Positions 1-64,000 of a DNA stretch of 64,000 nucleotides are shown one piece after another (positions within the stretch are counted from its first letter, which is position 1; each line of letters starts with the position of its first letter). A program made the position numbers and the translations under genes. The notes under the pieces are model-generated. The model saw only the letters and a list, made by a program, of their open reading frames with translations. It was not told the origin of the DNA and did no database searches. The DNA is taken from the sequence record PQ898602.1; one strand, given 5' to 3'.

Positions 1-1539
1 AATAAACCCCAACTAGTCAACTCTGTGAACGAGAAGGAGTGTCTAGTTGAGGTTGAGTTTTCTATTGGATCTAGAGAATATAAAGTAATTCGTGGTATCA
101 GACCAAATATTTTTGAGATCTGGGTCGATGGTAAGGTTCAGGATCAAGATGCTGCAGCCGCAGATCAACAGAAAAAACTCGAAGAGAGTATCCTGAAACT
201 TAATTACAAGTCTTTTACTCAAACTGTCATTCTGGGCTCTGCAACGTTTGTTCCCTTCATGCAGTTGACATCTTCAAACCGCAGGGACATTGTTGAAGAT
301 CTGTTGGATATTAAGATCTTTTCCACCATGAGTTCTATCCTGAAAGACAGGATGCGTAGAACTAATGAACTCATTAGGGAGTTTTCGATCAAGAAAGATA
401 TGATCGAAGACAAGATTGAGATGCAAGAGAACTTTATCAAAGATATTGAGAAGAGTGGTAGAGAACGCATCCAGAAAAAAGAATCAAATATTGAATCTCT
501 TGATGGTGAAATTGTAACTATTACCAAAGAGAATGAGTCTCTTATGACTCGTATTGATACAGAACTCAAACCCAAGTTAGAGAATCTTAACAACTCTAAG
601 AAAACTCTTAAGAAACTGAACACAATTAAAGCGAAACTGGAACAGAAGATACAAAATTTAGTATCAGAACACCAGTTTTTCCAAGAGAATTCGGTTTGCC
701 CTACCTGTACCCAGTCTATTGAGGAGCAGTTTCGCCTAGATAAAATTGTAGACATCGAGAAGAACTCAAAAGAACTCAATGACGGATACAAAGAACTTGA
801 GGATGCGATCAATGTAGAACAAGAAAAGGACCAAAAGTTTTTAACTTATTCTACGGAGATAAACAGACTCAACAATGACATTTCTACAAACAATGTTAAG
901 GTCACTGGTCTTAATAGACAAATCAGAACTCTCAGAAATGAAGTTCAAGAAATTACCAACCAAATACAGAACAGAAATTCTGAAAAGTGTGTACTTGAAG
1001 GTTTAGTCAAAGATCTTAGCAAAACTGAAGAAAGTTCAGCACAAGAACGAGAACAATCTACTTATTATGAGTTCGCTCATTCACTCATGAAGGATGGTGG
1101 AGTAAAGTCTAAAATCATCAAAAAGTATCTGCCTGTTATGAACCAGCAGATAAACAAGTATCTACAGATGATGGACTTTTACATCAACTTCACGTTGGAT
1201 GAAGAGTTTAAGGAGGTTATCAAATCACCAGTCCATGAGGACTTTAGTTATGAATCGTTCAGTGAAGGTGAGAAGATGCGTATTGACCTGGCGCTACTAT
1301 TCACTTGGCGGGATATTGCCAAGATGCGAAATTCAGCCAGTACAAATCTTCTCATCCTGGACGAGATCTTCGATAGTTCACTAGACGATGCAGGAACTGA
1401 GTTCTTCACCAAGATTATCAGATATGTGATTCAAGATGCCCACGTATTCGTAATCTCACACAAGACTGACGGAATCATTGATCAGTTCGATAAAGTCATG
1501 AGGTTCGATAAAGTCAAAGGGTTTAGTAAACTACTATAG
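1..1539 (+). CDS. gp46: Recombination endonuclease subunit gp46 (SbcC/Rad50-like ATPase), 5'-truncated by window edge
   Basis: Frame open from base 1; coiled coil with CPTC zinc hook, FSEGEKMRIDL signature, LILDEIFD Walker B, FVISH. Confidence 0.95.
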   Translation, partial: NKPQLVNSVNEKECLVEVEFSIGSREYKVIRGIRPNIFEIWVDGKVQDQDAAAADQQKKLEESILKLNYKSFTQTVILGSATFVPFMQLTSSNRRDIVEDLLDIKIFSTMSSILKDRMRRTNELIREFSIKKDMIEDKIEMQENFIKDIEKSGRERIQKKESNIESLDGEIVTITKENESLMTRIDTELKPKLENLNNSKKTLKKLNTIKAKLEQKIQNLVSEHQFFQENSVCPTCTQSIEEQFRLDKIVDIEKNSKELNDGYKELEDAINVEQEKDQKFLTYSTEINRLNNDISTNNVKVTGLNRQIRTLRNEVQEITNQIQNRNSEKCVLEGLVKDLSKTEESSAQEREQSTYYEFAHSLMKDGGVKSKIIKKYLPVMNQQINKYLQMMDFYINFTLDEEFKEVIKSPVHEDFSYESFSEGEKMRIDLALLFTWRDIAKMRNSASTNLLILDEIFDSSLDDAGTEFFTKIIRYVIQDAHVFVISHKTDGIIDQFDKVMRFDKVKGFSKLL

Positions 1540-1596
1540 ACACCTCAAGAAGTGTCACATAACCTCTGGGAGACCAGGGGTTTTGTCGTATATTGG
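1538..1596 (+). promoter_or_regulatory. Cyanophage early/middle-type promoter: GACAC-N8-GTGTC palindrome, hairpin, then TATATT -10
   Basis: gacac ctcaagaa gtgtc; aacctctgg-gaga-ccaggggtt; gtatatt; similar element at 4472-4530. Confidence 0.55.
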
Positions 1597-1616
1597 ATTC
1601 ATACGAAAGGAAGTCC

Positions 1617-3785
1617 ATGCCCGTCAACAAAGAAATCAAAGGAAACCTTGCTCGTCTTCTTGCAACCGAAGATCTGGTTGTGGAACACAAGAACGTTGCA
1701 ACTGCATCCTTCAATGTTGACACTCGCGTCTTGATCCTCCCTCAGTGGGACAGGGCTTCCAATGAAGTCTATGACATGTTGGTGGGTCACGAAGTTGGTC
1801 ATGCACTCTACACTCCGAATCAAGATATTCCCAAATCCATTCCCCACCAGTTTGTGAACGTGGTTGAGGATGCTCGTATCGAGAAACTAATGAAACGTCG
1901 GTACGGAGGTTTGAACAAAACTTTCTTCCGTGGATACACCGAACTACATGAAGAAGATTTCTTCCAAGTAAAAGACGACGATATCTCTACTTTCAATCTT
2001 GCTGATCGTGCTAACTTGTACTACAAGATTGGTAGTCTCATGGATATCCCTTTCTTCAATGTTGAAGAGAGTGTCCTGATCAAACGTATGGGTGAGACTG
2101 AGACTTTTGAGGATGTTCTCGAAGTTGCACGGGATCTCTATGAATACTGCAAACAACCCGAGAAGGAACAGGAAAAGGTTGCAACTAAACAAAACACCGA
2201 GTCCAATGCAGGTGGTGGAGAAGAACCTGATGACAAACCTGTAGATGAGACTTTGGATGAGTCCAAACCACAACAATCCCCTGTGGACAGCCACTCCCCC
2301 TCTGACAATGATGAGAATATTGATGAGGATCTACCCAGTGATCTTGGTGGAGAGACTGATGGAGAGGAACCTGAGGTTCGCACAGCAGATAATCTTGAGG
2401 ATTCGATTCGTGATCTGATTCAATCCATGGATCAACAGGAGAATATGTATCTGGAGATTCCTGAGTTGAACATGAAGACTGTCATTGCAGACAACAAGGA
2501 AGTTCATGATTACATTGATAATTGGTGGGAAGTTACCGAACGACGTATCGAAGACTATACTCACGAACAAATCTTTGGTGAGGTTGATAATGAGTTTCGT
2601 AAGTTCAAACGGGACGCACAGAAAGAAGTCAACTACATGGTAAAAGAGTTTGAGTGTCGCAAGTCTGCCGATGCATATGCTCGTGCAACTAGTAGTAGTA
2701 CTGGTACTCTTGACTGCACTAAACTTCATACCTACAAGTACAACGAAGATCTCTTCAAAAAAGTCACTACGATTAACGATGGTAAGAACCACGGATTGAT
2801 TTTCATTCTTGACTGGTCTGGTTCTATGAGTCGTGTCATGAATGACACCATCAAACAACTCTATAATCTCATCTGGTTCTGCAAGAAAGTTGCGATCCCG
2901 TTTGATGTATATGCGTTCACGAATGAATGGCTTGCGAATGATTACAACGAGTATGGTCAGTTCATTACTCTTTCCAGTCATTACGAGAAGAAACATGGAC
3001 TCCTGAGTATTCCAGATAATTTTTCATTGATGAACCTGTTCACCAGTAAGACTAATGTCAAAGTTCTGGAACAACAGATGATCAACATCTGGCGGATCTC
3101 TAAGGAGTTTGGGTATAACTATCGTCAAATGCCCATGTATACCCATCCTTGTCGTCTCAGTCTCTCTGGCACTCCTCTGAACGAGACTCTGGTTGCATTG
3201 CATCAGATCATTCCCCAGTTCCAGAAACAAAACAAGGTGCAGAAGGTTCAGTGTGTTGTGTTGACCGATGGTGAAGCTTGCCCTCTGAAGTTCCACAAAG
3301 AGTTTGTTGGTCGTGCAAAGTTCAATCCAGAAGAGGTGTATATCGGACTGAACAACATTTACCCTGGTACCTGTCTACTTCGTGATCGTAAACTTGGTAT
3401 GACCTATAAGTTTGATTATGACTTCCATTCATTCACTGATGTTCTCATCCACCATCTCCGTGATAAGTTCCCTAGTGTGAACTTCATTGGTATGCGTGTT
3501 CTTGAATCCCGTGATGCAAACTCTTTCATGCGTCGTTACTATCAGTGGGACAAGGATCTTTCTAAGTTGCAAACTTCTTGGAAGAAGAACAAGTCTTTTG
3601 TGATTCTCAACTCTGGATATCATGCCTACTTTGCACTCTCTGGTACGGATCTTTCCAAGGATATTGAGTTTGAAGTGAAAGAAGATGCAACCAAGACTCA
3701 AATCAAGTCTGCATTTTTCAAGTCTCTCAAAGGTAAGAAGATGAATAAGAAGATTCTGGGTGAGTTCATTGAGTTGGTTGCCTGA
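1617..3785 (+). CDS. CobT-like protein: N-terminal HExxH metallopeptidase-like domain plus C-terminal VWA domain
   Basis: HEVGH, NVVEDARIE, acidic linker, MIDAS DWSGSM, GTPLNE, VLTDGE; ATG at 1617 after aaggaag RBS. Confidence 0.8.
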   Translation: MPVNKEIKGNLARLLATEDLVVEHKNVATASFNVDTRVLILPQWDRASNEVYDMLVGHEVGHALYTPNQDIPKSIPHQFVNVVEDARIEKLMKRRYGGLNKTFFRGYTELHEEDFFQVKDDDISTFNLADRANLYYKIGSLMDIPFFNVEESVLIKRMGETETFEDVLEVARDLYEYCKQPEKEQEKVATKQNTESNAGGGEEPDDKPVDETLDESKPQQSPVDSHSPSDNDENIDEDLPSDLGGETDGEEPEVRTADNLEDSIRDLIQSMDQQENMYLEIPELNMKTVIADNKEVHDYIDNWWEVTERRIEDYTHEQIFGEVDNEFRKFKRDAQKEVNYMVKEFECRKSADAYARATSSSTGTLDCTKLHTYKYNEDLFKKVTTINDGKNHGLIFILDWSGSMSRVMNDTIKQLYNLIWFCKKVAIPFDVYAFTNEWLANDYNEYGQFITLSSHYEKKHGLLSIPDNFSLMNLFTSKTNVKVLEQQMINIWRISKEFGYNYRQMPMYTHPCRLSLSGTPLNETLVALHQIIPQFQKQNKVQKVQCVVLTDGEACPLKFHKEFVGRAKFNPEEVYIGLNNIYPGTCLLRDRKLGMTYKFDYDFHSFTDVLIHHLRDKFPSVNFIGMRVLESRDANSFMRRYYQWDKDLSKLQTSWKKNKSFVILNSGYHAYFALSGTDLSKDIEFEVKEDATKTQIKSAFFKSLKGKKMNKKILGEFIELVA

Positions 3786-3814
3786 TAAATATTGAGTAGC
3801 CGTTAGAACTCACC

Positions 3815-4021
3815 ATGGGAAGACTTAAGGATCTATTGGGTGGTGGTGCGCCTGCTCCCGCTGCACCTACCCCTCCAGCACCAGTTGCTGCACCAACTCC
3901 AGAAGTAGAAGCTGTTGCACCTCCTGCACCAGAAGGTGTTGTAGACATCGAAGTACCTGCGACACCAGTACCTAAAATTGTCATGGATGCTGCAGGAAAC
4001 ATCACACTCGTAGAGGAATGA
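3815..4021 (+). CDS. Pro/Ala-rich small late protein
   Basis: ORF downstream of TAAATA (3786-3791). Confidence 0.65.
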   Translation: MGRLKDLLGGGAPAPAAPTPPAPVAAPTPEVEAVAPPAPEGVVDIEVPATPVPKIVMDAAGNITLVEE

Positions 4022-4022
4022 T

Positions 4023-4472
4023 TTGATGAACGAACAGGAAACTTACGAATATCTTGTTGATTATCTTGTAGAGAATGGTTTTGCAGATCGTGAAAACGCA
4101 GACAAAATCATTCTTCACATGAGTGAAGAGTGGTATTCTGAAATCATTGAAGCCTCATGTGGTTCCTCTCCAAAAAGATATAAGGGAGGAAGTGCAGCAA
4201 AACCAGGACCCGATAAAAATCGTGTCAAACCCATGGGTGAGGAGACTGAAGATTCTCTGAGAGATCGCCGCATGGAACGTGGTGGTGTTGGTGGTAACCA
4301 ACGTTATGATCGTGCTCCAAAGGCACCCAATACCAAGAAGTTTGGTACTGGTAAGACCATGGCTCAAAAAGAGATGGAAAAGAAATATGGTAAAGGCAAG
4401 TCTGCCATGGACATTGTGAGAGCAGATATCACTGCCAAGTATGGTAAAGGCGCCATCATGGATAAAAAATAG
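4023..4472 (+). CDS. Hypothetical late protein with YLxxxGFA...MSExW..EIIE leader; putative internal head protein
   Basis: Leader homologous to N-terminus of 52749 ORF; basic Gly/Lys-rich C-terminal part. Confidence 0.7.
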   Translation: MMNEQETYEYLVDYLVENGFADRENADKIILHMSEEWYSEIIEASCGSSPKRYKGGSAAKPGPDKNRVKPMGEETEDSLRDRRMERGGVGGNQRYDRAPKAPNTKKFGTGKTMAQKEMEKKYGKGKSAMDIVRADITAKYGKGAIMDKK

Positions 4473-4530
4473 GGACACTTCCCAAAGTTGCACAGGGGGT
4501 CCTCGGACCTCCTTTTTTTATGGTTATAAT
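4472..4530 (+). promoter_or_regulatory. Hairpin/T-tract plus extended -10 promoter with upstream GACACTT..AAGT motif
   Basis: ggacacttcccaaagttgcac; gggggtcc-tc-ggacctcc-ttttttt; tggttataat at 4521-4530. Confidence 0.6.
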
Positions 4531-4552
4531 AACTTCAGTTAAAACAAAACAC

Positions 4553-5656
4553 ATGTCCATGTCTCCTGAGTACATCATCACTTCTCTCCAGAACCTCTAT
4601 GGTAGTTCTGTGAGTTCTGGTGACATCCGTGCTTGGTGTGCGATGAACGATTGCAATTATCAAACTATCACCAACAAACTGAAAGATTGTAAAGTCGGTC
4701 GTGGGAAGTGGAATCTGGAAGTAACAAAAGAGACCGTTCAGGATCTCGAAATGACTTATACTGCCCCTGCGGCAATGCCTGCTATCCAACAAAACCTTAT
4801 TCCTCAAAAAGATGATACCTTCGTCAAGTTTGGTAATTTCTCAGATATTAAAAAAATTATTGAGTCCCGTCTTTTCTATCCAACGTTCGTTACGGGTCTC
4901 TCTGGTAACGGCAAAACGTTCTCTGTTGAACAGGCGTGTGCCCAACTCAAGAGGGAACTCATCCGTGTAAACATTACTATTGAAACCGATGAAGATGATC
5001 TTATTGGTGGTTTCCGCCTTGTTAATGGTGAAACCGTCTGGCACAATGGCCCAGTCATTGAAGCACTCCAACGAGGAGCTATTCTGCTCCTTGACGAGAT
5101 CGACCTTGCCTCTAATAAAATTCTCTGTCTCCAAAGTATCCTTGAAGGAAATGGAGTCTTTCTTAAGAAAATCGGGAAGTTTGTCCAACCGAGTGCAGGT
5201 TTCAACGTCATCGCAACCGCAAACACTAAGGGTAAAGGTTCAGACGATGGACGATTCATTGGAACTAACGTGCTCAATGAAGCCTTCCTTGAACGATTCC
5301 CTGTGACTTTTGAACAGGAATATCCTACTCCTGTTCAGGAAACCAAGATTGTTTCCAACGTTGCAATGTCTCTCGGTGTTGATGATGCAGACTTCTGCAA
5401 ACGACTTGTAGATTGGGCTGACATCATCCGCAAGACTTTCTATGATGGTGGTATTGAAGAAATTATCTCTACCCGTCGTCTGGTTCACATCATCCGTGCT
5501 TATTCCATCTTCGGTGACAAAGCTAAGTCTATTGGAGTTTGTGTGAATCGTTTCGATGATGAAACCAAACAATCCTTCCTGGAACTTTACGACAAAGTTG
5601 ATGCAGATTTCGAGATGCCTTCTGAGGATTCTGTTGACGTACAGACCTTCTCTTGA
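4553..5656 (+). CDS. cobS: CobS-like MoxR-family AAA+ ATPase
   Basis: Walker A GLSGNGKT, Walker B LLLDEID, ATANTKGKG, NEAFLERF. Confidence 0.88.
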   Translation: MSMSPEYIITSLQNLYGSSVSSGDIRAWCAMNDCNYQTITNKLKDCKVGRGKWNLEVTKETVQDLEMTYTAPAAMPAIQQNLIPQKDDTFVKFGNFSDIKKIIESRLFYPTFVTGLSGNGKTFSVEQACAQLKRELIRVNITIETDEDDLIGGFRLVNGETVWHNGPVIEALQRGAILLLDEIDLASNKILCLQSILEGNGVFLKKIGKFVQPSAGFNVIATANTKGKGSDDGRFIGTNVLNEAFLERFPVTFEQEYPTPVQETKIVSNVAMSLGVDDADFCKRLVDWADIIRKTFYDGGIEEIISTRRLVHIIRAYSIFGDKAKSIGVCVNRFDDETKQSFLELYDKVDADFEMPSEDSVDVQTFS

Positions 5657-5662
5657 TATAAT
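5634..5662 (+). promoter_or_regulatory. Sigma70-type promoter
   Basis: TTGACG-N17-TATAAT. Confidence 0.8.
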
Positions 5663-5676
5663 TTGAAGAGGTAAAC

Positions 5677-6021
5677 ATGACCTTTGTTATGGATAACACG
5701 TTTGACCTTAAACTCATGAACAACGATCCAAATCGATACAAGTATAGTGAGGATTCAATTCTCAAAGAACTAACCGATTATATTTCTGGTACATATAACC
5801 AACATTATTCTGCTGGAACTGATAAGATTCAAACACTTGATCTTATCGATGCCTGTGGTGATGCTGAAGCATTCTGCAGATCCAACATCCTCAAGTACGC
5901 CTCTCGTTATGATAAGAAAGGCACTGCACGTCGTGACATCATGAAGATTATGCACTATGCTGTTCTCCTGATGCATTTCAGCGACAAATCCACCACCCGT
6001 GAAGAGTATCCCAATCGATGA
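5677..6021 (+). CDS. DUF3310-like protein (T7 gp1.7 nucleotide kinase-related)
   Basis: QHY...QTLDLI...FCRSNILKYASRYDKKG...DIMKIMHY pattern. Confidence 0.7.
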   Translation: MTFVMDNTFDLKLMNNDPNRYKYSEDSILKELTDYISGTYNQHYSAGTDKIQTLDLIDACGDAEAFCRSNILKYASRYDKKGTARRDIMKIMHYAVLLMHFSDKSTTREEYPNR

Positions 6022-6698
6022 TTCAAAACATGCAACTCTCTGAAAAGACCATCTCCCTTCTGAAGAACTTCTCAGGTATCAATCAATCTATCCTGTTCAA
6101 AGAAGGTAACAAACTCCGCACCATCAGTGTGATGAAGAACATCCTTGCAGAAGTGCAAGTTGATGAAGAATTTGAACGTGACTTTGGTATCTACGATCTG
6201 AACCAGTTCCTGAACTCCATGTCTCTGTTCAAAGATCCTCAACTGGATTTCAAGAACGAGAGTTATGTCACCATCCGTGAGGGTAATACTCGTTCTAAGT
6301 ATTTCTTCGCAGATCCTGCGGTAATCGTGACTCCTCCCGATAAGTCCATCACTCTTCCCTCTGAGGATGTTTCTTTCTCCCTGAATACTCAACAACTGGA
6401 CAAACTCCTCAAGGCTGCTGCAGTCTATGGTGTTCCTGACCTGTCTGTTGTTGGTGAAGCTGGTGTGATCAAACTGGTTGTTCGCGACAAGAAGAACGAT
6501 ACCTCCAACGACTTCAACATTGTTGTTGGTGAGACTAATGACACCTTCACCCTGAACTTTAAAGTGGAGAACATCAAAGTTCTTCCTGGTGCCTATGACG
6601 TGGTGATCTCCCGTAAACTTCTGTCACGATTCCAGTCAGAAGACAAGAATCTGACCTATTATATTGCTTTGGAACCCGATTCAACATACGATGAATGA
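6018..6698 (+). CDS. gp45: Sliding clamp gp45
   Basis: MQLSEKTISLLKNFSGINQSI; FGIYDLNQFL; YYIALE. Confidence 0.95.
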   Translation: MIQNMQLSEKTISLLKNFSGINQSILFKEGNKLRTISVMKNILAEVQVDEEFERDFGIYDLNQFLNSMSLFKDPQLDFKNESYVTIREGNTRSKYFFADPAVIVTPPDKSITLPSEDVSFSLNTQQLDKLLKAAAVYGVPDLSVVGEAGVIKLVVRDKKNDTSNDFNIVVGETNDTFTLNFKVENIKVLPGAYDVVISRKLLSRFQSEDKNLTYYIALEPDSTYDE

Positions 6699-6907
6699 CA
6701 ACATTAACTAGGATGAGGATTGCAGGCAGCGTTGGCGTTATCGTTGCCTACTTCTTTATCCTTCACGTAAACGTCCTCTGGGGTGTTATAATCAACTTCA
6801 CCGCAGATCTAATTTCAATTCCTTATTTTGCAAAGACTAAGGCATGGGACGTGGTAATCATGCTATCGTTCCTACTTACGATTAGCATCAGTAAACTAAT
6901 TTCATGA
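6695..6907 (+). CDS. Small 3-TM membrane protein (paralog of next gene)
   Basis: Hydrophobic, RIAGS...P.F..TKAWDVV..SK. Confidence 0.7.
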   Translation: MTTLTRMRIAGSVGVIVAYFFILHVNVLWGVIINFTADLISIPYFAKTKAWDVVIMLSFLLTISISKLIS

Positions 6908-7122
6908 ATGCAAATAATCTAAGGATCGTAGGAAGTGCCAGTTTGTTGATTGGTTACTTCCTTCTTCTGTATCTGGATGTTAGAATTGGATGTACATTCA
7001 GATTGGTAGGGGGATGCTTCATGCTTCCCTTTGCAATTTCGATCAAAACCTGGGATGTGGTTGGTCTTCAAACCTTCTTCGCAGTAATTGATGCATCGAA
7101 AATTATCCAACTTTCATTATGA
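6904..7122 (+). CDS. Small 3-TM membrane protein (paralog of previous gene)
   Basis: RIVGS...LPF..IKTWDVV..SK; ATGA coupling on both sides. Confidence 0.7.
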   Translation: MNANNLRIVGSASLLIGYFLLLYLDVRIGCTFRLVGGCFMLPFAISIKTWDVVGLQTFFAVIDASKIIQLSL

Positions 7123-7643
7123 ACATCTTCGTAACTGACCCTGATCCTTTGAAGTCTGCTAAGGTTCTTCCTGACAAACATATCGTCAAGATGCCACTGG
7201 AGACTTGTCAGATGCTCGCTATCGTATGCTCTGACAAATGGGGTCATGGTTTTGGCACTCTTCCCAGGGCGGATGGTACTCCCTATGCCACTGAGAAGGG
7301 TGCCTTTCGCAATCATCCATGCACTATTTGGGCAAATGCTTTTGTGAGTAACTGGAGATGGTTGCTTGCTCATGGATTTGCATTGTGCAATGAATACTCA
7401 TTGCGGTATGGTAAACCACATACCTGTTTCAATACTCTTCAGGCCGCAAATGAGATTCTTCCCTGTGTAGACTCAGAAGGTAATGGTGGTGAACCAACAC
7501 CTTTTGTATTTGCAGGACCTGACGAATTCAAGTATGATGAGTCCGTTGACATATACACGAAGTACAAGATGTATATTTCATCCAAACCTTGGGTAAAGGA
7601 TAATTACCTCCGACTTCCACAACGTAAACCTAACTGGGTTTGA
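7119..7643 (+). CDS. Pyrimidine-dimer DNA glycosylase (DenV/endonuclease V-related) family protein
   Basis: MNIF...DKHIVKMPLETCQML, HPCTIW, EYSLRYGKPH. Confidence 0.7.
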   Translation: MNIFVTDPDPLKSAKVLPDKHIVKMPLETCQMLAIVCSDKWGHGFGTLPRADGTPYATEKGAFRNHPCTIWANAFVSNWRWLLAHGFALCNEYSLRYGKPHTCFNTLQAANEILPCVDSEGNGGEPTPFVFAGPDEFKYDESVDIYTKYKMYISSKPWVKDNYLRLPQRKPNWV

Positions 7644-7649
7644 TTTATT

Positions 7650-8600
7650 ATGAACAACACTGACTTTCTTTGGGTCGAGAAATATCGTCCTCAGACCATC
7701 GAAGATTGTATTCTTCCTGACAACGCTAAAAAGATGTTTCAGGAATTTTTGAACAAAAAAGAGATTCCCAACCTTCTTCTTTCTGGTCCTCCTGGGATCG
7801 GTAAGACGACAGTTGCGAAGGCTCTCTGTAACCAACTTGGAGTAGATTACTATGTCATCAACGGATCCGATGAAGGTCGATTCCTGGACACTGTTCGGAA
7901 TCAAGCCAAAAACTTTGCATCGACCGTCTCACTTTCTGCAACTGACGCAAAACACAAAGTCATCATCATTGATGAGGCTGATAACACAACCCATGATGTT
8001 CAACTCCTACTACGGGCGAACATTGAGGCGTTTTATAACAACTGCCGATTCATCTTCACCTGTAACTACAAAAACAAGATCATCGAACCCCTCCACAGCC
8101 GATGCGCCTGTGTTGATTTTTCCATCACTGGAAAACAAAAACCCGCAATCGCTGCCAAGTTCTTCGGTCGCCTCCAAGAAATCCTGGGTGCAGAAAGTGT
8201 TGAATTTGATAACAAGGTCCTGGTAGAACTCATCAACAAACACTTCCCTGACTGGCGTCGTGTTCTGAATGAGTGTCAACGTTATTCTGCGGGTGGTAAG
8301 ATCGACTCCGCAATTCTTGCTGAATTCTCTGATGTAAATGTCAATGCACTGGTTAAAAACCTTAAGGAAAAAGATTTCTCCGAAGTTCGACGTTGGGTCG
8401 TTAATAATCTGGATAATGATCCTGGTGTACTTCTTCGTCGCGTTTATGATGCTCTTTACGAAGCCCTTGTTCCTAGCTCTATTCCTGCTGCTGTCTTGGT
8501 TATTGCTAAGTACCAATACCAAATCGCTTTTGTCGCAGATCAGGAAATCAATCTCCTCGCGGCGTTGACCGAGATTATGGTGGAGTGTGATTTCAAATGA
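7650..8600 (+). CDS. gp44: Clamp loader large subunit gp44
   Basis: LWVEKYRP, GPPGIGKT, IIIDEAD, PLHSRC. Confidence 0.95.
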   Translation: MNNTDFLWVEKYRPQTIEDCILPDNAKKMFQEFLNKKEIPNLLLSGPPGIGKTTVAKALCNQLGVDYYVINGSDEGRFLDTVRNQAKNFASTVSLSATDAKHKVIIIDEADNTTHDVQLLLRANIEAFYNNCRFIFTCNYKNKIIEPLHSRCACVDFSITGKQKPAIAAKFFGRLQEILGAESVEFDNKVLVELINKHFPDWRRVLNECQRYSAGGKIDSAILAEFSDVNVNALVKNLKEKDFSEVRRWVVNNLDNDPGVLLRRVYDALYEALVPSSIPAAVLVIAKYQYQIAFVADQEINLLAALTEIMVECDFK

Positions 8601-8851
8601 ATTTTAAAGCAAAGGTCTATGTTCGTCTGAGAGCCGCAGTTGATGATTCTGCGGGTAATGCTGTTCGTGCAGCATGTGGTAAACTTTCCGATATGACTTT
8701 CAATAAGTTGCGATTGGGTAAGTTGATTGAGATTGATTTTGAGGCAGACAATGAAGAGTATGCCAATCAAGAAGTAGAGAAACTTTGTAAACGATTTCTT
8801 GCTAACGAAGTCATTGAAGACTTTGAGTTTAAAGTTTGGAGTGCAGAATGA
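8597..8851 (+). CDS. purS: Phosphoribosylformylglycinamidine synthase subunit PurS
   Basis: V.LR..V.D..G.AV, RLGKLIEI, LC...LAN.VIEDF. Confidence 0.85.
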   Translation: MNFKAKVYVRLRAAVDDSAGNAVRAACGKLSDMTFNKLRLGKLIEIDFEADNEEYANQEVEKLCKRFLANEVIEDFEFKVWSAE

Positions 8852-9411
8852 TTCCAACTACACATTGGATTCGATTTACTGAATATCATAAACTCGCAGA
8901 TCTTGTTGGTATGCGTGGTGCAGTCTACGGATTTGTTTGGAGTGATATGAAACCATCTTCAACTGATTCTCCTTCTGATTTGGCGGAATGTGTCTACATT
9001 GGAGAGTCTGGTGGATTTTATTATGACAAACAAAATGGTCACAAAGGAAAGTTGAGAAGTCACCTACATAAGAGGATGACAATGCATCACAAACCACTGA
9101 CCACTGGAGAGTGTCCTGAAAGGAAATATGAACTCTTCAAAGAGAAGTATGGTTTTGGTGATGATGTTCTCAATGGAACTTTGACTGGTACACCACTTTG
9201 GGTTGGATTTATTACTCCACCGAAAGAAGATCCAGACCATTGTCTAAAATCCTGGTTGATCTCTAGAGAACACTACGAGATTTATCAGTACCAACGCAAG
9301 TTTGGTCGTTCTCCCCTGATGAATATGCAGGTTGACGGAAGGGGTAAAGATCCCGATTCATATTCAAGTGAAATTATGCAAAATTATGGTGCATTGGAGG
9401 CATTTCTATGA
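8848..9411 (+). CDS. Hypothetical protein with GIY-YIG-like motif
   Basis: GAVYGF...VYIGES, R...H, E..YQ...P.MN. Confidence 0.5.
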   Translation: MIPTTHWIRFTEYHKLADLVGMRGAVYGFVWSDMKPSSTDSPSDLAECVYIGESGGFYYDKQNGHKGKLRSHLHKRMTMHHKPLTTGECPERKYELFKEKYGFGDDVLNGTLTGTPLWVGFITPPKEDPDHCLKSWLISREHYEIYQYQRKFGRSPLMNMQVDGRGKDPDSYSSEIMQNYGALEAFL

Positions 9412-9704
9412 TGGATGTAAAACTGCTACGAATTGTTACTGGCGAAGAAGTGGTCGCAGAAGTTCTTGAATGGACTGGTGGAATGTTGACAATCAAAAAT
9501 GGACTGGTTGTACTCCCTAGTGCAGATGGTCGGGTTGGATTCATGCCATGGGCGACAGTCATTGATCAGACTCAACCTGAGATTAATCTTGACATGAAAC
9601 ACATTGTGTATGTCGCAGAAGTTGATGAAGGTGTAAAAAAGAAGTATAATTCAATGTATGGGAGTAAGTTGGTTACTCCAGATGAAAAGAAACTGATTCT
9701 TTGA
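9408..9704 (+). CDS. Conserved T4-like hypothetical protein (Sm-like fold suspected)
   Basis: VKLLRIVTGEEVVAEV...MPW; related in style to ORFs 14650 and 15056. Confidence 0.7.
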   Translation: MMDVKLLRIVTGEEVVAEVLEWTGGMLTIKNGLVVLPSADGRVGFMPWATVIDQTQPEINLDMKHIVYVAEVDEGVKKKYNSMYGSKLVTPDEKKLIL

Positions 9705-9705
9705 T

Positions 9706-10827
9706 ATGCAATTAGAACTTGATGATGCAATTTACGCAGCTGACAAATTCATCGATTACTTCTCTAACATGGGACGTATTGATGAATATTTGCGTAATGT
9801 GAAACTTGATAGAATGAGTCAGATGCAAACGTCTCTTCTGGGTATGGGTCCAGAGGATGATATGTTTGACGCATTCGACATGCACCCCCAAGACATGGAT
9901 ATCCGAGTGTATCCTGCAGGTGTCAAGGGTGGTTTTAGTAACGAATACTTTAGTGAGAGACTGCAGATCACTACGTCTCACGCTATTGAAGACTCCATTC
10001 CTGGGAAGTCCCTGAAGTGGATTGTCAAAGAAATGAACACAAACAAGATCCTCGGATTCTGTCGTTTTGGTTCTCCTACGATCAACTCAAAACCTCGTAA
10101 CGATTGGTTGGGTAGTGTCCCCGAACTGAGTCGGTTCAATCGTCATGCGATCATGGGATTCATCATTGTTCCCACTCAACCCTTCGGTTTCAACTACCTG
10201 GGTGGTAAACTCCTGTCTCTCCTGTGTTGTTCTCATCAGGCCCGTGAGACATTAAATAGTAAGTATGATGCAGACATCTGTCTCTTTGAGACAACCTCCC
10301 TGTACGGGTCTACAAAGTCATCCTCTCAGTATGACGGACTCAAACCCTACATGAGGTATCGTGGACTCACACAGAGTGATTTCACACCCCTTCTGCATGA
10401 TGATATCTTTCAGGAGTTGAATAAATGGTTTATCGCACGGAACAACAACAAGTCTCTGGTGAAGGAGGACGCATCGAGTCGCAAGTTGAAGACTCAACAA
10501 AAGATGATCTCTCTAATCAAGAAAAGCTTGTCTTCTCAAAAGGCTGTGGAGTTCCAGACTGCGATTGCAAATGCAAAAAATCTGACTGAACAGAAGAGAT
10601 TTTACATGTCAGATTATGGTTTTGAGAATGCACGGGAAGTGATTCTCGGTGAACAGGATGTTTTGCGCCCTGGTCAAAACTACGAGAAGTTCTATACAGA
10701 GAACCTAATCAACTGGTGGAAGAAGAAAGCTTCTAACCGATTTGAGAAACTGAAGTCTGAAGGTAGACTTCGCACCAAGGTTGAGACTTGGAATTCAAAC
10801 CCTGATGAAATTGACATTATCCGATGA
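9706..10827 (+). CDS. DUF4338 (DruA-like) family protein
   Basis: LGFCRFGSP..NSKPRN.WLG, PTQPFGFNYLGGKLLSLLC, FETTSLYG..SSQYDGL. Confidence 0.7.
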   Translation: MQLELDDAIYAADKFIDYFSNMGRIDEYLRNVKLDRMSQMQTSLLGMGPEDDMFDAFDMHPQDMDIRVYPAGVKGGFSNEYFSERLQITTSHAIEDSIPGKSLKWIVKEMNTNKILGFCRFGSPTINSKPRNDWLGSVPELSRFNRHAIMGFIIVPTQPFGFNYLGGKLLSLLCCSHQARETLNSKYDADICLFETTSLYGSTKSSSQYDGLKPYMRYRGLTQSDFTPLLHDDIFQELNKWFIARNNNKSLVKEDASSRKLKTQQKMISLIKKSLSSQKAVEFQTAIANAKNLTEQKRFYMSDYGFENAREVILGEQDVLRPGQNYEKFYTENLINWWKKKASNRFEKLKSEGRLRTKVETWNSNPDEIDIIR

Positions 10828-11213
10828 GTTACGAACTGAAAGACTACCTGAACTCGATCAACTTCACTAAAGAGTATCTCATGAGTGAAGAGGATCCCAC
10901 CTGGGAAAAGAAATATCCTCCCTTCATTATCAATAAGTGCCTCTCTGGTTTTATTGACACGATTATGTATGCCAACGAGATGAATCTCCATCATAATCTC
11001 CCGTCAAAACTACAATATGACTTTTTACTAAATACCATCAGGAAACGGAAAAGATTTTCTCCGTGGCTTAAAAAAGAGAAAATTCAAGACCTTGATGCAG
11101 TAAAATCATACTATGGTTATAGTAATGAAAAGGCTCAACAAGCTATGAAGATTCTTACCAAAGATCAAATTAATCATATCAAAGCTAAACTTGATGTTGG
11201 AGGCAAAAGATGA
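10824..11213 (+). CDS. gp62: Clamp loader small subunit gp62
   Basis: YPPFIINKCLS, KRKRFSPWLKK, YYGYSNEKA. Confidence 0.93.
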   Translation: MSYELKDYLNSINFTKEYLMSEEDPTWEKKYPPFIINKCLSGFIDTIMYANEMNLHHNLPSKLQYDFLLNTIRKRKRFSPWLKKEKIQDLDAVKSYYGYSNEKAQQAMKILTKDQINHIKAKLDVGGKR

Positions 11214-11644
11214 GTACCTTCGTTGAACCTGAAGTCAGTTGGTCACAAGATCAGATGATTGAAGTGGTTCTTAATGAACCAGATGATTTCCTAAAAGTCC
11301 GTGAAACGCTCACCCGCATCGGTGTTGCCTCGCGTAAAGAAAAGAAAATTTATCAGTCCTGTCATATTCTACACAAACAGGGTAAGTATTATATCGTTCA
11401 TTTCAAAGAACTTTTTGCACTGGACGGCAAACACGCTAATCTTACAGTTAATGACGTTCAACGTCGTAATCGTATTATTAATCTTCTTTCTGACTGGGGA
11501 TTGATTTCTATCAATAGTCCAGAACTTGTTACTGATGTTGCACCTTTGAACCAAATCAAAGTTCTTTCTTACAGAGATAAGAACGATTGGGTTCTTGAGT
11601 CCAAGTATAATATTGGTAAGAAAAAGAAACCAGAAGCACAATAA
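11210..11644 (+). CDS. regA: Translational repressor RegA
   Basis: DDFLKVRETLTRIGVAS, QSCHILHKQGKYYIVHFKELF. Confidence 0.97.
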   Translation: MSTFVEPEVSWSQDQMIEVVLNEPDDFLKVRETLTRIGVASRKEKKIYQSCHILHKQGKYYIVHFKELFALDGKHANLTVNDVQRRNRIINLLSDWGLISINSPELVTDVAPLNQIKVLSYRDKNDWVLESKYNIGKKKKPEAQ

Positions 11645-11693
11645 ATAATGATGCGATCTTTCGTGCGGTCGCTTCAAAAGTCGGAAACCCTAG

Positions 11694-11722
11694 GAGGTGC
11701 GGTTATTACTGCACCTCTTTTT
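11694..11722 (+). terminator. Intrinsic terminator
   Basis: gaggtgcgg-ttatt-actgcacctc followed by T-tract. Confidence 0.7.
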
Positions 11723-11734
11723 CATGGTTTATGG

Positions 11735-11742
11735 TATAAATA
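11735..11742 (+). promoter_or_regulatory. T4-type late promoter upstream of hsp20
   Basis: TATAAATA. Confidence 0.75.
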
Positions 11743-11862
11743 TTTGTGGATATCTAAACCTTTAATATGGATTTGTCCTATTAAAGGTTTACGTGTTATC
11801 CTTTAATAACGGATGCCTTCGGGGTCCACAAAATCTAATCTCGCTTTTCAAGGAGAAGTACA

Positions 11863-12297
11863 ATGGTAAACATCCAGAAGTATCATGCTGCCGATTTGCC
11901 GCAGTTAATGGACAAGATTGTCAAGAATAGTATTGGAATGGACGATTACTTTGATCGTTTTTTCTTTCAACAGGAAACACAAAGTAACTACCCACCTTAC
12001 AATCTTGTGCAAGTCAGCAACGTGGAGTCTATACTAGAGATTGCACTCGCTGGATTCAAAAAAGAGGAAGTTAATGTCTACACCCAAGATGGTTCTCTGT
12101 TTGTTGAAGGACAGAAAGAGGCGAAAGAACCAAAAACTAACTACCTGCACAAAGGTTTGGCTCAACGGAGTTTTACACGTTCCTGGACCCTCAGTGACGA
12201 CACGGAAGTTCGATCAGTTACTTTTGAAGATGGGCTTTTGACAGTCAATCTCGGAAAAGTTGTTCCTGAACATCACCAGAGAAAGGACTATCTTTAA
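11863..12297 (+). CDS. hsp20: Small heat shock protein Hsp20
   Basis: NYPPYNL, EIALAGF, HKGLAQRSFTRSW, DGLL; aggag RBS. Confidence 0.95.
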   Translation: MVNIQKYHAADLPQLMDKIVKNSIGMDDYFDRFFFQQETQSNYPPYNLVQVSNVESILEIALAGFKKEEVNVYTQDGSLFVEGQKEAKEPKTNYLHKGLAQRSFTRSWTLSDDTEVRSVTFEDGLLTVNLGKVVPEHHQRKDYL

Positions 12298-12321
12298 ACC
12301 AAAACAAAGGAGTCTAGATCA

Positions 12322-12374
12322 GTAGTAACCGCTACAGAAATGTATCATGTTGATACATTATACTTCTATATAAT
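12322..12374 (+). promoter_or_regulatory. Putative NtcA-like site plus perfect palindromic operator and -10
   Basis: GTA-N8-TAC (12322-12335); AATGTATCA-tgt-TGATACATT (12339-12359); TATACT 12359, TATAAT 12369. Confidence 0.5.
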
Positions 12375-12396
12375 ATGTACCATTGGAGGACGACTT

Positions 12397-12480
12397 ATGA
12401 ACTTAACAGCCGCCACTCTTATCATCGGAACCATTTCGACTCTTTTTAGTTACGCAGTCCTTGCGCCTACACTACCCTAA
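12397..12480 (+). CDS. 27-aa hydrophobic peptide MNLTAATLIIGTISTLFSYAVLAPTLP
   Basis: Strong ggagg RBS and upstream promoter; below ORF-track cutoff. Confidence 0.6.
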   Translation: MNLTAATLIIGTISTLFSYAVLAPTLP

Positions 12481-12524
12481 TGGACCACCTATGGATAAAT
12501 AATGACACCCCTTGAGGTGGACTC

Positions 12525-12602
12525 ATGTTAATCGGTCTCATTATTGGTCTATTCGCGTTCATGGTCATCATCGCTTCAATTATTGCACCCAAAGAAGAAT
12601 AA
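12525..12602 (+). CDS. 25-aa single-TM peptide MLIGLIIGLFAFMVIIASIIAPKEE
   Basis: TAAATA at 12496-12501, gaggtgg RBS. Confidence 0.55.
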   Translation: MLIGLIIGLFAFMVIIASIIAPKEE

Positions 12603-12625
12603 ATACAACTGAATATCGTCGCCGC

Positions 12626-12667
12626 AGGGGTCAACTGGCAAAATCCAGTTGAAACCCCTCTTTTTTT
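12626..12667 (+). terminator. Long hairpin terminator
   Basis: aggggt-caactgg-caaaat-ccagttg-aa-acccct then T-tract. Confidence 0.7.
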
Positions 12668-12740
12668 ATGTCTATATAATTTGTTAGGACGCACTTACCC
12701 ATTTTATGGATGGGTAACTATATCCTCTACATTAAATGAA

Positions 12741-12971
12741 ATGACTAAACTATTCGTTCTTCCTCTAATGGTTGCTACTTTCGCATCTATCACTGGAGGT
12801 ACTGTTGCAGAAGCAAAACCTAGAATGTTCCATGGCAATCCTGGTCCTGGTGGTAATCCTGGAACCCTTCATCGTCCACGGAGACGTTGTACATTCAAAC
12901 GTCCATGTTCACGAATGCCTCAACTTCCTGATTTTGGTACTCCAATGCCTAGAGGTGGATTTCGCCGTTGA
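12741..12971 (+). CDS. Small exported basic protein (signal peptide, Pro/Gly/Arg-rich)
   Basis: MTKLFVLPLMVATFASITGGTVAEA-K signal peptide; terminator gagacc-ttcg-ggtctc-T7 follows. Confidence 0.55.
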   Translation: MTKLFVLPLMVATFASITGGTVAEAKPRMFHGNPGPGGNPGTLHRPRRRCTFKRPCSRMPQLPDFGTPMPRGGFRR

Positions 12972-13034
12972 TATACAGAGACCTTCGGGTCTCTTTTTTT
13001 GTGTTATAATATAGGTGACTTTTTTGCCCAAATC

Positions 13035-14585
13035 ATGCCTTGGTTGAGTCTTGCGATATTGTTTCCAATCGCTGCCGCACTTGGTATTCCTCTCCTACCC
13101 GATAAAGGTGATGGAAAAGTAGTTCGGTGGTATGGATTATCAATTACACTAATCACATTTCTGATTACGATTGCGGGGTATCTGAATGGATATGACCCTT
13201 CGATCAGTGATCTTCAGATGTCAGAAAGAATCAGTTGGGTTCCTCAACTTGGACTTACTTGGTCCGTAGGTGCAGATGGATTGTCTATGCCTTTGATTCT
13301 TTTGACTAGTTTCATTACTAGTCTTGCTGCACTTGCTGCATGGCCTCTTCGGTTCAAACCGAAACTCTTCTACTTCCTTCTTCTCCTGATGGATGGTGGA
13401 CAGATTGCAGTTTTTGCGGTTCAAGATCTTATTCTTTTCTTCCTTTCATGGGAACTGGAACTTGTTCCTGTGTATCTAATGTTGGCGATCTGGGGTGGTA
13501 AGAAACGTCAGTATGCTGCGACTAAGTTCATCATTTACACCGCAGGTAGTTCTTTATTCATTCTTATTGCAGGACTTGCAATGGGATTCTGGGCATCCAA
13601 TGGTGCTCCGAACTTTGAATACACTTACCTGATGAATCAGGGTTTCCCGAAGAACTTCCAACTCTGGTGTTATGCAGGATTCTTGATTGCATTCGGTGTC
13701 AAACTTCCAATCGTTCCTTTGCATACTTGGTTGCCTGATGCTCATGGTGAAGCAACTGCACCAGTTCACATGTTGCTTGCGGGTATTCTTTTGAAGATGG
13801 GTGGATATGCACTCCTGCGATTCAACTGCCAACTTCTTCCAGAAGCACATAAAGTATTCGCACCAATTTTGATTGTTCTTGGTGTTGTCAATATCATCTA
13901 TGCTGCATTGACATCATTTGCACAAAGGAATCTCAAACGGAAGATTGCATATAGTTCAATCAGTCACATGGGATTTGTACTCATCGGTATCGGAAGTTAT
14001 AGTGCTCTCGGAACCACTGGTGCAATGCTTCAGATGGTCAGTCATGGTTTGATTGGTGCATCTCTATTCTTCCTAGTGGGTGCAACATATGACCGAACCC
14101 ATACTCTTCAACTCGATGAGATGGGTGGAGTTGGTCAGAACATGAAAATCATGTTTGCACTTTGGGTTATGTGTTCCATGGCATCCTTGGCACTGCCAGG
14201 TATGAGTGGATTTGTGAGTGAACTAATGGTCTTTGCTGGATTTGCAACTGACTCGGTATACGATCTTTCTTTCAGAATTATTGTTTGTTTGACTGCTGCA
14301 ATCGGTGTTATCCTGACTCCGATTTATCTCTTGTCTATGTTGCGTGAGATCTTCTATGGAACTCCTAACAAAGAACTCGTCGATCACACTAACTTGGTAG
14401 ATGCAGAACCCAGAGAAGTTTATATCATCAGTGCTCTATTGGTTCCGATTATTGCAATCGGATTGTATCCAAAGATCATGACCGATACCTTCCAGTCATC
14501 GATTGATTCACTAGTAAATCGAGACAAAGCGGTGTTGGTTAGGGAATCCCCATTCACGATCAGGTACACGCCACCAACTGCATAA
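13035..14585 (+). CDS. ndhD: NAD(P)H-quinone oxidoreductase (NDH-1) subunit 4, NdhD1/D2 clade
   Basis: [58 protein letters not shown]. Confidence 0.95.
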
Positions 14586-14591
14586 ATTATC

Positions 14592-14628
14592 AGGGAGGTT
14601 TGACACCTCCCTTTTTTCATGGTATCCT
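14592..14628 (+). promoter_or_regulatory. Overlapping terminator and sigma70 promoter
   Basis: gggagg-tTTGACA-cctccc-T6; TTGACA-N17-TATCCT. Confidence 0.7.
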
Positions 14629-14649
14629 AGTGGGAGGTAAATTCTAATT

Positions 14650-15063
14650 ATGAGTAACGTTAAACTGATCGTTCTGAAGACTGGAGAACGAATCATTACT
14701 GAAGCAAAAGAATATGTTGATGATCAAGACCGAGTTCGTAGTGTCGTGTTTATCAAACCAATGCTTGTGGATTTTCTTACTCCAGAACTTCTCGTAGAAG
14801 ATCCTGATGACGATAGTGATGTTGTTGAACATCGAGTTGCGTTCATGCCATGGCAACCACTTTCTCAGGATGTTGAGTTTGCAATCAGTCCCGATCACAT
14901 TGCAACTATCTGTACTCCTATTGACTGGGTTGTGGAGTCTTATACTAATAAGATGAAGGGTGGTGATCCCACAAACTACGGAGAACCTGATGATACTCTT
15001 CGGATTGAAGATGATGAAACTCTTGATAGTATTGAAGTAACTGGAGAACTTTTAAATGAATGA
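14650..15063 (+). CDS. Conserved hypothetical protein upstream of gp43
   Basis: VKLIVLKTGERII...FMPWQPLS. Confidence 0.75.
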   Translation: MSNVKLIVLKTGERIITEAKEYVDDQDRVRSVVFIKPMLVDFLTPELLVEDPDDDSDVVEHRVAFMPWQPLSQDVEFAISPDHIATICTPIDWVVESYTNKMKGGDPTNYGEPDDTLRIEDDETLDSIEVTGELLNE

Positions 15064-15307
15064 GAATATTCAAGTAATCGTACTTGTTAATGGTGGTACG
15101 ATTATTAGTAGAATTGACCAAGTTATGTCTGAACTTGGTGAACCAGACTGCAAACTTACTAAACCACGTCTTGCAGAAGGGATGTTGCCCTGGATGGGAC
15201 ATTTGACTGATCAGACTGATGATATTATGATTTCATCGGATAAGATCCTCACAATGGTTGATCCGAAACAATCACTACTTGATGCATATTTGACCGCTAT
15301 TCAATGA
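15056..15307 (+). CDS. Conserved hypothetical protein
   Basis: ELGEPDCKL..P...PW...ISSDKILT. Confidence 0.75.
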   Translation: MNENIQVIVLVNGGTIISRIDQVMSELGEPDCKLTKPRLAEGMLPWMGHLTDQTDDIMISSDKILTMVDPKQSLLDAYLTAIQ

Positions 15308-17802
15308 AGTTCTATACAAGTGTTTTCCAACTAGGTAATGACATCCTCGTCCGAGGTTATGAAAATGGAAAACATTTCACGAAACGTGAACCTTTTCAAC
15401 CAAGATTTTTTGTTCCCTCCAAACGAGAAAGTAAATTCAAGACCCTTGATGGTCAAGATGTAGAACCCATTCATCCTGGTACTATCCGAGAATGTAAAGA
15501 ATTCTTGGAAAAGTATGACGGGGTGAATGGTTTCAAAGTCTATGGGAATGATCGATTCGTATACCAATACATTGCTCAGAACTACCCTGAGGAAGAGATC
15601 AAGTTCGATATTTCTAAAATCAAAGTTATCACCATTGACATTGAGGTTGCGGCGGAGAGTGGATTCCCCGATGTATTCAACTGCGCTGAAGAACTTCTAC
15701 TGATTACTGTTCAGGATTACAATACCAAACAGATCATCACCTTTGGTTCTCGACCTGCAAACATCACACAGAAGAACGTCAAGTTTATCCAGTGTGCGGA
15801 CGAGTATGACCTTATTGGTAGATTCATGGATTGGTGGACTGCAAACCCGCCAGAGGTCGTCACAGGGTGGAATAACGAGTTGTATGACATGCCATACCTT
15901 GTGGGTCGTATGTCCCGCCTGATGGGTGAGAAGTTCGCCAAACGACTCTCTCCGTGGAATGTGGTGCGTGTTGATGAAGTCACCATCATGGGTCGCAAAC
16001 AACTCAGTTGTCGCATCGCTGGTGTGTCTATCCTGGACTACCTGGATCTGTATAAGAAGTCTCCTGCAACTCCAAACCAAGAGAGTTATCGATTGGATCA
16101 TATTGCATTCATGGAGTTGGGTCAGAACAAACTGGATCACTCTGAGTTCGATACTTTCCGAGAGTTCTACACTAACGATTGGCAAAAGTTCGTCGAATAT
16201 AACATCGTTGACGTGGAACTGGTTGACCGACTGGAGGATAAACTCAAACTGATTGACCTTTGTTTCACCCGTGCGTTTGACGCCAAGGTGAACTTCAATG
16301 ATATTGCATACCAGGTTCGTACTTGGGATGCGATTATCTACAATTATCTTCTCAACAGAAACATTGTGATTCCGCAAAAGGAACGCAATAGTAAGAGTGA
16401 GAAGTATGCGGGTGCGTTCGTGAAAGAACCTATCCCAGGATCTTATGAGTGGGTTGTGAACTTTGACCTTAACTCTCTATATCCCCACCTGATCATGCAG
16501 TACAACATCTCTCCAGAGACGTTGTTGGAACAAAAACACCCTAGTGCAACTGTTGATAAGATTCTCAAGAAAGAACTGACTTTCGAGATGTACAAGGACA
16601 ACGCAGTTTGTGCCAATGGTGCAATGTATCGCAAGGATGTCCGTGGGTTCCTACCAGAACTCATGGAGAAGATGTACAACGAACGTGTTATCTTCAAGAA
16701 GAAGATGATCGAGGCGAAGAAAGCCTATGAGAAGACTCCTACTAAAGCTTTGGAAAGAGAGATCTCTCGTTGTGACAACATTCAGATGGCGAAGAAGATT
16801 GCACTGAACTCTGCTTATGGTGCCATTGGTAACGAGTATTTCCGATACTACAAACTTGCAAACGCAGAAGCGATCACCCTATCTGGTCAGGTTTCGATTC
16901 AATGGATCGAAGCGAAGATGAATGAATATCTAAACAAAGTCTTGAAATCTGATGGAGTTGATTATGTTATTGCTATCGATACTGATTCTATCTACCTTAA
17001 TATGGGTCCTTTTGTTGACGCTGTATTCAAAGGGAGAGAGGCGTCTACTGAGGAGATTGTCAATTTCCTTGATAAGGTCAGTCACATGGAACTTGAAAAG
17101 TATATTGAAAGTTCTTACGAAGAGTTGGCCGACTACCTCAACGCCTACGAAAACAAAATGGTAATGAAACGCGAGAACATCGCGGAACGTGGTATCTGGA
17201 CTGGTAAAAAACGTTATATCCTTCGTGTGTGGGATAGTGAGGGTGTTCGTTATGAGAAACCCAAACTTAAGATGATGGGTATTGAAGCTATCAAGACCTC
17301 AACTCCTGCACCTTGTCGGAAATACATTAAAGATGCACTCGACATCATCATGACAAAGGAAGAGGATGATGTGATTGACTTCATCGAGAATGCTCGTAAA
17401 GAGTTTAAGAATCTTCAACCTGAAGAGATTGCATTCCCTCGTAGTGTATCTGAGATTAACAAGTGGATGTCTCGTACAGACATGTATAACAAGGGATGTC
17501 CGATTCACGTCCGTGGTGCTATCCTATATAATCATTACACTAAAAAAGCTGGACTTGATAAAAAGTATGCACCCATTCAAAGTGGTGAGAAGATCAAGTT
17601 CCTGTATTTGAAAGTGCCCAATCCTATTCAGGAGAATGTTCTCTCCTTTATCCAAGATTTTCCCCGAGAACTTGGGTATGAGAAATATGTGGATTATGAT
17701 GCTCAGTTTAATAAATCTTTTATTGAACCTATGAAGATCATTCTCAATGCAATTGGTTGGTCCGTAGAACGGAAAGTTAGTTTGGAGTCTTTCTTCGCAT
17801 GA
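15304..17802 (+). CDS. gp43: DNA polymerase gp43 (family B)
   Basis: DIE exonuclease, DLNSLYPH, K..LNSAYG, DTDS; no intein or intron. Confidence 0.98.
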   Translation: MKFYTSVFQLGNDILVRGYENGKHFTKREPFQPRFFVPSKRESKFKTLDGQDVEPIHPGTIRECKEFLEKYDGVNGFKVYGNDRFVYQYIAQNYPEEEIKFDISKIKVITIDIEVAAESGFPDVFNCAEELLLITVQDYNTKQIITFGSRPANITQKNVKFIQCADEYDLIGRFMDWWTANPPEVVTGWNNELYDMPYLVGRMSRLMGEKFAKRLSPWNVVRVDEVTIMGRKQLSCRIAGVSILDYLDLYKKSPATPNQESYRLDHIAFMELGQNKLDHSEFDTFREFYTNDWQKFVEYNIVDVELVDRLEDKLKLIDLCFTRAFDAKVNFNDIAYQVRTWDAIIYNYLLNRNIVIPQKERNSKSEKYAGAFVKEPIPGSYEWVVNFDLNSLYPHLIMQYNISPETLLEQKHPSATVDKILKKELTFEMYKDNAVCANGAMYRKDVRGFLPELMEKMYNERVIFKKKMIEAKKAYEKTPTKALEREISRCDNIQMAKKIALNSAYGAIGNEYFRYYKLANAEAITLSGQVSIQWIEAKMNEYLNKVLKSDGVDYVIAIDTDSIYLNMGPFVDAVFKGREASTEEIVNFLDKVSHMELEKYIESSYEELADYLNAYENKMVMKRENIAERGIWTGKKRYILRVWDSEGVRYEKPKLKMMGIEAIKTSTPAPCRKYIKDALDIIMTKEEDDVIDFIENARKEFKNLQPEEIAFPRSVSEINKWMSRTDMYNKGCPIHVRGAILYNHYTKKAGLDKKYAPIQSGEKIKFLYLKVPNPIQENVLSFIQDFPRELGYEKYVDYDAQFNKSFIEPMKIILNAIGWSVERKVSLESFFA

Positions 17803-17963
17803 TGTATAAGTATGTTGTGTGTTGGTCTGTACCAGGAGAACTTTCTCCTCAACAACACCGAAGATATTTTCAAGACGAAGAGACTGCAAAATGGTTTGCA
17901 AATGAAATGAAAAACCTGTATAATTGGGTTATCTGTACCGAATCAAAAAATCTCGCGGAGTAA
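17799..17963 (+). CDS. 54-aa hypothetical protein
   Basis: ATGA coupling to gp43 stop; open frame MMYKYVVCWSVPG... Confidence 0.55.
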   Translation: MMYKYVVCWSVPGELSPQQHRRYFQDEETAKWFANEMKNLYNWVICTESKNLAE

Positions 17964-17964
17964 T

Positions 17965-18135
17965 ATGGAACTTCCTATCGACGACAAAGAACTCGCCACA
18001 ATCGTAAGTGCTCTGCGCCTGGGTGGTGATGCAGCTCTCTATCAGAAACTTAATCTGATGAAAGAGATCCGCGAACAATATCCTGGTAGTGCGTACAAGA
18101 AAATTGCTCGTGAACAATTTGGATTTGTTATCTAA
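17965..18135 (+). CDS. 56-aa hypothetical protein
   Basis: MELPIDDKELATIVSALRLGGD...; TAATG coupling to next gene. Confidence 0.65.
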   Translation: MELPIDDKELATIVSALRLGGDAALYQKLNLMKEIREQYPGSAYKKIAREQFGFVI

Positions 18136-18596
18136 TGTTTTTCAAAAAAATTAGTTTAGTTACGGGTGGGTTTGATCCCATCCATAGTGGACATGTATCC
18201 TATTTCAAGAGAGCTAAAGACTTCTCTGATTATCTTGTTGTAGGTCTGAACACTAATGAATGGTTGACCGCCAAGAAAGGTCAATACTTCTTATCCTGGG
18301 TTGAACGTGCAGAGATTGTACGTCACCTTAACATGGTTGATGCAGTGATCACTGTCCCAGATGACGAAGTTGGTTCTGCATGTGGTGCAATCGCAAAGTG
18401 TTTAGAGATCGCAGAGACTGTTGTATTTTGCAATGGTGGTGATCGTGGATCTGGTAATACTCCAGAACTCGATATGTATGGAGATAATCCCCGAGTCCAG
18501 TTTGAATTTGGAGTTGGTGGAGAAGATAAAATGAATAGTAGTTCTTGGATTCTACGAGGGTATTTTGAACGCCAACGTAAACTTCTAGGTATCTGA
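18135..18596 (+). CDS. Cytidylyltransferase (TagD/RfaE-II-like)
   Basis: TGGFDPIHSGH, VVGLN, NGGDR, NSSS. Confidence 0.85.
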   Translation: MFFKKISLVTGGFDPIHSGHVSYFKRAKDFSDYLVVGLNTNEWLTAKKGQYFLSWVERAEIVRHLNMVDAVITVPDDEVGSACGAIAKCLEIAETVVFCNGGDRGSGNTPELDMYGDNPRVQFEFGVGGEDKMNSSSWILRGYFERQRKLLGI

Positions 18597-18597
18597 A

Positions 18598-19107
18598 ATG
18601 AACATTGCAGTTTATGATGATGTTGTCCCTTACAAAAATCGAAGTGACATCTTTTACTCTTGTGTAGATTCAAAACTAAAATTGGGTTGGCAAGATCAGG
18701 ATCATCATGAACTTGCTGACATGAATCTTTTTGGTGATTGGGGTTCCGATAAACTGGTTGAGTCTGGATTATGGGAATCACTCAAAGAGTGTATTAAAAA
18801 AACTCCATGGTTCACCAACAAAGAAGTCTCCTCTTGCAAGTTAAATCTAATCCGACCGAATGATATTCATTTGATTCATAGTCATGGTGAAGAACAGGTC
18901 GCTTTGTATTATGTAAATACCGAGTGGAGAGATGGATGGTATGGTGAAACCCTGTTTTATAGTGAGAGTACTAAAGAAGTAGAGTTTACATCTCCATATG
19001 TTCCTGGTAGGATAATATTATTTGATGGGTGTATCCCACATGCAATCCGACCGCAGTCAGTCGCAGGTCCAAAATATAGACTGAGTATTTCTACATTTTT
19101 TGTTTAA
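18598..19107 (+). CDS. 2OG-Fe(II) oxygenase superfamily protein
   Basis: HSH..., LYYVN..W...GET, FDG..PH..R...R.S. Confidence 0.75.
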   Translation: MNIAVYDDVVPYKNRSDIFYSCVDSKLKLGWQDQDHHELADMNLFGDWGSDKLVESGLWESLKECIKKTPWFTNKEVSSCKLNLIRPNDIHLIHSHGEEQVALYYVNTEWRDGWYGETLFYSESTKEVEFTSPYVPGRIILFDGCIPHAIRPQSVAGPKYRLSISTFFV

Positions 19108-19110
19108 ACT

Positions 19111-20112
19111 ATGGATTTTCTAAAAGACATTGTAAAGGAGATTGGTGGTGAATACACACAACTCGCATCAGACATCAACGACGAAGAAACTTACGTGGAC
19201 ACAGGTTCGTACATTTTTAACGGACTTGTTTCAGGGTCTATATTTGGTGGTGTATCTGGGAATAAGATTACTGCCATTGCTGGTGAGTCTAGTACTGGAA
19301 AAACCTTCTTTTCGTTGGCTGTTGTTAAAAATTTCCTCGATACCAATCCTGATGGTTACTGCCTTTATTTTGATACAGAGGCCGCAATTACTAAGTCAAT
19401 GTTGGAAGAACGTGGAATTGATACTTCACGTCTCGTAGTTGTCAATGTTGTGACTATTGAAGACTTCCGTGGTAAGGCACTGAAGGCGGTAGACCTATAT
19501 CTTAAGAAACCATTAGAGGATCGCAAACCCTGTATGTTTGTGTTAGACTCTCTTGGTATGCTTTCCACCGAGAAAGAGATCACCGACGCACTCAACGACA
19601 AACAAGTTCGAGACATGACCAAATCTCAACTTGTCAAAGGTGCGTTCCGTATGATCACTCTCAAGTTGGGTCAAGCGAACATCCCCATGATCGTTACGAA
19701 TCACACCTATGATGTCATCGGAGCTTACGTACCAACTAAGGAAATGGGAGGAGGTAGTGGACTCAAATATGCTGCGTCTACAATCATTCATCTCAGCAAA
19801 AAGAAAGAAAAGGATGGAACGGAAATCGTCGGAAATCTTATCAAAGCGAAGACTGCAAAGTCTCGTTTGAGTAAGGAGAACAAGGATGTTACTGTTCGTC
19901 TTTATTACGATGAGCGTGGTCTCGATCGTTACTATGGTCTCCTTGAATTGGGAGAGATTGGTGGACTTTGGAAGAATGTGGCTGGACGTTATGAAATAGA
20001 TGGAAAGAAGGTTTATGCGAAAGCTATCCTGAAAGATCCCGAGTCATACTTCACTCCTGAAGTTATGGAAAAACTAGACGAGATTGCAAAAGAAGAATTC
20101 CGATATGGATAA
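19111..20112 (+). CDS. uvsX: RecA-like recombinase UvsX
   Basis: AGESSTGKT, FDTEAA, VLDSLGML, MGGGSGLKYAAS. Confidence 0.95.
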   Translation: MDFLKDIVKEIGGEYTQLASDINDEETYVDTGSYIFNGLVSGSIFGGVSGNKITAIAGESSTGKTFFSLAVVKNFLDTNPDGYCLYFDTEAAITKSMLEERGIDTSRLVVVNVVTIEDFRGKALKAVDLYLKKPLEDRKPCMFVLDSLGMLSTEKEITDALNDKQVRDMTKSQLVKGAFRMITLKLGQANIPMIVTNHTYDVIGAYVPTKEMGGGSGLKYAASTIIHLSKKKEKDGTEIVGNLIKAKTAKSRLSKENKDVTVRLYYDERGLDRYYGLLELGEIGGLWKNVAGRYEIDGKKVYAKAILKDPESYFTPEVMEKLDEIAKEEFRYG

Positions 20113-21136
20113 ATTCCAGATCATATTGCCTGGACCTGATAGTGTTGAAAGAACTTGGTTTGACTATGATAAGAATGAGAAATCGAGAAAGGACCTAGAA
20201 CTTCATCACTATGATACAGGTCTAGGTTCCAAACTATATTACTGGGCTTTTATTTTATATTTTTCCAGAAAATGTGTGGGTCCTACTGAACTTATTTTGA
20301 CCAAGTATCATTGGCCAGAATTTAATTTTATCAAGTTTCCTGATACTAAGGTTGTTGATATAAAAGGTCCTCAGGATCCTCTTTTGGATGATTATAAAAA
20401 ACTGACTATAAAGAGTGTCATAGGATTACTCTATGGTAAATTTTCACCAGAAGTAACTCAAACTTTTAGGGAAAAGATTTCTAAGTATAGATTGACTTTT
20501 TCTATGACAGACATGTGTGAAGATCCATATTATCAATATATCAATAAATTTGATTTGGATGTAAATAAAACATGTCTTGATGATCTAGAATTCATAAAAC
20601 CAGAAGCTAATGAGTTTTTGAAAGAAAACTTCTCTAACAAATTAGGATTGCATTTGCGTAGATCTCATGGTGTTATATCAACAAATGAATATGAGGAAGA
20701 GTGCTCCACATATCTTTCTAGAGAGAGATTAGATGAATGGTTTGAATGGAGTCGTCAAAACAAATATACAGAAGTGGATATGGAAAAGTTTGTTCACAAA
20801 CCAATCCTGAACAAAGACTATTTCCGTGTAGTGGATGCAATGTTTGATAAACATCCAGATAAACAAATGTATATCAGTTCTGATGTACCACTTGATTTTA
20901 TGAAACCATTCTTTGATAGGTATGGTTCTCGAATAAAGTCTAGACATGATTATCAAGATGAGTTTTTCTCCTTCTTTACAGAAGAACTAAAAGACAATCA
21001 TGAATACTTGTTTTATAATAAACAAGCATTAGAAGAGTGTTTTGATCTTTTTGCTTTTGCACATACTATAAATCCCATTCTCCGCAAAAATTCACGTTGG
21101 TCTGATTTTGCAAAGTTTTACCGAAGAAAACTATGA
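20105..21136 (+). CDS. Putative GT-B glycosyltransferase (fucosyltransferase GT11/NodZ-like motifs)
   Basis: GLGSKL, GLHLRR, YISSD, DLFAF, S.WS; AT-rich. Confidence 0.5.
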   Translation: MDKFQIILPGPDSVERTWFDYDKNEKSRKDLELHHYDTGLGSKLYYWAFILYFSRKCVGPTELILTKYHWPEFNFIKFPDTKVVDIKGPQDPLLDDYKKLTIKSVIGLLYGKFSPEVTQTFREKISKYRLTFSMTDMCEDPYYQYINKFDLDVNKTCLDDLEFIKPEANEFLKENFSNKLGLHLRRSHGVISTNEYEEECSTYLSRERLDEWFEWSRQNKYTEVDMEKFVHKPILNKDYFRVVDAMFDKHPDKQMYISSDVPLDFMKPFFDRYGSRIKSRHDYQDEFFSFFTEELKDNHEYLFYNKQALEECFDLFAFAHTINPILRKNSRWSDFAKFYRRKL

Positions 21137-21672
21137 ACGACTTCATCAAGGTCTACGAAAACACACTGACTCAAGAGACCTGTGAAACTTTGATGCGTTT
21201 ATTTGACGCAAGTAATTGTAAACAAATAGTGAAGAATCGTGGAACTCCCAACTTCACTCAACTAAATCTAAATCAAAAACACCCAGAGAATATTCGTAAT
21301 CTATCAAAGATTACACAAAGGGTTTTGAACCTTTACAAAAAGGATCTCAAGGAGTACACTAGGTGGTATCCAGATAGGTTGTTCCTTGAAGAGTTCCGAA
21401 TCAAAAAGTACCATTCAAGGAGTCACGACAGATTTGATGTTCACGTCGATGTTCAGGATCACGAAAGTGCAAGAAGGTATCTCGCTTTCTTGTTTTATTT
21501 GAATGATGATTTCACTGGTGGAGAAACCGAGTTTCCTCACTATGAAAAGAAGATTGTACCTAAGACAGGTTCAGTCATGGTCTTTCCTCCAACTTGGCAG
21601 TATCCTCATGCAGGATTGAAAGTCAAAACAGGAGTGAAGTATATTATGTCCACTTATTGCCACTACTATTGA
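21133..21672 (+). CDS. 2OG-Fe(II) oxygenase (prolyl-4-hydroxylase-like)
   Basis: HVD, FLFYLNDDFTGGET.F, FPP..YPH, KY. Confidence 0.85.
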   Translation: MNDFIKVYENTLTQETCETLMRLFDASNCKQIVKNRGTPNFTQLNLNQKHPENIRNLSKITQRVLNLYKKDLKEYTRWYPDRLFLEEFRIKKYHSRSHDRFDVHVDVQDHESARRYLAFLFYLNDDFTGGETEFPHYEKKIVPKTGSVMVFPPTWQYPHAGLKVKTGVKYIMSTYCHYY

Positions 21673-23054
21673 TGGAACGCATCGAAACTACTATTCTTAG
21701 AAGTCTTGCATATCATGACGAATACTCTAGGAAGGTTCTCCCCTTTATTCGTGTGGAGTATTTTACTGACTACACTGAGAAGGTAGTTTTTGAGGAGATC
21801 TGTAAGTTCATCTTTAAGTACAACAAACTTCCTAACGAAGAGATTCTTCGAGTTGAGGTTGATAATCGCACGGACTTGAATGAGTCTACATACAAAGAAG
21901 TAACCGATTATATTTCCAAACTTCCTGGTGAGGAACTAGATTTTCAGTGGTTGACTGATACTACAGAAAAGTGGTGTCGTGATAAAGCCATCTATCTCGC
22001 ATTGATGGAGTCTATCCAGATTGTAGATGGACAAGATGAGAAGAAGAACAAGGATGCAATTCCTTCTATTCTGTCTGATGCACTCGCAGTAAGTTTTGAT
22101 AGTAACGTCGGTCACGACTATCTACAGGACTATGCAGAACGATATTCTTTTTATCATCAGAAAGAAGAGAAGATTCCCTTCGATCTCGACTTCTTTAACA
22201 AGGTCACCAAGGGTGGGTTGCCAAACAAAACTCTTAACATCGCACTTGCAGGTACAGGCGTTGGTAAGTCTCTGTTCATGTGTCACGTCGCTGCATCTGT
22301 TCTTCTGCAAGGAAAGAATGTTCTCTACATTACTTGTGAAATGGCAGAGGAAAGGATCGCAGAACGTATTGACGCTAACCTGTTGAATGTCAATATTCAG
22401 GAGATCGAGAAACTCCCTCGGTCAATGTTTGAAAACAAAGTAACAAAGATTTCAGAAAAAACGCAGGGTTCTCTTATAATTAAAGAGTATCCCACCGCTA
22501 CTGCACATAGTGGACACTTTAAGTCACTTCTTAACGAACTTGCACTTAAGAAGTCATTTAGACCTGATATTATTTTCATTGATTACCTTAATATATGTGC
22601 TTCCTCACGATATCGCGGTAATCTTTCTGTCAATTCATATTCGTATATTAAGGCTATTGCAGAGGAACTTAGAGGGTTGGCTGTTGAAGCAAACGTCCCT
22701 ATCGTATCTGCCACGCAGACCACTCGTTCTGGTTATGGTAGCTCTGACGTTGACCTTACTGACACTTCTGAGTCCTTTGGTCTCCCTGCTACTGCTGATC
22801 TTATGTTTGCCCTTATTAGCACTGAGGAACTTGAACAACTTGGTCAGATAATGGTGAAACAATTGAAGAATCGTTATAACGATCCCACCACTAACAAACG
22901 ATTTGTTGTTGGTATTGATCGTGCAAAGATGCGACTCTACGATTGTGAACAATCTGCACAGAATGATATTCTAGATTCTGGTCAGGAAGAAGAGTATGTG
23001 CATCAGGAGAAGTCTTCTGGACCCAAGAAATCATTTGAAGGATTCAAGTTTTAA
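21672..23054 (+). CDS. gp41: Replicative helicase gp41
   Basis: AGTGVGKS, IIKEYPT, IFIDYLNI, SESFGLPATAD, LKNRY. Confidence 0.97.
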   Translation: MERIETTILRSLAYHDEYSRKVLPFIRVEYFTDYTEKVVFEEICKFIFKYNKLPNEEILRVEVDNRTDLNESTYKEVTDYISKLPGEELDFQWLTDTTEKWCRDKAIYLALMESIQIVDGQDEKKNKDAIPSILSDALAVSFDSNVGHDYLQDYAERYSFYHQKEEKIPFDLDFFNKVTKGGLPNKTLNIALAGTGVGKSLFMCHVAASVLLQGKNVLYITCEMAEERIAERIDANLLNVNIQEIEKLPRSMFENKVTKISEKTQGSLIIKEYPTATAHSGHFKSLLNELALKKSFRPDIIFIDYLNICASSRYRGNLSVNSYSYIKAIAEELRGLAVEANVPIVSATQTTRSGYGSSDVDLTDTSESFGLPATADLMFALISTEELEQLGQIMVKQLKNRYNDPTTNKRFVVGIDRAKMRLYDCEQSAQNDILDSGQEEEYVHQEKSSGPKKSFEGFKF

Positions 23055-23686
23055 TGTTTGAGTTAAATCCAAACCCAACCATTACCACCGAACCCTTTGA
23101 GGATACTACTATCTGGTATATTGATAATTTCTATCAGAACCCAGATGAAATCCTTGACTATTTCTTAGCAAATACACCAACGTATTTTAAGTCAAACGAA
23201 GCACCAGGTTACAATGGTGAGTTGTTTCAAGACATGCGTCATTTATTGTATGATGATGTTAGACATGTTTATGAATATCTTGCAAATATTTGTGGTGACC
23301 TCGCAAAGAATAGTGAAGTCTTAACTAATTGTTTTCGTTTTTTAGATTGTGAATTTAATGACTATCAAAACAATTACTGGTGGCCTCATTTGGATGAAGG
23401 TCATACTGGAATAGTATTCTTTAATCGTGATGAAGATAGTGGTACTAACATCTATAGATGTCTAGAACCAAGTGAAGACGATATGCGATATGATACTCCA
23501 GAACATGTCGCACCATGGAGACCTAAAGACAAATACGAGCTTTTAAAATCCATGAAACCAAGGTATAATAGATGCATATTGTTCAACGCCAAGAGATACC
23601 TCCATGGTCAGAACATTATTGATGATCGCTATACCGATCAATTCAGACTAAACCAAGTTTTGTTTCTAGATCCCAATGGACCCTGA
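23054..23686 (+). CDS. DUF6445-like 2OG-Fe(II) oxygenase-fold protein
   Basis: IDNFYQNPD, PHLD, YNRCILF...H...RLNQV. Confidence 0.65.
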   Translation: MFELNPNPTITTEPFEDTTIWYIDNFYQNPDEILDYFLANTPTYFKSNEAPGYNGELFQDMRHLLYDDVRHVYEYLANICGDLAKNSEVLTNCFRFLDCEFNDYQNNYWWPHLDEGHTGIVFFNRDEDSGTNIYRCLEPSEDDMRYDTPEHVAPWRPKDKYELLKSMKPRYNRCILFNAKRYLHGQNIIDDRYTDQFRLNQVLFLDPNGP

Positions 23687-23810
23687 ATTTGAACATGTCT
23701 ATGATTACGTAGACGGAATTGCCGATGCCTACGGCGAACACATTGATAACCTGATCGAACGGGTTGAAAAACTTGAAAAATTCATTAAAGAGAACTATGA
23801 GCAACGTTGA
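23676..23810 (+). CDS. 44-aa hypothetical protein
   Basis: Fills gap, overlaps both neighbours; C-terminal coiled coil LIERVEKLEKF. Confidence 0.5.
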   Translation: MDPEFEHVYDYVDGIADAYGEHIDNLIERVEKLEKFIKENYEQR

Positions 23811-24204
23811 CACCAAAAAGTATGTTGAATTCTGTGATGCGGTCACCTCGAAAGAAAGTCAAGACTACTCGCATTTCGCTGCCCGTCTCTACGAACTGGC
23901 GGAACAAGATTTTCCTACCCAGCGACTGCTTACTGCTGCTGTAGGTATGTGTGCGGAAGCAGGTGAGTTTACTGAGGTTGTGAAGAAGATTACCTTCCAA
24001 GGTAAACCTGTCAACGAAGAAAACCTGTTCCACCTGAAACGTGAACTAGGCGACATCATGTGGTATGTTGCACAAGCGTGTATCGGACTTGGTACTTCTC
24101 TGGATGAGATCATGGAAATGAACGTAGACAAACTCAAGGCACGTTATCCTGGTGGTGAATTTGATGTTCACTACTCCGAGAATCGTAAGGAAGGTGATCT
24201 GTGA
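23797..24204 (+). CDS. mazG: MazG-like nucleotide pyrophosphohydrolase
   Basis: GMCAEAGEFTEVVKK, ELGDIMWY, N..KL..RYP. Confidence 0.9.
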   Translation: MSNVDTKKYVEFCDAVTSKESQDYSHFAARLYELAEQDFPTQRLLTAAVGMCAEAGEFTEVVKKITFQGKPVNEENLFHLKRELGDIMWYVAQACIGLGTSLDEIMEMNVDKLKARYPGGEFDVHYSENRKEGDL

Positions 24205-24383
24205 TCAATCTTGAGATGAGTATGAATGACGCAGTTCTTTTGCGTCATACTCTTTTTATGTACACGAAAGATCATCCTGGTTTTTTCTCTGATGATGCTG
24301 TTCTAAAAATCAGAGAAATATCCAACCAACTAGATAAAGAAATCGAAAAAGAGTTCAACATCAAACAGGAGAATCATGAATGA
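24201..24383 (+). CDS. Hypothetical protein
   Basis: GTGA coupling; fills gap. Confidence 0.5.
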   Translation: MINLEMSMNDAVLLRHTLFMYTKDHPGFFSDDAVLKIREISNQLDKEIEKEFNIKQENHE

Positions 24384-24615
24384 CCTTAAGATCCCTTTTG
24401 CTATCGTATCTTTCCTGTTGGTTCAGGGTGCGGGTGCTGTCTGGTGGTCCTCACAAATAGATGGACGAGTCAGAACTCTCGAAGCAGAGAGTCTGAATAT
24501 CGCTAGAGAGAATCGCAGATATATTGAACAGGTTATTCAACCTTCCTATGGAATCAGTAGTTCTTGGAAAAATCAATACCACGATGAGTGGGTTTTGAAA
24601 GGAGGTTGGAAATAA
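24376..24615 (+). CDS. Small membrane-anchored hypothetical protein
   Basis: aggag RBS; N-terminal TM then short coiled coil. Confidence 0.7.
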   Translation: MNDLKIPFAIVSFLLVQGAGAVWWSSQIDGRVRTLEAESLNIARENRRYIEQVIQPSYGISSSWKNQYHDEWVLKGGWK

Positions 24616-24640
24616 ATAGCCCCCGTAAGGGGGTTTTTTT
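24613..24640 (+). promoter_or_regulatory. Late promoter immediately followed by GC hairpin and T-tract
   Basis: TAAATA gccccc-gtaa-ggggg ttttttt c ATG. Confidence 0.65.
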
Positions 24641-24641
24641 C

Positions 24642-25799
24642 ATGGCTTCACTATCAGGTAACTCTACTAATGGTACTCCAAATTGGACAAAGTATGTAAA
24701 AAATAATACTCAATATAACAACTTAGAGTATCTAATAGAAACTCCAGCTGGTTCGCCCACTTATCTTTTTGCTGGTGTATCTAATACCAAACCTGAACAA
24801 TTGCTCTTTGAATTACCTGCAGGTACAAAAATAAAAATACTATCAACATCAACTACTAAGATTACTGCCAATGCTCAAGCTTTAAAAGGTAAAGGTATTA
24901 ATGCATTTACTCAGAAAGAAGCTGCTAGGTGTAGAATAGGTGCTGGTATGATTGGATATGTTCTTATATCAAAAATTAAAAAACCAACTAAAGCTCCAGA
25001 TAGTGTTGAAAAGAGAACTATCTCAATGGCTCAAAGTAATTTGGATGAGTTAAAAAGAATTGCGAAAATTGGAACATCCCGTCAGAATGGAGTTGACATT
25101 GAGGTAGATGGTTTCGGATTGCTAAGGGATTGTTGTACTATCTCGAAAGTTCCAGATAGAGTTAATGGTAGAGAAGCTAAAGCGGATATTGTTATAAAAG
25201 ATTCTAAAAACAAAAATTTAATTTATATTTCCCATAAGGCCGGCGGTGGTGCAAAAGCATTCCAACAATATGGTGGAGTATCAGAAACGGCTGGAACTCA
25301 AGAGTTGCCTGGTATGATCTATCAACATCCAGAGGTGGAAAAATTTCTGATAGATCTTTATGATCTTTATAATCAGGCAATGACTGGAGACGCTCCACAA
25401 TCAAATCCTTTTGATAGGAATGGTAGATTGACAATTGGAAGATTATATCGACCAATAAGAAGTGCAGATCTTATCGGTAAATCTGTTTTTGGACCTGGAT
25501 ATGGTGGACCATCTGGGATTGATTGCGTTGATGTTATTGCACAAGGACCATTCAAATTCAAAGGTTTTATGACTTCTGAGGAAGATATAGCTTTTAGACT
25601 TACTTGGGACCATTTTGATTATCGTGGTGGAGATATTGATGATTTTAATGATGGTATGTATCAGGCACTATTAGTTTCCAGAAGTGCAAGTGATAGAAGA
25701 ACAAAAACTCCTAAAGGAGATATCCAAGGTCTTAGAACTGGTATTTTTAACAGATCGTATCTATCTGGAACATCTCTGAATATTGATGCACTTGTGTGA
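24642..25799 (+). CDS. Putative PD-(D/E)XK nuclease (restriction/homing endonuclease-like)
   Basis: EAKADIVI...IYISHK...FQQYGG; AT-rich atypical codon usage. Confidence 0.5.
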   Translation: MASLSGNSTNGTPNWTKYVKNNTQYNNLEYLIETPAGSPTYLFAGVSNTKPEQLLFELPAGTKIKILSTSTTKITANAQALKGKGINAFTQKEAARCRIGAGMIGYVLISKIKKPTKAPDSVEKRTISMAQSNLDELKRIAKIGTSRQNGVDIEVDGFGLLRDCCTISKVPDRVNGREAKADIVIKDSKNKNLIYISHKAGGGAKAFQQYGGVSETAGTQELPGMIYQHPEVEKFLIDLYDLYNQAMTGDAPQSNPFDRNGRLTIGRLYRPIRSADLIGKSVFGPGYGGPSGIDCVDVIAQGPFKFKGFMTSEEDIAFRLTWDHFDYRGGDIDDFNDGMYQALLVSRSASDRRTKTPKGDIQGLRTGIFNRSYLSGTSLNIDALV

Positions 25800-25843
25800 T
25801 ATAATAAATAACTAAAGGTTAAGGATCCCTGACTGAATAGGTA

Positions 25844-27136
25844 ATGAAAAGTTTCAGCAAGTTCTTCTCGGAAGCCAGAGAAACCAATGCGTCTGCAGAA
25901 GCCAAGAAACTTGGTTTAAAAGGTGATGGTCACGGAGGATGGTATAATAAACAGGGAGAGTTTGTCGCCAAAACAGAAGGCGGTGAACTCGTATTTTATG
26001 GAAAAGATAACAAACCAGGTGAGAAGGATGAACCTCATTCCTCTACACCTACTGGTCAAGCACAGGCTGCTGGAACAGAAGTAGGTGAGAGACCACAAGT
26101 AAATCCACAAGCATCCAGAGAAACTCCTGCACAGACAAGAGCGAAAGGAAATAAAGTAGTTGTCAATCCTGACGAAGAGGAAGAAGTAGTTGATGCACCA
26201 GAAGGTGAAGAGACTGAACTTGCACCTGGTGTTGTTGTAGTCTTCGGTAGATTCAATCCACCTACAATCGGTCACAAGAAACTTCTTGATAAGGCTGCTG
26301 CAGTTGCAAGAAAGAAAGGATTTGAACTGAGAATTTATCCTTCTCGTTCTCAGGATGCGAAGAAGAATCCTCTGACACCTGATATGAAGATCTCATACAT
26401 GCGTCAGATGTTCCCTGATTACATCGACAATATTATTGACGACAAGGGATCGAAGACTATCTTCAATGTACTAACTGGTGCAAACGAAGAGGGTCATACA
26501 AACATGACCATTATGGTTGGTGGTGACAGACTTAGTGAGTTCCAAGGTCTTGCACATAAGTACAACGGAGACCTTTATCAGTATGATGATCTTCAGGTAA
26601 TCTCTGCAGGTGATAGAGATCCTGATTCTGATGATGTTTCTGGAATGTCTGCATCGAAACTGCGTCTTGCTGCAGCAGAAGGAGATTTCAAAAAGTTTGC
26701 GAAGGGTGTACCCGACACTCTGAAGAACATGGAGAAGATGGAACTCTACAATGTTATTCGTAGATCGATGAACATTAGTGAAGAGACTGAAGTATGGGAA
26801 GTTGCACCTAAACTTGATGAAGAGGGAATGCGTGATGCATATCTAGTTGATGGTGTTTTTGCAGTTGGTGATATGGTAGAGAACGTTAATACTGGTCTGG
26901 TTGGTGAAGTAACTCGTAGAGGAACGAACTACATCATTGCAGTAACTGAAGCGGGTATGATGTTCAAGTCTTGGTTGAGAGATATCACAGAATTTAAGTA
27001 CTATGAAGTCGGTACTGATGCACAGAGAATTCATGCACAATCGATTACACCAGGTCAAGAAGTAAAAAGTTATACTGGTGTAAAGGTTCCTTCGATTTAC
27101 GACAGATTTAAGGCGGCTCTGAAAAAGAATAAATAA
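25844..27136 (+). CDS. HIGH-family nucleotidyltransferase (cytidylyltransferase/NMNAT-like) with capsid-targeting-like N-terminus
   Basis: MKSFSKFFSE leader; FGRFNPPTIGH, KNPL, VGGDR, SGMSASKLR; TAAATA at 25805. Confidence 0.75.
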   Translation: MKSFSKFFSEARETNASAEAKKLGLKGDGHGGWYNKQGEFVAKTEGGELVFYGKDNKPGEKDEPHSSTPTGQAQAAGTEVGERPQVNPQASRETPAQTRAKGNKVVVNPDEEEEVVDAPEGEETELAPGVVVVFGRFNPPTIGHKKLLDKAAAVARKKGFELRIYPSRSQDAKKNPLTPDMKISYMRQMFPDYIDNIIDDKGSKTIFNVLTGANEEGHTNMTIMVGGDRLSEFQGLAHKYNGDLYQYDDLQVISAGDRDPDSDDVSGMSASKLRLAAAEGDFKKFAKGVPDTLKNMEKMELYNVIRRSMNISEETEVWEVAPKLDEEGMRDAYLVDGVFAVGDMVENVNTGLVGEVTRRGTNYIIAVTEAGMMFKSWLRDITEFKYYEVGTDAQRIHAQSITPGQEVKSYTGVKVPSIYDRFKAALKKNK

Positions 27137-27164
27137 CTCTATCAGGTAGTTATTTTATAGTTAA

Positions 27165-29612
27165 ATGTCTAGTTGGGAAAAATTCTCGAGCGAAATTGTA
27201 GAGGGTAAGAAAAAGCCTGCGTTAGATCCTGTTGGAAAAGAGGATGCTGACATTAATAATGATGGCAAAGAGGATGAGACCGATTCGTATCTAAGAAATC
27301 GCAGAAAGATTAGATCCAGAATCATTAGGAAAGAAGACTATGAAAACATCGAAGAAAAAGCCGTCTCAAAAGCCCAACAAAGATTCTTCGGGATGGTTAG
27401 AGCGGCTCAAAAGGGGGAAATGGAAGACCCCTCGCCTGAGGTTTCCAAAGCTGCAGCCTCCATGTCCAAGTCCGACGTAAAGGACTTTGCGAAGACAAAA
27501 CACGATAAACTACCAGAGAAGAAAGAAACAAAGGAGGAAACTTCTCTGGTAGGTGATATTGTAGAAAATCTTAGAGCACAGAGACTTGCAAGACAGGCTC
27601 AGAGACAAATTGCCCAAGATAAACAGGCTAGAAGAAAAACTGCCCGTCAAGGTCAAGACATGATTAATGATTTGGTTAGAGGACCAAATCCATCTAGAGG
27701 TAAATCTAAGAGAGTTGAAGTAAAGGCACCTGCAAATGTAAAAGGTGGTGCTAAGAAATCTTCTGACGAACCAGATCTGGATACTGTATCAGGAAGAGCA
27801 GAAGAACGTCGTAGAGCCTCTAAAACATCTGCAGAACTGCGTAGACAGGAAGACAGAACTAAAAGATCTGGATTAGCTGCTCAACTCCGAGGAGAAAGAA
27901 CAAGAAAGAAAGAAGCAGAGACCGCTGCTGCAGAACGTCGTGCGGGTCGTGATGCTGCCGCTAGAGAGAATGAAGTAAAGAGAGCTAAAGAACTTAAGAG
28001 TGCTAAAATTGATGCTAAGTCTAAACAGGACTCTGCATTTATGGATACACTGAAGAAGGAGGTCGGTGATGGTCTTGATAGAGCTGGTTCTAGAGCTGCT
28101 GTCAAGAAAGATGATACTGGTGGACAGGCACTTAGGAATCTCGAAGTTGGTGGTGATTTAATTGGTGGTCTCGCAAAGGGTCTTGTTGGTGGTGCTATGG
28201 CCAAACGTAAGGCCAAAAAAGACAGATTGGATGATCTCAAGAAACGACGTGAGGTTGATAAGGCAGGTCGTGCTGCGGGCAAACGTTTTGATATGGGTAA
28301 AAAAGCTGAAGCGGATGCGAAAGCAGACATGGAAAAGGATAAGGATGATAACCTTAAAAAATTCCTAAACCAAAAACCACCCAAATCAGTCACTGATCCT
28401 TATAAGGATGGTAAAGGTCGTTCGGATGTTGTCAAAGCTGGTGGTATTGGTGCTCAAGGTTCTGTAAGATCCAAAGGTGGATCTATGGGTGCTGATGGCC
28501 CTAAGGGTACTGCAATTCCTGGAACTACACCTAAACCAGCATTAGCTCCATCTAAACCAAATACACCTCCTGTAAGTGGTGGCGCGAGAAACCTTCTTTC
28601 TCCTGCTCAAGCTATGTCCAAACCAAAGAAAAAATTCTCTTCTAGAGGAGAAGCACTCAGAAAGAATCCGAGTATGAGAGCTAAAGTAGCAAGAGAGTTG
28701 GGTATGGGTAGTGCTAAGAAAGAAAAACCAAAAGGTTTTAAAGAAGGATTCTCTAATTGGAGAGTTGAGCTCAACGAGGGTTTCTTCTTACAAGAGGTTG
28801 AGGATGTTGAGAACAATGGTCTCCACTCCAACATTAAAAAACTTGTTGACATCTCTAAGAAGAAAAACAAGATTGAGATCAATCCTGCACTAGGTGAAGG
28901 TGCGCTTCCTGTAAAACCCATCGTTGGTAGTTTTGCACAAGGTGAAGCGGGAAAAGGTGATTCCAACAGAACCATGGGTGATGTTGCGAAACGTAGAATC
29001 AGAAGAAAACTAGTTGACTGGGCATCCCAGAAAGCTGGTGAGAAAGCTGAGGATATCGTTAAGAACATCCTTGATAAAAAGAAGGAAGGTGAAGAAGTTA
29101 AAGAGGGGTGGTCGGACAAGTATAAAAAGTCTATTGATTGCGATAACCCCAAAGGGTTTAGTCAGAAAGCACATTGTGCAGGTAAGAAGAAAGAAGTCAA
29201 GGAAGCATTTAAAGATGGTGAGATGAAACCCCAACTCAAAAAGAAGAAGGGTAACATCCAAGTAGTTGATACTGGTAACACTTTAAAGAAGTCTGTTGAC
29301 AATCAGATCAATACCGATCCTGACCTAACCTTAATCAAGAAAAAGTTGAAAGAAGATTGGCAAAAAGTCAATCGCAAGGACAAGACAGATGGTCTGAGTC
29401 AGAAAGCAGTTGATGCGTATCGTAAAGAGAACCCAGGTTCAAAGTTACAAACTGCAGTAACTGAAAAGAAACCAACTGGTAAGAGAGCAGATCGTCGAAA
29501 GTCCTTCTGCCGTCGCATGAAGGGGATGAAAGCAAAACTGACATCCAAGAAAACTTCAAGAGATCCTGATTCCAGAATCAACAAAGCTCTTCGTCGTTGG
29601 AATTGCAACTGA
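27165..29612 (+). CDS. Large modular basic late protein; putative internal-head polyprotein
   Basis: TAAATA at 27130; modules bounded by [ILV]-x-E; includes Cys-containing C-terminal modules. Confidence 0.75.
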   Translation: MSSWEKFSSEIVEGKKKPALDPVGKEDADINNDGKEDETDSYLRNRRKIRSRIIRKEDYENIEEKAVSKAQQRFFGMVRAAQKGEMEDPSPEVSKAAASMSKSDVKDFAKTKHDKLPEKKETKEETSLVGDIVENLRAQRLARQAQRQIAQDKQARRKTARQGQDMINDLVRGPNPSRGKSKRVEVKAPANVKGGAKKSSDEPDLDTVSGRAEERRRASKTSAELRRQEDRTKRSGLAAQLRGERTRKKEAETAAAERRAGRDAAARENEVKRAKELKSAKIDAKSKQDSAFMDTLKKEVGDGLDRAGSRAAVKKDDTGGQALRNLEVGGDLIGGLAKGLVGGAMAKRKAKKDRLDDLKKRREVDKAGRAAGKRFDMGKKAEADAKADMEKDKDDNLKKFLNQKPPKSVTDPYKDGKGRSDVVKAGGIGAQGSVRSKGGSMGADGPKGTAIPGTTPKPALAPSKPNTPPVSGGARNLLSPAQAMSKPKKKFSSRGEALRKNPSMRAKVARELGMGSAKKEKPKGFKEGFSNWRVELNEGFFLQEVEDVENNGLHSNIKKLVDISKKKNKIEINPALGEGALPVKPIVGSFAQGEAGKGDSNRTMGDVAKRRIRRKLVDWASQKAGEKAEDIVKNILDKKKEGEEVKEGWSDKYKKSIDCDNPKGFSQKAHCAGKKKEVKEAFKDGEMKPQLKKKKGNIQVVDTGNTLKKSVDNQINTDPDLTLIKKKLKEDWQKVNRKDKTDGLSQKAVDAYRKENPGSKLQTAVTEKKPTGKRADRRKSFCRRMKGMKAKLTSKKTSRDPDSRINKALRRWNCN

Positions 29613-29642
29613 TAAATAGGTTGCTGTTTCATATCAATACCC

Positions 29643-30208
29643 ATGGACGACTTCGTAACCGTGGATAGTGAACCTAAAAAGAACTTTTTGGTGTTGCCCA
29701 TATTGGTGTCTTGGGTCACTTGATTAATAACAAGGCGATTAATTATCCAGTCATTCAGTTTCCGAGTGGTGACTATTCATCTTATGAAGTTGAGGGAAAT
29801 CGAGATGGATATAGTATTAAATACAGAGCAAACGATCCAACAATTCTTGAGTCTGATAGATCTTTGACTCTGGATAAACATAAGAAAGGATTGTTTGGAC
29901 CTACAACAGAAATGCGTCGTGAATTCCGTCGTGATCAATATACGATGGATGGTACCCGTAACATGGGAGGTGCAATTGATGCCGAGGGAAAGTCTCTTGC
30001 AAAAAGCGAAGAGTGCATTCGGGCGGACGCTGGCGCGAGGTCACAAGGTGCGATGGCGGGAACCGCAATTAGTACAGGTTTGATTGCACCTGCAGTTGCT
30101 AACATTCCTTATATTGGTTGGTTAGCTGCTGGTTGGTCTGCATTACTAGGTAATCAAATCGGATCTGAAATCGGAGCAGAAGTCGGATCTGCCTTCAATG
30201 ATTGTTGA
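29643..30208 (+). pseudogene. Membrane-associated hypothetical protein whose 5' end is out of frame (frameshift or deletion near 29675-29690)
   Basis: TAAATA 29613 then ATG 29643 frame stops at 29721-29723; -1 frame reads LFGVAHIGVLGHL... with no ATG. Confidence 0.5.
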
Positions 30209-30270
30209 ATGAACACATAAGGTCACCACAGGTTTCTTATTGAATCTAAATAAAATTTTACAATAGATAG

Positions 30271-30936
30271 ATGCTGTTAAACCTCGCGCATACTATTGCT
30301 GATTATACGATTTGTGGAGAAGGTAACGTATCAGAAAGAAAGACCGAGGATACATTTTTAATCAAGGCAAGTGGGACGAGTCTTCATACGTTATCAGACG
30401 AAGATTTGACACTCGTAGACAACTACGCTAACCAAATAAATCCAGACCAAAAGAAACCAAGTATTGAGGTTCTCTTCCATGCGTGGATCATGAGAACCTT
30501 TCCTGAGATCAATTATATTGCACATACACATCCACCAAAGACTACGCAGATTCTTTGTTCACCAGTGGTCAAAGAGTTTGCATTCAGTCGATGGTTCCCC
30601 GATCAGATTGTTCGGAACGGAGTTATTTCTTGTTTAGTTCCTTATGCACCTCCTGGTGCTCGTCTTCTAAAGAACGTTGAGGAACATGTAAGTAACTTTG
30701 TTGATGTTAATGGTTACTTCCCCAAGTTAATTCTTTTGGAGAACCACGGAATCATTACTGCATCACCTTACCAAAAAGATTGTGCATCTGCGACTCTTAT
30801 GTGTGAGAAGTCTGCTGATATTTTTATCGGTGCAAAACTTCTTGGTGGTTTGAATACTCTTCCAGAAGAAGAGATTGATCACCTAGAGAACTGCCCTGGT
30901 GAGAGGTATCGTAGACATATGTATTACGTTAAATAG
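30271..30936 (+). CDS. Class II aldolase/adducin family protein
   Basis: GNVS, IKASG, KPSIEVLFH, HTHP, LENHG. Confidence 0.85.
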   Translation: MLLNLAHTIADYTICGEGNVSERKTEDTFLIKASGTSLHTLSDEDLTLVDNYANQINPDQKKPSIEVLFHAWIMRTFPEINYIAHTHPPKTTQILCSPVVKEFAFSRWFPDQIVRNGVISCLVPYAPPGARLLKNVEEHVSNFVDVNGYFPKLILLENHGIITASPYQKDCASATLMCEKSADIFIGAKLLGGLNTLPEEEIDHLENCPGERYRRHMYYVK

Positions 30937-30962
30937 TAAGGTACTCTATCAACAGGTTCCTA

Positions 30963-31187
30963 ATGTATCGGGAACCACATCTCCAGAAAAAATCGGACGA
31001 ATGTGCCAAAATCTGGTATGAATGGTTTGATCAGGAGTATAAAATAAAAGATAAAGAAACTGCAAAGGAACTGAGAAAGAAGTGGTCTAAATGTTGTAGT
31101 GAATTTGGTGAGATGGTAAGTCATGAAGTTAAGACAAACCCTCGTTATAAAGGTTTATCTTTAGACCAACGGCGCCTAGATAATTAG
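30963..31187 (+). CDS. Hypothetical protein
   Basis: TAAATA at 30930; YREPHLQKKSDECA. Confidence 0.65.
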   Translation: MYREPHLQKKSDECAKIWYEWFDQEYKIKDKETAKELRKKWSKCCSEFGEMVSHEVKTNPRYKGLSLDQRRLDN

Positions 31188-31204
31188 GTATGCTTTTTAC
31201 GCAT

Positions 31205-31831
31205 ATGAAAAGGTTAAACACACTAGTTCTAAACATCACGGTTGCAATTATCGACTTCTTGTATCGTGGTAGGGATTTTCAAAGATTTTGGGTGCTTGAG
31301 GAGATCGCTCGAGCGCCCTATTTTGCGTTTTTAAGTGTCTTACACTTCAGGGAATCATTGGGTCTGCGAGGTCAGTGGCACTTACACTTGATGAAAGAAC
31401 ACTTCGAGCAGAGCGTCAATGAAACAGAACATCTGGAATATATGGAAAGCCGCGGCGGTGCTGATTATTGGATCGATCGTTTTGTGGCCCGACACCTCGT
31501 CCTTGTCTATTATTGGATCAATGTGGTTTATTATTGGTTGGCTCCTATGTCTGCTTACCATCTCTCCGAAGAAATAGAACTCCATGCCGCAGAGACATAT
31601 GCAGAATATCTAACTCGTTTTCCAAAGGATGTAAAGATCTGGGAAATCATGAACGACGAGATTCATCATTGGCAGGAACTTAGGGAAGCTGCAAGGATCA
31701 TTCATCCTGACAGATTAACTGTAAACGAAAAAGATGCTGAACCATTCCCACCAGATGTGAGTGACTTGGGGGTTACAACTCAAATTATTGGATATCAAGA
31801 ACATGAACTTATTTCTGAGACCACTAAGTGA
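31205..31831 (+). CDS. ptox: Plastoquinol terminal oxidase
   Basis: RFWVLEEIARAPYFAF, NETEHL, EIELHAAETY, DEIHH di-iron motifs. Confidence 0.93.
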   Translation: MKRLNTLVLNITVAIIDFLYRGRDFQRFWVLEEIARAPYFAFLSVLHFRESLGLRGQWHLHLMKEHFEQSVNETEHLEYMESRGGADYWIDRFVARHLVLVYYWINVVYYWLAPMSAYHLSEEIELHAAETYAEYLTRFPKDVKIWEIMNDEIHHWQELREAARIIHPDRLTVNEKDAEPFPPDVSDLGVTTQIIGYQEHELISETTK

Positions 31832-32012
31832 TCCTAATGGGGTTACATGGAGTATCATCTGGAGTCTGGTGATACTCCTCATAGGAGTAGCTTATTACAT
31901 ATATACCATTATGAAACTCGCCTACTCGGAGTTGGAAGAAGATGTCAGACCAAATCAACAAGAAGGACGCGGATCAGGATCAGATCTTAGCACTTCTGAC
32001 ACACAGGATTGA
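31803..32012 (+). CDS. Small single-TM hypothetical protein
   Basis: MNLFLRPL.D.N.VTWSII...TM. Confidence 0.6.
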   Translation: MNLFLRPLSDPNGVTWSIIWSLVILLIGVAYYIYTIMKLAYSELEEDVRPNQQEGRGSGSDLSTSDTQD

Positions 32013-32208
32013 AGACGCTGAGAACGAAACAAAGGAACTGAAAGAGAGAGTTCGGAACCTTGAGAAAAAAGTTTGGGGTGCAAGTGCGGTCATCGCTGCT
32101 CTTATAACTATTGCTGGTATTGCAGATGCATTAAATGCACAGGAGATGAATTATGGGAGCAATGACACCGCCCAGCAGGAAGTCGTGTTACAACTTCAGA
32201 GTAGTTGA
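31942..32208 (+). CDS. Coiled-coil plus TM small protein
   Basis: RIEDAENETKELKERVRNLEKKVW then hydrophobic stretch. Confidence 0.55.
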   Translation: MSDQINKKDADQDQILALLTHRIEDAENETKELKERVRNLEKKVWGASAVIAALITIAGIADALNAQEMNYGSNDTAQQEVVLQLQSS

Positions 32209-32614
32209 GATCAACAGAGTTGTTGATGGAGATACTATTGATGTGACTATTGACTTGGGTTTTGATCTCTATAAGAAAGAGAGAGTTCGTGTTGCAGGTG
32301 TTGATACACCAGAAAAACGTACAAGAAACCTAGAGGAGAAAGCCCTTGGAATCGACGCAACCAACTGGCTCAAAGAAAAACTGGAAGGGGCGGTGGCTGG
32401 TGATGATGATCTTGTTATCCGTACTGAACTTGTCGGTGGCGTTGGCAAGTACGGGCGTCTTCTTGGCTGGTTATATGTTGGGGACGGAGACATGTCCCTC
32501 AATGAACAAATGATTGCGGAAGGATATGCATGGTCATATGATGGTGGAACTAAACAGAAAAACTTTGAAGTGTTAAGAGGGATTCGTCGTTCATATGGAA
32601 CCCTTGCTGAGTGA
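32153..32614 (+). CDS. Thermonuclease (SNase-like) family protein
   Basis: RVVDGDTID, RVAGVDTPE, GKYGRLLG, GYAW.Y. Confidence 0.88.
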   Translation: MGAMTPPSRKSCYNFRVVEINRVVDGDTIDVTIDLGFDLYKKERVRVAGVDTPEKRTRNLEEKALGIDATNWLKEKLEGAVAGDDDLVIRTELVGGVGKYGRLLGWLYVGDGDMSLNEQMIAEGYAWSYDGGTKQKNFEVLRGIRRSYGTLAE

Positions 32615-33257
32615 TCATTTACTTCACAGACTTCATGATAACTATCTGAACAATTATGAGGAACTAGAAAGAACCTTCCCCTCAATGGAAGATCTTCTTC
32701 GTTCTGATCAAAAGTTGTGTCAATCAGTATCAGAAGGAAAGAATCCAATACATCTACGAGGTTCTCCATTTAAATCAAATTTAAATCTTTCTCCTGAATG
32801 GAGAACCTTAATTAATCATCATACAAGTAAAGAATATTTTGAAAAAACTTTTCTTTCATTCTCAGAACTTAGGAAGTATAGACCTAAGTTGTTTGATATG
32901 ATTGAAAGTGGAGTTTATTATTATGGTAAGGATATACAATATGAAGTCTTGTTTATTATAGATACCAAAAAATTCATTAGTGAGGGTCTTTCTATACATC
33001 TTGACAATAAGAATAAAGTATTCCAGTCAATGATTTACTTTAAAAATTCTCAAGATACGATGAATGATGTGAATGTTCATCTATCTAAAGAAGATGGAAC
33101 GGAAGACCTGCAAGTAGATTATATTCAAAACAGATGTTTGATTATGCCTTATACTCCACATAATTGGCATTATGTTACTCCAGGGAGTCCTAGGATTTAT
33201 CGCAGAAAAATGATAAATGTTATATTCACTCTTCGTGAAGAACTTCAAGAACTTTAA
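32595..33257 (+). CDS. Putative 2OG-Fe(II) oxygenase-fold protein
   Basis: IHLD, MIYF, NWHYV, R..IN; start uncertain; AT-rich. Confidence 0.5.
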   Translation: MEPLLSDHLLHRLHDNYLNNYEELERTFPSMEDLLRSDQKLCQSVSEGKNPIHLRGSPFKSNLNLSPEWRTLINHHTSKEYFEKTFLSFSELRKYRPKLFDMIESGVYYYGKDIQYEVLFIIDTKKFISEGLSIHLDNKNKVFQSMIYFKNSQDTMNDVNVHLSKEDGTEDLQVDYIQNRCLIMPYTPHNWHYVTPGSPRIYRRKMINVIFTLREELQEL

Positions 33258-33302
33258 ATTTTAATAAAAGTCTCTATATAGTATGACACACTGAGGTCTA
33301 TC

Positions 33303-33506
33303 ATGCTTGCATTTCTTCTTCCACTTGCATCAAAGATTGTTGATGCTGCTCTTGCTCAACTTCCCGACGATGAGGAACTTGGTGAGAAACTAGTTGAAAT
33401 CTGCCTTCATATTCTTAGAAAAGCAGTTTCTTTGACAAAAACTGATGTTGATGATCAACTACTTGCTGTAGTTGAGAAAGCTCTTCTAGCCAGAAACGAA
33501 GAGTGA
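33303..33506 (+). CDS. Conserved small hypothetical protein
   Basis: MLAFLLPLASKIV...TKTDVDD; followed by terminator ggaggcctc-N6-gaggtctcc-T. Confidence 0.7.
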   Translation: MLAFLLPLASKIVDAALAQLPDDEELGEKLVEICLHILRKAVSLTKTDVDDQLLAVVEKALLARNEE

Positions 33507-33584
33507 TCCTTGAGGAGGCCTCATATTAGAGGTCTCCATTTTTTATAAATATCTGTATACAATAGAAAATCATGGGGAATTAAC

Positions 33585-34076
33585 ATGTCTCTCTGGGGTA
33601 ACAAAGATACTGTCTATTCGACAGGCAATATCACCACTATCACTTCTGGTGGTGTAGTCACTGGATCTGGTACCACCTTCACCGACTCTACTCTTGTCGA
33701 AGCAGGACAAGTTATTGAGATGGGTGCATATGGTAGTGGTGTCATTAAGTCTGTAGATTCTAATACACAATTAACACTCGACAGCGCTGCTGGTCTGACC
33801 GCAGCTTCTGGTCTAACTCAGGCATTCAACATCAGTGAGTCTCCTAAGTATCTTGCTAAGGATTCTAACTGGGCAGGTAACGAGGTCTATGGATCTGACA
33901 CTGCTGAGGTTGGTGCAGCTGTAGGTACAATTTACGAACACACCCACGCAGGTTGGGTTGGTATTACCACCTACACCGATACACACGGAAACACCAGAAC
34001 CAAGACCGAAGTCTTCGTTGCTGGATCTTCGATTACTACTGACGCTGGAGACGATTCCGTACTGGCAGATAGCTGA
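33585..34076 (+). CDS. Late virion structural protein (Thr/Gly/Ser-rich)
   Basis: TATAAATA at 33544; MSLWG...HAGWVG...R.KTEVFVA. Confidence 0.65.
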   Translation: MSLWGNKDTVYSTGNITTITSGGVVTGSGTTFTDSTLVEAGQVIEMGAYGSGVIKSVDSNTQLTLDSAAGLTAASGLTQAFNISESPKYLAKDSNWAGNEVYGSDTAEVGAAVGTIYEHTHAGWVGITTYTDTHGNTRTKTEVFVAGSSITTDAGDDSVLADS

Positions 34077-34094
34077 TAAATGGTCTAAGTTTTT

Positions 34095-34466
34095 ATGAGA
34101 TTTGATGAGTTGAACGAAAACAATTATATAATGTTTGCTATAAAACATTATGACAATCCTCATGCAGTCACACAAGATGACTTCTATGAGGATATGAAAA
34201 GGTTTAAGTGGATCAAACGTCTACTTAAAAGATATAAGTCAACAGGTGTCCTCAAAACACACCTGTTGATAAATCACTTTATCATTTTGTATAATGTATT
34301 TGGTGAAGCTGCGACTCCTTTGTTGTTCTATAAGATCGACAAGGACTTGTGGCCTGTTATTAAAAGTTTTATAATCTACCTGGAAAGACTTCCAGAATAC
34401 CCAATCAGCAGTCTGCACACCATTCCTGTAGACGAAGAGTGTTTAGATACGATTAAACAAGTATGA
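34095..34466 (+). CDS. Conserved T4-like hypothetical protein
   Basis: FDELNENNYIMFAIKHYDNP...LLINHFIILYNVFG. Confidence 0.8.
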   Translation: MRFDELNENNYIMFAIKHYDNPHAVTQDDFYEDMKRFKWIKRLLKRYKSTGVLKTHLLINHFIILYNVFGEAATPLLFYKIDKDLWPVIKSFIIYLERLPEYPISSLHTIPVDEECLDTIKQV

Positions 34467-34681
34467 ATGACCCCAGACTTGAAAATTCGATTAGGTTGAT
34501 CCGCAACCTTATGGAGGATGCTCCCGTCAATTCTGTGGGTGGTGGTCACATTGCTGGATTGGGTGTAGGTGATCAGGGAGAACCACCTGGTATTCCTGCA
34601 AGTAAGAAGAAGAGAAAGAAGAAAAGATATATTTACCAGAAAGGGCTTCGTAAATGGTGGAACGCACTAATCGAGAAGTAA
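34463..34681 (+). CDS. Small basic hypothetical protein with LME-DAP.NS motif
   Basis: ATGA coupling; Lys-rich tail. Confidence 0.65.
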   Translation: MNDPRLENSIRLIRNLMEDAPVNSVGGGHIAGLGVGDQGEPPGIPASKKKRKKKRYIYQKGLRKWWNALIEK

Positions 34682-34682
34682 A

Positions 34683-35078
34683 ATGGCATTTGGACTGGGA
34701 AAACTTGCAGTTCTAGAATCAAAATTAGATATTTACGAAGACCTGTCCAAGGAAATGTTGGACAAGTTAGAACGTGCTGTATCTACAATTTCAGAGAATA
34801 ATAACAAAGTTGCGATCATCTTAGAACGACATGAGAATCGTATAGAGGAAGGTGAACGCACAAACGAAGCAATTATGAAACTCATTGAGAAAGTTGACGA
34901 GAAGGTTGACACTCTTGAGTATAAGATCAATCAGTTGCAGAAGTTTAGATGGATGACTGTGGGTGTTGCTATCGCCGCAGTGACAATCCTAAAAGCTCCT
35001 GACATTTTCGGAAATTTCTTGACGCCGCAACCTAATGTGGGTATGATAGAGGGAACGCATATTCACCGACTCGGATGA
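34683..35078 (+). CDS. Coiled-coil plus C-terminal TM protein upstream of primase
   Basis: LAVLESK...ILERHENR...LQKFRW-TM. Confidence 0.75.
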   Translation: MAFGLGKLAVLESKLDIYEDLSKEMLDKLERAVSTISENNNKVAIILERHENRIEEGERTNEAIMKLIEKVDEKVDTLEYKINQLQKFRWMTVGVAIAAVTILKAPDIFGNFLTPQPNVGMIEGTHIHRLG

Positions 35079-36082
35079 GCCTGATTGATTCCAAGTATAT
35101 TGGACTGATCTCTATCAAACTGCAGAAATTCTCTAAGAAGAAAGACGGACTCTATACGTTCCGTTGCCCTTATTGTGGTGACTCGCAGAAACATAAGAAC
35201 AAGACTCGGGGATATATTTACAAGTTAAAGAACGATCATAATTTTAAATGTCATAACTGTGGCGTCTCTAGATCCTTCACAAACTTCCTGAAGGATAATG
35301 ACCCTGCATTGCACGATCAGTACGTCTTTGAGAGGTATAAGGCGGGTGCCACGGGTCGTGGATCGAATACTCCTGCACCGAAAGTTTCTGTTCCAAAGAT
35401 GGAATTTAAGAAACCAGAATTCAAGAAAAAAGACTTCGATCTCAAAAAAATCTCAGAACTAAATACATCACACCCCGCTCGATTATTTTTAGAAAACCGA
35501 AGAATTCCCGATCACTATCTGGACGAACTTTACTTCGTCGAAAACTTCAAGGAGTGGACTAACACTCAAAAATATACGTTTAGTAATCTAGATAATGACG
35601 AACCAAGGATCATCATACCCCTAAAGAAGGACAAGAAAATATTTGGGTTTCAAGGTAGATCCCTCACACCACAATCGAAAGTAAAGTACATTACTATCAT
35701 TCTGGATGACGGACAACCAAAGATCTATGGACTTGATTCTGTAAATGACAAAAAACCAATCTACATCGTCGAAGGACCCTTTGACTCCACGTTCTTGGAA
35801 AACGCTGTTGCCATGTGTGGGGCTGACGTTGATGTTAGGTCGCTTGGTTGGAGCGATCATATTTGGGTTCTTGATAATGAACCACGCAACAGAGAAATCG
35901 TCAACCGAATTTCAAAACTCATCGATAGAGGACAGAAGGTAGTTATCTGGCCCGAATCTATAAAAGAAAAAGACATTAATGATATGATCTTAACTGGACT
36001 TAACGTTCAGGATGTGATAGACTCAAACGTCTATAGTGGACTACACGCTAAAACAAAACTTACTAGTTGGAAGAAAACATGA
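35075..36082 (+). CDS. gp61: DNA primase gp61
   Basis: RCPYCGD...FKCHNCG zinc finger; VEGPFDS; DNEPRN; KDINDM. Confidence 0.96.
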   Translation: MSLIDSKYIGLISIKLQKFSKKKDGLYTFRCPYCGDSQKHKNKTRGYIYKLKNDHNFKCHNCGVSRSFTNFLKDNDPALHDQYVFERYKAGATGRGSNTPAPKVSVPKMEFKKPEFKKKDFDLKKISELNTSHPARLFLENRRIPDHYLDELYFVENFKEWTNTQKYTFSNLDNDEPRIIIPLKKDKKIFGFQGRSLTPQSKVKYITIILDDGQPKIYGLDSVNDKKPIYIVEGPFDSTFLENAVAMCGADVDVRSLGWSDHIWVLDNEPRNREIVNRISKLIDRGQKVVIWPESIKEKDINDMILTGLNVQDVIDSNVYSGLHAKTKLTSWKKT

Positions 36083-38388
36083 GTAACGGGACCAAAGTTG
36101 TTAAAAGGAACGGAAATACTGAGAGCCTGAACCTAGACAAGATTCATAAGATGGTTGAAAGTGCCACTGAAGGTCTTGCTGGTGTGTCTGCATCTCAAGT
36201 TGAAATGCAATCTGGCATTCAGTTTTATGATGGTATTACCACTGGAGAGATTCAAGAGATTCTTGTACGCTCTGCATCCGATCTGGTAGACCTCGATAAC
36301 CCCAATTATCAATTCGTAGCTGCAAGACTTCTCTTGTTTGGTTTATACAAACAGGTTTTCGGTATCGAGTGGAAGAATGGATTCCCTCATATCCTAGAAC
36401 ACCTGAAGTCTGGTGCGACCAAAGGAATCTATGATTCTAAACTTTCGTCTCTCTACTCCCAAGAGGAGTGGGATAAGATCAATAGTTGGATCTATCATGA
36501 TCGTGACATGTTGTTCACATATGCAGGTCTACGTCAGGTTACTGACAAGTATCTGGTACAGGACAGAAGTAGTGGGGAACTCTATGAGACTCCTCAATAC
36601 ATGTATATGTTAATCTCTGCAACAATTTTCGCAGGGTATGATGTAAATACTAGAATGGATTACGTTCGTAGGTATTACAATGCAATCTCCAAACACAAAA
36701 TCAACATTCCCACACCTATCATGGCGGGAGTGCGAACTCCACTTCGACAATTTGCTAGCTGTGTTCTTGTTGATGTTGATGACTCCCTCGATTCTATCTT
36801 TAGCTCTGATATGGCTATTGGCAGATACGTTGCACAAAGGGCGGGAATCGGTATCAACGCAGGTAGAATCCGCGGCATCAACGCTAAAATCAGAGGCGGA
36901 GAGGTTCAACACACAGGTGTGGTCCCCTTCCTCAAAAAGTTTGAGTCAACTGTCCGATGCTGCACACAAAACGGGATCCGAGGTGGGTCAGCGACTGTCC
37001 ACTTTCCTATCTGGCATCAAGAAATCGAAGACATCATCGTTCTGAAGAACAACAAAGGAACTGAAGACAATCGTGTCCGTAAACTCGATTATTCGATTCA
37101 AATCTCTAGGATTTTCTATGAACGATTCATTCAAGACGGAGACATCAGTCTCTTCAGTCCGCACGACGTTCCTGGTCTGTATGATGCTTTTGGTACTCCT
37201 GGATTTGACGACTTGTATGTGGGTGCTGAACGAGATGAGTCTATTCCAAGAAAAGTTGTCAAAGCTCAAGAACTTATTCTGGATCTTCTAAAAGAACGTG
37301 CAGAGACTGGTCGTCTTTATATCATGAACATCGACCACTGCAATGAACACTCCTCTTTCATTGACAAGGTTAATATGTCTAACCTCTGTCAGGAAATTAC
37401 TCTTCCAACTGATCCTATTCAACACATCGACGATTCGTCGGGTGAGATTGCTCTGTGCATTCTCTCTGCAATCAATGTCGGTAAACTTCGTGACCTAAAT
37501 GATCTGGAAGATCTTTGTGATCTCGCTGTTCGTGGTCTTGAAGAACTGATTGACTATCAGGACTATCCTGTAGTTGCTGCAGAACTTGCAACCAAAGCAC
37601 GTCGTTCTTTGGGTGTGGGTTTCATTGGTCTTGCACACTTCCTTGCAAAACAGGGACTCAAGTATGATGATCAAGAGGCTTGGGTAAAGGTACATGAGTT
37701 GACCGAAGCCTTCCAATACTATCTTCTTAAGTCATCGAATGCCGTTGCTGCGGAGAAAGGTCCATGCACAGACTTCAACAGAACAAAATACTTCCAAGGT
37801 ATTCTTCCTATCGATACCTACAAGAGAGATGTGGACGAAATTGCAAACCCTGGACTGAATTATGATTGGGAAGGTCTTAGAGTATCTATCGCCAAACACG
37901 GACTTAGGCACTCAACATTGTCTGCTCAGATGCCATCAGAGAGCAGTTCCGTTGTGTCAAACGCAACAAATGGAATCGAACCACCTAGAGGGTATTTGTC
38001 CATTAAAAAGAGCAAGAAAGGACCACTTAAACAGATTGTCCCTGGTTACCAACATCTCAAGAATAATTACACTCTCCTCTGGGATATGCCTGACAATACT
38101 GGTTACATCAATGTTGTTGCCGTCATGCAGAAGTTCTTCGATCAAGCCATCAGTGGAAACTGGTCCTACAACCCTGAGAACTATCCAGACAACGAAGTTC
38201 CGACATCTGTAATGGCACAAGACTTCCTCCGAACTTACAAATATGGTTGGAAGACTTCTTATTATCAAAATACCTACGACAATAAGACAGATGAAATCAA
38301 GGAGGATACGAGTAACGAACAACTGAAAGTCCTAGAACAAATGTTAATGGAATCGCAAGAAGAAGATTGCGAAAGCTGCAAAATCTAG
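36079..38388 (+). CDS. nrdA: Class Ia ribonucleotide reductase alpha subunit
   Basis: ATP cone VVKRNG; PTPIMAG; SNLCQEI; MPSESSS; CESCKI. Confidence 0.97.
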   Translation: MSNGTKVVKRNGNTESLNLDKIHKMVESATEGLAGVSASQVEMQSGIQFYDGITTGEIQEILVRSASDLVDLDNPNYQFVAARLLLFGLYKQVFGIEWKNGFPHILEHLKSGATKGIYDSKLSSLYSQEEWDKINSWIYHDRDMLFTYAGLRQVTDKYLVQDRSSGELYETPQYMYMLISATIFAGYDVNTRMDYVRRYYNAISKHKINIPTPIMAGVRTPLRQFASCVLVDVDDSLDSIFSSDMAIGRYVAQRAGIGINAGRIRGINAKIRGGEVQHTGVVPFLKKFESTVRCCTQNGIRGGSATVHFPIWHQEIEDIIVLKNNKGTEDNRVRKLDYSIQISRIFYERFIQDGDISLFSPHDVPGLYDAFGTPGFDDLYVGAERDESIPRKVVKAQELILDLLKERAETGRLYIMNIDHCNEHSSFIDKVNMSNLCQEITLPTDPIQHIDDSSGEIALCILSAINVGKLRDLNDLEDLCDLAVRGLEELIDYQDYPVVAAELATKARRSLGVGFIGLAHFLAKQGLKYDDQEAWVKVHELTEAFQYYLLKSSNAVAAEKGPCTDFNRTKYFQGILPIDTYKRDVDEIANPGLNYDWEGLRVSIAKHGLRHSTLSAQMPSESSSVVSNATNGIEPPRGYLSIKKSKKGPLKQIVPGYQHLKNNYTLLWDMPDNTGYINVVAVMQKFFDQAISGNWSYNPENYPDNEVPTSVMAQDFLRTYKYGWKTSYYQNTYDNKTDEIKEDTSNEQLKVLEQMLMESQEEDCESCKI

Positions 38389-38415
38389 TAAACTATACCC
38401 ACAACGGAGAAACAA

Positions 38416-39561
38416 ATGATCGAAGGAATGACAGTATTCAACACCAGTACCGATGTTGATAGTCGTAAACAACCCATGTTTTTTGGACAACCACTGGGTT
38501 TGCAGCGTTATGATTCTTATAAGTACCCTATCTTTGATAAACTGACGCAACAACAACTTGGATATTTCTGGAGACCCGAAGAGGTCTCCCTTCAGAAAGA
38601 TCGTAGTGATTACCAACAACTTCGTCCCGAACAGAAACACATCTTTACTTCTAACCTTAAGTATCAGATCATGTTGGATTCTGTTCAGGGTCGTGGACCT
38701 GCAATGGCTTTCCAACCTTATTGTTCACTTCCTGAGTTGGAAGCGTGCATGGAAGTTTGGGGATTCATGGAGATGATTCACTCCCGTTCTTATACCTATA
38801 TTATTAAGAACGTGTATTCTGATCCTGGTGAAGTCTTCGATCATATTCTCGATGATGAGAAGATCGTTTCCCGTGCCGCATCTGTAACAGGTGCATATAA
38901 TGATTTCATTGCTGCTGCACAACAATATGGAAACACCAATGATTGGAAACATGCACAAGAAGAAGCTGGGTATTTCAGAGACGAACGTCGTGAATTAAAG
39001 CGTAAACTTTATCGAGCTGTTGCTAATGTCAACATTTTGGAAGGTATTAGGTTCTATGTCTCGTTCGCTTGCTCGTTTGCGTTTGGTGAACTCAAACTTA
39101 TGGAAGGATCAGCAAAGATTATCTCTCTTATCGCAAGAGACGAAAATCAGCATCTTGTCATTACTCAAAACATCCTCAACAAGTGGAGACAAGGAGATGA
39201 TCCAGAGATGCAAGAGATTGCAAAGGAAGAAGAACCTGTAATCACTGAAATGTTCCGCAAGTGTGTGGACGAAGAGAAGGCCTGGGCGAAGTATCTGTTC
39301 AAGGACGGATCGATGATTGGTTTGAATGACAAACTTCTCAACAACTATGTTGAGTGGATTGCAAATCGTCGTATGAAGGCGATTGGTTTGAAACCCATCT
39401 ATGACATCCCTGCAAAGAACAATCCACTTCCCTGGACTGAACACTGGATTTCTTCCAAGGGTCTTCAGGTTGCACCACAAGAAACTGAGGTTGAGTCATA
39501 TGTTGTTGGTGGTATCAAACAAGATGTGAAGAAGGATACCTTCGCTGGATTCCAACTCTAA
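38416..39561 (+). CDS. nrdB: Class Ia ribonucleotide reductase beta subunit
   Basis: FWRPEEV, EMIHSRSY, LEGIRFY, RDENQH, APQETE. Confidence 0.97.
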   Translation: MIEGMTVFNTSTDVDSRKQPMFFGQPLGLQRYDSYKYPIFDKLTQQQLGYFWRPEEVSLQKDRSDYQQLRPEQKHIFTSNLKYQIMLDSVQGRGPAMAFQPYCSLPELEACMEVWGFMEMIHSRSYTYIIKNVYSDPGEVFDHILDDEKIVSRAASVTGAYNDFIAAAQQYGNTNDWKHAQEEAGYFRDERRELKRKLYRAVANVNILEGIRFYVSFACSFAFGELKLMEGSAKIISLIARDENQHLVITQNILNKWRQGDDPEMQEIAKEEEPVITEMFRKCVDEEKAWAKYLFKDGSMIGLNDKLLNNYVEWIANRRMKAIGLKPIYDIPAKNNPLPWTEHWISSKGLQVAPQETEVESYVVGGIKQDVKKDTFAGFQL

Positions 39562-39593
39562 ATAAAAATACGAACTGATTTGAATTAAACTTC

Positions 39594-40160
39594 ATGGCTA
39601 CTAGAACTAGTATTCCACGGGTAGTTTCTGAACAACTACCCGCAAACCCTTTTGCTTTTGAAGTACTTGCACTTGCATCTAAACAAAGAAGTAATGCAAA
39701 GAAAGCAGAAGTCCTTAGAACTTACTCCGATCCATCCCTACAGACTCTTCTGATCTGGAACTTTGATGAAACTGTCATCTCTGTTCTACCAGAGGGTCTT
39801 GTCCCATATTCTAGTGTTGGACAACAAAACGTTACTCAGGGAACTCTGAGTTCCAATATTGAACGTGCAGTTGGAATGATGGATGAACTGGATTCCAATT
39901 CCATTGGATCTCAGGACATGGGTAGAACTTCTATCCGTAAAGAATATACCTACTTTTATAACTTCGTAAAAGGTGGTAATGATAGACTGACTCAGAGAAA
40001 GAGAGAGACAATGTTTATCAATATTCTGGAAGGTCTTCATCCACTGGAAGCCGAAATCCTAATGTTGGTGAAAGATAAGAAGCTTTCTGATAAGTATAAG
40101 ATCTCTCAGAAAAACGTTGCGGATGCATATCCAGAAATTAACTGGGGTAATAGATCCTAA
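39594..40160 (+). CDS. Conserved T4-like late hypothetical protein
   Basis: TAAATA 39559; LLIWNFD...LPEG; RETMFINILEGLHP.EAE. Confidence 0.75.
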   Translation: MATRTSIPRVVSEQLPANPFAFEVLALASKQRSNAKKAEVLRTYSDPSLQTLLIWNFDETVISVLPEGLVPYSSVGQQNVTQGTLSSNIERAVGMMDELDSNSIGSQDMGRTSIRKEYTYFYNFVKGGNDRLTQRKRETMFINILEGLHPLEAEILMLVKDKKLSDKYKISQKNVADAYPEINWGNRS

Positions 40161-40191
40161 ATATCTTTATAAAAGAAAGTAATTTACATCA

Positions 40192-40872
40192 ATGGCATAC
40201 CAAGGTATTAATACTGGATCGGTTCCTAATGATGGAACTGGTGACACTCTTCAGGCGGGTGCAGTAAAAATAAATGCAAACTTCACTGAAGTTTATGACA
40301 CCCTTGGTGATTCGGGTGTCATTGGAAACGCAGAACTGAGTCAAGTTTCATGCACTGGAATTATTACTGCATCTAGTTTTGTAGGAAACTTAAACGCAAA
40401 TAGTTTAAACCAAGGAACTATTCCTAATGGTAGATTCCCTGCAACAATTCCTGGTGACTTGAGTGGTAACGCTGCAACTGCAACTCAGTTCTTCGACTCA
40501 GTTCTTGTTGGTGGTGTTCCCTTTAATGGTGGTTCTAGTATTAACCTCCCTGGTGTAAACACAGAGGGTGATCAAGACACTACTGGTAACGCAGCTACTG
40601 CAACTCAGTTAGCAACCTCGGTTAATATTGGTGGAGTTTCTTTTGATGGTAGTGCATCAATTAATCTTCCTGGTGTAAACCAAGCAGGTGATCAAGACAC
40701 TACTGGTAACGCTGCAACTGCAACAGTTGCAACCAGGGTAAGTGATACTGCAGCCCCTGCTAGTGCTTCAGATACTGGTACTGCAGGAGAAGTTCGTTAC
40801 GATTCGAGTTTCATTTATGTTTGTGTTGCAACAGACACCTGGGTTCGCGCTGCACTTAGTACTTGGTCATAA
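40192..40872 (+). CDS. Short fibre-like structural protein with gp9/gp10-like N-terminal anchor
   Basis: INTGSVPNDGTGDTL..GAVKINANF; 40-aa internal repeat. Confidence 0.7.
   Translation: MAYQGINTGSVPNDGTGDTLQAGAVKINANFTEVYDTLGDSGVIGNAELSQVSCTGIITASSFVGNLNANSLNQGTIPNGRFPATIPGDLSGNAATATQFFDSVLVGGVPFNGGSSINLPGVNTEGDQDTTGNAATATQLATSVNIGGVSFDGSASINLPGVNQAGDQDTTGNAATATVATRVSDTAAPASASDTGTAGEVRYDSSFIYVCVATDTWVRAALSTWS
40465..40724 (+). repeat. 120-bp (40-aa) tandem repeat, about 2.2 copies
   Basis: ggtaacgc..c.actgcaac recurs at 40465, 40585, 40705. Confidence 0.9.
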
Positions 40873-40887
40873 TTTTCAACTTTTGTT

Positions 40888-41862
40888 ATGCAAAATTTCG
40901 TCAAACATTGTGTGAACAATGGTGGTGCAATTAAACCTCTCGTCATTCCATCAGGAGAAACCAATGGTACGGGTCTTTTCAACCCTACCATTTTTGTTGA
41001 TGGCGATAAGATTTATGTAAATATACGTCATTGTCAATATACTCTTTATCATTCAGAACTCAATCGGTTTGAACACCAATGGGGACCTCTGTTATATTTG
41101 AATCCAGAGAACGATATTACCCTTACAACTACTAACTTCTTTTGCACTTTAGATTCTGATTTAAATATCGATAGAATCCATCGTGTTGATACTTCTAGTT
41201 TCGATAGAAACCCTCTTTGGGAATTTGTTGGACTAGAAGATTGTCGTATCGTAAAATGGGATGATAAGTTTTACCTTTCAGGTGTCAGAAGGGATCTTGA
41301 CACTATTGGAACGGGTAGGATGGAACTATCTGAACTAGATATTTCATCAGATCGTGTAAAGGAAGTATCTAGATTTAGAATTCCTGCACCTGCACCAGAT
41401 ACTTCTTATTGTGAGAAGAACTGGATGCCTATCGTGGACAAACCATTCCACTATGTGAAGTGGAGTAATCCCACTGAAGTCGTTCATGTGGACACCTCTG
41501 AGGTAGTTACTACAACAACTCACCTAGGATCGGAAAGAGACCTCTCCCATGACCTTAGAGGCGGGTCTCAGGTTATTCCATTTAAGGATGGGTATCTTGC
41601 GATTCAACATGTCACCTATCTCTATAGGACAGAACAACAACGTAAGAACGCAACCTATCGACATCAATTTACATATTGGGATAAAGACTGGAATGTAATC
41701 AAACGTTCTGAGATCTTTGATTTTATGGATGCAAAGATTGAGTTCTCTTGTGGTATGTCTCAGTATGGTGATGACTATTTAATCACATTCGGATTCCAAG
41801 ATAACGCTGCATATGTTTTGAAAGTTCCTGGGAATGTACTGGAGGATTTTATAAATGATTGA
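40888..41862 (+). CDS. Putative beta-propeller glycosidase-like protein
   Basis: FNPTI, GLEDCRIV, CEKNWMP, LRGGSQ, IEFSCG. Confidence 0.55.
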   Translation: MQNFVKHCVNNGGAIKPLVIPSGETNGTGLFNPTIFVDGDKIYVNIRHCQYTLYHSELNRFEHQWGPLLYLNPENDITLTTTNFFCTLDSDLNIDRIHRVDTSSFDRNPLWEFVGLEDCRIVKWDDKFYLSGVRRDLDTIGTGRMELSELDISSDRVKEVSRFRIPAPAPDTSYCEKNWMPIVDKPFHYVKWSNPTEVVHVDTSEVVTTTTHLGSERDLSHDLRGGSQVIPFKDGYLAIQHVTYLYRTEQQRKNATYRHQFTYWDKDWNVIKRSEIFDFMDAKIEFSCGMSQYGDDYLITFGFQDNAAYVLKVPGNVLEDFIND

Positions 41863-43720
41863 CCAAAGATTACAAGAATATATTCAAGATCCTTCCAATC
41901 CAGATCTTAATTACAATCTTGCATTAGAATACAAGAAAGTAGGTCAGAGTGCCGCTGCAATCTCATACTTTCTACGTGCTGCAGAGAGAACTAAGAATTT
42001 AAACTTCTCTTATGAATGTCTGATTCATATTGGAGAGTGTTTTGATCTCCAGAAGAATCGTGCGAATGCGGTGACGGGTGCATACAAACATGCAATCGCA
42101 ACTCTCCCGCAAAGACCTGAAGCATACTATATGCTTGCAAACTATCAAAACTGGAATCAACAATATCAAGATGCGACATATCTTACAGAAATTGCTCTCA
42201 AAATGTGTGATTTCGATTCCGTACCTTTTAGGACTAAGTGTAGGTACCCTGGTCGTTGGGGACTTCTGTATGAAAGGACTATTTCCTATTGGTGGTGGGG
42301 TAAGTCTGCCGAATGTAGAGCAGGATTACAAGAACTTGTCGATAACCACTGGGACGAACTAGATGGTTACCATAAAGAAACTGTAGAAGATCGTCTCTGT
42401 AGACTTGGATGTGGTCCAGAGTCACAAGCATTTACTTACTATCACAAGAGTAGCCATCAATATCTAAGATACAAGTTCCCTGGATCCGAGAATATCGAAA
42501 GAAGTTATTCTCAGGTTTATCAGGATATGTTTATTCTTTCTGTTCTGGATGGAAAGAGAAATGGAACTTTCCTGGAGATCGGTGGTGCAACGCCGTATCA
42601 CGGAAACAATACTGCACTACTAGAACAAGACTTTGGATGGACTGGTGTATCCATTGAATATAAACAAGAATTCGTTGACCAATATAAACAAGCAAGACCT
42701 ACTACAATCTATTGTCTAGACGCACTAGACACAGATTATGACAAGTTTATTGCAGAAAATTTTGAGTCAGATACTATTGATTATCTGCAACTTGACATTG
42801 AACCTGCAAGGAATACATATTCTCTACTTCTCAAGATTCCATTCGAGAAGTATAAGTTCCGTGTGATTACATATGAACATGATCACTACGTTGATGTAAC
42901 CAAAGAATGTCGTAGAAAATCTAGAGAGTATCTACAATCTAAGGGATATGTTCTCGCAGTTAGTGATGTATCACCTGATGGAAAGAGTAACTTTGAAGAC
43001 TGGTGGGTGCATCCAGATCTGGTAGATCCAGAACTTCTGAAGAAGATGCAGAACACCAAGAACTATACAAAGAAAGCAGAGACACACATGTTGTCTCAGG
43101 ATATTCCCCCAGAACCAGAACCCGAAGATCAACCAGTGTCTTTCAGTGTTGCATCTAAGAATAGTGTATGGATTGTAGACAACTTCTATGATGATCCAGA
43201 TGCAATCAGAGAGTTTGCTCTGAGTCGTGAGTTTGATGAGGGTGGATTTGGTAGAGGATATATTGGGAGAAGAACTAAAAAACAATACTTGTTCCCTGGA
43301 CTTAAAGAAAGATTTGAGTCAATCATGGGTAAGAAGATCTCTGCATGGGAAGACCATGGTATGAATGGTAGATTCCAAACTGCATGGTCTGGTGAAGCAC
43401 TTGTATATCATTGTGACTCTCAACGATGGGGTGGTATGTTGTATCTGACTCCAGACGCACCATATCAATGTGGTACTACGATGTATGCAAATAAGAAAAC
43501 CAGAGCACGAACTTATTATGACAAGGGATGGGATGATGCATGGATCAACATTCCTGGAGATTGTCATTTAGATGGAACACCATTTGAACCAGTCGATGTA
43601 CTTGGAAATGTTTATAATCGATTAGTTATTTTCGATGCAAGTTGTATTCATAGTGCATCCGAATATTTCGGTACAGTTATGGAGAATTCTCGGTTGTGGC
43701 AAATGTTCTTCTTTGACTAA
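41855..43720 (+). CDS. Fusion: TPR + FkbM-like methyltransferase + DUF6445-like oxygenase domain
   Basis: TPR helices; FLEIGG..P..GNNT, IDYLQLDIEP, ITYEHD; WIVDNFYDDPD, HCD, YNRLVIF..H. Confidence 0.65.
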   Translation: MIDQRLQEYIQDPSNPDLNYNLALEYKKVGQSAAAISYFLRAAERTKNLNFSYECLIHIGECFDLQKNRANAVTGAYKHAIATLPQRPEAYYMLANYQNWNQQYQDATYLTEIALKMCDFDSVPFRTKCRYPGRWGLLYERTISYWWWGKSAECRAGLQELVDNHWDELDGYHKETVEDRLCRLGCGPESQAFTYYHKSSHQYLRYKFPGSENIERSYSQVYQDMFILSVLDGKRNGTFLEIGGATPYHGNNTALLEQDFGWTGVSIEYKQEFVDQYKQARPTTIYCLDALDTDYDKFIAENFESDTIDYLQLDIEPARNTYSLLLKIPFEKYKFRVITYEHDHYVDVTKECRRKSREYLQSKGYVLAVSDVSPDGKSNFEDWWVHPDLVDPELLKKMQNTKNYTKKAETHMLSQDIPPEPEPEDQPVSFSVASKNSVWIVDNFYDDPDAIREFALSREFDEGGFGRGYIGRRTKKQYLFPGLKERFESIMGKKISAWEDHGMNGRFQTAWSGEALVYHCDSQRWGGMLYLTPDAPYQCGTTMYANKKTRARTYYDKGWDDAWINIPGDCHLDGTPFEPVDVLGNVYNRLVIFDASCIHSASEYFGTVMENSRLWQMFFFD

Positions 43721-43744
43721 ATACTTCGCCTTGTTCTTTTACTA

Positions 43745-44056
43745 ATGCTTGGTAAACCCAAAGCTGCGGTAGAAGAGAAGGACCATGATGAAGATAAAAG
43801 TGAAGTTCTTGGTAATTTGGTGAAAGTTGTCGTACTTATTTGGTCCGCATCTCTTCTCACGTTTAGCTACGTAAGACTTCCAAATGGAAACAAAATCTTA
43901 GATTTTGATCCTACCTTCATTGCATCGGTTTTCTCTGGCTCGCTGGCTGCGTTCGGACTTTCTCCTGCTAAGGCGGGTGGAGGGAACGGAAACGGCAAAA
44001 CTACAGCGAAGAAGGAAGAACCCCCTGTCGTTTCTGCCGTTGAGCCCAAAAAGTAA
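43745..44056 (+). CDS. Two-TM hypothetical protein
   Basis: TAAATA 43718; LIWSASLL...FDPTFIASVFSGSLAAFG. Confidence 0.7.
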   Translation: MLGKPKAAVEEKDHDEDKSEVLGNLVKVVVLIWSASLLTFSYVRLPNGNKILDFDPTFIASVFSGSLAAFGLSPAKAGGGNGNGKTTAKKEEPPVVSAVEPKK

Positions 44057-44325
44057 TGCAAAAATTGATTAACGCACTCGCAGTTCTATCATTCTTAGGA
44101 ACTGCTTCTATCATTGGTGGTGGAGTTTATGTCTACCTCCAAAAGGATGCACTAATTGAAAGTGCTAAGGAAAAGATCACTAGTGCTGCAACAGAAGCAA
44201 TCGCTGGAGCACTTCCTGGAATGTTGGATGCAGCAATGCCCGAACTTCCTAATGCTACTGGTGGTATCGCTGTTCCTGCTGGTGAAGATAAGGGTGGTTC
44301 TGTTCCTGGAATGAGACTTCCCTGA
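44056..44325 (+). CDS. Membrane-anchored hypothetical protein
   Basis: MQKLINALAVLSF TM; LPGMLDAAMPELP. Confidence 0.7.
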   Translation: MQKLINALAVLSFLGTASIIGGGVYVYLQKDALIESAKEKITSAATEAIAGALPGMLDAAMPELPNATGGIAVPAGEDKGGSVPGMRLP

Positions 44326-44372
44326 GAATTTGATGAGAGGCGTTAAATAACTATGCCTCTCTGAGATTCATT

Positions 44373-44489
44373 ATGGCACAATCAGTTTACGAAAAACGTG
44401 CTAAGAAAGAAGCAACCCAAACTTTTGCTTGGTATGTATTCTTTCATTCTGTTTGGACCTCTGTATTTAAATTCTTCAGTGAAGATTAA
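44373..44489 (+). CDS. 38-aa peptide MAQSVYEKRAKKEATQTFAWYVFFHSVW...
   Basis: TAAATA 44344; TAATG coupling to next ORF. Confidence 0.55.
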   Translation: MAQSVYEKRAKKEATQTFAWYVFFHSVWTSVFKFFSED

Positions 44490-45262
44490 TGACTGAAATT
44501 CGTGATATTTCAATTCAATCTATCGAGATTCCAGAAACTCCTAGATTCTTGACGGAACCGCCTATGGCGCTTCCTCCGAGAGTTCCTGTTACCCAACAGA
44601 TAGGTGTTCCTATTATCGATATGCCAGGTTGTGTTGAAGCACACGAATTAGACAGAGGAAGAAACGATAACCTTAAAGGAGATGATCCTAAAGGTGCTAA
44701 AGTCTTTTGTGACGGACAAATACCATCGTTCAATCCAATTGACTACAATGAGGATGAGCTGGAGTTCAATTACGAACCTCCAGTTCCTCCAGTCAACCCA
44801 CCCAAAGCCCCAGAAATAAAGGCACCAGAAGTTCCTACGGACACAAAAGTTCCAGAGGTAGAGTGCCCATCAGAAGCATTAGGACTAAAAGAACCAATCG
44901 GATTCATCAAAGGTGACGAGAGAGTCACAGAATACCGATTGGTCGGAAAAGAATGTATTCAGATAAGAGAGAAGTTAGATATACCCACCCAAATTATTGA
45001 AAATATACCAAAAGCAGGTGCAGTAACTACTACTGCGGGTATTGCAGTTGTTGCAACTACCTCGGCACTGCTCGCAAAACCTCTTGCTGATCTTTTGTTA
45101 AGAGCGGTGAAACCTGTGACGAAGAAGGTACTGAAGAAGGTTGCTGCCTTACGGGGTAAGAAGCCCCCAGTCTTGTCTGTAGGGGCTCGCCGAGCTGAGC
45201 AGCGTCAGATGAATGATGCTGTGAAGACTCTTCGTTCTGTGTTCCCAAGACGGAAGAAGTAG
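44489..45262 (+). CDS. Pro-rich hypothetical protein with C-terminal hydrophobic and basic segment
   Basis: PIIDMPGCVE..CD...PSFNP; convergent overlap with minus ORF. Confidence 0.7.
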   Translation: MTEIRDISIQSIEIPETPRFLTEPPMALPPRVPVTQQIGVPIIDMPGCVEAHELDRGRNDNLKGDDPKGAKVFCDGQIPSFNPIDYNEDELEFNYEPPVPPVNPPKAPEIKAPEVPTDTKVPEVECPSEALGLKEPIGFIKGDERVTEYRLVGKECIQIREKLDIPTQIIENIPKAGAVTTTAGIAVVATTSALLAKPLADLLLRAVKPVTKKVLKKVAALRGKKPPVLSVGARRAEQRQMNDAVKTLRSVFPRRKK

Positions 45263-45926
45263 GTTTAGGAATACTATGTCTATGTTGCGGTACCGAGTTT
45301 ACATTTTGTACCACGACATCCGCACATACTGCCGCATATGGGCTACGAGGGTGGAAACGTATGCCCTGCTTTAACAATTCGCCACAATTTTTCAATCTCG
45401 CGATCTCAAAGTCAAGGCGTTTGTTTGCATGTTGTTGACGCATCAATGCAATGTTTGCTGCTGCAGCCTCTTTACATTGATCTTGTAATTTTTTATCTAA
45501 TGGTCTAGACCAAGTAGCACTAAAACCAAGGGATAGATTATAGTTATCTTTCTGACCTGTTCTGACTGGACGATAAAATTGCACCGAACCAGGATTATCT
45601 AAAATACCATCTCCAGTTGGATTCCCTTCAGCATCTGTTGTTCCAAAGTTATCACTCATATCATATACAGGATCCATATAGTAATCCTCATATGGTTTCA
45701 TTGCCGATACTGCACCAGTCACATATGGCGTAATGTTGAGAGTTGGCCCCTGACACTGGATCCCTCCGCCATAGGTATTCGTGATGTATGGACCCTGAAG
45801 AACCTGGATAGCTTGGTTGGTCACCGAGCCAGAACTATTAGCAACAGGAGCAGCAGTAGCGGATACACCGCCAATAGTTTCAGACAAAACCTGAGCAGGG
45901 GATAAGATTGACGCCGCACTTAAAAT
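45057..45926 (-). CDS. Exported hypothetical protein; start codon unresolved (ATT at 45926 or upstream in overlap)
   Basis: ETIGGVSATA.PVANSSGSVTNQAIQVLQG, CQGP, RLKNCG; ORF track extends to 46091. Confidence 0.65.
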   Translation of the reverse strand: MLSAASILSPAQVLSETIGGVSATAAPVANSSGSVTNQAIQVLQGPYITNTYGGGIQCQGPTLNITPYVTGAVSAMKPYEDYYMDPVYDMSDNFGTTDAEGNPTGDGILDNPGSVQFYRPVRTGQKDNYNLSLGFSATWSRPLDKKLQDQCKEAAAANIALMRQQHANKRLDFEIARLKNCGELLKQGIRFHPRSPYAAVCADVVVQNVNSVPQHRHSIPKPTSSVLGTQNEESSQHHSSDAAQLGEPLQTRLGASYPVRQQPSSVPSSSQVSPLLTKDQQEVLRAVPR

Positions 45927-46372
45927 TACTGCTGGAAGATACTTGTAGTATCGGTTACGCTTGTAACTGTCGTTTCTCTTTGAATAATTGTATGGTTGCT
46001 CAGTCCAGGCCCTGAGTAAGTTTCTGTGAACTGAAATGCTGCGCCTGGTGTTGTCTGTTTGAAATTGGGCGTGCTCGTCGCTCCTGTCCATGTCGAATTC
46101 ACTCCATTAATAGTTACATTAGATTGTCCAGTTGTAGGACTAATAGTTCCTCCAATTGGTTCCACACCACTACCTGATACTGAATATTGATATCCAGTAT
46201 TATAATCCATTGAATTAATAGTCTCGGTCACTTTGGATGTAGTTTCAGTGTGGCTCGTCATTGAGCCTTGTGTGAAATTCGGGACCACTGGCACTGAGTA
46301 CGCAGGTTGAAGTAGTCCGTGAATAACACCAAGAACCAATCCCAGACCGATTGCTTCTTGCAATCTAGTCAT
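45926..46372 (-). CDS. Exported Thr/Ser-rich hypothetical protein
   Basis: Signal peptide then VPVVPNFTQGSMTSHTET. Confidence 0.7.
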   Translation of the reverse strand: MTRLQEAIGLGLVLGVIHGLLQPAYSVPVVPNFTQGSMTSHTETTSKVTETINSMDYNTGYQYSVSGSGVEPIGGTISPTTGQSNVTINGVNSTWTGATSTPNFKQTTPGAAFQFTETYSGPGLSNHTIIQRETTVTSVTDTTSIFQQ

Positions 46373-46875
46373 CAGTCGATAATTGTGAGTTCAGTTACAA
46401 ATTGAGCTGTTACACTAGTACCAGCACCTTGACTTGTTCCTGTGATGGTGAGTGTGTGTTTGTTATCGATTGTACCAACAGAACCACCACTACTATAGTC
46501 ACCTGCACTACCTGCGGTATATGCAGTTGAGTTAGTTCCAGTTCCATTACTTGCATCACCTGCAGTAAAAGAATTGCTGAAACTAAAAGCATTACCAGAA
46601 GTTGATTGGGTCGCGGTTGGAATTGATCCTCCTGCTGCACCATTAGTTAGAGTTCCAAGACCACCAACATTTAAGTCTGCAGTGCCTGTTCCACCAACGT
46701 CAGTGACAACTCCACTACCAGACACGGAGTAAGAGTTACCAATTCTAGAAGTGGTTGTTCTTGCTGCGTCTACTGTGTGCTGAAGACTTGACTGGTGTCT
46801 TGTAACTAATCCGCCTGCATTGGCTGCACCTGCGGTCACAAATAACATACTAAATGCTAAGAGAGCTCTCTTCAT
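46372..46875 (-). CDS. Exported Gly/Thr/Ser-rich hypothetical protein
   Basis: MKRALLAFSMLFVTAGAANA signal peptide; minus TAAATA at 46902-46907. Confidence 0.7.
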   Translation of the reverse strand: MKRALLAFSMLFVTAGAANAGGLVTRHQSSLQHTVDAARTTTSRIGNSYSVSGSGVVTDVGGTGTADLNVGGLGTLTNGAAGGSIPTATQSTSGNAFSFSNSFTAGDASNGTGTNSTAYTAGSAGDYSSGGSVGTIDNKHTLTITGTSQGAGTSVTAQFVTELTIID

Positions 46876-46925
46876 TAGAATGCCGAAGTTGAATACAGCC
46901 CTATTTAGCAATAATCAAATTACAC

Positions 46926-47432
46926 TTATCGTACTATCAAACTACCATTCATGCTACCATGAATCGTACACTGGTATTCATAATTGTTTGGCGCATCATG
47001 TGGGATTGTAAACACCTGTGTACCACTTTGGGAACCACTAACATATGTTCCTACACCAATAGATGTTCCTGAAAATTGAATACGGAATGGATGAGTACCA
47101 CCAGTTGAGTTTTCAAAGATATATGAAAATCCTCTTTGAACCTGGATGACTGGATTATTAACAGTATTTAAAACTCCTGGACCTGCAAAACGATATGCAG
47201 AGGATCCATCAGCAGTAATATAATACTTAATTGCAAATGCTACATCAGATCCATCACCTACAGTTGAATTGGTTCTAAAACCAGTTGCAGTACAAACACC
47301 TGTGAGGGTAGTATTAGTTTGAATAGCAACGTGACCTGCAGTGATGTTCAGGTCACCATTACTTTCCAAAGTCGGAGTTCCAGTCGCTCCGACTAAGTTA
47401 ATATCCTTTACACCAAAAGATTTCTCTGCCAT
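46926..47432 (-). CDS. Fibre-associated protein with C-terminal cupredoxin-like domain
   Basis: HPFRI...YQCTIHGSMNG; minus TAAATA at 47451-47456. Confidence 0.65.
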   Translation of the reverse strand: MAEKSFGVKDINLVGATGTPTLESNGDLNITAGHVAIQTNTTLTGVCTATGFRTNSTVGDGSDVAFAIKYYITADGSSAYRFAGPGVLNTVNNPVIQVQRGFSYIFENSTGGTHPFRIQFSGTSIGVGTYVSGSQSGTQVFTIPHDAPNNYEYQCTIHGSMNGSLIVR

Positions 47433-47453
47433 TAGTTTATACTTTTTAGTTAT

Positions 47454-49718
47454 TTATCGGTCAGTGAACGTTATATTCAATCCATTAGTGAATGTAAGTC
47501 CATTTGGATTTTTAATCTGTAGGTTTGGTTTCTGTGGTTCAGATGGAGAACCCGTAGGTGCATCCCAAATGACTACGATATCTGTACCATAGCTATTTGT
47601 TCCATATGCATCTCTCCAGTTGTCATCAGTTGCAGACCAAGATGTTTGATCTCCGCCCATATAAAACTTCGCTGGATTCTGAGGACCACATTGATTTTTC
47701 AACCAAGTCTTAATATCACTCCACAACCATGCTCTATTGTATTGAAGTTTGGTAGTGATCCATCCTGCTGCAGTTGGACATGCAGAACTAGTACCACCAA
47801 AATCCACATCATATGCAGTAAGTGTTAGTCCAGTATATGTTTCTGGATGTTGATAAGTTAGAGCACTATTTCTTCCATCAGCTGTAAGGGTATCATCTGC
47901 TGCGGCATAACAATCAATACTAGAACCTCTATCAGAGTAATTAACAATTTTTTCTTTATAATCTGTTGGTCTGTCGCCAGAATTGCTGCCACCTGATCCA
48001 CTACTTTGAATTTGATCATCCAATGCGCCAATATTGATTGCAGGGTAAATGGTATTCGGACCTGTACCTGCTGCACCAATTGCTTGTGGCCAACCTCTTC
48101 TATTCAGTGTATTATAAGCAGTATAACCAAATTCTGTATGTGTACATTCTGTTAGTGCAACACCAGGAGTACCATTCCAGTAATTATTGTAATCAAGATC
48201 TCCTGGATTTACTTGAGTTTGGTTTGAATTGCCTGCAGCAACAACAAAAATAACACCTGCATCTACTGCTTCTTTTCCTGCAACAACATAAGAAGATTCT
48301 CTAGGGTGTTCACCCTTCATTCTTCCTGAGTCTCCATAATTACCCACATCAACGAAGAAGGCTGGTTCTGCTGTATAGCTTGTAGCACTAGTACCTCCAT
48401 CAATATCTGCTGGTCTGTACCAATAATAGTCACCTTCGCTAGAATGTGAACTGCTCCTGTATCCCCAGCTGTGACTTGATAAGGTAGGATTTCTATCTCC
48501 ATTTTGTTGTCTGCCGTTTGTTTCGGATACCCAACTATAATTTGGCTTATAAAGGTGGAATAATTTTAAGACATCAAAACCTGGACCTGCAATACCTGCA
48601 TCACTGCCGCCATACAGATTCATTACCCATTTGTTGCAGTTGTAAGCAACACCATAATTTTTTCCAAATACTTGACCTGCACATTGTGTTCCATGATTAG
48701 TTCCATTTGTTGCTTTCGCAGTATTAGAACCATTGGATGTAGCTCTTGTATATGCAGTACTAATTCCACTCACAGTACCAATAGTAGAGAATCCTACAGA
48801 TCTTTGTGATGAATCAGACCACCAAGATCTTGCTGCAGATTCTAGAGGAACTGTTGTTCCATCCCAACGAGTAGTTAGGAGTGATGGGTTTGCATTGAAG
48901 AAGTCTGGATCGATATAGTATGGACCATCGACAATAATATCCAAAACGCCACAACAATTTGCACCTTGAGTAGAAATACCTGCCCAAGTTAATGCGTTTC
49001 CAGTTTTCCAATTAGTAGGATTGGTATTGCCGCAATCAACAAACTCTGGGTGTGCAATCCAGAATCCATCATCGCAGACAACTGCATCGACTCCAGTACC
49101 ATCACCAAGTTGTTCTACATCTCTGACAAAGACATGGTGATCGGAATCACTTATTCCAGTATCTGTTGCATCCCAGGGATTTTCTCTCTGTGTGTGTCTA
49201 TAAATCTGATATCCAGTTCTATTATAATCAGTTGCTCCCGCACCAGTTTGTGGTGGTCGCGAGTCTGTGGGACCAGTATTCCAGGCACGATAATTAATTA
49301 CATTTTTTTCAAATCTTTTCTTATATTGAGGAGTTGCGTGTAGTTCACCTGGTTCTGGAGCATAAGTGCCAGGATAAGACTGATAATCAATGTGACAATA
49401 TTCTACTCTTGGATGATCTTTGAGTGCAGCTGCTTCCTCATCATCGAGGAGATAAGTTCCTCTCGTATCACTATGACTTTTTTCGTCTGCACACTCAATT
49501 GAAGATGGTGGGATATTATCTTCTAAAGTCCCATCTTGCATGAGAACTTCATGGACATGTTCCCAATCTTCTTTTGTATAACACCCAATGGTATATAATT
49601 TTTTCCCAGTTCCACCTGGGACAGAATCAAGACTGTCTCGGTCCAGTCTATTAGGTCCAGTCTCGTAAACTACCTGTTCTTCGGTAGGTTCAAGACCGGC
49701 TCTATCTGTCTCGATCAT
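47454..49718 (-). CDS. Subtilisin-like (S8) serine protease with propeptide
   Basis: VVCDDG (Asp), NHGTQCAG (His), VAAGNSN (oxyanion Asn), FGGTSSACP (Ser). Confidence 0.85.
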   Translation of the reverse strand: MIETDRAGLEPTEEQVVYETGPNRLDRDSLDSVPGGTGKKLYTIGCYTKEDWEHVHEVLMQDGTLEDNIPPSSIECADEKSHSDTRGTYLLDDEEAAALKDHPRVEYCHIDYQSYPGTYAPEPGELHATPQYKKRFEKNVINYRAWNTGPTDSRPPQTGAGATDYNRTGYQIYRHTQRENPWDATDTGISDSDHHVFVRDVEQLGDGTGVDAVVCDDGFWIAHPEFVDCGNTNPTNWKTGNALTWAGISTQGANCCGVLDIIVDGPYYIDPDFFNANPSLLTTRWDGTTVPLESAARSWWSDSSQRSVGFSTIGTVSGISTAYTRATSNGSNTAKATNGTNHGTQCAGQVFGKNYGVAYNCNKWVMNLYGGSDAGIAGPGFDVLKLFHLYKPNYSWVSETNGRQQNGDRNPTLSSHSWGYRSSSHSSEGDYYWYRPADIDGGTSATSYTAEPAFFVDVGNYGDSGRMKGEHPRESSYVVAGKEAVDAGVIFVVAAGNSNQTQVNPGDLDYNNYWNGTPGVALTECTHTEFGYTAYNTLNRRGWPQAIGAAGTGPNTIYPAINIGALDDQIQSSGSGGSNSGDRPTDYKEKIVNYSDRGSSIDCYAAADDTLTADGRNSALTYQHPETYTGLTLTAYDVDFGGTSSACPTAAGWITTKLQYNRAWLWSDIKTWLKNQCGPQNPAKFYMGGDQTSWSATDDNWRDAYGTNSYGTDIVVIWDAPTGSPSEPQKPNLQIKNPNGLTFTNGLNITFTDR

Positions 49719-52633
49719 CAGATTCCTCCTGTATAGTTAATGTTCCACTTAGATGTAATTACACCAGACTGACCCGATTCTGGGGTAAATCTGATATCAA
49801 CGTTACTTCCAACGACTGCTGCGTCGATAGACAAGATTTGATTTGGTGAGTACATAATTGCATACTCTTGGGAATATGCAGTGGTACCATCATGCATAAC
49901 GAGAAGTTTCTGAACTTGTCTTTGAGTTCCAAGTCCACAAGTGAAGGTATACTCTGCACTTGCATGGTCACTTAGTGCAAAACTATGTACGGTATATGCA
50001 ACACCTGCAGATGCAGTAGTTGTATTAACACCAGTTTGACCTTGTGCAGTGACTGTTACAACTCCTGCAGAAATGTCAGAACATGTGAGACCAATACCGA
50101 AGTTGATCGTTCCTGCAGTTCCTCTACTTACTCCACTATCAGAAACAGTTACACCTGCACCTGCTCCAGTAACACCAGTAAGTCCACCACCATCACCAGA
50201 GAATGAAGTCGCAGTTAGAACACCAGTGACAACTGCACCAGAAGTGTTTGCTTGGACTCTTACCGTATCTCCATCATCCTTAATACTTGTTCCTGCACCA
50301 ACACTGATTCCCGTAAGTGCGGAACCATCGATTGCAGGGAGAGCACCTGTTAAGTTTGCAGCAGGTAAACTTGTAAGGTTTGCGCCACTTCCATGGAAAG
50401 TACCAGAGAAGTTTGACGCATATAGGTAGTTAGTTCCTGGGTTGAATCTAAGTCCACCATTATCAACCATCAACTTGCTGTAGGAGTTACCTGCACCAGA
50501 GTTGTCCATCATGATGACATTGTAATTTACATTGTCATCAATAGATTCTTCAATTCTAATTCCACCATTGAAATTAGATGCAGTAACGATACCAGAACCA
50601 CCAACTTCAATACCACCTGCGGTCATGGTTACTCCGAACCCTGAACCATTTGCACCAACGTTAAGTTGACCTCTGAAGTTTGATGCGGTTCCGTTGCCGA
50701 ATACGTCAATACCATATTGGTAATAGACACCAGCTGTAGAAGTAAAGTAAACGAGGTTCTGATCGAAGTAAACGTATTGACCAGAAGGAGCTCTCAAGGA
50801 TAGAGTACCACTGGTACTCTCAACAACGTTTGTACTGAACTTGAGGTCCGCAACAGAAGCAACACCAGAAACTTGAATGTCACCTTCGACTGATAGATCT
50901 ACAGTTGGTCGGGTAGAACCAATACCAACTTTTCTTCCTGTGGTGAAGATACCTGCGAGTGCTCCATCAGAGACTGCCCAGGTTCCACCTGCACCAGGTA
51001 GAGATCCACTTGCACCTTGTAGACCCTGGAAACCTGCACCAGTTTCACCTTGAATACCTTGGAAACCATCTTGACCAAGAATGCCCTGTGTGCCTTGTAC
51101 GCCCTGCAGACCTTGTAGACCCTGAGTACCTTGTGCAGCAATATCAGATGCGTCTGCACCTTGAATACCTAAGATACCTTGAGTACCTTGCGCTGCTTGT
51201 GTACCTTGCAGACCCTGGAGGCCTTGGGTTCCTTGAACGCCCTGAAGTCCTTGCAAACCTTGAGTGCCTTGGACACCTTGGGTTCCTTGAACGCCTTGTG
51301 TTCCCTGAGCTCCCTGAATGCCCTGGAGTCCTTGTACGCCCTGAATGCCCTGGAGTCCTTGTACGCCCTGAATGCCCTGTGCTCCAGTTGTTCCCTGAAG
51401 ACCAGTTGCACCCTGTGGACCTTTGATCAGACCAACATCCGACCAAGTAGTTGCTCCAAATGTCCAGAGACGACCAGTGTCATCTGCGATAACACCATTA
51501 CCTGCAACAGGTGGATACCAAACGTAACCAGTATCGTCTGCGGTCAACGTTGTAGCACCAACACCTTGTGTATTGGATGGAATGTTACCGACAATGGTTA
51601 CCGAGGTTCCGTCTTCACCTTCAGTACCCTGTACGCCCTGAGGACCCTGTAGTCCCTGTACGCCTTGAACACCCTGAACGCCTTGGGTACCCTGGATACC
51701 TTGGGTTCCTTGCGCTGCCTGGGTGCCTTGGAGACCTTGTACGCCTTGAGTACCTTGGAATCCGTATGGTCCTTGAGTACCTTGGGATGCTTGTGTGCCC
51801 TGTAGACCTTGAACGCCTTGGAATCCGTATGGACCTTGAGTTCCATCTGTACCTTGAGAACCAGTTACAAGTTCTCCATTTGACCAGAACTGGGATGCAG
51901 TAATAATGCCAGTGGTATTAACGTAGGAATCAGTTGTAAGAGTCTTTGCTACATCTGCTAGGGAGGATACACCTGCGAGAGGAGTGTAGTATGCGAGTCT
52001 TGCTGCATCTACGATAGTTGTGATTCCAGTAACTGTTGCGATACCACCTGCAACTGTTACACCAAGATTTTCATTAAAGTCGATCTTGGAGAATTCACCG
52101 AGGATTACGTTATCATTTCTTAATTCGATACTTCCGATGCCAGCTGCGACTGTTCCACCGCCACTGACTACTGAAGTTGTTAGGGAAATAAGGACACGAC
52201 CTGCACCATCGGGATCACCTAATGTGAGTCCGTTACCGAAGTTGAGTTCTTTTGCAATACCTTTTCTAACCGAGTCGTCTAGAATCTCAACACCAGAGTT
52301 GGTTGCAACTACGTTTTCGAGTTGACTACCATCACCGAAGAATTGTGTTGCGGTAATGACACCTGTTGCGGTGATGTTCCTGACTTCGAGGTGTTCTGCG
52401 GTTGCTACTCCAGCAACGACTGCACCTGTTGTGTTGATAATCGGATTCCCAGTCAGGTTCTCTGCGACTGTTGAAATACCCGCACTATCTACATAACTTT
52501 CTAGATCATCTCCATCCCCAAAGGTATCGTAGAGTTCTTGAAAGTTACTATTAATTTTACCCATTGCAGAACGCAATGAATCACCAGTACCATCATTAGC
52601 GCTACTGCCTGTATTGATACCCAGTCTAGACAT
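49718..52633 (-). CDS. Tail-fibre-like protein with collagen-like G-X-Q repeats
   Basis: N-terminal NDGTGDSLR anchor; long QGxQG tracts; C-terminal LLVMHDGTTAY domain. Confidence 0.8.
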   Translation of the reverse strand: MSRLGINTGSSANDGTGDSLRSAMGKINSNFQELYDTFGDGDDLESYVDSAGISTVAENLTGNPIINTTGAVVAGVATAEHLEVRNITATGVITATQFFGDGSQLENVVATNSGVEILDDSVRKGIAKELNFGNGLTLGDPDGAGRVLISLTTSVVSGGGTVAAGIGSIELRNDNVILGEFSKIDFNENLGVTVAGGIATVTGITTIVDAARLAYYTPLAGVSSLADVAKTLTTDSYVNTTGIITASQFWSNGELVTGSQGTDGTQGPYGFQGVQGLQGTQASQGTQGPYGFQGTQGVQGLQGTQAAQGTQGIQGTQGVQGVQGVQGLQGPQGVQGTEGEDGTSVTIVGNIPSNTQGVGATTLTADDTGYVWYPPVAGNGVIADDTGRLWTFGATTWSDVGLIKGPQGATGLQGTTGAQGIQGVQGLQGIQGVQGLQGIQGAQGTQGVQGTQGVQGTQGLQGLQGVQGTQGLQGLQGTQAAQGTQGILGIQGADASDIAAQGTQGLQGLQGVQGTQGILGQDGFQGIQGETGAGFQGLQGASGSLPGAGGTWAVSDGALAGIFTTGRKVGIGSTRPTVDLSVEGDIQVSGVASVADLKFSTNVVESTSGTLSLRAPSGQYVYFDQNLVYFTSTAGVYYQYGIDVFGNGTASNFRGQLNVGANGSGFGVTMTAGGIEVGGSGIVTASNFNGGIRIEESIDDNVNYNVIMMDNSGAGNSYSKLMVDNGGLRFNPGTNYLYASNFSGTFHGSGANLTSLPAANLTGALPAIDGSALTGISVGAGTSIKDDGDTVRVQANTSGAVVTGVLTATSFSGDGGGLTGVTGAGAGVTVSDSGVSRGTAGTINFGIGLTCSDISAGVVTVTAQGQTGVNTTTASAGVAYTVHSFALSDHASAEYTFTCGLGTQRQVQKLLVMHDGTTAYSQEYAIMYSPNQILSIDAAVVGSNVDIRFTPESGQSGVITSKWNINYTGGI
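51020..51860 (-). repeat. Collagen-like 9-bp-period repeats incl. exact 27-bp tandem (51312-51379, about 2.5 copies)
   Basis: ccctgaatgccctggagtccttgtacg repeated. Confidence 0.9.
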
Positions 52634-52663
52634 TAAAATTTCCTCAGTGTATCCCTATTTTTA

Positions 52664-52721
52664 TATTTATCGTTTCCCAGAATCGGTTATTTATTATATC
52701 AGATGTTGGCAATAATAAATA
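52664..52721. promoter_or_regulatory. Divergent late promoters
   Basis: Minus TAAATA at 52664-52669 and 52688-52693; plus TAAATA at 52716-52721. Confidence 0.65.
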
Positions 52722-52748
52722 ACAGCATAAAAGTACTTTTTGCCACCG

Positions 52749-54341
52749 ATGGATAAGTTCGACATCATTAAATCCTATTTACTAGACGAAGGTTTCGCGG
52801 AAACTGAGGAAGCTGCCATCGGTATGATGGTATCTATGAGTGAGTCTTGGAAAGAAGAAATTCTTGAAGGTTATAAGGGTAAGCATGGTCAGTCTGACAA
52901 AGAATATGCAGACTCCCGTTCCCAGGGTGGTAAGATGGTGTCTGGTGACTCCAAGATGAGTGGTGCAGAATACACCCATGGTCGTAGAGTTAAGGCAGCA
53001 AACCCTGGTATGCAACCTGATGTAGGTGGTAAGACCAAGCCCAAGTCTCAGGGTAAGATGGATGCTGGAACTCGCAATGAGTTGATGTATCGTAAGGCAA
53101 ATCTGAAGAAAGAAGAACTTGAGTTAGACGAGAATCGTCGCGCAGCTCGTTCTGCTGGTGGTTATAAGGACGACTCCAAGAAACAGACTGATCCTTCTAA
53201 GGATGGATTTACTGGTATCTCTGGTAGTATTGCAGATATCATGCGTCAGAACAAAGAGATTGAAGCAAAAAATAAGAAGATGAAGAAGGAAGAGGTTGAA
53301 GTAGAAGAAGGATATAAGGAGATTGATCAAGCCAAGAAGAACAGAATGTTCCGTCGTGCTGGTAATCTTTCCCGTGATGCAATCAGTACTCCCATTCCTC
53401 CAGAGAAACGCCAGGAAGCACACAAAAAGTCTGGTAAGATTGTCAAACAACTGAACAAGTTGAACCAGGAAGAAGTAGTTCTTGAGAAGAAGGAAGAAGT
53501 AGATCCAGAGAAAGCCAAAAAGGAAAAGATTAAGAAAACAATTTCTCATATGGGTAAAGGAAACCCACACTATGATGCCAAGAGTGCTGGAATCTCTCGT
53601 GTAAAAGATTTTAAGTTTACTCCTGTTAAAGAAGAAGTAGTTACTGAGAAGAAGAAAGACGATACATATCTTGAAACAGATATGAAGAAACGTCAGGCAA
53701 ACAACGAAAAGGCTCGTAAGGAAATGGAAAAGATCCCTGGTCAGAAGAACCCACACTTTGAAGAAGTACAACAAGTTGATGAGGCACTACCTCTATTAGC
53801 AGCAGTTCCTGCAATGCTCGGTAAAGCCGCTGCAGTTGGTGCTAAAGTTGGTGCAGTTGGTGCAAAAGCAGGCGCTGCCGCTGCAAAGGTAGGTGCGAAG
53901 TCGGGTATGAAGGCTAAACTGAAACTCAAGATGAAGGATATGGCAAAAGATGCCATTAAGAACAAAGCGCAAGACATGGCATCCAACGTTAAAGATAATG
54001 CCGCAAGTACAGCTAGTGATCTGAATCCACTCGATTCTCTAAAGAATTCTCACGAACCACAAGGTGAACAGATCAATGAGATCTCCGCAGAAACTGCACT
54101 CTCGGCTTCCAAGGCAAGAGACAAACAGGCAATGATGCTCAGAGGTCCAGAGAACACTGAGAAGAGAGCCGAACTGAGAGCAAAGGCATCTCAGAACTAT
54201 GACAGAGCAGTTAAGAAGCGTAAGGCAGGTTACGTCAAGAACACTGCATCTGCACAAGGTCCTGTTAGAAAAATGACTGCTGAGAGTATTAGTGACATCG
54301 CTTCTCTTCGTGCAGAGATGCTAAACGAGGAAAAAGAGTGA
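52749..54341 (+). CDS. Modular late protein; putative protease-processed internal-head polyprotein
   Basis: Eight EE-x(0-3)-[ILV]-x-E type boundaries separating basic modules. Confidence 0.75.
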   Translation: MDKFDIIKSYLLDEGFAETEEAAIGMMVSMSESWKEEILEGYKGKHGQSDKEYADSRSQGGKMVSGDSKMSGAEYTHGRRVKAANPGMQPDVGGKTKPKSQGKMDAGTRNELMYRKANLKKEELELDENRRAARSAGGYKDDSKKQTDPSKDGFTGISGSIADIMRQNKEIEAKNKKMKKEEVEVEEGYKEIDQAKKNRMFRRAGNLSRDAISTPIPPEKRQEAHKKSGKIVKQLNKLNQEEVVLEKKEEVDPEKAKKEKIKKTISHMGKGNPHYDAKSAGISRVKDFKFTPVKEEVVTEKKKDDTYLETDMKKRQANNEKARKEMEKIPGQKNPHFEEVQQVDEALPLLAAVPAMLGKAAAVGAKVGAVGAKAGAAAAKVGAKSGMKAKLKLKMKDMAKDAIKNKAQDMASNVKDNAASTASDLNPLDSLKNSHEPQGEQINEISAETALSASKARDKQAMMLRGPENTEKRAELRAKASQNYDRAVKKRKAGYVKNTASAQGPVRKMTAESISDIASLRAEMLNEEKE

Positions 54342-54475
54342 AGACGTTCAAACACTTCTCTGAAGGAACCAAGGAAGAGAACAAACAAAAAAGTTTGTTC
54401 GCGAGATATAAAGATCTCCAAAATCCTAAAGATCCAAAAACTACAGAAAAACTTCTCAAAAAAGGATCCGCTTGA
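54338..54475 (+). CDS. 45-aa basic protein with T4 capsid-targeting-like N-terminus (MKTFKHFSE)
   Basis: GTGA coupling to upstream stop; terminator follows. Confidence 0.55.
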   Translation: MKTFKHFSEGTKEENKQKSLFARYKDLQNPKDPKTTEKLLKKGSA

Positions 54476-54500
54476 CGGGTCCTCTTTTTTTGACTAAAAT
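54463..54500 (+). promoter_or_regulatory. Overlapping terminator and sigma70 promoter
   Basis: aggatccg-cttga-cgggtcct-ctttttt; TTGACG-N17-TAAAAT. Confidence 0.65.
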
Positions 54501-54548
54501 TACTCTGTGGAGTTTCAGAAATAAATATAGCTACTTTTAGAGAGCTAT

Positions 54549-54992
54549 ATGATAGATTATGAGAACCCTTGGATCTACAAGGGTCGTGCATTTTTATCAG
54601 AAGATATTGGAAATAATTACGGATTCGTATATAAGATTACGAATATCTTGAATGGTAGAGAGTATATTGGAAGAAAGTATTTCGTTCAGAAAAGAAAACC
54701 AAAAGGTGGTAAACGCCGAGTCACTTCTGAGTCTGATTGGAAGAAGTATTATGGGTCTTGCCCTGAGTTAAAAGACGACATTAAAAAGTTCGGAAAACAT
54801 AACTTTACCCGTGAAATTCTCAGTATACATAGTACACTGGGAAAAGTGAATTACGAGGAGACCCGTCAGTTGTTCGTACAGGGAGTCCTGACCGAATCGC
54901 TTGACAACGGGGTTCCGAGGTTCTACAATTCTAATGTTCTCGGCCGTTACTACAGGAAGGACTACTTTCATGGAACAAGATCTGATGAATGA
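54549..54992 (+). CDS. GIY-YIG family protein
   Basis: YGFVYKITN...YIGRK, W..YYGS, F.REIL..., YEE. Confidence 0.75.
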   Translation: MIDYENPWIYKGRAFLSEDIGNNYGFVYKITNILNGREYIGRKYFVQKRKPKGGKRRVTSESDWKKYYGSCPELKDDIKKFGKHNFTREILSIHSTLGKVNYEETRQLFVQGVLTESLDNGVPRFYNSNVLGRYYRKDYFHGTRSDE

Positions 54993-55110
54993 GACAGACT
55001 ATCTCAAGGACCAAATCATTGATCGCATCCATGACCTAGTGGCTATGGGTGACTATCTGAATGCGACTGCTGTTTATGAGGAGTTCAAAGAAAACTTCCA
55101 AGAACAATAG
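54967..55110 (+). CDS. Small hypothetical protein
   Basis: Open frame; start 54967 or 54982. Confidence 0.5.
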   Translation, partial: FMEQDLMNETDYLKDQIIDRIHDLVAMGDYLNATAVYEEFKENFQEQ

Positions 55111-55140
55111 TCATATATACTCATAACTACTTCAAGAAGA

Positions 55141-55554
55141 ATGAAACTTCGTAACCTGATCAAAGTTGTTGAAAAAGTTATTGCACCAGAACCTCTTGAA
55201 GAAATCAAAGAGGAAGATATTGAATGTGCGATTGATGAACAAGTAGTTCCCTGTGAAGAGTTGCAGGAACCAGAACCCCCTTATACTGGTTATCCTGCTC
55301 CTGCTTATCTTGTGGATGATCCTTGGTTTGGACCTGCACCCACTCTGACTGAAAAACAGATGGATTATATGCAGATGGAAACTGAAGTCAAGATGCAAGA
55401 AGAGAAGGAACGTGAAGAATCTGGTAGTGAACCAGAGAATATTCACCAACTCATGTATGAAATGGCTACAAAAAATGCTCCAACTACTATTCAGTTGAAT
55501 CCGATTGGTGGTTCGGAAATGTTCCAAGGAGGATCAGAAAATGTCCACCGATGA
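55141..55554 (+). CDS. Acidic Pro-rich hypothetical protein
   Basis: DDPWFGPAP; IHQLMYEMAT. Confidence 0.65.
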   Translation: MKLRNLIKVVEKVIAPEPLEEIKEEDIECAIDEQVVPCEELQEPEPPYTGYPAPAYLVDDPWFGPAPTLTEKQMDYMQMETEVKMQEEKEREESGSEPENIHQLMYEMATKNAPTTIQLNPIGGSEMFQGGSENVHR

Positions 55555-55759
55555 TTGGCGTTATAGTGATGAACGTATGGATGTACGAACTCAAGGATTG
55601 AATATCCTTCTTAATAAGTTTGGACGTGAAATATGTTCAGATGGATCGCCAAGGTATTCCAATCAGAGTATTTACGAATGCGTTCATGATTGGGTTTCTC
55701 AGGGTAATATTAGAACTGATGGTATCGTTGCATACTACAAAGCATATTACGCTAACTAA
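55541..55759 (+). CDS. Conserved hypothetical protein
   Basis: MSTDDWRYSDERM...YECVHDWVSQG. Confidence 0.65.
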   Translation: MSTDDWRYSDERMDVRTQGLNILLNKFGREICSDGSPRYSNQSIYECVHDWVSQGNIRTDGIVAYYKAYYAN

Positions 55760-55768
55760 TTTATTCTA

Positions 55769-56353
55769 ATGATCAAACGAACTTTAACTGCTCTCGCACT
55801 AGTTTTTGGTAGTGTTGCATGTGCAGGTGATGGTGATGACATGATGCTTAAAGTGGAGGGAACTCCGCTGGAAGTAGTTCCTCATGTCCAAGCATCTTGG
55901 AAGTGTGAAGATTGCACTCCTGAAGAGAAATATGTTCTGGAACAACTTCAAGAACATACTCGAATTACTGATCGCAATGCTCTTGCAACGATCATGGGTA
56001 ACATCAAACAGGAATCTAAGTTCATTCCTGATATCTGTGAAGGTGGTGCTCGCGTAACGTATGACAACTGCCATATTGGTGGTTATGGTCTGATTCAATG
56101 GACCTCAGTAAATCGTTACGATAATCTTGGTAGGTTCTGTCAGAAGTATGGATGTGACCCTAGTACACTAGAAGGTCAGACTCGTTATATGATTAACGAA
56201 AACGTTTTCCAACGTTATCTTCCAGAGTTCGAGGGAAGTGGTAAGACCATCCATCAGTACATGGTTCCTGCATATTACTGGTTGGGTTGGGGTATCAAAG
56301 GTAATCGCGAAATCTACGCATACGTTTATGCCAACAAACTCAAGTTTGGGTGA
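55769..56353 (+). CDS. Phage tail lysozyme-like (lysozyme_2 family) muramidase with signal peptide
   Basis: ATIMGNIKQES, GYGLIQWT..R. Confidence 0.7.
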   Translation: MIKRTLTALALVFGSVACAGDGDDMMLKVEGTPLEVVPHVQASWKCEDCTPEEKYVLEQLQEHTRITDRNALATIMGNIKQESKFIPDICEGGARVTYDNCHIGGYGLIQWTSVNRYDNLGRFCQKYGCDPSTLEGQTRYMINENVFQRYLPEFEGSGKTIHQYMVPAYYWLGWGIKGNREIYAYVYANKLKFG

Positions 56354-56370
56354 TTATACACCAGGGGGTC

Positions 56371-56400
56371 TTGACGTGACCCCCACCAATATACTAAGAT
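56371..56400 (+). promoter_or_regulatory. Sigma70-type promoter in hairpin loop upstream of tRNA array
   Basis: ggggtc-TTGACG-t-gacccc; TAAGAT at 56395-56400 (N18). Confidence 0.5.
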
Positions 56401-56527
56401 TGATTAGTGAATTGGAAGGTTCTTACCAACTCCTCAAGTATATGGGGTTTTCTGAAGACCAAGAGACCATTGACAAACTCAAAAGTAAGTACTATACTAT
56501 GTACTTCAAGGAAAAGAAAAAGGTCGA

Positions 56528-56599
56528 GGGTCATTAGTTAAGTGGATATAACCTCCGCCTTCTAAGCGGATGTCCCAGGTTCGAGTCCTGGATGACCTG
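56528..56599 (+). tRNA. tRNA-Arg(TCT)
   Basis: GGGTCAT/ATGACCT acceptor, loop CTTCTAA, GGTTCGAGTCC. Confidence 0.93.
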
Positions 56600-56604
56600 C
56601 CTAA

Positions 56605-56676
56605 TCCTCTTTAGCTCAGCGGTAGAGCGAACGACTGTTAATCGTTTGGTCCCTGGTTCGATCCCAGGAAGGGGAG
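56605..56676 (+). tRNA. tRNA-Asn(GTT)
   Basis: TCCTCTT acceptor, loop CTGTTAA, GGTTCGATCC. Confidence 0.95.
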
Positions 56677-56796
56677 TAGCGGACTTGGCATACGTCCGTA
56701 CTCACGTCTCCGAGAGAAAAAAGAATCGGAAATCCAACCCATGTGAGTGAGAGGTGGGATCCCTCTTGGTGCTACCGTTGCTGACGAGTGGCGGTT
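56676..56796 (+). ncRNA. Unidentified structured RNA between tRNA-Asn and tRNA-Leu
   Basis: Five to six helices visible by eye in 120 nt with no ORF role. Confidence 0.55.
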
Positions 56797-56803
56797 ATTA
56801 TTA

Positions 56804-56885
56804 GTCGATGTGGCGGAATTGGTAGACGCGCTGGTTTTAGGTACCAGTTCTTTCGAGAGTGAAGGTTCAAGTCCTTTCATCGACA
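56804..56885 (+). tRNA. tRNA-Leu(TAG)
   Basis: GTCGATG acceptor, GGTAGAC D-loop, loop TTTAGGT, long variable arm. Confidence 0.93.
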
Positions 56886-56886
56886 C

Positions 56887-56915
56887 TTGACAATCATATT
56901 TTTCTCTGGTATGGT
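56887..56915 (+). promoter_or_regulatory. Sigma70-type promoter inside tRNA array
   Basis: TTGACA-N17-TATGGT. Confidence 0.6.
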
Positions 56916-56923
56916 TGTCTTAT

Positions 56924-56998
56924 GCGGGTTTAGTTCAGTGGTAGAACGTCAGCCTTCCAAGCTGAATGTCATCGGTTCAAATCCGATAATCCGCTCCA
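56924..56998 (+). tRNA. tRNA-Gly(TCC)
   Basis: GCGGGTT acceptor, loop CTTCCAA, encoded CCA. Confidence 0.93.
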
Positions 56999-57070
56999 GC
57001 TTGAATAGCTCAGCGGTAGAGCATCTCCTTTACACGGAGGCGGTCGGGGGTTCGATCCCCTCTTCAAGCA
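56999..57070 (+). tRNA. tRNA-Val(TAC)
   Basis: GCTTGAA/TTCAAGC acceptor, loop TTTACAC. Confidence 0.93.
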
Positions 57071-57103
57071 TATATAAAGTCCAAACAAAAAGAAGATTCA
57101 TTA

Positions 57104-57310
57104 ATGTGGAGAATCTGGTGTTATGCACTCGGACAAAAAGAAGGCAGATCCAAACGAGATGCGGACAATATTGCTATCATACGTACTATTATACTCCTTT
57201 CTTATTTGGTTACTAATTTTTTTATTACTGCAGGAGTAATCAGACATTGGAATGCAAATACTTGTAAGGAATATTTGAATGGACAAAATCCCATATCTCA
57301 GGAAAGATAA
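57104..57310 (+). CDS. Small membrane hypothetical protein
   Basis: MWRIWCYALG.K.G...AD.IA.IRT. Confidence 0.7.
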   Translation: MWRIWCYALGQKEGRSKRDADNIAIIRTIILLSYLVTNFFITAGVIRHWNANTCKEYLNGQNPISQER

Positions 57311-57869
57311 TTTTTATACAAACTCAGAACTCTCTCTGATTATGAGAGAACTGAACTATCTTACTTCGCATAATATTATTCTAAGTGATGATGCGGAAGA
57401 ATCTGGTGCTTTCAGTGCAGATATGACAAGTAAGAAAGCAATGTGGTTTAATGAAGTTTATAAACAACAAAGATTTTCTCCTACATGGAGATTGACAGAT
57501 AAAGTCCTACAGGGACCTACCCATGAGTTCTTTGAATTAAGTCCAATGAATAGAAATATTCTGGACACGAATGAGTATAGTCTTTTATTGTCTTACTATG
57601 AAAATGATGGATTTTATAGAAGACATTGTGATTCTTGTCATTACACTGGATTGATTTGGTTCTGCAATCAACCACAAAAATTTACTGGAGGTGACTTAAA
57701 ATTTCATGATTCTAATGAAATTGTTAAGTTTGACAACAACACATTAATTTTATTTCCTAGTTGGGCTGATCACGAAGTAATCCCCGTAAAACTAGATGCC
57801 CAGTATGAAAATAAACAAATGGGGAGATATTGTTTATCTATTTTCTTTAACATCGTACACCCAAATTAA
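57279..57869 (+). CDS. 2OG-Fe(II) oxygenase
   Basis: HCD, F.GGDL.F, FPSW..HEV, RY. Confidence 0.85.
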   Translation: MDKIPYLRKDNFYTNSELSLIMRELNYLTSHNIILSDDAEESGAFSADMTSKKAMWFNEVYKQQRFSPTWRLTDKVLQGPTHEFFELSPMNRNILDTNEYSLLLSYYENDGFYRRHCDSCHYTGLIWFCNQPQKFTGGDLKFHDSNEIVKFDNNTLILFPSWADHEVIPVKLDAQYENKQMGRYCLSIFFNIVHPN

Positions 57870-57961
57870 TAATTTTTTAATGAATGTTACGAGATGAACA
57901 TATTAGATTGACAACTAAGTGCTTGTAACTATTATATAGCCATGTACAACTCAATAATCAC

Positions 57962-58132
57962 ATGGACAAACACACCTATAATAATTGGGTGAAAGTTAAG
58001 GAAACCTTCGAGGCTTCTGGAAACACTAATAACATGTTTTATCAAAGGGCATGTGCCATAGTTGGAACTGGTAAAGATCCATTATCAAAATTTCTAGGAG
58101 ACAAGGAGGAACCCCATGATGAGTCCGTATGA
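57962..58132 (+). CDS. 56-aa conserved cyanophage hypothetical protein
   Basis: MDKHTYNNWVKVKETFEASGNT..MFY.RAC; TTGACA upstream near 57910. Confidence 0.7.
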   Translation: MDKHTYNNWVKVKETFEASGNTNNMFYQRACAIVGTGKDPLSKFLGDKEEPHDESV

Positions 58133-58319
58133 TGATGAGTCAGTTTCACGTACAGAAGTACAGGAGATGATTGATGCAGCAATTCGTCAACACAACCGCA
58201 ATGCTTCTATCATCAGTATGTGTGTCGGGTGGGTTGTTTTGGCTCTCTTCGCTGAGGGTCTTTTGAGGTTGATAGGTGTAATTCCGCCAATCTTCCCATG
58301 GCTGAACATTCACTTGTAG
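58116..58319 (+). CDS. Small single-TM hypothetical protein
   Basis: AIRQHNRNASIISM..GW..LALFAEGLLRL. Confidence 0.7.
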   Translation: MMSPYDDESVSRTEVQEMIDAAIRQHNRNASIISMCVGWVVLALFAEGLLRLIGVIPPIFPWLNIHL

Positions 58320-58483
58320 ACTGGATTTGGGTGGTTGTCATCGGATTATTCGGTGCAACCATGATTATTCAGGGGCATTTTATCTATCATGGTAAACATG
58401 GTTATTCCAGAAAAGACTATGATGACCAACAAAAAAAAGATCATGTTCGTAAACAAGTAGAAAGAGTTATCAAAGGTAAATGA
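58298..58483 (+). CDS. Small single-TM hypothetical protein
   Basis: TM then HGKHGY. Confidence 0.55.
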   Translation: MAEHSLVDWIWVVVIGLFGATMIIQGHFIYHGKHGYSRKDYDDQQKKDHVRKQVERVIKGK

Positions 58484-58629
58484 ACGAGGATCAAAAAAGA
58501 GAATTTTACAAATCACTCAGAGAAAGAGTTCATCAACTTAGAATGGGACATTTATTTGAAGAACCATGCCCACTCTATGAACCAGAGTGGGATTCAGATT
58601 GTCGTATGACTTACGATGATCATGAGTAA
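58480..58629 (+). CDS. 49-aa hypothetical protein
   Basis: ATGA-type coupling; HLFEEPCPLYEPEW. Confidence 0.6.
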   Translation: MNEDQKREFYKSLRERVHQLRMGHLFEEPCPLYEPEWDSDCRMTYDDHE

Positions 58630-58747
58630 TTCTGAAGCAATAGAACTGATTAATGCCATGGCTCAGATGCTATACATGATGGTTGCTTGGTTGTCTGGAA
58701 TATATCTTGGTTACATGATAGGTTTTAGAAACGGGAGTGGATCATGA
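58622..58747 (+). CDS. 41-aa single-TM peptide
   Basis: Chain of overlapping starts and stops. Confidence 0.5.
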   Translation: MSNSEAIELINAMAQMLYMMVAWLSGIYLGYMIGFRNGSGS

Positions 58748-58848
58748 AAGGAAACACAACTCTAGTATTGTATTCTGCGATAATTTTTGGTATAATTGCT
58801 TTGTTTGTTGTATGGGGCGTAACCCATGCATATTCACCACTATATTGA
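58744..58848 (+). CDS. 34-aa single-TM peptide
   Basis: ATGA coupling; FVVWGVTHAY. Confidence 0.55.
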   Translation: MKGNTTLVLYSAIIFGIIALFVVWGVTHAYSPLY

Positions 58849-58851
58849 ACA

Positions 58852-59496
58852 ATGAAGATCTTTATTGACACCGCACAGACCTCTGAAATCCATAGTGCAT
58901 TTCAGACTGGTCTAGTTGATGGTGTTACAACAAATCCATCTCTCATCATGAAGAGTGGTCGCGATCCTGAGGATGTGTATCAAGAACTGATTGAAGCAGG
59001 TATTCCTGATATCAGTATGGAGGTTGTCGGTACTGTTGGTGAGATGTATAATGAAGGTATCCGTCTAGCTGAAAAGTTTGGAGACCAAGCCACTATCAAG
59101 TTGCCTTGCACTCCTGATGGTTTGCAGGTTTGTCGTCATCTGACCGCAAAAGATATTCGTACTAATGTTACCCTTATCTTCTCTGCTTCTCAGGCTGTAC
59201 TTGCTGCAAAAGCTGGTGCAACTTACATTTCACCTTTTGTTGGTCGTCTTACCGATAATGGTTTTGATGGTCTTGAATTGATTCGTACTATCTACGAAAT
59301 CTATAAGAAGGACGGATGTCCTACCGAGATTCTTGCTGCATCTGTACGTAGTCCAGAAGTTGTTGCCCTTTGTTATCGTGAAGGTGCAGACATTTGTACT
59401 ATTCCCCCAGGTGTTTTCAACAAGATGTATGAAAGTGTCCTGACCCGTGAAGGACTTGCTATTTTCCAAAAAGACTGGGATTCTATCCAGAAGTGA
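58852..59496 (+). CDS. talC: Transaldolase (TalC family)
   Basis: MKIFIDTA, DGVTTNPSL, IKLP, NVTLIFS, SPFVGRL. Confidence 0.96.
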   Translation: MKIFIDTAQTSEIHSAFQTGLVDGVTTNPSLIMKSGRDPEDVYQELIEAGIPDISMEVVGTVGEMYNEGIRLAEKFGDQATIKLPCTPDGLQVCRHLTAKDIRTNVTLIFSASQAVLAAKAGATYISPFVGRLTDNGFDGLELIRTIYEIYKKDGCPTEILAASVRSPEVVALCYREGADICTIPPGVFNKMYESVLTREGLAIFQKDWDSIQK

Positions 59497-59505
59497 TGAC
59501 AACTT

Positions 59506-60183
59506 ATGAAAAAAACTATTCTTGCTATGATTGCAGCAGTTTCTCTGGGAACTCCTGTATTTGCTGATCCAATCACCAAAGATGAGTTCTTCACCCCTCA
59601 TGCTCAGGGGTGCATGTTGCTCCAAGAATGTACCGATCATGTTCAAGAACTTAAAACAGTTTCTGATCTCAACAAAAACGAGGAACTGGCTGATGTTGAT
59701 TACAGTATTGTTGCTGATGAGTTTAACTCTCTCGTCCGATCACTTAATAAGGTCGGAGCTAAAGTTTTTCTAGCAGATATGCGATACTTCCCAATCGGTC
59801 ATCGTGGTGTTTATCATACCGTAGGTAACAACTTCTTCTTGAATGTTGCCCATATGCATCGTCCTGGAGTGATGATGTCGGTAATGCGTCACGAAGGATG
59901 GCACGCTGCTCAAGATTGTATGGCAGGAACAATCAATAATAATTTCATTGCTATTATTCACAATCAAGAAGAAGTTCCTAAGATGTATCAAGCAATCGCA
60001 AAGAGTGCTTATGCATCGCAACCACACGCTATTCCCTGGGAGAAAGAGGCATACTGGGCAGGTCACACTGAGGGTATGACTCAGGCGGCACTTGAGTCAT
60101 GTGCTGCTGGTACCATGTGGACTGATTATGAACCAACACCTATGACACGCGAATGGCTTGAAGAAAACGGATACATTAAATAA
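59506..60183 (+). CDS. Exported protein with HExxH zinc-metallopeptidase-like motif
   Basis: Signal peptide; RHEGWHAAQDC; EKEA. Confidence 0.65.
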   Translation: MKKTILAMIAAVSLGTPVFADPITKDEFFTPHAQGCMLLQECTDHVQELKTVSDLNKNEELADVDYSIVADEFNSLVRSLNKVGAKVFLADMRYFPIGHRGVYHTVGNNFFLNVAHMHRPGVMMSVMRHEGWHAAQDCMAGTINNNFIAIIHNQEEVPKMYQAIAKSAYASQPHAIPWEKEAYWAGHTEGMTQAALESCAAGTMWTDYEPTPMTREWLEENGYIK

Positions 60184-60203
60184 GACAGACGAGGAAAGAA
60201 ACC

Positions 60204-60380
60204 ATGTCACAATTCTGCTTCACCGATCTCTCTGATGAACAACGCCGATTGTTAATCGACGCAGTATGGATGAGACAAAGATCCTATATTGCTGGAGATC
60301 GAATGTTCAGAGAGTATGGGAAGATGTTAGATGATTTGAGAATTGGTTTTGAAGATTACGTTCCATGTCAATACAGATGA
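60204..60380 (+). CDS. 58-aa hypothetical protein
   Basis: gagga RBS; ATGA coupling to zwf. Confidence 0.6.
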   Translation: MSQFCFTDLSDEQRRLLIDAVWMRQRSYIAGDRMFREYGKMLDDLRIGFEDYVPCQYR

Positions 60381-61714
60381 AAGCTATTGTAATTTTCGGT
60401 GCAACAGGAGATCTCTGTAAGAGAAAACTTATCCCTGCACTTCATGAATTGTTCCAAAGAAACCTACTTCCAGAAAACTTTCTAATTGTAGGATCTTCTC
60501 GGAGAGACCCAGGTACCAAGTCCTGGACTGATAGCCTCGGGGATTACCCCGAGGATTTTTTGCAAATGATGGACTATGTGTCCACTGATCTGGACAACCC
60601 AGAATCACTACATCATCTGGATTATCTAAAGGAGTACGATACAACTTACTTCCTTTCAGTTCCACCAGAGAGGTATGCAAATGCAATTGTCAACCTTAAA
60701 GCATCGGGTGCTCTCGATGATCCCGAAAGGTCCAGATTGGTTATCGAAAAACCCTTTGGGCACGATTATAAATCTGCTGATAATCTACAGTCAGTGGTGG
60801 GCAGACATTTACGCGAGAAACAAGTATATCGCATTGACCATTATCTTGGTAAAGATACTGTCAATAACATCCTTGCTACTCGTTTCAGTAATATTCTTCT
60901 TGAACCACTTTGGAATCGTCAGTACATAGAAGAAGTTCAAGTCTTTGCAACTGAAACTATCGGTTGTGAAGGTCGTGCTCAATACTACGAAACTTCTGGT
61001 GCAGTGAGGGACATGTTGCAGAATCATCTGCTTCAAGTCCTTGCGTTGATTGCAATGGAACCTCCTTGTAAGAACGATGCAAAGGAGATTCGCAGAGAGA
61101 AAACTAAAGTTCTTGCTGCGACCAGACTTGGTGATGAAATGGTCCTTGGTCAATATCAATCGTATAGAGACGAGGATGGTGTTGACGAGAATAGTACCAC
61201 TCCAACATTTGTTGCTGGTAATCTATTCATTGACAACTGGAGATGGGAGGGTGTTCCTTTCCACTTCATGACTGGTAAGAAAATGCCAGTATCTTGTGTT
61301 GAGGTTGTGGTTAAATTTAAGTCACCACCGCAAACACTATTTGAAGGTCATGAGTGTAATGACAGAATCGTAATGCGATTCCAACCTGATCCTCACTTGG
61401 ATATGAGAATCGATATCAAGTCTCCTGGACTTGACGATAGAGTTGAACCTGCAACACTGCAGTATCACTATCCAAAAGATAGAGCTGTAGATGGTTATGT
61501 TCGACTTCTGAATGATGCAATTACTGGTGATCAATCACACTTCGTTCATTCTGATGAAGTGTTAGAATCTTGGAGAATTGTTGATGATCTCCTTTGTACT
61601 GGAGATCAATGTCGTATCAGAACCAAACCTTATATCTATCATGATGGACTATGGGGACCTTGGTACAAACTAGACCAAATCACTAACTGGGACTTTCCAC
61701 TGAGGTTAAATTAG
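60377..61714 (+). CDS. zwf: Glucose-6-phosphate dehydrogenase
   Basis: IFGATGDL, IEKPFG, RIDHYLGK, RDMLQNHL. Confidence 0.97.
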   Translation: MKAIVIFGATGDLCKRKLIPALHELFQRNLLPENFLIVGSSRRDPGTKSWTDSLGDYPEDFLQMMDYVSTDLDNPESLHHLDYLKEYDTTYFLSVPPERYANAIVNLKASGALDDPERSRLVIEKPFGHDYKSADNLQSVVGRHLREKQVYRIDHYLGKDTVNNILATRFSNILLEPLWNRQYIEEVQVFATETIGCEGRAQYYETSGAVRDMLQNHLLQVLALIAMEPPCKNDAKEIRREKTKVLAATRLGDEMVLGQYQSYRDEDGVDENSTTPTFVAGNLFIDNWRWEGVPFHFMTGKKMPVSCVEVVVKFKSPPQTLFEGHECNDRIVMRFQPDPHLDMRIDIKSPGLDDRVEPATLQYHYPKDRAVDGYVRLLNDAITGDQSHFVHSDEVLESWRIVDDLLCTGDQCRIRTKPYIYHDGLWGPWYKLDQITNWDFPLRLN

Positions 61715-61717
61715 GAA

Positions 61718-61801
61718 ATGGAAACATTATTTGTATTTCTTTTCATTACCTTGCTAACTACTAGTATGCATCTAACATGGCCAGGTAGATACCGAGGGTA
61801 A
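61718..61801 (+). CDS. 27-aa TM peptide ending MHLTWPGRYRG
   Basis: agga RBS; fills gap. Confidence 0.55.
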   Translation: METLFVFLFITLLTTSMHLTWPGRYRG

Positions 61802-61802
61802 C

Positions 61803-62039
61803 ATGAAAAAACAATCCGAGGAAGAACGCAAAAAGAAAATAGAGGAGATTGCTAGACACATGCATCCGCATGATGACGAACCTGATCCTACTGCATATAT
61901 GGGGAACTATAACTTTCCTCAGATGCTTTTTGCTTTCTGCCTTGGATTTGTGACTATGTTTGTCTTATCAGTAAATGAGATAAACAATTTCAAAGGATGT
62001 CCTTTACCAGAATATTTTATCAACGAAGGAAAACAATGA
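61803..62039 (+). CDS. Small membrane hypothetical protein
   Basis: HPHDDEPDP..YMG.YNFPQMLFAFCLG. Confidence 0.7.
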   Translation: MKKQSEEERKKKIEEIARHMHPHDDEPDPTAYMGNYNFPQMLFAFCLGFVTMFVLSVNEINNFKGCPLPEYFINEGKQ

Positions 62040-63079
62040 AAGTAGGACTAATCGGACTCGGACGGATGGGCGAAGGAATGTCCCGTCGAATGATGGACCG
62101 AGGAAACATCGAAGTTTATGGTTACAGACGAAACTATGACAAGGCACAAGAAGCAGCAAAGAGTGGGTATATTACTGCAGCTGCAGATTCTCTGGAAAGC
62201 CTTGTTCAAGTAGTCAAAGACGGCGGATCTGCGGGTCAAGTACCTGGAATCTTCCAACTTGTTATCCCCGCAGAACTCGTACAGGAGACTATCAATGAGT
62301 TATTACCATTACTTAGTGATGGAGATATTGTTATTGATCATGGCAATTCCAATTTTAAGGACTCGCGCCGCAGAGCAGAGTCCCTGGAGAAATTGGGCAT
62401 CCAATATATTGATTGTGGTACTAGTGGTGGTGTCTACGGCTTGGAGCGTGGATACTGTCTTATGGTTGGAGGCAGAGATCAAGCAGTCGGCGTATGCCGC
62501 CCTCTATTCGACGCCCTCGCACCAGGCATCAGTGCTGCCCCACGAACAAGTGACAGAGACAACTTCACTTGGTACCCAGAAGAATTTGGATGGATTCATG
62601 CAGGCGCCCCAGGTGCAGGTCACTTCGTGAAGATGGTTCACAATGGAATCGAATACGGAATTATGCAAGCATACGCCGAAGGATTTAATATCCTGCATGA
62701 GGCTAATGCTGGGTCGAAGTACGTTAAAGAGGGTGATGCAGAAGTCGCTCCAATGGATTGCCCAGAAGACTATTGTTATGACATTAACGTTGCTAAAGTG
62801 GCTGAGTGTTGGCGCCGCGGTAGTGTTGTTGGTTCTTGGTTACTTGACCTTACTGCGGATGTATTACGCCGCGACCGAGAGCTTGATGCTTTCGCTGGGG
62901 GTGTCTCCGATTCTGGCGAGGGACGTTGGACTGTTCACGCTGCTGTGGACCTTGGGGTACCCTCTCCTGTCATCAGTAGTGCATTGTGGTCGCGTTTTGA
63001 GTCGCGCCGTCTTGGTGCTTTCGCAGCCAAGGTTCTAAATGGTATGCGTGCTATGTTTGGAGGACATGATGTCCGATAG
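62036..63079 (+). CDS. gnd: 6-phosphogluconate dehydrogenase (short Gnd family)
   Basis: GLIGLGRMG, IDHGNS, DCGTSGG, KMVHNGIEYG. Confidence 0.96.
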   Translation: MKVGLIGLGRMGEGMSRRMMDRGNIEVYGYRRNYDKAQEAAKSGYITAAADSLESLVQVVKDGGSAGQVPGIFQLVIPAELVQETINELLPLLSDGDIVIDHGNSNFKDSRRRAESLEKLGIQYIDCGTSGGVYGLERGYCLMVGGRDQAVGVCRPLFDALAPGISAAPRTSDRDNFTWYPEEFGWIHAGAPGAGHFVKMVHNGIEYGIMQAYAEGFNILHEANAGSKYVKEGDAEVAPMDCPEDYCYDINVAKVAECWRRGSVVGSWLLDLTADVLRRDRELDAFAGGVSDSGEGRWTVHAAVDLGVPSPVISSALWSRFESRRLGAFAAKVLNGMRAMFGGHDVR

Positions 63080-63158
63080 CACTCATTGGATCTGCACAAA
63101 GTGTGGAGGCAAAGGATGTGAACATTGTAATGAAACAGGATGGGAACCTAAAAAATGA
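63069..63158 (+). CDS. 29-aa CxxCxGxG zinc-ribbon micro-protein
   Basis: CTKCGGKGCEHCNETG; coupled to both neighbours. Confidence 0.55.
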   Translation: MSDSTHWICTKCGGKGCEHCNETGWEPKK

Positions 63159-63628
63159 GTATTTGCATTGGAATGAATACGTTGTTAGCAACTGCTGCAA
63201 CAATGATTGTTGGTGAAGTGACTCCCGAATCAGTTAGAACTTACGTTTCACTTAACGCTGATCCTTGGGACAATAATGCACAAATAGACTTTGAGGAACC
63301 AATGGGTTCTTTTGGTCTTGAATATGATATTCATACAAATGTCAGATTGTTTGCAGAGCATCTTTCGTCACCGATGCAATGTAATGATCACCCAGGAGTA
63401 AATCATGCTGGAGTTAAACTTCTCGCACCAATCAATGACTTTACTCTTTACTCTGGGATCAGCATTAACAATTCTGATTTTGATAGTAATGATCGGTTTG
63501 AAGGACCACTGGTATCGTTAGGTGTGGAATATGGTGATGATTTTAAAGTCTATGCCGAACATCTTGCCAGTGTAAAATCAATTGAAGATGGTAGAACATC
63601 TTTCGGATTCAAGGTATTTTTCAAATGA
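63155..63628 (+). CDS. Putative small outer-membrane beta-barrel protein
   Basis: Alternating beta pattern, internal repeat G.EY....V.L.AEHL.S, aromatic C-terminus GFKVFFK. Confidence 0.5.
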   Translation: MSICIGMNTLLATAATMIVGEVTPESVRTYVSLNADPWDNNAQIDFEEPMGSFGLEYDIHTNVRLFAEHLSSPMQCNDHPGVNHAGVKLLAPINDFTLYSGISINNSDFDSNDRFEGPLVSLGVEYGDDFKVYAEHLASVKSIEDGRTSFGFKVFFK

Positions 63629-63759
63629 TTCTAGCAAACGTTCTTTTATATGCATGTGTTCCATTTTGTCTAGTGACATTATTCTTTGGAACTAAAGGTG
63701 GTTACTATGATACTGATAAGTATGATGGTGATGGTACTGCACATAAGGTATTAAAATGA
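63625..63759 (+). CDS. ndhP: NDH-1L small subunit NdhP homolog (44 aa)
   Basis: Single TM then FFGTKGGYYDTDKYDGDGTAH, matching the NdhP tail FFG..GFYDTD.Y.G.G.AH. Confidence 0.85.
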   Translation: MILANVLLYACVPFCLVTLFFGTKGGYYDTDKYDGDGTAHKVLK

Positions 63760-63845
63760 ACCACGAACAAACACAACAGAATCACCCCGAATCGGAACAA
63801 CAACCACATCCAGAATCAGAACAACACGGGCACGAAGAGTCATGA
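63756..63845 (+). CDS. 29-aa His/Glu/Gln-rich peptide with HPESEQ repeat
   Basis: ATGA coupling at both ends. Confidence 0.4.
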   Translation: MNHEQTQQNHPESEQQPHPESEQHGHEES

Positions 63846-64000
63846 TTCACCACGTCCAATTGTTTGTTAGACATACTATGGAAAGTCCATGGGGGATAGG
63901 TATCCTGTCCCTCGCATTGGTAGTGGTTCCTATCATTGGGATGGATTTAGTTCATAAGTATGGTTGGGAACATTGGGAACCATTTAATAAACCATTTGAC
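63842..64000 (+). CDS. Small membrane protein, 3'-truncated by window edge
   Basis: MIHHVQLFVRHTM..PW..GILSL.LV.VPIIG..LVHKYGWEHW. Confidence 0.65.
   Translation, partial: MIHHVQLFVRHTMESPWGIGILSLALVVVPIIGMDLVHKYGWEHWEPFNKPFD

Follow-up and report, generated by a model that had tools for sequence, protein, structure and literature searches.

An acidic three-helix domain shared by probably late, basic proteins of Synechococcus phage S-SCSM2R, and T4-type CTS-like N-termini in the same genome

Results

Two genes with a shared N-terminal segment

The window analyzed here is the whole stretch of 64,000 nucleotides at positions 124001-188000 of PQ898602.1, the 244 kb record of Synechococcus phage S-SCSM2R, a T4-like cyanomyovirus. 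The window sequence was identical to the record, and window positions, obtained as record position minus 124000, are used below unless stated otherwise. Two genes in the window, ORF141 and ORF205, begin with related segments. Their features are listed here together with ORF140, the small gene directly upstream of ORF141.

3815..4021, + strand: ORF140, 68 aa, Pro/Ala-rich, 4 nt from ORF141
4026..4472, + strand: ORF141 (SSCSM2R_141), 148 aa; predicted acidic three-helix domain, then basic tail
4041..4151, + strand: predicted three-helix domain of ORF141 (residues 6-42), from HMM (E 6e-19) and alignments; ends I-I-E, then Ala
4152..4469, + strand: ORF141 basic tail, pI 10.2; matches phrog_26015 and phrog_1418
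52749..54341, + strand: ORF205 (SSCSM2R_205), 530 aa; predicted N-terminal three-helix domain and a long basic, mostly disordered mosaic tail
52755..52868, + strand: predicted three-helix domain of ORF205 (residues 3-40), from HMM (E 2e-19) and AlphaFold2; ends I-L-E, then Gly

The annotated start of ORF141 is the ATG at 4026; the TTG at 4023 is merely the start of the longest open reading frame. ORF140 is probably co-transcribed with ORF141, and its homologues were found in near-identical contigs only. The proposal that ORF140 is the lost N-terminal half of a split gene was rejected because it showed no homology to the N-termini of longer orthologues. The domain carries a net charge of -10 in ORF141 and -8 in ORF205 (pI about 4), and the tails are basic, with pI values of 10.2 and 9.7, respectively, and net charges of +14 to +29. 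Predicted order was low in ORF205 beyond the domain, and the ESM Atlas model had a pLDDT of 0.49.

Homology, fold and family size

Pairwise BLASTP of the N-terminal segments of ORF141 and ORF205 (about 40-45 residues) gave 36% identity with an E-value of 2e-6. We built a family HMM from 43 diverse members and searched it against every six-frame ORF in 238 kb of the S-SCSM2R genome. It matched just three, namely ORF205 (E 2e-19), ORF141 (E 6e-19) and ORF130 (E 6e-18). The next-best match had an E-value of 0.68. Chance or low-complexity similarity between the two proteins was ruled out by the BLASTP result and the HMM scan. The first-pass annotation had aligned the two segments and remarked that both end in I-x-E ahead of basic cargo, and on both points it was borne out: the segments are homologous, and they end IIE before A in ORF141 and ILE before G in ORF205, with the basic tails following.

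AlphaFold2, run on the family alignment, returned a three-helix bundle with a pLDDT of 92.7 (helices at residues 3-14, 20-29 and 32-41). In this model the segment forms an autonomous, acidic domain of three helices and ~40 residues. Profile searches of Pfam and NCBIfam found no family that matches the domain, Foldseek against the PDB found nothing significant (best E 3.9), and the matches in BFVD and ESM Atlas were uncharacterised cyanophage proteins alone. The domain is contained in PHROGs 3708, 22522 and 29315, and in phrog_3708 it is internal (profile positions 337-391 of 499). Both window proteins matched these three domain families as well as the tail families 1418 and 26015, every one of which is labelled 'unknown function'.

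The family extends far beyond this phage. One degenerate pattern recovered at least 453 confirmed domain loci in IMG/VR, and a profile search of 1.84 billion representative proteins gave 3,747 clusters at E <= 1e-3 and 2,672 at E <= 1e-10. The domain family is very large and has no named or curated model in Pfam-A or NCBIfam.

Position of the domain in its proteins

The shared segment had initially been read as a leader. This reading failed: most relatives carry the domain internally or C-terminally, in more than one copy, or as a gene of its own. It occupies residues 303-342 of 398 in S-SRM01 gp269, residues 81-118 of 200 in S-CRM01 g291 and residues 237-278 of 333 in a DSL-LC02 protein, and P-SSM2 PSSM2_140 (T4-GC136, 51 aa) is essentially all domain. 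When architectures were counted on the best 150 of the 3,747 representative clusters, only 9 of the 150 were domain-first, 33 had a copy at most 6 residues from the C-terminus, and 83 had two or three copies. The domain is a widespread movable module, most often placed within basic disordered phage proteins or at their end. ORF141 and ORF205 are members of a very large, unnamed mosaic, 'beads-on-a-string' protein family of T4-like cyanophages and related aquatic myoviruses.

A second element was found at the N-termini of these proteins. The motif M-(N/D)-S-x-(D/E)-(L/F)-R-x-L-x-E-A-Y-x-x-V-Y (N-motif) heads 101 of the best 150 clusters, beginning at residue 9 in 75 of the 101 and beyond residue 30 in only 2, and none of the 150 combines it with an N-terminal domain. 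The N-motif (LxEAYxxVY) was not found in S-SCSM2R. It was seen in IMG/VR loci L016-L087 and in proteins P0121-P0270, and it is a candidate addressing peptide.

In the conserved slot between the CobT-like and CobS/MoxR genes, ORF141 has orthologues as short as 138 aa and as long as about 450 aa. The orthologue in contig L047 has the N-motif, a linker of ~130 residues and then the domain, and the one in contig L012, otherwise near-identical downstream, has MNSEQ joined straight to the domain. Because ORF141 starts in a similar manner (MNEQE-TYEYL), the comparison of L012 with L047 suggests that it looks like an internal-deletion derivative of longer orthologues with the other N-terminal motif.

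The third HMM match in S-SCSM2R is a gene made up of the domain alone.

PQ898602.1 118957-119115 (L090:18957-19115), outside the window: ORF130, stand-alone domain, 52 aa, HMM E 6e-18; ends ..LIISE-stop

ORF130 follows the gp23 terminator directly and precedes gp3; no exact ATAAATA was found upstream of it. Stand-alone domain genes are also present in P-SSM2 and in several IMG/VR contigs, beside gp22, gp23, gp3 and uvsY.

These architectures bear on a proposal in which the domain itself is a position-independent element for prohead targeting or scaffold docking that would route basic cargo into the head and be clipped by gp21 at I-x-E. Such a role would be consistent with the stand-alone copy adjoining gp23, and also with the finding that, in the best 150 clusters, no protein is both domain-first and N-motif-first, as though either element could take the place of the other at the N-terminus. 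It is harder to square with the conservation of a cargo-less stand-alone copy in several phages (PSSM2_140, ORF130 and several IMG/VR loci), with the commonness of two or three copies per protein, and with the separate N-terminal motif that most family members already have. A complex prediction with cognate gp23, gp22 and the stand-alone domain of metagenomic contig L018 scored 0.00, which gives no answer either way.

The I-x-E ending of the domain

I-x-E terminates 50 of 69 distinct domain copies in IMG/VR loci and 136 of 185 copies (~74%) in the representative set, where A, G or S comes next in 73. S-SCSM2R encodes a homologue of gp21 (ORF127), and its gp23 has L-G-E followed by A at the expected propeptide boundary, with the L and the E invariant in 30 gp23 homologues. 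The ending of the domain thus resembles the substrates of the gp21 prohead protease, in which L/I-x-E is followed by a small residue, and gp21 cleavage at the domain I-x-E is plausible. However, the motif is also kept where the domain forms the extreme C-terminus of a protein (..QIIEG-stop, ..TIIE-stop). It therefore cannot be solely a cleavage site, and is at least partly structural, as a portion of helix 3. The earlier suggestion of a gp21-type boundary was accordingly upheld as far as the fit to the L/I-x-E logo and to the phage's own gp23 is concerned, and was weakened by the persistence of the motif at protein C-termini.

The ending speaks both for and against a targeting role of the domain. 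For it is that most copies end in I-x-E and then A, G or S, and against it that copies at the extreme C-terminus keep I-x-E-G-stop.

The cleavage-like motif at the junction of domain and tail, together with their opposite charges (-8 to -10 for the domain against +14 to +29 for the tails), could also indicate an intramolecular pro-domain or chaperone, which would mask a basic DNA-binding tail until proteolysis in the head and have no addressing role. Copies that stand alone or end a protein are followed by no tail that could be masked, and we regard this explanation as improbable.

Late-promoter-like motifs and gene neighbourhood

The ATAAATA cores ahead of the genes considered here are as follows.

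3785..3791, + strand: ATAAATA late-promoter-like core, 30 nt upstream of ORF140
25804..25810, + strand: ATAAATA late-promoter-like core, upstream of ORF175
27129..27135, + strand: ATAAATA late-promoter-like core, upstream of ORF176
52715..52721, + strand: ATAAATA late-promoter-like core, 34 nt upstream of ORF205

The window contains 15 occurrences of ATAAATA, 12 on the + strand (3785, 11641, 11736, 12495, 12599, 24612, 25804, 27129, 29612, 33545, 52715 and 54521) and three on the - strand (47451, 52664 and 52688), all of which are upstream of same-strand gene starts. Ten lie within about 55 nt of the start, and these close cases include ORF140/141, ORF174, ORF175, ORF176, ORF185, ORF202, ORF204, ORF205 and ORF207. 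The remaining five lie 99 to 246 nt upstream, before ORF155, ORF156 and ORF177. Upstream of ORF140/141, ORF175, ORF176 and ORF205 the distance was 28-40 nt, and in the structural module of the same genome ATAAATA was found at 28-40 nt before the neck, portal, ORF125, gp21 and gp22 genes, a positive control from within the genome for a late promoter of T4 type. The consensus for T4 late promoters is TATAAAT, as cited in PMC3037559. The ATAAATA sites in the window are spaced as before the head and neck genes and are probably late promoters, which makes it likely that ORF141 and ORF205 are expressed late.

Some further genes with these motifs were observed. ATAAATA also precedes the sHsp (ORF155), PetE (ORF202) and SegE-like (ORF207) genes. 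ORF204 (49718-52633, - strand, 971 aa), which is annotated 'FhaB', has two late-promoter-like motifs upstream, and its sequence includes long collagen-like G-x-Q-G-x-Q repeats; the product is probably a fibre protein and not a haemagglutinin. Outside the window, ORF125 and ORF126 (L090:15034-15554) are small genes between portal and gp21, one of them encoding a very acidic product. They stand where T4 has genes 67 and 68, and a late-promoter motif precedes them.

The recurrent neighbours of domain genes in other contigs, which come from T4-like cyanophage genomes, were CobT-like (18 loci), gp46, gp41 helicase, MazG, CobS/MoxR, gp45 and cytidyltransferase genes. ORF141-type genes were found within the replication module in 18 loci, flanked by the CobT-like and CobS/MoxR genes. 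This placement, along with the frequent neighbours gp46, gp41, MazG and gp45, would agree with the domain being a general interaction module of cytoplasmic phage proteins (for instance of a CobT-like/MoxR (CobS) pair or of a replication module) that has nothing to do with the capsid. The same could be said of the S-SCSM2R virion mass spectrometry, which is nearly free of unknown proteins. On the other hand, the late-promoter motifs are like those of head genes, the stand-alone copy follows gp23, modules of the ORF205 tail occur in virion proteins, and the internal-protein genes of T4 likewise lie outside its head cluster. We give the cytoplasmic alternative little credence.

Separately, the region at 52749-57331 holds ORF205 and ORF206, a SegE-like GIY-YIG endonuclease, a lysozyme-domain protein and then a cluster of five tRNAs, an order that loosely mirrors the ipI / tRNA / segB / e / ipIII / ipII neighbourhood of T4.

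Virion proteins and shared tail modules

Mass spectrometry of S-SCSM2R virions identified 23 proteins, only one of them of unknown function, and ORF175 is not named among them (PMC12801897). It follows that no more than one of the two, ORF141 or ORF205, can have been among the proteins detected. This proteome is shallow, and Lys/Arg-rich proteins yield poor tryptic peptides.

The tail of ORF205 has counterparts in other phages. Residues 188-242 match S-SM1 SSM1_191 (49% identity, E 1e-11), and residues 130-240 and 301-338 match Syn9 gp185 and gp186. In purified S-SM1 virions, SSM1_191 (T4-GC1454) was detected with 10 counts, SSM1_192 (T4-GC1455) with 7 and the adjacent SSM1_190 cytidyltransferase (T4-GC190) with 25 (PMC3037559 Table S8). 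The late-promoter motifs, together with this module common to an S-SM1 virion protein, suggest that ORF141 and ORF205 are head-internal proteins.

The three-helix domain was absent from those S-SM1 virion proteins and from the S-CREM2 virion proteins examined, and the S-CREM2 virion proteins near its cytidyltransferase had neither the domain nor the N-motif. Tail modules in common with virion proteins, and late-promoter motifs, would suit the proposal of prohead targeting by the domain itself, but virion proteins that do without the domain tell against it. Taking this with the architectures and the C-terminal I-x-E endings, we consider that proposal unlikely.

Homologues of the ORF141 and ORF205 tails were seen to be annotated 'cytidyltransferase' in S-H35, S-B64, RB11-B and Sf-CH5/8. 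ORF205 residues 185-247 match positions 478-542 of 556 in the phrog_764 profile, and the label on such tail-only homologues is probably spurious, derived from C-terminal tail modules of phrog_764 and not from an enzyme domain.

CTS-like N-termini

Several other genes of the window were examined for N-termini resembling the T4 capsid-targeting sequence (CTS).

25844..27136, + strand: ORF175, cytidyltransferase/NMNAT-like (T4-GC190 family), from homologue alignment; family seen in virions
25844-25873, + strand: putative CTS-like propeptide of ORF175, first ten codons, MKSFSKFFSE followed by A, from homologue conservation
27165..29612, + strand: ORF176, 815-aa Lys/Arg-rich mosaic protein, net charge +75; begins MSSWEKFSSEIVE, followed by G
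34463..34681, + strand: ORF187, 72 aa, contains LME followed by DAP; positional equivalent only of the S-CREM2 virion protein gp160
54338..54475, + strand: ORF206, 45 aa, GTG start overlapping the ORF205 stop; begins MKTFKHFSE, like T4 IPI

The CTS-like starts that the first-pass annotation had reported at 25844 and 54338 are present. ORF175 begins MKSFSKFFSE followed by ARET, and in all 120 listed of its 7,860 homologues the starts fit MK.[FL][TS].F[LF].E followed by ARET, with a family consensus of MKNFTQFLTE followed by ARET. F/L4, F7, L/F8, E10 and A11 are kept in 119-120 of the 120 listed homologues, so that positions 4, 7, 8 and 10 are all conserved. Genetic work on the T4 CTS showed that positions 4 and 7 (hydrophobic/aromatic) matter for targeting and positions 8 and 10 (L/I and E), before a small residue, for gp21 processing (PMC9026906). 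In the T4 record, IPIII and IPII begin MKTYQEFIAE, then Ala, and IPI begins MKTFKEFTS. The ORF175 family has the same kind of residues as the T4 CTS: positions 4 and 7 are aromatic, position 8 is aliphatic or aromatic, and position 10 is Glu. Members of the cytidyltransferase family have been detected in virions of S-SM1, S-SCSM1, S-CREM2 and S-CBWM1 (PMC3037559 Table S8, PMC9602691, PMC10665884), and a CTS on the ORF175 family would explain this repeated detection.

ORF206 agrees with T4 IPI (MKTFKHFSE and MKTFKEFTS) in 7 of the first 8 residues, as matches were counted. Its positional equivalents begin similarly, MLTFKQLSE in Syn9 gp186 and MLSFKELQE in the S-SM1 virion protein SSM1_192. A permissive CTS regular expression, applied to the six-frame ORFs of 238 kb, found only ORF175 and ORF176, in both cases at the true N-terminus. 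From these alignments the CTS-like N-termini of ORF175 and ORF206 are well supported as candidates, and ORF176 probably, or perhaps, begins with a CTS-like peptide too.

ORF176 has modules in common with S-PM2 p145/p146, with the N-terminal region of Syn9 gp185 and even with a Flavobacterium phage. By position it corresponds to the virion proteins that S-SM1 encodes downstream of its cytidyltransferase; its similarity to S-CREM2 gp160 was not significant. A 347-aa metagenomic phage protein (L064:1479-2519) begins MKSYQEFISE followed by AKK, in which 8 of 10 residues are identical to the T4 CTS, and then has a CWPGY..KKGT..FGK.YN.CVK module that is also found in the virion protein gp160 of S-CREM2.

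A further processing boundary had been proposed within ORF187, at LME before DAP. The string is present, and what speaks for it is position: S-CREM2 gp159 is a homologue of ORF186, the neighbour upstream, and ORF187 itself had no significant similarity to gp160. In the literature searched, no paper was found that links a CTS to cyanophage proteins, which is not proof of novelty.

Discussion

Comparison with known systems

The system most similar to the one described here, the T4 CTS and internal proteins, is already known; the domain family is undescribed. The N-termini of ORF175 and ORF206, and probably of ORF176, resemble the CTS of IPI, IPII and IPIII (MKSFSKFFSE before A in ORF175, MKTYQEFIAE before A in T4). 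The CTS is about 10 residues long (19 in IPI) and stands at the extreme N-terminus, starting with MK. ORF175 and ORF206 have such an element, whereas the three-helix domain, at ~40 residues, folded in the model, acidic and often duplicated, does not correspond to it. The domain has no sequence similarity to the CTS, and the sole likeness is the I-x-E ending before A or G.

In T4, IPI-III are basic and late-expressed, are packaged in the head and leave it with the DNA. The T4 internal and core proteins (IPI-III, gp67, gp68 and Alt) are like the cyanophage proteins in being basic and hypervariable, with late-looking genes outside the head cluster. They also share the proximity of a seg-type homing endonuclease, a lysozyme-domain gene and a tRNA cluster, and some relatives of the cyanophage proteins have been detected in virions. 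The cyanophage proteins differ in being much longer and in being largely disordered mosaics of short modules. No sequence homology to the T4 proteins was found, the comparison with the IPs being made on the first 39-40 residues of each IP only, and no match to an IP (IPI-III) family was found in Pfam, PHROG or NCBIfam.

Small docking elements are familiar from other capsids. The C-terminal helix-turn-helix coat-binding domain of the P22 scaffolding protein, which is basic, docks the scaffold to the shell interior, and encapsulin cargo-loading peptides dock cargo inside the shell; such elements may be at a terminus other than the N-terminus. The three-helix domain is comparable to them as a small helical element in functional analogy alone. 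It is acidic, unlike the P22 domain, and no match in fold or sequence was found.

A proposed late repertoire of internal proteins

We put a probability of roughly 0.6 on the reading that ORF141 and ORF205 belong to a late, basic, largely disordered repertoire of internal proteins, in which the domain is a movable acidic protein-binding module and the address tags are N-terminal. Under this reading, the ORF141 and ORF205 family would consist of late-expressed head-internal proteins, the cyanophage counterpart of the internal proteins of T4. The domain is shuffled among mosaic proteins, between basic disordered modules, and stands N-terminal, internal, C-terminal, in tandem or, like ORF130 beside gp23, alone. 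Its most likely function would be that of a protein-binding module within the prohead core, and the I-x-E ending before A or G could allow gp21 to split the acidic domain from the basic tail.

The address tags proper would be strictly N-terminal elements. One would be the T4-type CTS of ORF175, ORF206 and perhaps ORF176, and a second would be the family's own N-terminal LxEAYxxVY motif. ORF141 and ORF205 would have lost the part with the N-motif and hence happen to start with the domain.

In a broader version, T4-like aquatic phages would use at least three interchangeable head-addressing elements: the 10-residue CTS, the ~18-residue LxEAYxxVY helix and the folded three-helix domain. If this were true, the domain would attach to the prohead core wherever it stood in a protein, gp21 would set it free at I-x-E, and the three elements together would load shuffled basic disordered proteins, as well as enzymes such as the cytidyltransferase, into capsids. 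We think this version doubtful, and prefer the reading in which the address tags are confined to N-termini.

Implications for cyanophage heads

The domain family delineated here is unannotated and counts thousands of members. T4-like cyanophages have no recognisable homologues of the T4 internal proteins, gp67 or gp68. A conserved T4-type CTS on the NMNAT-like cytidyltransferase would provide a concrete loading mechanism for a virion enzyme. A second may be provided by the large mosaic family, in which N-terminal motifs and the movable acidic domain occur on basic, probably late proteins. The CTS, the N-motif and the domain are candidate tags for the loading of cargo into cyanophage capsids.

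Follow-up and report, generated by a model that had tools for sequence, protein, structure and literature searches.

Synechococcus phage S-SCSM2R and related cyanophages carry a constrained ndhD gene for an NdhD1-type subunit of NDH-1L

NdhD1 is a proton-pumping subunit of photosynthetic complex I whose presence defines the NDH-1L form. We find that Synechococcus phage S-SCSM2R and a set of related cyanophages encode an intact NdhD1 of their own, and that the phage gene forms a distinct, strongly constrained lineage with a preferred position in the viral genome. The phage probably supplies this subunit, along with NdhP, in a way that sustains or raises NDH-1L, so that electron flow from ferredoxin to plastoquinone and the accompanying proton pumping would yield ATP. 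The window analyzed here is a stretch of 64,000 nucleotides corresponding to record positions 124001–188000 of PQ898602.1, the 244-kb genome of S-SCSM2R (host WH7803); positions 12300–15400 of the window match this phage at 100%. All coordinates below are those of the window, with the strand given as + where a feature was assigned to it.

The gene has been noted before. In PQ898602.1 the open reading frame at 13035–14585 is annotated as locus SSCSM2R_157 with the product "NdhD", and a study of this phage lists ndhD among its auxiliary genes together with ndhP, AOX/PTOX, talC, zwf, and gnd (PMC12801897, BMC Biol 2025). The same study presents its ndhD as the first to be reported from a cyanophage genome and draws a metabolic scheme, with the physiology of infected cells covered by PSII parameters only (PMC12801897). 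Cyanophage ndhD, ndhI, and ndhP had already been suggested by metagenomic studies, according to the passages of reviews that cite Sharon et al. 2011 (PMC10452541, PMC3877843). Phage ndhD is therefore real and not new, as the gene, the gene set, and the metabolic scheme are already published for S-SCSM2R. Our additions are incremental: the phage copies form a clade of single origin that has a conserved slot and is strongly constrained, the cassette is exchanged, and the distribution of ndhP is corrected.

The ndhD gene extends from an ATG at 13035 to a stop codon at 14583–14585 (13035–14585, +) and encodes a 516-residue protein that we identify as an NdhD1-type subunit 4 of NDH-1L. Residues 1–501 align with positions 8–506 of the 533 positions in the NCBIfam profile NF002713 with a score of 951.8 bits (cut-off 827), and the Pfam family PF00361 is matched at 218 bits with an E-value of 1.6e-64. 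Comparison with the PDB separates the paralogs clearly, with 758 bits to 6hum_D, the NdhD1 of Thermosynechococcus (T.) elongatus NDH-1L, versus 293 bits to 6tjv_D, the NdhD3 of NDH-1MS. The alignment with the T. elongatus subunit (chain D of 6HUM, 6KHI, and 6NBY) is full length, covering residues 2–501. The preliminary description of this DNA, made from its letters and open reading frames, had called an intact 516-residue NdhD of the respiratory D1/D2 clade, and these scores bear the call out for the D1 type. The ten-residue motif on which it drew corresponds to residues 118–127. Its core, MDGGQIAVF, is common to the phage protein and the NdhD1 orthologs of picocyanobacteria, whereas the D3/D4 paralogs read ..SG.V.GAF.

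Seven charged or polar channel residues (E140, K223, H237, H245, K254, H311, and E396) are invariant across 53 phage, 114 host, and 7 other cyanobacterial sequences. Having mapped them by motif with Escherichia (E.) coli NuoM numbering, we take these positions to be the TM5 Glu, TM7 Lys, TM8 Lys, TM12 Glu, and linking His residues of antiporter-like subunits, which the phage protein thus shares with cyanobacterial NdhD1. Their conservation bears on the idea that phage NdhD is a dominant-negative decoy that poisons either the assembly of host NDH-1 or its proton pumping. Such a role would fit a C-terminal tail that is ~14–19 residues shorter than the tails of host proteins, as well as position 118, which is L or I in phages and A or V in hosts. 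Against it stand not only the seven invariant residues but also the 317 of 516 alignment columns that are invariant among the phage copies and the presence of just one strictly fixed difference between phage and host, L133I. A decoy, moreover, would have no need of a complete proton channel kept at an omega of 0.08. We consider the decoy very unlikely and, to judge from its residues, the phage protein appears to be a canonical proton-channel subunit.

The relationship to host paralogs is consistent throughout the genomes searched. Picocyanobacterial genomes contain one ortholog that is 77–81% identical to phage NdhD and a second paralog at ~54%. Among the picocyanobacteria searched, D3/D4-like genes, at 37–43% identity to the phage protein, are found in Synechococcus/Cyanobium types only, and the two Prochlorococcus genomes searched hold just two NdhD paralogs each, with no D3/D4-like match. 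In other cyanobacteria the proteins fall into identity tiers of 69–72% (~750 bits), 57–62%, and 37–44%. The first of these tiers scores like T. elongatus NdhD1 (~750 bits), and its NdhD1 label rests on that score match to 6hum_D rather than on named sequences of Synechocystis NdhD1 and NdhD2.

In a maximum-likelihood tree of 82 rows (IQ-TREE quick search, LG+C20+F+G4), all 26 representative phage sequences group in one clade with an SH-aLRT of 100 and a stem branch of 0.31. This clade lies inside the NdhD1 orthogroup (SH-aLRT 100), to which the 69–72% tier of other cyanobacteria also belongs, with the D2-like and D3/D4-like paralogs outside. Its sister is the branch of marine Prochlorococcus and Synechococcus (SH-aLRT 96), and freshwater Cyanobium and Vulcanococcus are placed outside. 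We found no cellular copy more than 81% identical to phage NdhD in 251 host-family genomes, 224 of which have an ortholog. The phage protein therefore belongs to the same orthogroup as cyanobacterial NdhD1 but differs from it in being virus-encoded and at most 81% identical to the sampled picocyanobacterial orthologs, in its shorter tail, in forming a clade of its own, and in being preceded by a stand-alone promoter without a Shine-Dalgarno sequence.

In the window, ndhD is situated between a small heat-shock protein gene (sHsp, HSP20; 11863–12297) and a pair of DUF6561 genes followed by the gp43 DNA polymerase gene, the position between hsp20 and the gp43 operon at which it had been placed from the start. 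A search of IMG/VR returned 67 loci encoding proteins 82–100% identical to S-SCSM2R NdhD, and ~55 of these share the order RegA-sHsp-ndhD-DUF6561x2-gp43. At most of the loci with this slot, the gp43 polymerase is only 65–70% identical to that of the window, while NdhD is 83–91% identical. A second context is represented by S-8S53 and S-8S56 (Kanaloavirus; OQ504982 and OQ504984; host WH8102), which have an ndhD of the same clade at 84–85% protein identity, annotated as NADH dehydrogenase subunit 4. Unlike in S-SCSM2R, the gene in these two phages lies between a psbD/2OG-oxygenase region and thyX-denV-phoH, the latter downstream of ndhD, and has its own hairpin and promoter there. In a third context, a tail-fibre gene is found upstream of ndhD and helicase and methyltransferase genes downstream.

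Separate host-to-phage captures for the three contexts can be rejected, as all copies belong to one phage clade. Because the S-8S53 protein nests within that clade despite the different position of its gene, the simplest history would be a single capture from a host followed by movement within phages. By the same placement in the tree, the position of ndhD in S-8S53 and S-8S56 appears to be a relocation among phages and not a second capture from a host.

These data also weigh on whether ndhD might be a mere passenger, that is, recently captured host DNA or an artefact of assembly or binning with no role for the phage. Cellular contamination is indeed known in viral metagenome collections (PMC3877843). 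Here, though, the gene is found in a cultured and sequenced isolate and in two other isolates, it is flanked by phage genes on both sides in ~60 contigs, its phage copies are monophyletic and without a close cellular counterpart, and it is under strong purifying selection, as described below. A passenger is thus an extremely improbable account of the gene. Host contamination of the viral contigs carrying ndhD is rejected as well, the neighboring genes being phage genes in all contexts. The preliminary description had called such a gene uncommon in phages. This is true of isolates, where three true cyanophage records among 50,697 contain ndhD and most isolated cyanomyoviruses lack it, but not of environmental viral contigs, with their 67 loci.

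To quantify constraint, dN/dS was calculated by the pairwise Nei-Gojobori method for 53 phage copies, using the 980 unsaturated pairs, whose dS was 0.05–1.5. The median among phage ndhD genes is 0.078 (IQR 0.069–0.089, maximum 0.129), and the corresponding value for host orthologs (n = 114) is 0.137. A dN/dS near 1, which had been put forward as the sign of relaxed selection that would speak against a role for the gene, is thus far from what we observe, and ndhD is maintained under strong purifying selection in the phage lineage. In being host-derived, flanked by phage genes in both the isolate PQ898602.1 and the IMG/VR loci, and maintained by selection, ndhD resembles a cyanophage auxiliary metabolic gene.

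Environmental libraries bear on the question of expression. Ten RNA-labelled runs contain part of the stretch, and the contigs of four of them were aligned to 11800–15400. In two studies, contigs from RNA libraries match parts of ndhD at 99–100% identity: X4 (records 4 and 5) at 13828–14100 and 14193–14533, and X8 (record 24) at 12991–13272, a segment that includes the promoter and the first part of the gene. These contigs are consistent with transcription of ndhD in the sea; they show neither strand nor level, and they could include carried-over DNA.

The gene is bordered on both sides by elements that resemble transcription signals. Upstream, a terminator-like hairpin, AGAGACC-TTCG-GGTCTCT (12977–12994), together with its T-run (12977–13001, +), ends the preceding hyp156 cassette. 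It is followed by a perfect extended −10 element, TGnTATAAT (13002–13010, +), read directly 25 nt before the ATG and accompanied by no Shine-Dalgarno sequence; a consensus scan gave no −35 box for this element. Downstream of the stop codon lies a composite terminator/promoter (14592–14628, +) composed of the hairpin AGGGAGGT-TTGAC-ACCTCCCT and a T-run (14592–14617). The loop of this hairpin contains TTGACA, and TATCCT occurs 17 nt downstream. From its layout, the element would end ndhD and could start the DUF6561-gp43 unit. The −10 and terminator that had been attributed to ndhD are therefore both present.

A third, conserved hairpin with the core aactggcaaaatccagtt (12633–12650) is found with a T-run and TATATAAT at 12626–12680 (+). 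The aactggcaaaatccagtt module is the commonest one and is located directly 5′ of ndhD in most relatives, and in the window a cassette with hyp156, a small secreted-protein gene, is inserted between this hairpin and ndhD. RNA-library contigs of relatives join 12657 to 12991 and so lack the hyp156 cassette. Upstream of nearly all phage ndhD genes there is a GC-rich hairpin, followed by a T-run and TGnTA[T/A]AAT, and the descending arm of this hairpin often contains a TTGACA-like box. The layout of the two borders recurs in ~20 other loci that we inspected. Relocated copies of ndhD likewise have this hairpin/T-run/−10 module, and hairpins similar to the downstream one are found 3′ of ndhD in L007, L013, and L014.

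The borders are of interest in light of the mismatched histories of ndhD and its neighbor. The gp43 of contig L026 is 99.9–100% identical to that of L007, L009, and L011, yet the NdhD of L026 reaches only 87% identity with the NdhD of these three; it is 95% identical to that of L037 and L040, for which the identity of gp43 is 67%. When the backbone is treated as a label, it changes once on the gp43 tree versus three times on the NdhD tree. We suggest from these comparisons that ndhD behaves as a cassette, flanked by terminator and promoter elements, that has been moved and allele-swapped between phage lineages, with the proviso that L026 may be a chimeric assembly. The arrangement recalls the promoter-early stem-loops (PeSLs) of T4-like phages (PMC2839356, PMC4122927), composite terminator/early-promoter stem-loops to which the elements at the ndhD borders (12977–13010 and 14592–14628) are similar. 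As with PeSLs, whole-cassette indels and allele swaps among close relatives fall at these border elements. PeSLs differ in that they were described from T4-like phages of enterobacteria and vibrios (PMC2839356, PMC4122927) and in that their motif is repeated many times in the genome, whereas a single copy of the hairpin core AACTGGCAAAATCCAGTT is found across the 64-kb window when up to 3 mismatches are allowed. Because the hairpin motif is not repeated in the window, we do not class ndhD as a PeSL cassette, but by analogy it seems to behave like one.

The partners proposed for ndhD are also encoded in the window. An AOX/PTOX-type plastoquinol oxidase gene is located at 31190–31831 (+; PF01786, 43.3 bits, cut-off 22.7), followed much further downstream by talC (58852–59496, +), zwf (60377–61714, +), and gnd (62093–63079, +), with transaldolase, G6PD, and 6PGD domains, respectively. 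The ndhP gene (63625–63759, +) encodes a 44-residue, single-helix subunit of NDH-1L with an E-value of 3.7e-9 to 6khi_P. The report that ndhP, PTOX, zwf, gnd, and talC accompany ndhD is thus correct for the window, over distances of 18 kb from ndhD to PTOX and 46–50 kb from ndhD to talC, zwf, gnd, and ndhP.

The preliminary description went on to join these six genes into one coherent circuit, in which pentose phosphate NADPH would be made, NDH-1 would reduce plastoquinone, and PTOX would oxidize it, so that ATP and redox balance would not depend on linear photosynthetic flow, possibly in the dark. Read as a co-adapted system, the circuit would have this NADPH feed NDH-1. In support of this idea, each of the six genes is present with an apparently intact frame, ndhP, PTOX, and zwf are found in all five full genomes that carry ndhD, and PTOX, ndhP, and zwf lie no more than 3 kb apart in S-8S53 and S-IOM18. 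The co-occurrence, however, is not specific. Each of the five cyanomyoviruses without ndhD that served as controls (S-IOM18, S-P4, S-E7, S-TIM5, and P-TIM68) has an ndhP (E-values of 1e-17 to 1e-26), mostly as an unannotated ORF, bringing the count to 10 of 10 cyanophage genomes searched, five with ndhD and five without. PTOX and zwf are also present in S-IOM18, the only ndhD-less control tested for them. This distribution comes from per-genome profile searches; a database-wide tblastn with the 44-residue NdhP was too insensitive and missed the S-8S53 copy.

Because all five ndhD-less cyanomyoviruses carry ndhP, the published account that limits ndhP to P-TIM68 (PMC12801897) is too narrow, and the gene is far commoner in cyanophages than stated there. 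For the same reason, we reject the notion that ndhD and ndhP are a specifically matched pair. What stands of the coherent set is the presence of six apparently intact genes; their coherence is undercut by their dispersal over 50 kb and by the occurrence of ndhP, PTOX, and zwf without ndhD. Since these three genes occur in ndhD-less cyanomyoviruses and ndhD, at a distance of 18 to 50 kb from its proposed partners, is passed on as a cassette of its own, ndhD is an add-on to a common module and not a member of a matched set.

The proposed circuit also meets a biochemical difficulty. NdhD is an antiporter-like proton channel and not an electron carrier, and PTOX does not pump protons. NdhD can raise plastoquinone reduction only if it is limiting for the assembly of NDH-1L, and it can only matter through the amount or type of assembled complex. 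Cyanobacterial NDH-1L, which runs cyclic flow and respiration, takes its electrons from ferredoxin and not from NADPH (PMC6992706); therefore, NADPH from the pentose phosphate pathway would first need FNR to run in reverse. The suggestion that this NADPH feeds NDH-1 directly is consequently unsupported, and we regard the integrated circuit as unlikely.

We favor a role for the phage protein within the host complex itself. In this scheme, an ancestor of the T4-like cyanomyoviruses would have captured ndhD once from a marine picocyanobacterium, and its descendants would have kept it as a self-contained cassette of early type, in the hyperplastic slot that separates hsp20 from the gp43 replication genes. 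Host RNA polymerase would transcribe the gene early in infection, and the product would be inserted into the thylakoid membrane. There it would take the place of NdhD1 within the distal arm of host NDH-1L, with NdhF1, NdhB, NdhQ, and the phage NdhP as its neighbors; in the known structure, NdhD is sandwiched by NdhP and NdhQ at the distal end of NDH-1L (PMC6992706). The amount of NDH-1L would thereby be sustained or raised while host gene expression is shut off. Electron transfer from ferredoxin to plastoquinone and proton pumping could then continue, in cyclic flow around PSI and in respiration, and would supply phage replication with ATP at no net NADPH or CO2 fixation.

A related possibility concerns the type of complex rather than its amount. 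Phage NdhD1 and NdhP might compete with the host NdhD3/NdhD4 modules for the NDH-1M core, re-partitioning the CO2-uptake forms NDH-1MS/MS′ into NDH-1L and thereby coupling the known phage block of carbon fixation to more cyclic flow that yields ATP. The forms of NDH-1 have a common core and differ only in their NdhD/NdhF isoforms (PMC6992706), genomes of the Synechococcus/Cyanobium type possess D3/D4-like paralogs in addition to D1 and D2, and S-SCSM2R also carries CP12 alongside its pentose-phosphate genes (PMC12801897), all of which would suit such a mechanism. On the other hand, the two Prochlorococcus genomes have no D3/D4-like match, and yet S-SCSM2R, according to the title of its description, infects Prochlorococcus as well (PMC12801897). 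Because the Prochlorococcus genomes searched are without D3/D4, re-partitioning is not a general reason for keeping ndhD, and we give it little weight as an explanation.

The supply of NdhD1 by the phage, as we favor it, has parallels in cyanophage psbA/psbD and in the ndhI and ndhP of P-TIM68, which likewise come from hosts, encode membrane subunits of electron-transport complexes, are held under purifying selection, and are presumed to supplement the complex of the host during infection (PMC12801897, PMC10452541). Phage NdhD is unlike the products of other cyanophage photosynthesis genes in that it is a large, 14-helix proton-channel subunit found in a subset of cyanomyoviruses. NDH-1L serves cyclic electron flow and respiration in the most abundant phototrophs of the ocean, and a core proton-pumping subunit encoded by a virus would imply that the ATP/NADPH balance of infected cells is tuned by phages at complex I in addition to the photosystems. 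The phage NdhD lineage, being old, constrained, widespread, apparently of single origin, and mostly found in a conserved slot, makes a good and specific experimental target, because phage-specific peptides and alleles can be distinguished from those of the host; ~20% of residues differ between phage and host NdhD.

One could go further and imagine a distal arm of host complex I specified by the virus, in which phage NdhD1, NdhP, and possibly one-helix micro-proteins such as the product of a 27-residue ORF form a hybrid NDH-1L on the host NDH-1M core, drawn from the CO2-uptake forms. We think this improbable; were it true, there would be a mechanical link between the known shutdown of carbon fixation by the virus and a gain in proton pumping and ATP. 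Two micro-ORFs, of 27 and 25 residues, lie beside ndhD, and their identification as NdhQ is unsupported, as neither the single sequences nor a 15-sequence profile gave a PDB match at E-values up to 10. For the 27-residue product, five host genomes contain no homologue, the sole match (E = 0.17) being inside a 442-residue frame. This unannotated ORF (12397–12480, +) is preceded by a GGAGG Shine-Dalgarno sequence, is predicted to encode a single helix, and is conserved just 5′ of ndhD in 33 viral loci.

The region upstream of ndhD in S-SCSM2R encodes an unannotated, single-helix ORF of 27 amino acids on the plus strand (12397-12480), which begins MNLTAATLIIGT and is preceded at a distance of 8 nt by the Shine–Dalgarno sequence GGAGG. 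This ORF is kept at 33 viral loci, with eight invariant positions, and at each of them it precedes ndhD by 120-270 nt. G316 and the relocated ndhD contexts lack it, a partial match occurs in S-IOM18, and searches of the PDB and the host returned no homologue. A second unannotated micro-ORF, of 25 amino acids (12525-12602, plus strand; beginning MLIGLIIGLFAF, Shine–Dalgarno sequence GAGGTG), occurs at only five viral loci, and no match to it was found among families, in the PDB or in the host.

Downstream of these micro-ORFs lies hyp156 (12741-12971, plus strand), which encodes a small signal-peptide protein and is a cassette of its own, missing in relatives. In RNA-library contigs from relatives that lack it, the two flanking hairpin and promoter modules are joined directly; the joints recorded for this region are 12657 to 12991 and 12421 to 12597. 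Elsewhere, hyp156 adjoins psbD in S-IOM18 and the capsid gene in S-P4 and S-E7.

The ndhD allele itself is mismatched with gp43 in the ndhD-carrying contig L026. Its gp43 is identical to that of the S-SCSM2R-like group (compared with L007, L009 and L011), while its ndhD comes from a distant phage lineage (compared with L037 and L040), reflecting either recombination at the ndhD cassette or a chimeric assembly. Two tandem DUF6561 genes (14650-15307, plus strand), one with a weak Sm-like match, always lie between ndhD and gp43 and are kept in all of the cyanomyovirus contigs.

Among other genes of the window, one annotated as PetE (46926-47432, minus strand; 167 amino acids) has no Pfam match at E ≤ 1e-5, which is unexpected for a plastocyanin, and the annotation may therefore need checking.

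According to the S-SCSM2R paper (PMC12801897), P-TIM68 was the only previously known carrier of ndhP. We find homologues, mostly annotated as hypothetical or not at all, in all 10 cyanomyovirus genomes searched, which include L226-L230 (S-IOM18, S-TIM5, P-TIM68, S-P4 and S-E7) and L217-L220. A cluster of PTOX, ndhP and zwf within ~3 kb recurs independently of ndhD, in S-8S53 (OQ504982.1, 133355-136333) and S-IOM18 (HQ317383.1, 88507-91761); in S-SCSM2R, 29 kb separate PTOX from zwf.

Follow-up and report, generated by a model that had tools for sequence, protein, structure and literature searches.

The internal head proteins IPII and IPIII of phage T4, which like IPI and Alt carry a capsid targeting sequence, begin with a ten-residue leader that fits M-K-x-[YF]-x-x-F-[ILF]-x-E, and Ala comes next. 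According to a review of T4, targeting is decided at leader positions 4 and 7 and processing at positions 8 and 10; Asp at position 10 prevents processing in T4 but leaves targeting intact. A second point of comparison is provided by NARP1, NARP2, and the KVP40-type NadV/NatV, whose product, NAD(+), may be shared by the gene studied here, and by jumbo-phage NMNATs, which are described as fused to Nudix or kinase. Also close to our locus are the enzymes of S-SCSM1, S-CBWM1, S-SZBM1, and S-CREM2, called NMNAT or cytidylyltransferase in their papers and detected in CsCl-purified virions. In S-SCSM1, ORF91 is a virion protein detected by mass spectrometry (MS), and four adjoining gene products were flagged too; the S-SZBM1_140 enzyme was found in virions together with its neighbor _139, and S-CREM2 ORF154 was also detected, in a paper that speaks of “frequent detection.” The several groups who saw the protein could not say whether it belongs there, and their papers left genuine packaging open and offered no mechanism. 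For S-SCSM2R, the phage's own paper called the gene NMNAT and proposed a counter-defense role. Both this gene with its counter-defense discussion and the virion association of the transferase family are thus already published, and neither is new. In the literature we searched, we found no mention of a targeting leader or of protease sites on the virion-associated transferases.

The gene, ORF175 of the marine Synechococcus phage S-SCSM2R, is annotated “NMNAT protein” in PQ898602.1 and begins with ATG. We analyzed it within a window of 64,000 nucleotides from that record, and the 244-kb S-SCSM2R record was reassembled from annotated stretches for genome-wide scans. We consider it likely that ORF175 is the precursor of a late-expressed internal head protein whose cargo is a predicted active adenylyltransferase of the HIGH superfamily. 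The features of the locus are as follows (a slash marks a predicted cut).

25803..25810, + strand: late-promoter box AATAAATA (NATAAATA type), 33-40 nt before the ORF175 start codon
25844..27136, + strand: ORF175, 430-residue precursor, stop codon included (open reading frame and annotation)
25844..25873, + strand: capsid-targeting-like leader MKSFSKFFSE, predicted prohead-protease cut after E10 (FSE/A; T4 IPII/IPIII match, relatives, and pattern scan)
25880..26008, + strand: conserved N-terminal module, residues 13-55 (one helix and a three-stranded sheet; pLDDT ~80)
26009..26218, + strand: disordered Q/P/E-rich linker, residues 56-125, with an acidic stretch at its end (pLDDT 26-34)
26219..26779, + strand: catalytic HIGH-superfamily nucleotidyltransferase domain, residues 126-312 (Pfam PF01467; pLDDT ~85)
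26264-26275, + strand: TxGH motif, within the catalytic domain
26780..26848, + strand: disordered interdomain segment, residues 313-335, with ISE/, ETE/, and VWE/ sites (pLDDT <50 for residues 316-335)
26849..26992, + strand: SH3/KOW/Tudor-like small beta-barrel, residues 336-383, ending in [IL]-x-E383, DITE/F (VIA-align of the domain model)
26993..27133, + strand: variable basic C-terminal tail, residues 384-430 (low model confidence)
27129..27135, + strand: ATAAATA box belonging to the following gene; it runs through the final two sense codons of ORF175 and its stop codon
27165..29612, + strand: ORF176, 815 residues, modular and basic, carrying another targeting-like leader, MSSWEKFSSEIVE/G; same predicted late gene cluster

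The likeness to T4 extends beyond the leader. Both phages encode a gp21-type protease and a gp22-type scaffold, both genes stand behind a late promoter (predicted from the box in ORF175), and in both cases the leader is shared by cargo proteins of mutually unrelated kinds. By contrast, the predicted HIGH-superfamily nucleotidyltransferase is not among the T4 cargoes. The P3 residue of the predicted cut site is Phe in ORF175 (FSE) and Leu or Phe in its relatives, whereas the T4 rule is Leu or Ile. Moreover, behind the ORF175 leader come a conserved module of 45 residues and then a long linker that is disordered. In this module A16, A20, G24, L25, G31, G38, G47, and L49 are invariant (alignment A1), and it has no Pfam match. 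The linker varies among relatives in both length and sequence (alignment A1), and its acidic stretch in ORF175 spans approximately residues 109-123.

The central domain had been read as a HIGH-type nucleotidyltransferase from two strings, and this reading holds at the level of the superfamily. Both strings are present, GRFNPPTIGH at residues 135-144 (nt 26246-26275) and SGMSASKLR at residues 266-274 (nt 26639-26665). Pfam CTP_transf_like (PF01467) matches residues 133-233 at 26.2 bits, over a cut-off of 21 (28.7 bits in the genome scan), and the match to PHROG 395, “cytidyltransferase,” has E = 8e-94. Among the aligned relatives TxGH and SxxxxR never vary, and jumbo-phage members carry the canonical HxGH and SSTxxR. 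Support for placing ORF175 in the adenylyltransferase branch is likewise at the superfamily level. The family forms its own viral clade, for which no close cellular relative was found, and it is large, with more than 7,800 clusters at 90% identity in the protein search and 563 phage records holding a relative. Searches of the ESM Atlas and of viral fold libraries returned only viral “cytitidyltransferase” clusters and no functional lead.

An enzyme of this kind would move AMP from ATP onto a phosphorylated small molecule. We regard NMN or NaMN as the most likely acceptor, at somewhat below an even chance, because NadD-type enzymes appear to be the nearest relatives in both sequence and modeled fold. 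The catalytic-domain profile searched against the PDB reached Staphylococcus aureus NadD first (E = 0.006) and PPAT at E = 0.42; a profile of the full-length alignment performed less well, giving one marginal match. Most of the top fold matches were N(a)MNAT, NadM, or NadR. ORF175 shares with bacterial NadD and eukaryotic/archaeal NMNAT the fold, the (H/T)xGH motif, an SxxxxR comparable to ISSTxxR, and a GxD segment, and its GxDR...EF stretch aligned with this NadD segment and not with PPAT. The differences are considerable, however. Identity is only 12-19%, the protein falls in a virus-only clade, and leader, N-terminal module, barrel, and tail are all joined to the enzyme. NCBIfam NMNAT models (TIGR00482, TIGR01526, and PRK08887) scored 13-17 bits against cut-offs of 112-341, and none passed. 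NMNATs stack the pyridine ring on a Trp, and no Trp is visible at the corresponding place in ORF175.

A less probable but serious reading is that the enzyme is packaged and injected and acts on something other than NMN or NaMN, such as 4'-phosphopantetheine, some other metabolite or nucleotide signal that bears phosphate, or the end of a macromolecule. PPAT chains tied with N(a)MNAT in both fold searches. With the catalytic domain, Foldseek placed NadD/NMNAT and PPAT level at E 1e-5 to 1e-6, and VIA-align gave Z 12.3-13.4 over 154-172 residues for N(a)MNAT, NadM, and PPAT, including 13.4 for N(a)MNAT vs. 13.2 for PPAT over 154 residues. TM to target was 0.67-0.72 for PPAT vs. 0.50-0.62 for NadD, and the first motif of CoaD/PPAT is also TxGH. 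The separate clade, the failure of every curated NMNAT model, and the SH3/KOW-like barrel fused to the enzyme point the same way, whereas the order of the profile matches, the majority of the top fold matches, and the GxD alignment favor NMN or NaMN.

Genome content also bears on the acceptor. The original prediction saw no Nampt partner in the window, and this was borne out: Nampt/NAPRTase (PF04095) is absent from the cyanomyovirus genomes S-SCSM2R, S-SCSM1, Syn9, S-CAM9, and a 249-kb relative, with control genomes positive. NadE occurs in only two of these five genomes, whereas the transferase is present throughout. In this, ORF175 differs from NARP1 and NARP2; it also differs from the NARP and NadV/NatV systems in being predicted to be virion-addressed rather than early-expressed, and from the jumbo-phage NMNATs in having no Nudix or kinase fusion. 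The suggested role in rebuilding NAD(+) against host defenses fared poorly given the missing partner, the patchy NadE, the failed NMNAT models, and the structural parity of PPAT.

The capsid address is the better-supported half of our preferred reading, that of an internal head protein with an adenylyltransferase as its cargo. Because the first ten residues match the T4 head-loading signal, ORF175 probably travels in the head alongside the DNA and enters the host by injection. MKSFSKFFSE/A and MKTYQEFIAE/A of T4 IPII/IPIII have M1, K2, F7, E10, and A11 in common, and their residues at positions 3, 4, and 8 are similar. Compared with T4's own ipII and ipIII genes, ORF175 thus matches at positions 4, 7, 8, and 10, where it has, in turn, the T4-type aromatic residue, Phe, a hydrophobic residue, and Glu, the last with a small residue after it. 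In addition, S-SCSM2R encodes the gp21-type protease and the gp22-type scaffold, and its capsid protein has FLGE/A at the expected position.

An alternative, which we consider unlikely, is that ORF175 is never packaged but is a late, cytoplasmic NMNAT-like auxiliary metabolic enzyme, its leader being a chance amphipathic helix and the virion detections carry-over. Ten residues are admittedly a short match. Yet M-K-x-[FY]-x-x-F-x-x-E-[AG] matches as seldom in these genomes as it does in T4, and on gene starts only. Its T4 matches were ipII and ipIII alone, S-SCSM2R and Syn9 gave a single match each (ORF175 and gp184, respectively), and a reversed pattern, run as a specificity control, gave 0 matches. 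In the 249-kb relative it matched the transferase and two small basic proteins, so that unrelated proteins carry the same leader. A relaxed pattern gave 13 forward vs. 3 control matches; every match inspected was the start of an open reading frame, and several lay directly downstream of the ORF176 homologue.

Conservation argues against chance as well. The leader is kept in all 28 of the aligned relatives, and it persists across relatives of 41-77% identity, whereas the adjoining linker is not conserved. It takes the form MK[KNRS]F[ST]xF[LF][TI]E/A or M-SFFKKVRTILE/[AG], and it is likewise found on Syn9 gp184 and in Stenotrophomonas phage DLP_6. We also considered whether the leader and the 45-residue module together form a movable tag on other cargo, and rejected this. 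In a search with the region of residues 1-58, the hits examined all belonged to the transferase family, with one exception (a 708-residue protein that has a Peptidase_C25 domain and comes from a contig of 2.4 kb, maybe a chimera), and tblastn with the unit found orthologues only. Only the ten-residue leader is common to ORF175 and other proteins.

Some members of the family do without the leader. RaK2 and GAP32 encode a bare enzyme of 180 residues, and the P-HM2 version, at 183 residues, is too short for the N-terminal parts. Because such stand-alone versions exist, packaging is not needed for the enzyme to be useful, which is a point in favor of a cytoplasmic role.

The predicted late promoter, by contrast, sits poorly with that role, since it has the spacing of head genes and lies amid replication genes that lack the box. 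A late promoter had been placed at 25805, and AATAAATA indeed occupies 25803-25810 in the form of NATAAATA, the published late promoter of cyanomyoviruses. The 244-kb genome has only 44 copies of ATAAATA on its + strand; the box lies 35-42 nt before the genes for the portal, prohead protease (gp21), scaffold (gp22), and gp13 and 40 nt before ORF175. The exact T4 box TATAAATA has 2 matches in the 64,000-nt window, which is chance level, and none at ORF175. The motif and its spacing suggest that ORF175 is expressed late. Contigs from RNA libraries (metatranscriptomes) carry pieces of the gene, although such pieces cannot show start, strand, or timing. Downstream, the modules of ORF176 correspond to S-SCSM1 ORF92 and ORF93, both of which are virion-flagged. 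We also compared ORF174, upstream, with the DUF6267 gene found just ahead of the transferase in Syn9 and S-PM2, and the two are unrelated.

Virion data give the idea of a virion-delivered enzyme mixed backing. S-SCSM1 ORF91, a direct homologue that is 45% identical to ORF175 over 426 residues and bears the leader MKSFLQFLKE/A, was detected by MS in virions, and it belongs to a run of five consecutive cluster genes with detected products, a result that counts against the unpackaged reading. On the other hand, the published S-SCSM2R virion proteome does not name ORF175. This absence weighs only weakly toward the protein not being packaged, given that the proteome comprises just 23 detected proteins. 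Carry-over of abundant late proteins through CsCl purification is a possibility that the virion studies' own authors concede. Taken with the T4 match, the conservation, and the specificity of the pattern, the leader-bearing orthologues detected by MS leave the predicted capsid address well supported, though indirectly.

The label “cytitidyltransferase” suggests another function, that of a sugar-phosphate or glycerol-phosphate cytidylyltransferase feeding cell-wall or glycan synthesis, which we judge highly improbable. The label is an old annotation on hundreds of records, the Pfam family is itself named CTP_transf_like, and S-SCSM2R carries many glycosyltransferases; still, the ORF175 gene lies far from the sugar clusters. 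A separate TagD-like gene in the same genome scores higher on PF01467 (41.9 vs. 28.7 bits), and no cytidylyltransferase model was among the NCBIfam matches at E <= 0.1. The proposed structure comparison with NMNAT, PPAT, and TagD-type enzymes was informative in part: NMNAT and PPAT tied, whereas cytidylyltransferases aligned over fewer residues (110-138) and at lower Z (9.7-10.9, with glycerol-3-P cytidylyltransferase at 10.9).

That ORF175 is mainly a structural or scaffolding head component with a vestigial enzyme fold is harder still to credit, since G143, H144, S269-x4-R274, and ~60 further catalytic-domain positions are invariant in the 28 aligned sequences (ORF175 and 27 relatives) and leaderless free enzymes occur in the same family, even though modular proteins resembling head cargo are encoded in the cluster around the gene and TKEH or ANSH replaces TIGH as the first motif in some metagenomic relatives.

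Our preferred reading, that ORF175 is an internal head protein precursor, can be laid out as a sequence of steps. A gp55-type late sigma factor would transcribe the gene from the AATAAATA box, as the motif and its spacing suggest. The leader, which matches the T4 capsid targeting sequence at its critical residues, would dock the precursor on the scaffold core as the prohead assembles, and the gp21-type prohead protease would then cut the leader off after E10. The same protease possibly also cuts within segment 313-335 and after E383. The enzyme would remain in the head with the DNA, as virion MS of orthologues suggests, and would be injected and act before phage gene expression. More broadly, marine T4-like cyanophages may keep a working T4-type capsid targeting that loads a catalytically active NAD-pathway adenylyltransferase and small basic proteins, a generalization that we offer tentatively and regard as doubtful in its full form.

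The transferase family is among the most widespread “unknown-role” genes of ocean cyanomyoviruses, and a T4-type address supplies a testable entry mechanism for it. The question of contaminant or cargo becomes an experiment that is doable in T4 itself. If the reading is true, the T4 internal-protein system takes in phages to which a large share of marine primary producers is lost, and each infection of Synechococcus or Prochlorococcus would start with an injected dose of a metabolic enzyme, before transcription. Host nucleotide-cofactor chemistry would then be changed from the first seconds of infection, which would bear on NAD-depleting defenses and on the classification of auxiliary metabolic genes. 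ORF175 would also be the first metabolic cargo of a capsid targeting sequence (neither ADP-ribosylating nor nuclease-inhibiting), and the leader would be a ready-made address tag to load foreign proteins into cyanophage heads. These prospects are tempered by the prior publication of the gene and of the virion association and by the phage's own proteome, which did not list ORF175.

The original prediction also described modules delimited by [IV]xE sites, among them NISEE (residues 310-314) and DITE (residues 380-383). Enrichment of protease motifs fails as an argument, as the density of [LIV]xE in ORF175 (1.9 per 100 residues) is on a par with that of the portal protein (1.8). What stands of the description rests therefore on the placement and conservation of a few sites. 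The ISE/, ETE/, and VWE/ sites of segment 313-335 are retained in 21-23 of the 28 relatives, and we suggest, speculatively, that this segment is an internal target of the protease. At the end of the barrel, E383 is invariant and L381 almost invariant (alignments A1 and A2), and at the E383 column [LIV]xE is found in every one of the 28 sequences aligned. The barrel model itself aligned with KOW and Tudor domains at VIA-align Z 6.5-7.0, which indicates a common fold only. Beyond E383, the C-terminal tail is replaced, shortened, or lengthened by other small modules in the relatives.

The window corresponds to bases 124001-188000 of the 244,186-bp record PQ898602.1 of Synechococcus phage S-SCSM2R, a T4-like cyanomyovirus. 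ORF175 and all of the strings quoted in the original prediction were found at their positions in the window sequence, and the observation at 25844-27136 is real. The two genes of most concern are:

Window 25844-27136, + strand: ORF175, 430 aa, annotated in GenBank as 'NMNAT protein'
Window 27165-29612: ORF176, 815 aa, with DUF3008 and DUF6321 modules

Both the gene and the virion association of this transferase family have already been published, and the paper describing S-SCSM2R proposed ORF175 and the NAD synthase ORF242 as counter-defence genes for NAD(+) synthesis. No mechanistic link between the family and the T4 targeting signal was found in the literature that we searched.

By every test that we ran, the first ten residues of ORF175 (the leader) are predicted to be a T4-type capsid targeting sequence. 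Read from T4's own genes, IPII and IPIII start MKTYQEFIAE/A (slash, predicted prohead-protease cut) and IPI starts MKTFKEF. ORF175 starts MKSFSKFFSE/A, with M1, K2, F7, E10, and A11 identical to IPII and IPIII and conservative changes at positions 3, 4, and 8. According to a review of T4 work, packaging needs only these ten residues, with targeting residing in residues 4 and 7 and processing in residues 8 and 10. Across 57 IMG/VR loci and our 28-sequence alignment, the leader conforms to MK[KNRS]F[ST]xF[LF][TI]E/A, and the linker behind it varies freely. The S-CAM9/S-PRM1 clade carries a variant with a GTG start (M-SFFKKVRTILE/[AG]), and leaders are also present in Syn9 gp184 (MKKFSAFLSE/A) and Stenotrophomonas phage DLP_6 (MKNIKDILE/A).

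To scan for the leader at the DNA level, we back-translated M-K-x-[FY]-x-x-F-x-x-E-[AG] into a nucleotide pattern and used the reversed pattern as a control. This strict pattern matched exactly twice in T4 (ipII and ipIII), once each in S-SCSM2R (ORF175) and Syn9 (gp184), and three times in a complete 249-kb related cyanomyovirus genome (IMGVR_UViG_3300035703_000005), on the transferase and on two further proteins, one of 54 aa and the other, strongly basic, of 185 aa; the control gave 0 matches. Relaxing the pattern by its last residue gave 13 forward matches vs. 3 in the control, the additions being T4 gp61.1 and more small proteins from S-CAM9, S-PRM1, and the 249-kb relative. Several of the small proteins are encoded directly behind the ORF176 homologue (three adjoin its 3′ end). 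The leader is thus common to unrelated proteins, as at the T4 internal-protein locus. The only additional T4 match, gp61.1 (NC_000866.4, 18966-19130; locus L093, 667-831, − strand), is a 54-aa hypothetical protein adjoining the primase gene, and its start, MKTFKEFIKE, is close to the T4 capsid targeting sequence.

The leader-bearing proteins of the relatives comprise 54-aa basic, 185-aa very basic, and 104-aa proteins in the 249-kb relative (loci L087, L088, and L085), 102-aa and 96-aa proteins in S-CAM9 (L090, L092), and a 208-aa Gly/Arg-rich protein in S-PRM1 (L091), all candidate cyanophage internal proteins. Outside the window, S-SCSM2R ORF47 (DUF6171, record 37757-38035) has a Met at codon 20 followed by the leader-like NNFKDFLKE/V, and its start codon may have been placed too far 5′ in the annotation. 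A 708-aa protein on a 2.4-kb contig (P0152) joins the transferase-family leader and N-terminal module to a Peptidase_C25 (gingipain-like) protein and represents either a genuine new cargo or a chimeric assembly.

Among relatives, S-SCSM1 ORF91 (45% identical to ORF175 over 426 residues; leader MKSFLQFLKE/A) was detected in the virion proteome, and in the S-SCSM1 GenBank record five genes in a row (ORF89-93) are marked as encoding virion proteins, including both genes that hold ORF176 modules. S-SZBM1_140 and its neighbor _139 were also detected in the virion, as was S-CREM2 ORF154. The S-CREM2 authors stated that such transferases are frequently detected in cyanophage virions and also allowed for carry-over of abundant late proteins. 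By contrast, the S-SCSM2R virion proteome in the description paper does not name ORF175, which counts against a capsid address, though weakly, since only 23 proteins were detected. Still, given the leader match to T4, its conservation, the rarity of the pattern, and the relatives detected in virions, the predicted capsid address of ORF175 is well supported though unproven, and we consider it probable.

Genes for a gp21-type prohead protease and a gp22-type scaffold adjoin the portal and capsid genes of S-SCSM2R, and its capsid protein has FLGE/A at the position of the T4 gp23 cleavage site. NATAAATA has been published as the late promoter of cyanomyoviruses. ATAAATA is rare (44 copies on the + strand of the 244-kb genome). 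It precedes the portal, protease, scaffold, and gp13 genes by 35-42 nt, and ORF174, ORF175, and ORF176 by 30, 40, and 36 nt, respectively, the last box overlapping the ORF175 stop codon. It was absent at the surrounding replication genes checked (polymerase, UvsX, helicase, MazG, primase, and NrdA). Directly after the ORF174 box (window 24612-24641) comes a G+C-rich hairpin and T run (GCCCCC-GTAA-GGGGG-TTTTTTT) that resembles a terminator for the gene before it, so ORF174's own late promoter is only putative. Seawater RNA-library contigs carry near-identical pieces of ORF175 and reveal neither starts nor levels.

An AlphaFold2 model of ORF175, built on 28 relatives, divides the protein as follows:

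Residues 1-12: leader region, disordered
Residues 13-55: small conserved module, one helix and a three-stranded sheet (pLDDT ~80)
Residues 56-125: disordered Q/P/E-rich linker, acidic at its end, variable in length
Residues 126-312: catalytic Rossmann-like domain (pLDDT ~85)
Residues 313-335: second disordered segment
Residues 336-383: small five-stranded barrel
After residue 383: basic, variable C-terminal tail

The proposal that [IV]xE sites delimit modules held only in part: 21-23 of the 28 relatives retain the [LIV]xE sites of the disordered stretch 313-319, and 28/28 aligned sequences retain [IL]-x-E383 at the barrel end, but [LIV]xE density is not raised in ORF175. Conservation at E383 may instead be structural, and the leader site is the sole predicted cleavage site that we hold likely. 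Modelled alone, the C-terminal part reached Z scores of 6.5-7.0 against KOW, Tudor, and SH3-like barrels, which indicates a common fold only. PHROG 4808 (91-position profile) matches residues 323-386 at 3e-13. The 91-aa S-PM2 p141 (locus L066, 4815-5090) bears the annotation 'NrdB / ribonucleotide reductase A subunit', a reductase name that PHROG 4808 shares and that is probably an annotation error; if p141 belongs to PHROG 4808, it would correspond to the SH3-like barrel of ORF175.

ORF175 residues 133-233 passed Pfam CTP_transf_like (26.2 bits vs. a cut-off of 21), and PHROG 395 'cytidyltransferase' matched at 8e-94. NCBIfam gave sub-threshold matches only, on the first motif, to NadR-type NMNAT, NadD-type NMNAT, and FAD synthetase. 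Against the PDB, Foldseek ranked N(a)MNAT/NadD and PPAT together (E 1e-5 to 2e-6, 12-19% identity). Exhaustive VIA-align placed NaMNAT, PPAT, NadM, and archaeal/eukaryotic NMNAT (Z 12.3-13.4 over 154-172 residues) above cytidylyltransferases (Z 9.7-10.9 over 110-138 residues), which places the domain in the adenylyltransferase branch and makes the old 'cytitidyltransferase' label probably incorrect. A catalytic profile built from twelve diverse catalytic domains and run against solved structures first matched S. aureus NadD (E = 0.006, the alignment spanning the GxD segment), then NadR (0.3), PPAT (0.42), and M. jannaschii NMNAT (0.7). Based on these fold and profile results, we tentatively regard NMN or NaMN as the likeliest acceptor, a possible rather than probable assignment, and file ORF175 at the superfamily level only, as a putative adenylyltransferase of uncertain substrate.

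Jumbo-phage members have canonical HxGH and SSTxxR motifs. In some metagenomic relatives (P0148, P0153, P0156, and P0160), TIGH of the first motif becomes TKEH or ANSH, and GMSASK becomes GISSGM or GNNSAK; these proteins, which keep the leader and barrel, may be inactive or re-specified. A second HIGH-family gene, ORF163 (window 18135-18596, just after the DNA polymerase gene), is unrelated to ORF175, is annotated as glycerol-3-phosphate cytidylyltransferase, and scores higher against PF01467 (41.9 vs. 28.7 bits).

The suggestion that ORF175 rebuilds NAD+ against NAD-depleting defences was weakened. By established biochemistry, an NMNAT does not act on ADP-ribose or nicotinamide, the products of NADases. 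A NAPRTase/Nampt family gene was found in none of the five genomes searched (S-SCSM2R, S-SCSM1, Syn9, S-CAM9, and the 249-kb relative). Only two of these genomes carry NadE, and the transferase occurs throughout cyanomyoviruses.

ORF176 starts MSSWEKFSSEIVE/G, a targeting-like leader of its own, and has a DxDxDG-like acidic loop near its N-terminus; its homologues start MASWEEFSRIVAE/A, and its modules are divided between S-SCSM1 ORF92 and ORF93, each of which is marked as a virion protein. The transferase and downstream modular protein are fused into a single 1167-aa protein in an IMG/VR contig (L024:3701-7201) and a 1021-aa protein in S-RIM2 (BFVD). P-HM2 has a stand-alone 183-aa transferase (BFVD), and a 596-aa HTVC008M protein has the catalytic domain N-terminal and DUF5824 at its end. 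In the RaK2-like jumbo phages, a bare 180-aa transferase lies directly 3′ of the Dam methylase gene (L069, 2443-3546, GAP32; L070, 2477-3528, RaK2), a pairing conserved in both. This varying architecture around a constant core fits a cargo cluster of shuffled modules, and the bare transferases and other varied architectures suggest that packaging is not required for the enzyme's function. Directly upstream of the transferase in Syn9 (gp183; L065, 1297-2259) and S-PM2 (p138; L066, 1282-1860) is a DUF6267 gene, which in S-SCSM2R is located elsewhere (ORF67, record 45654-46634). The DUF6267 proteins of Syn9 and S-PM2 contain a K-Y-D-G stretch, which we take to resemble the KxDG motif of nucleotidyl-transferring ligases.
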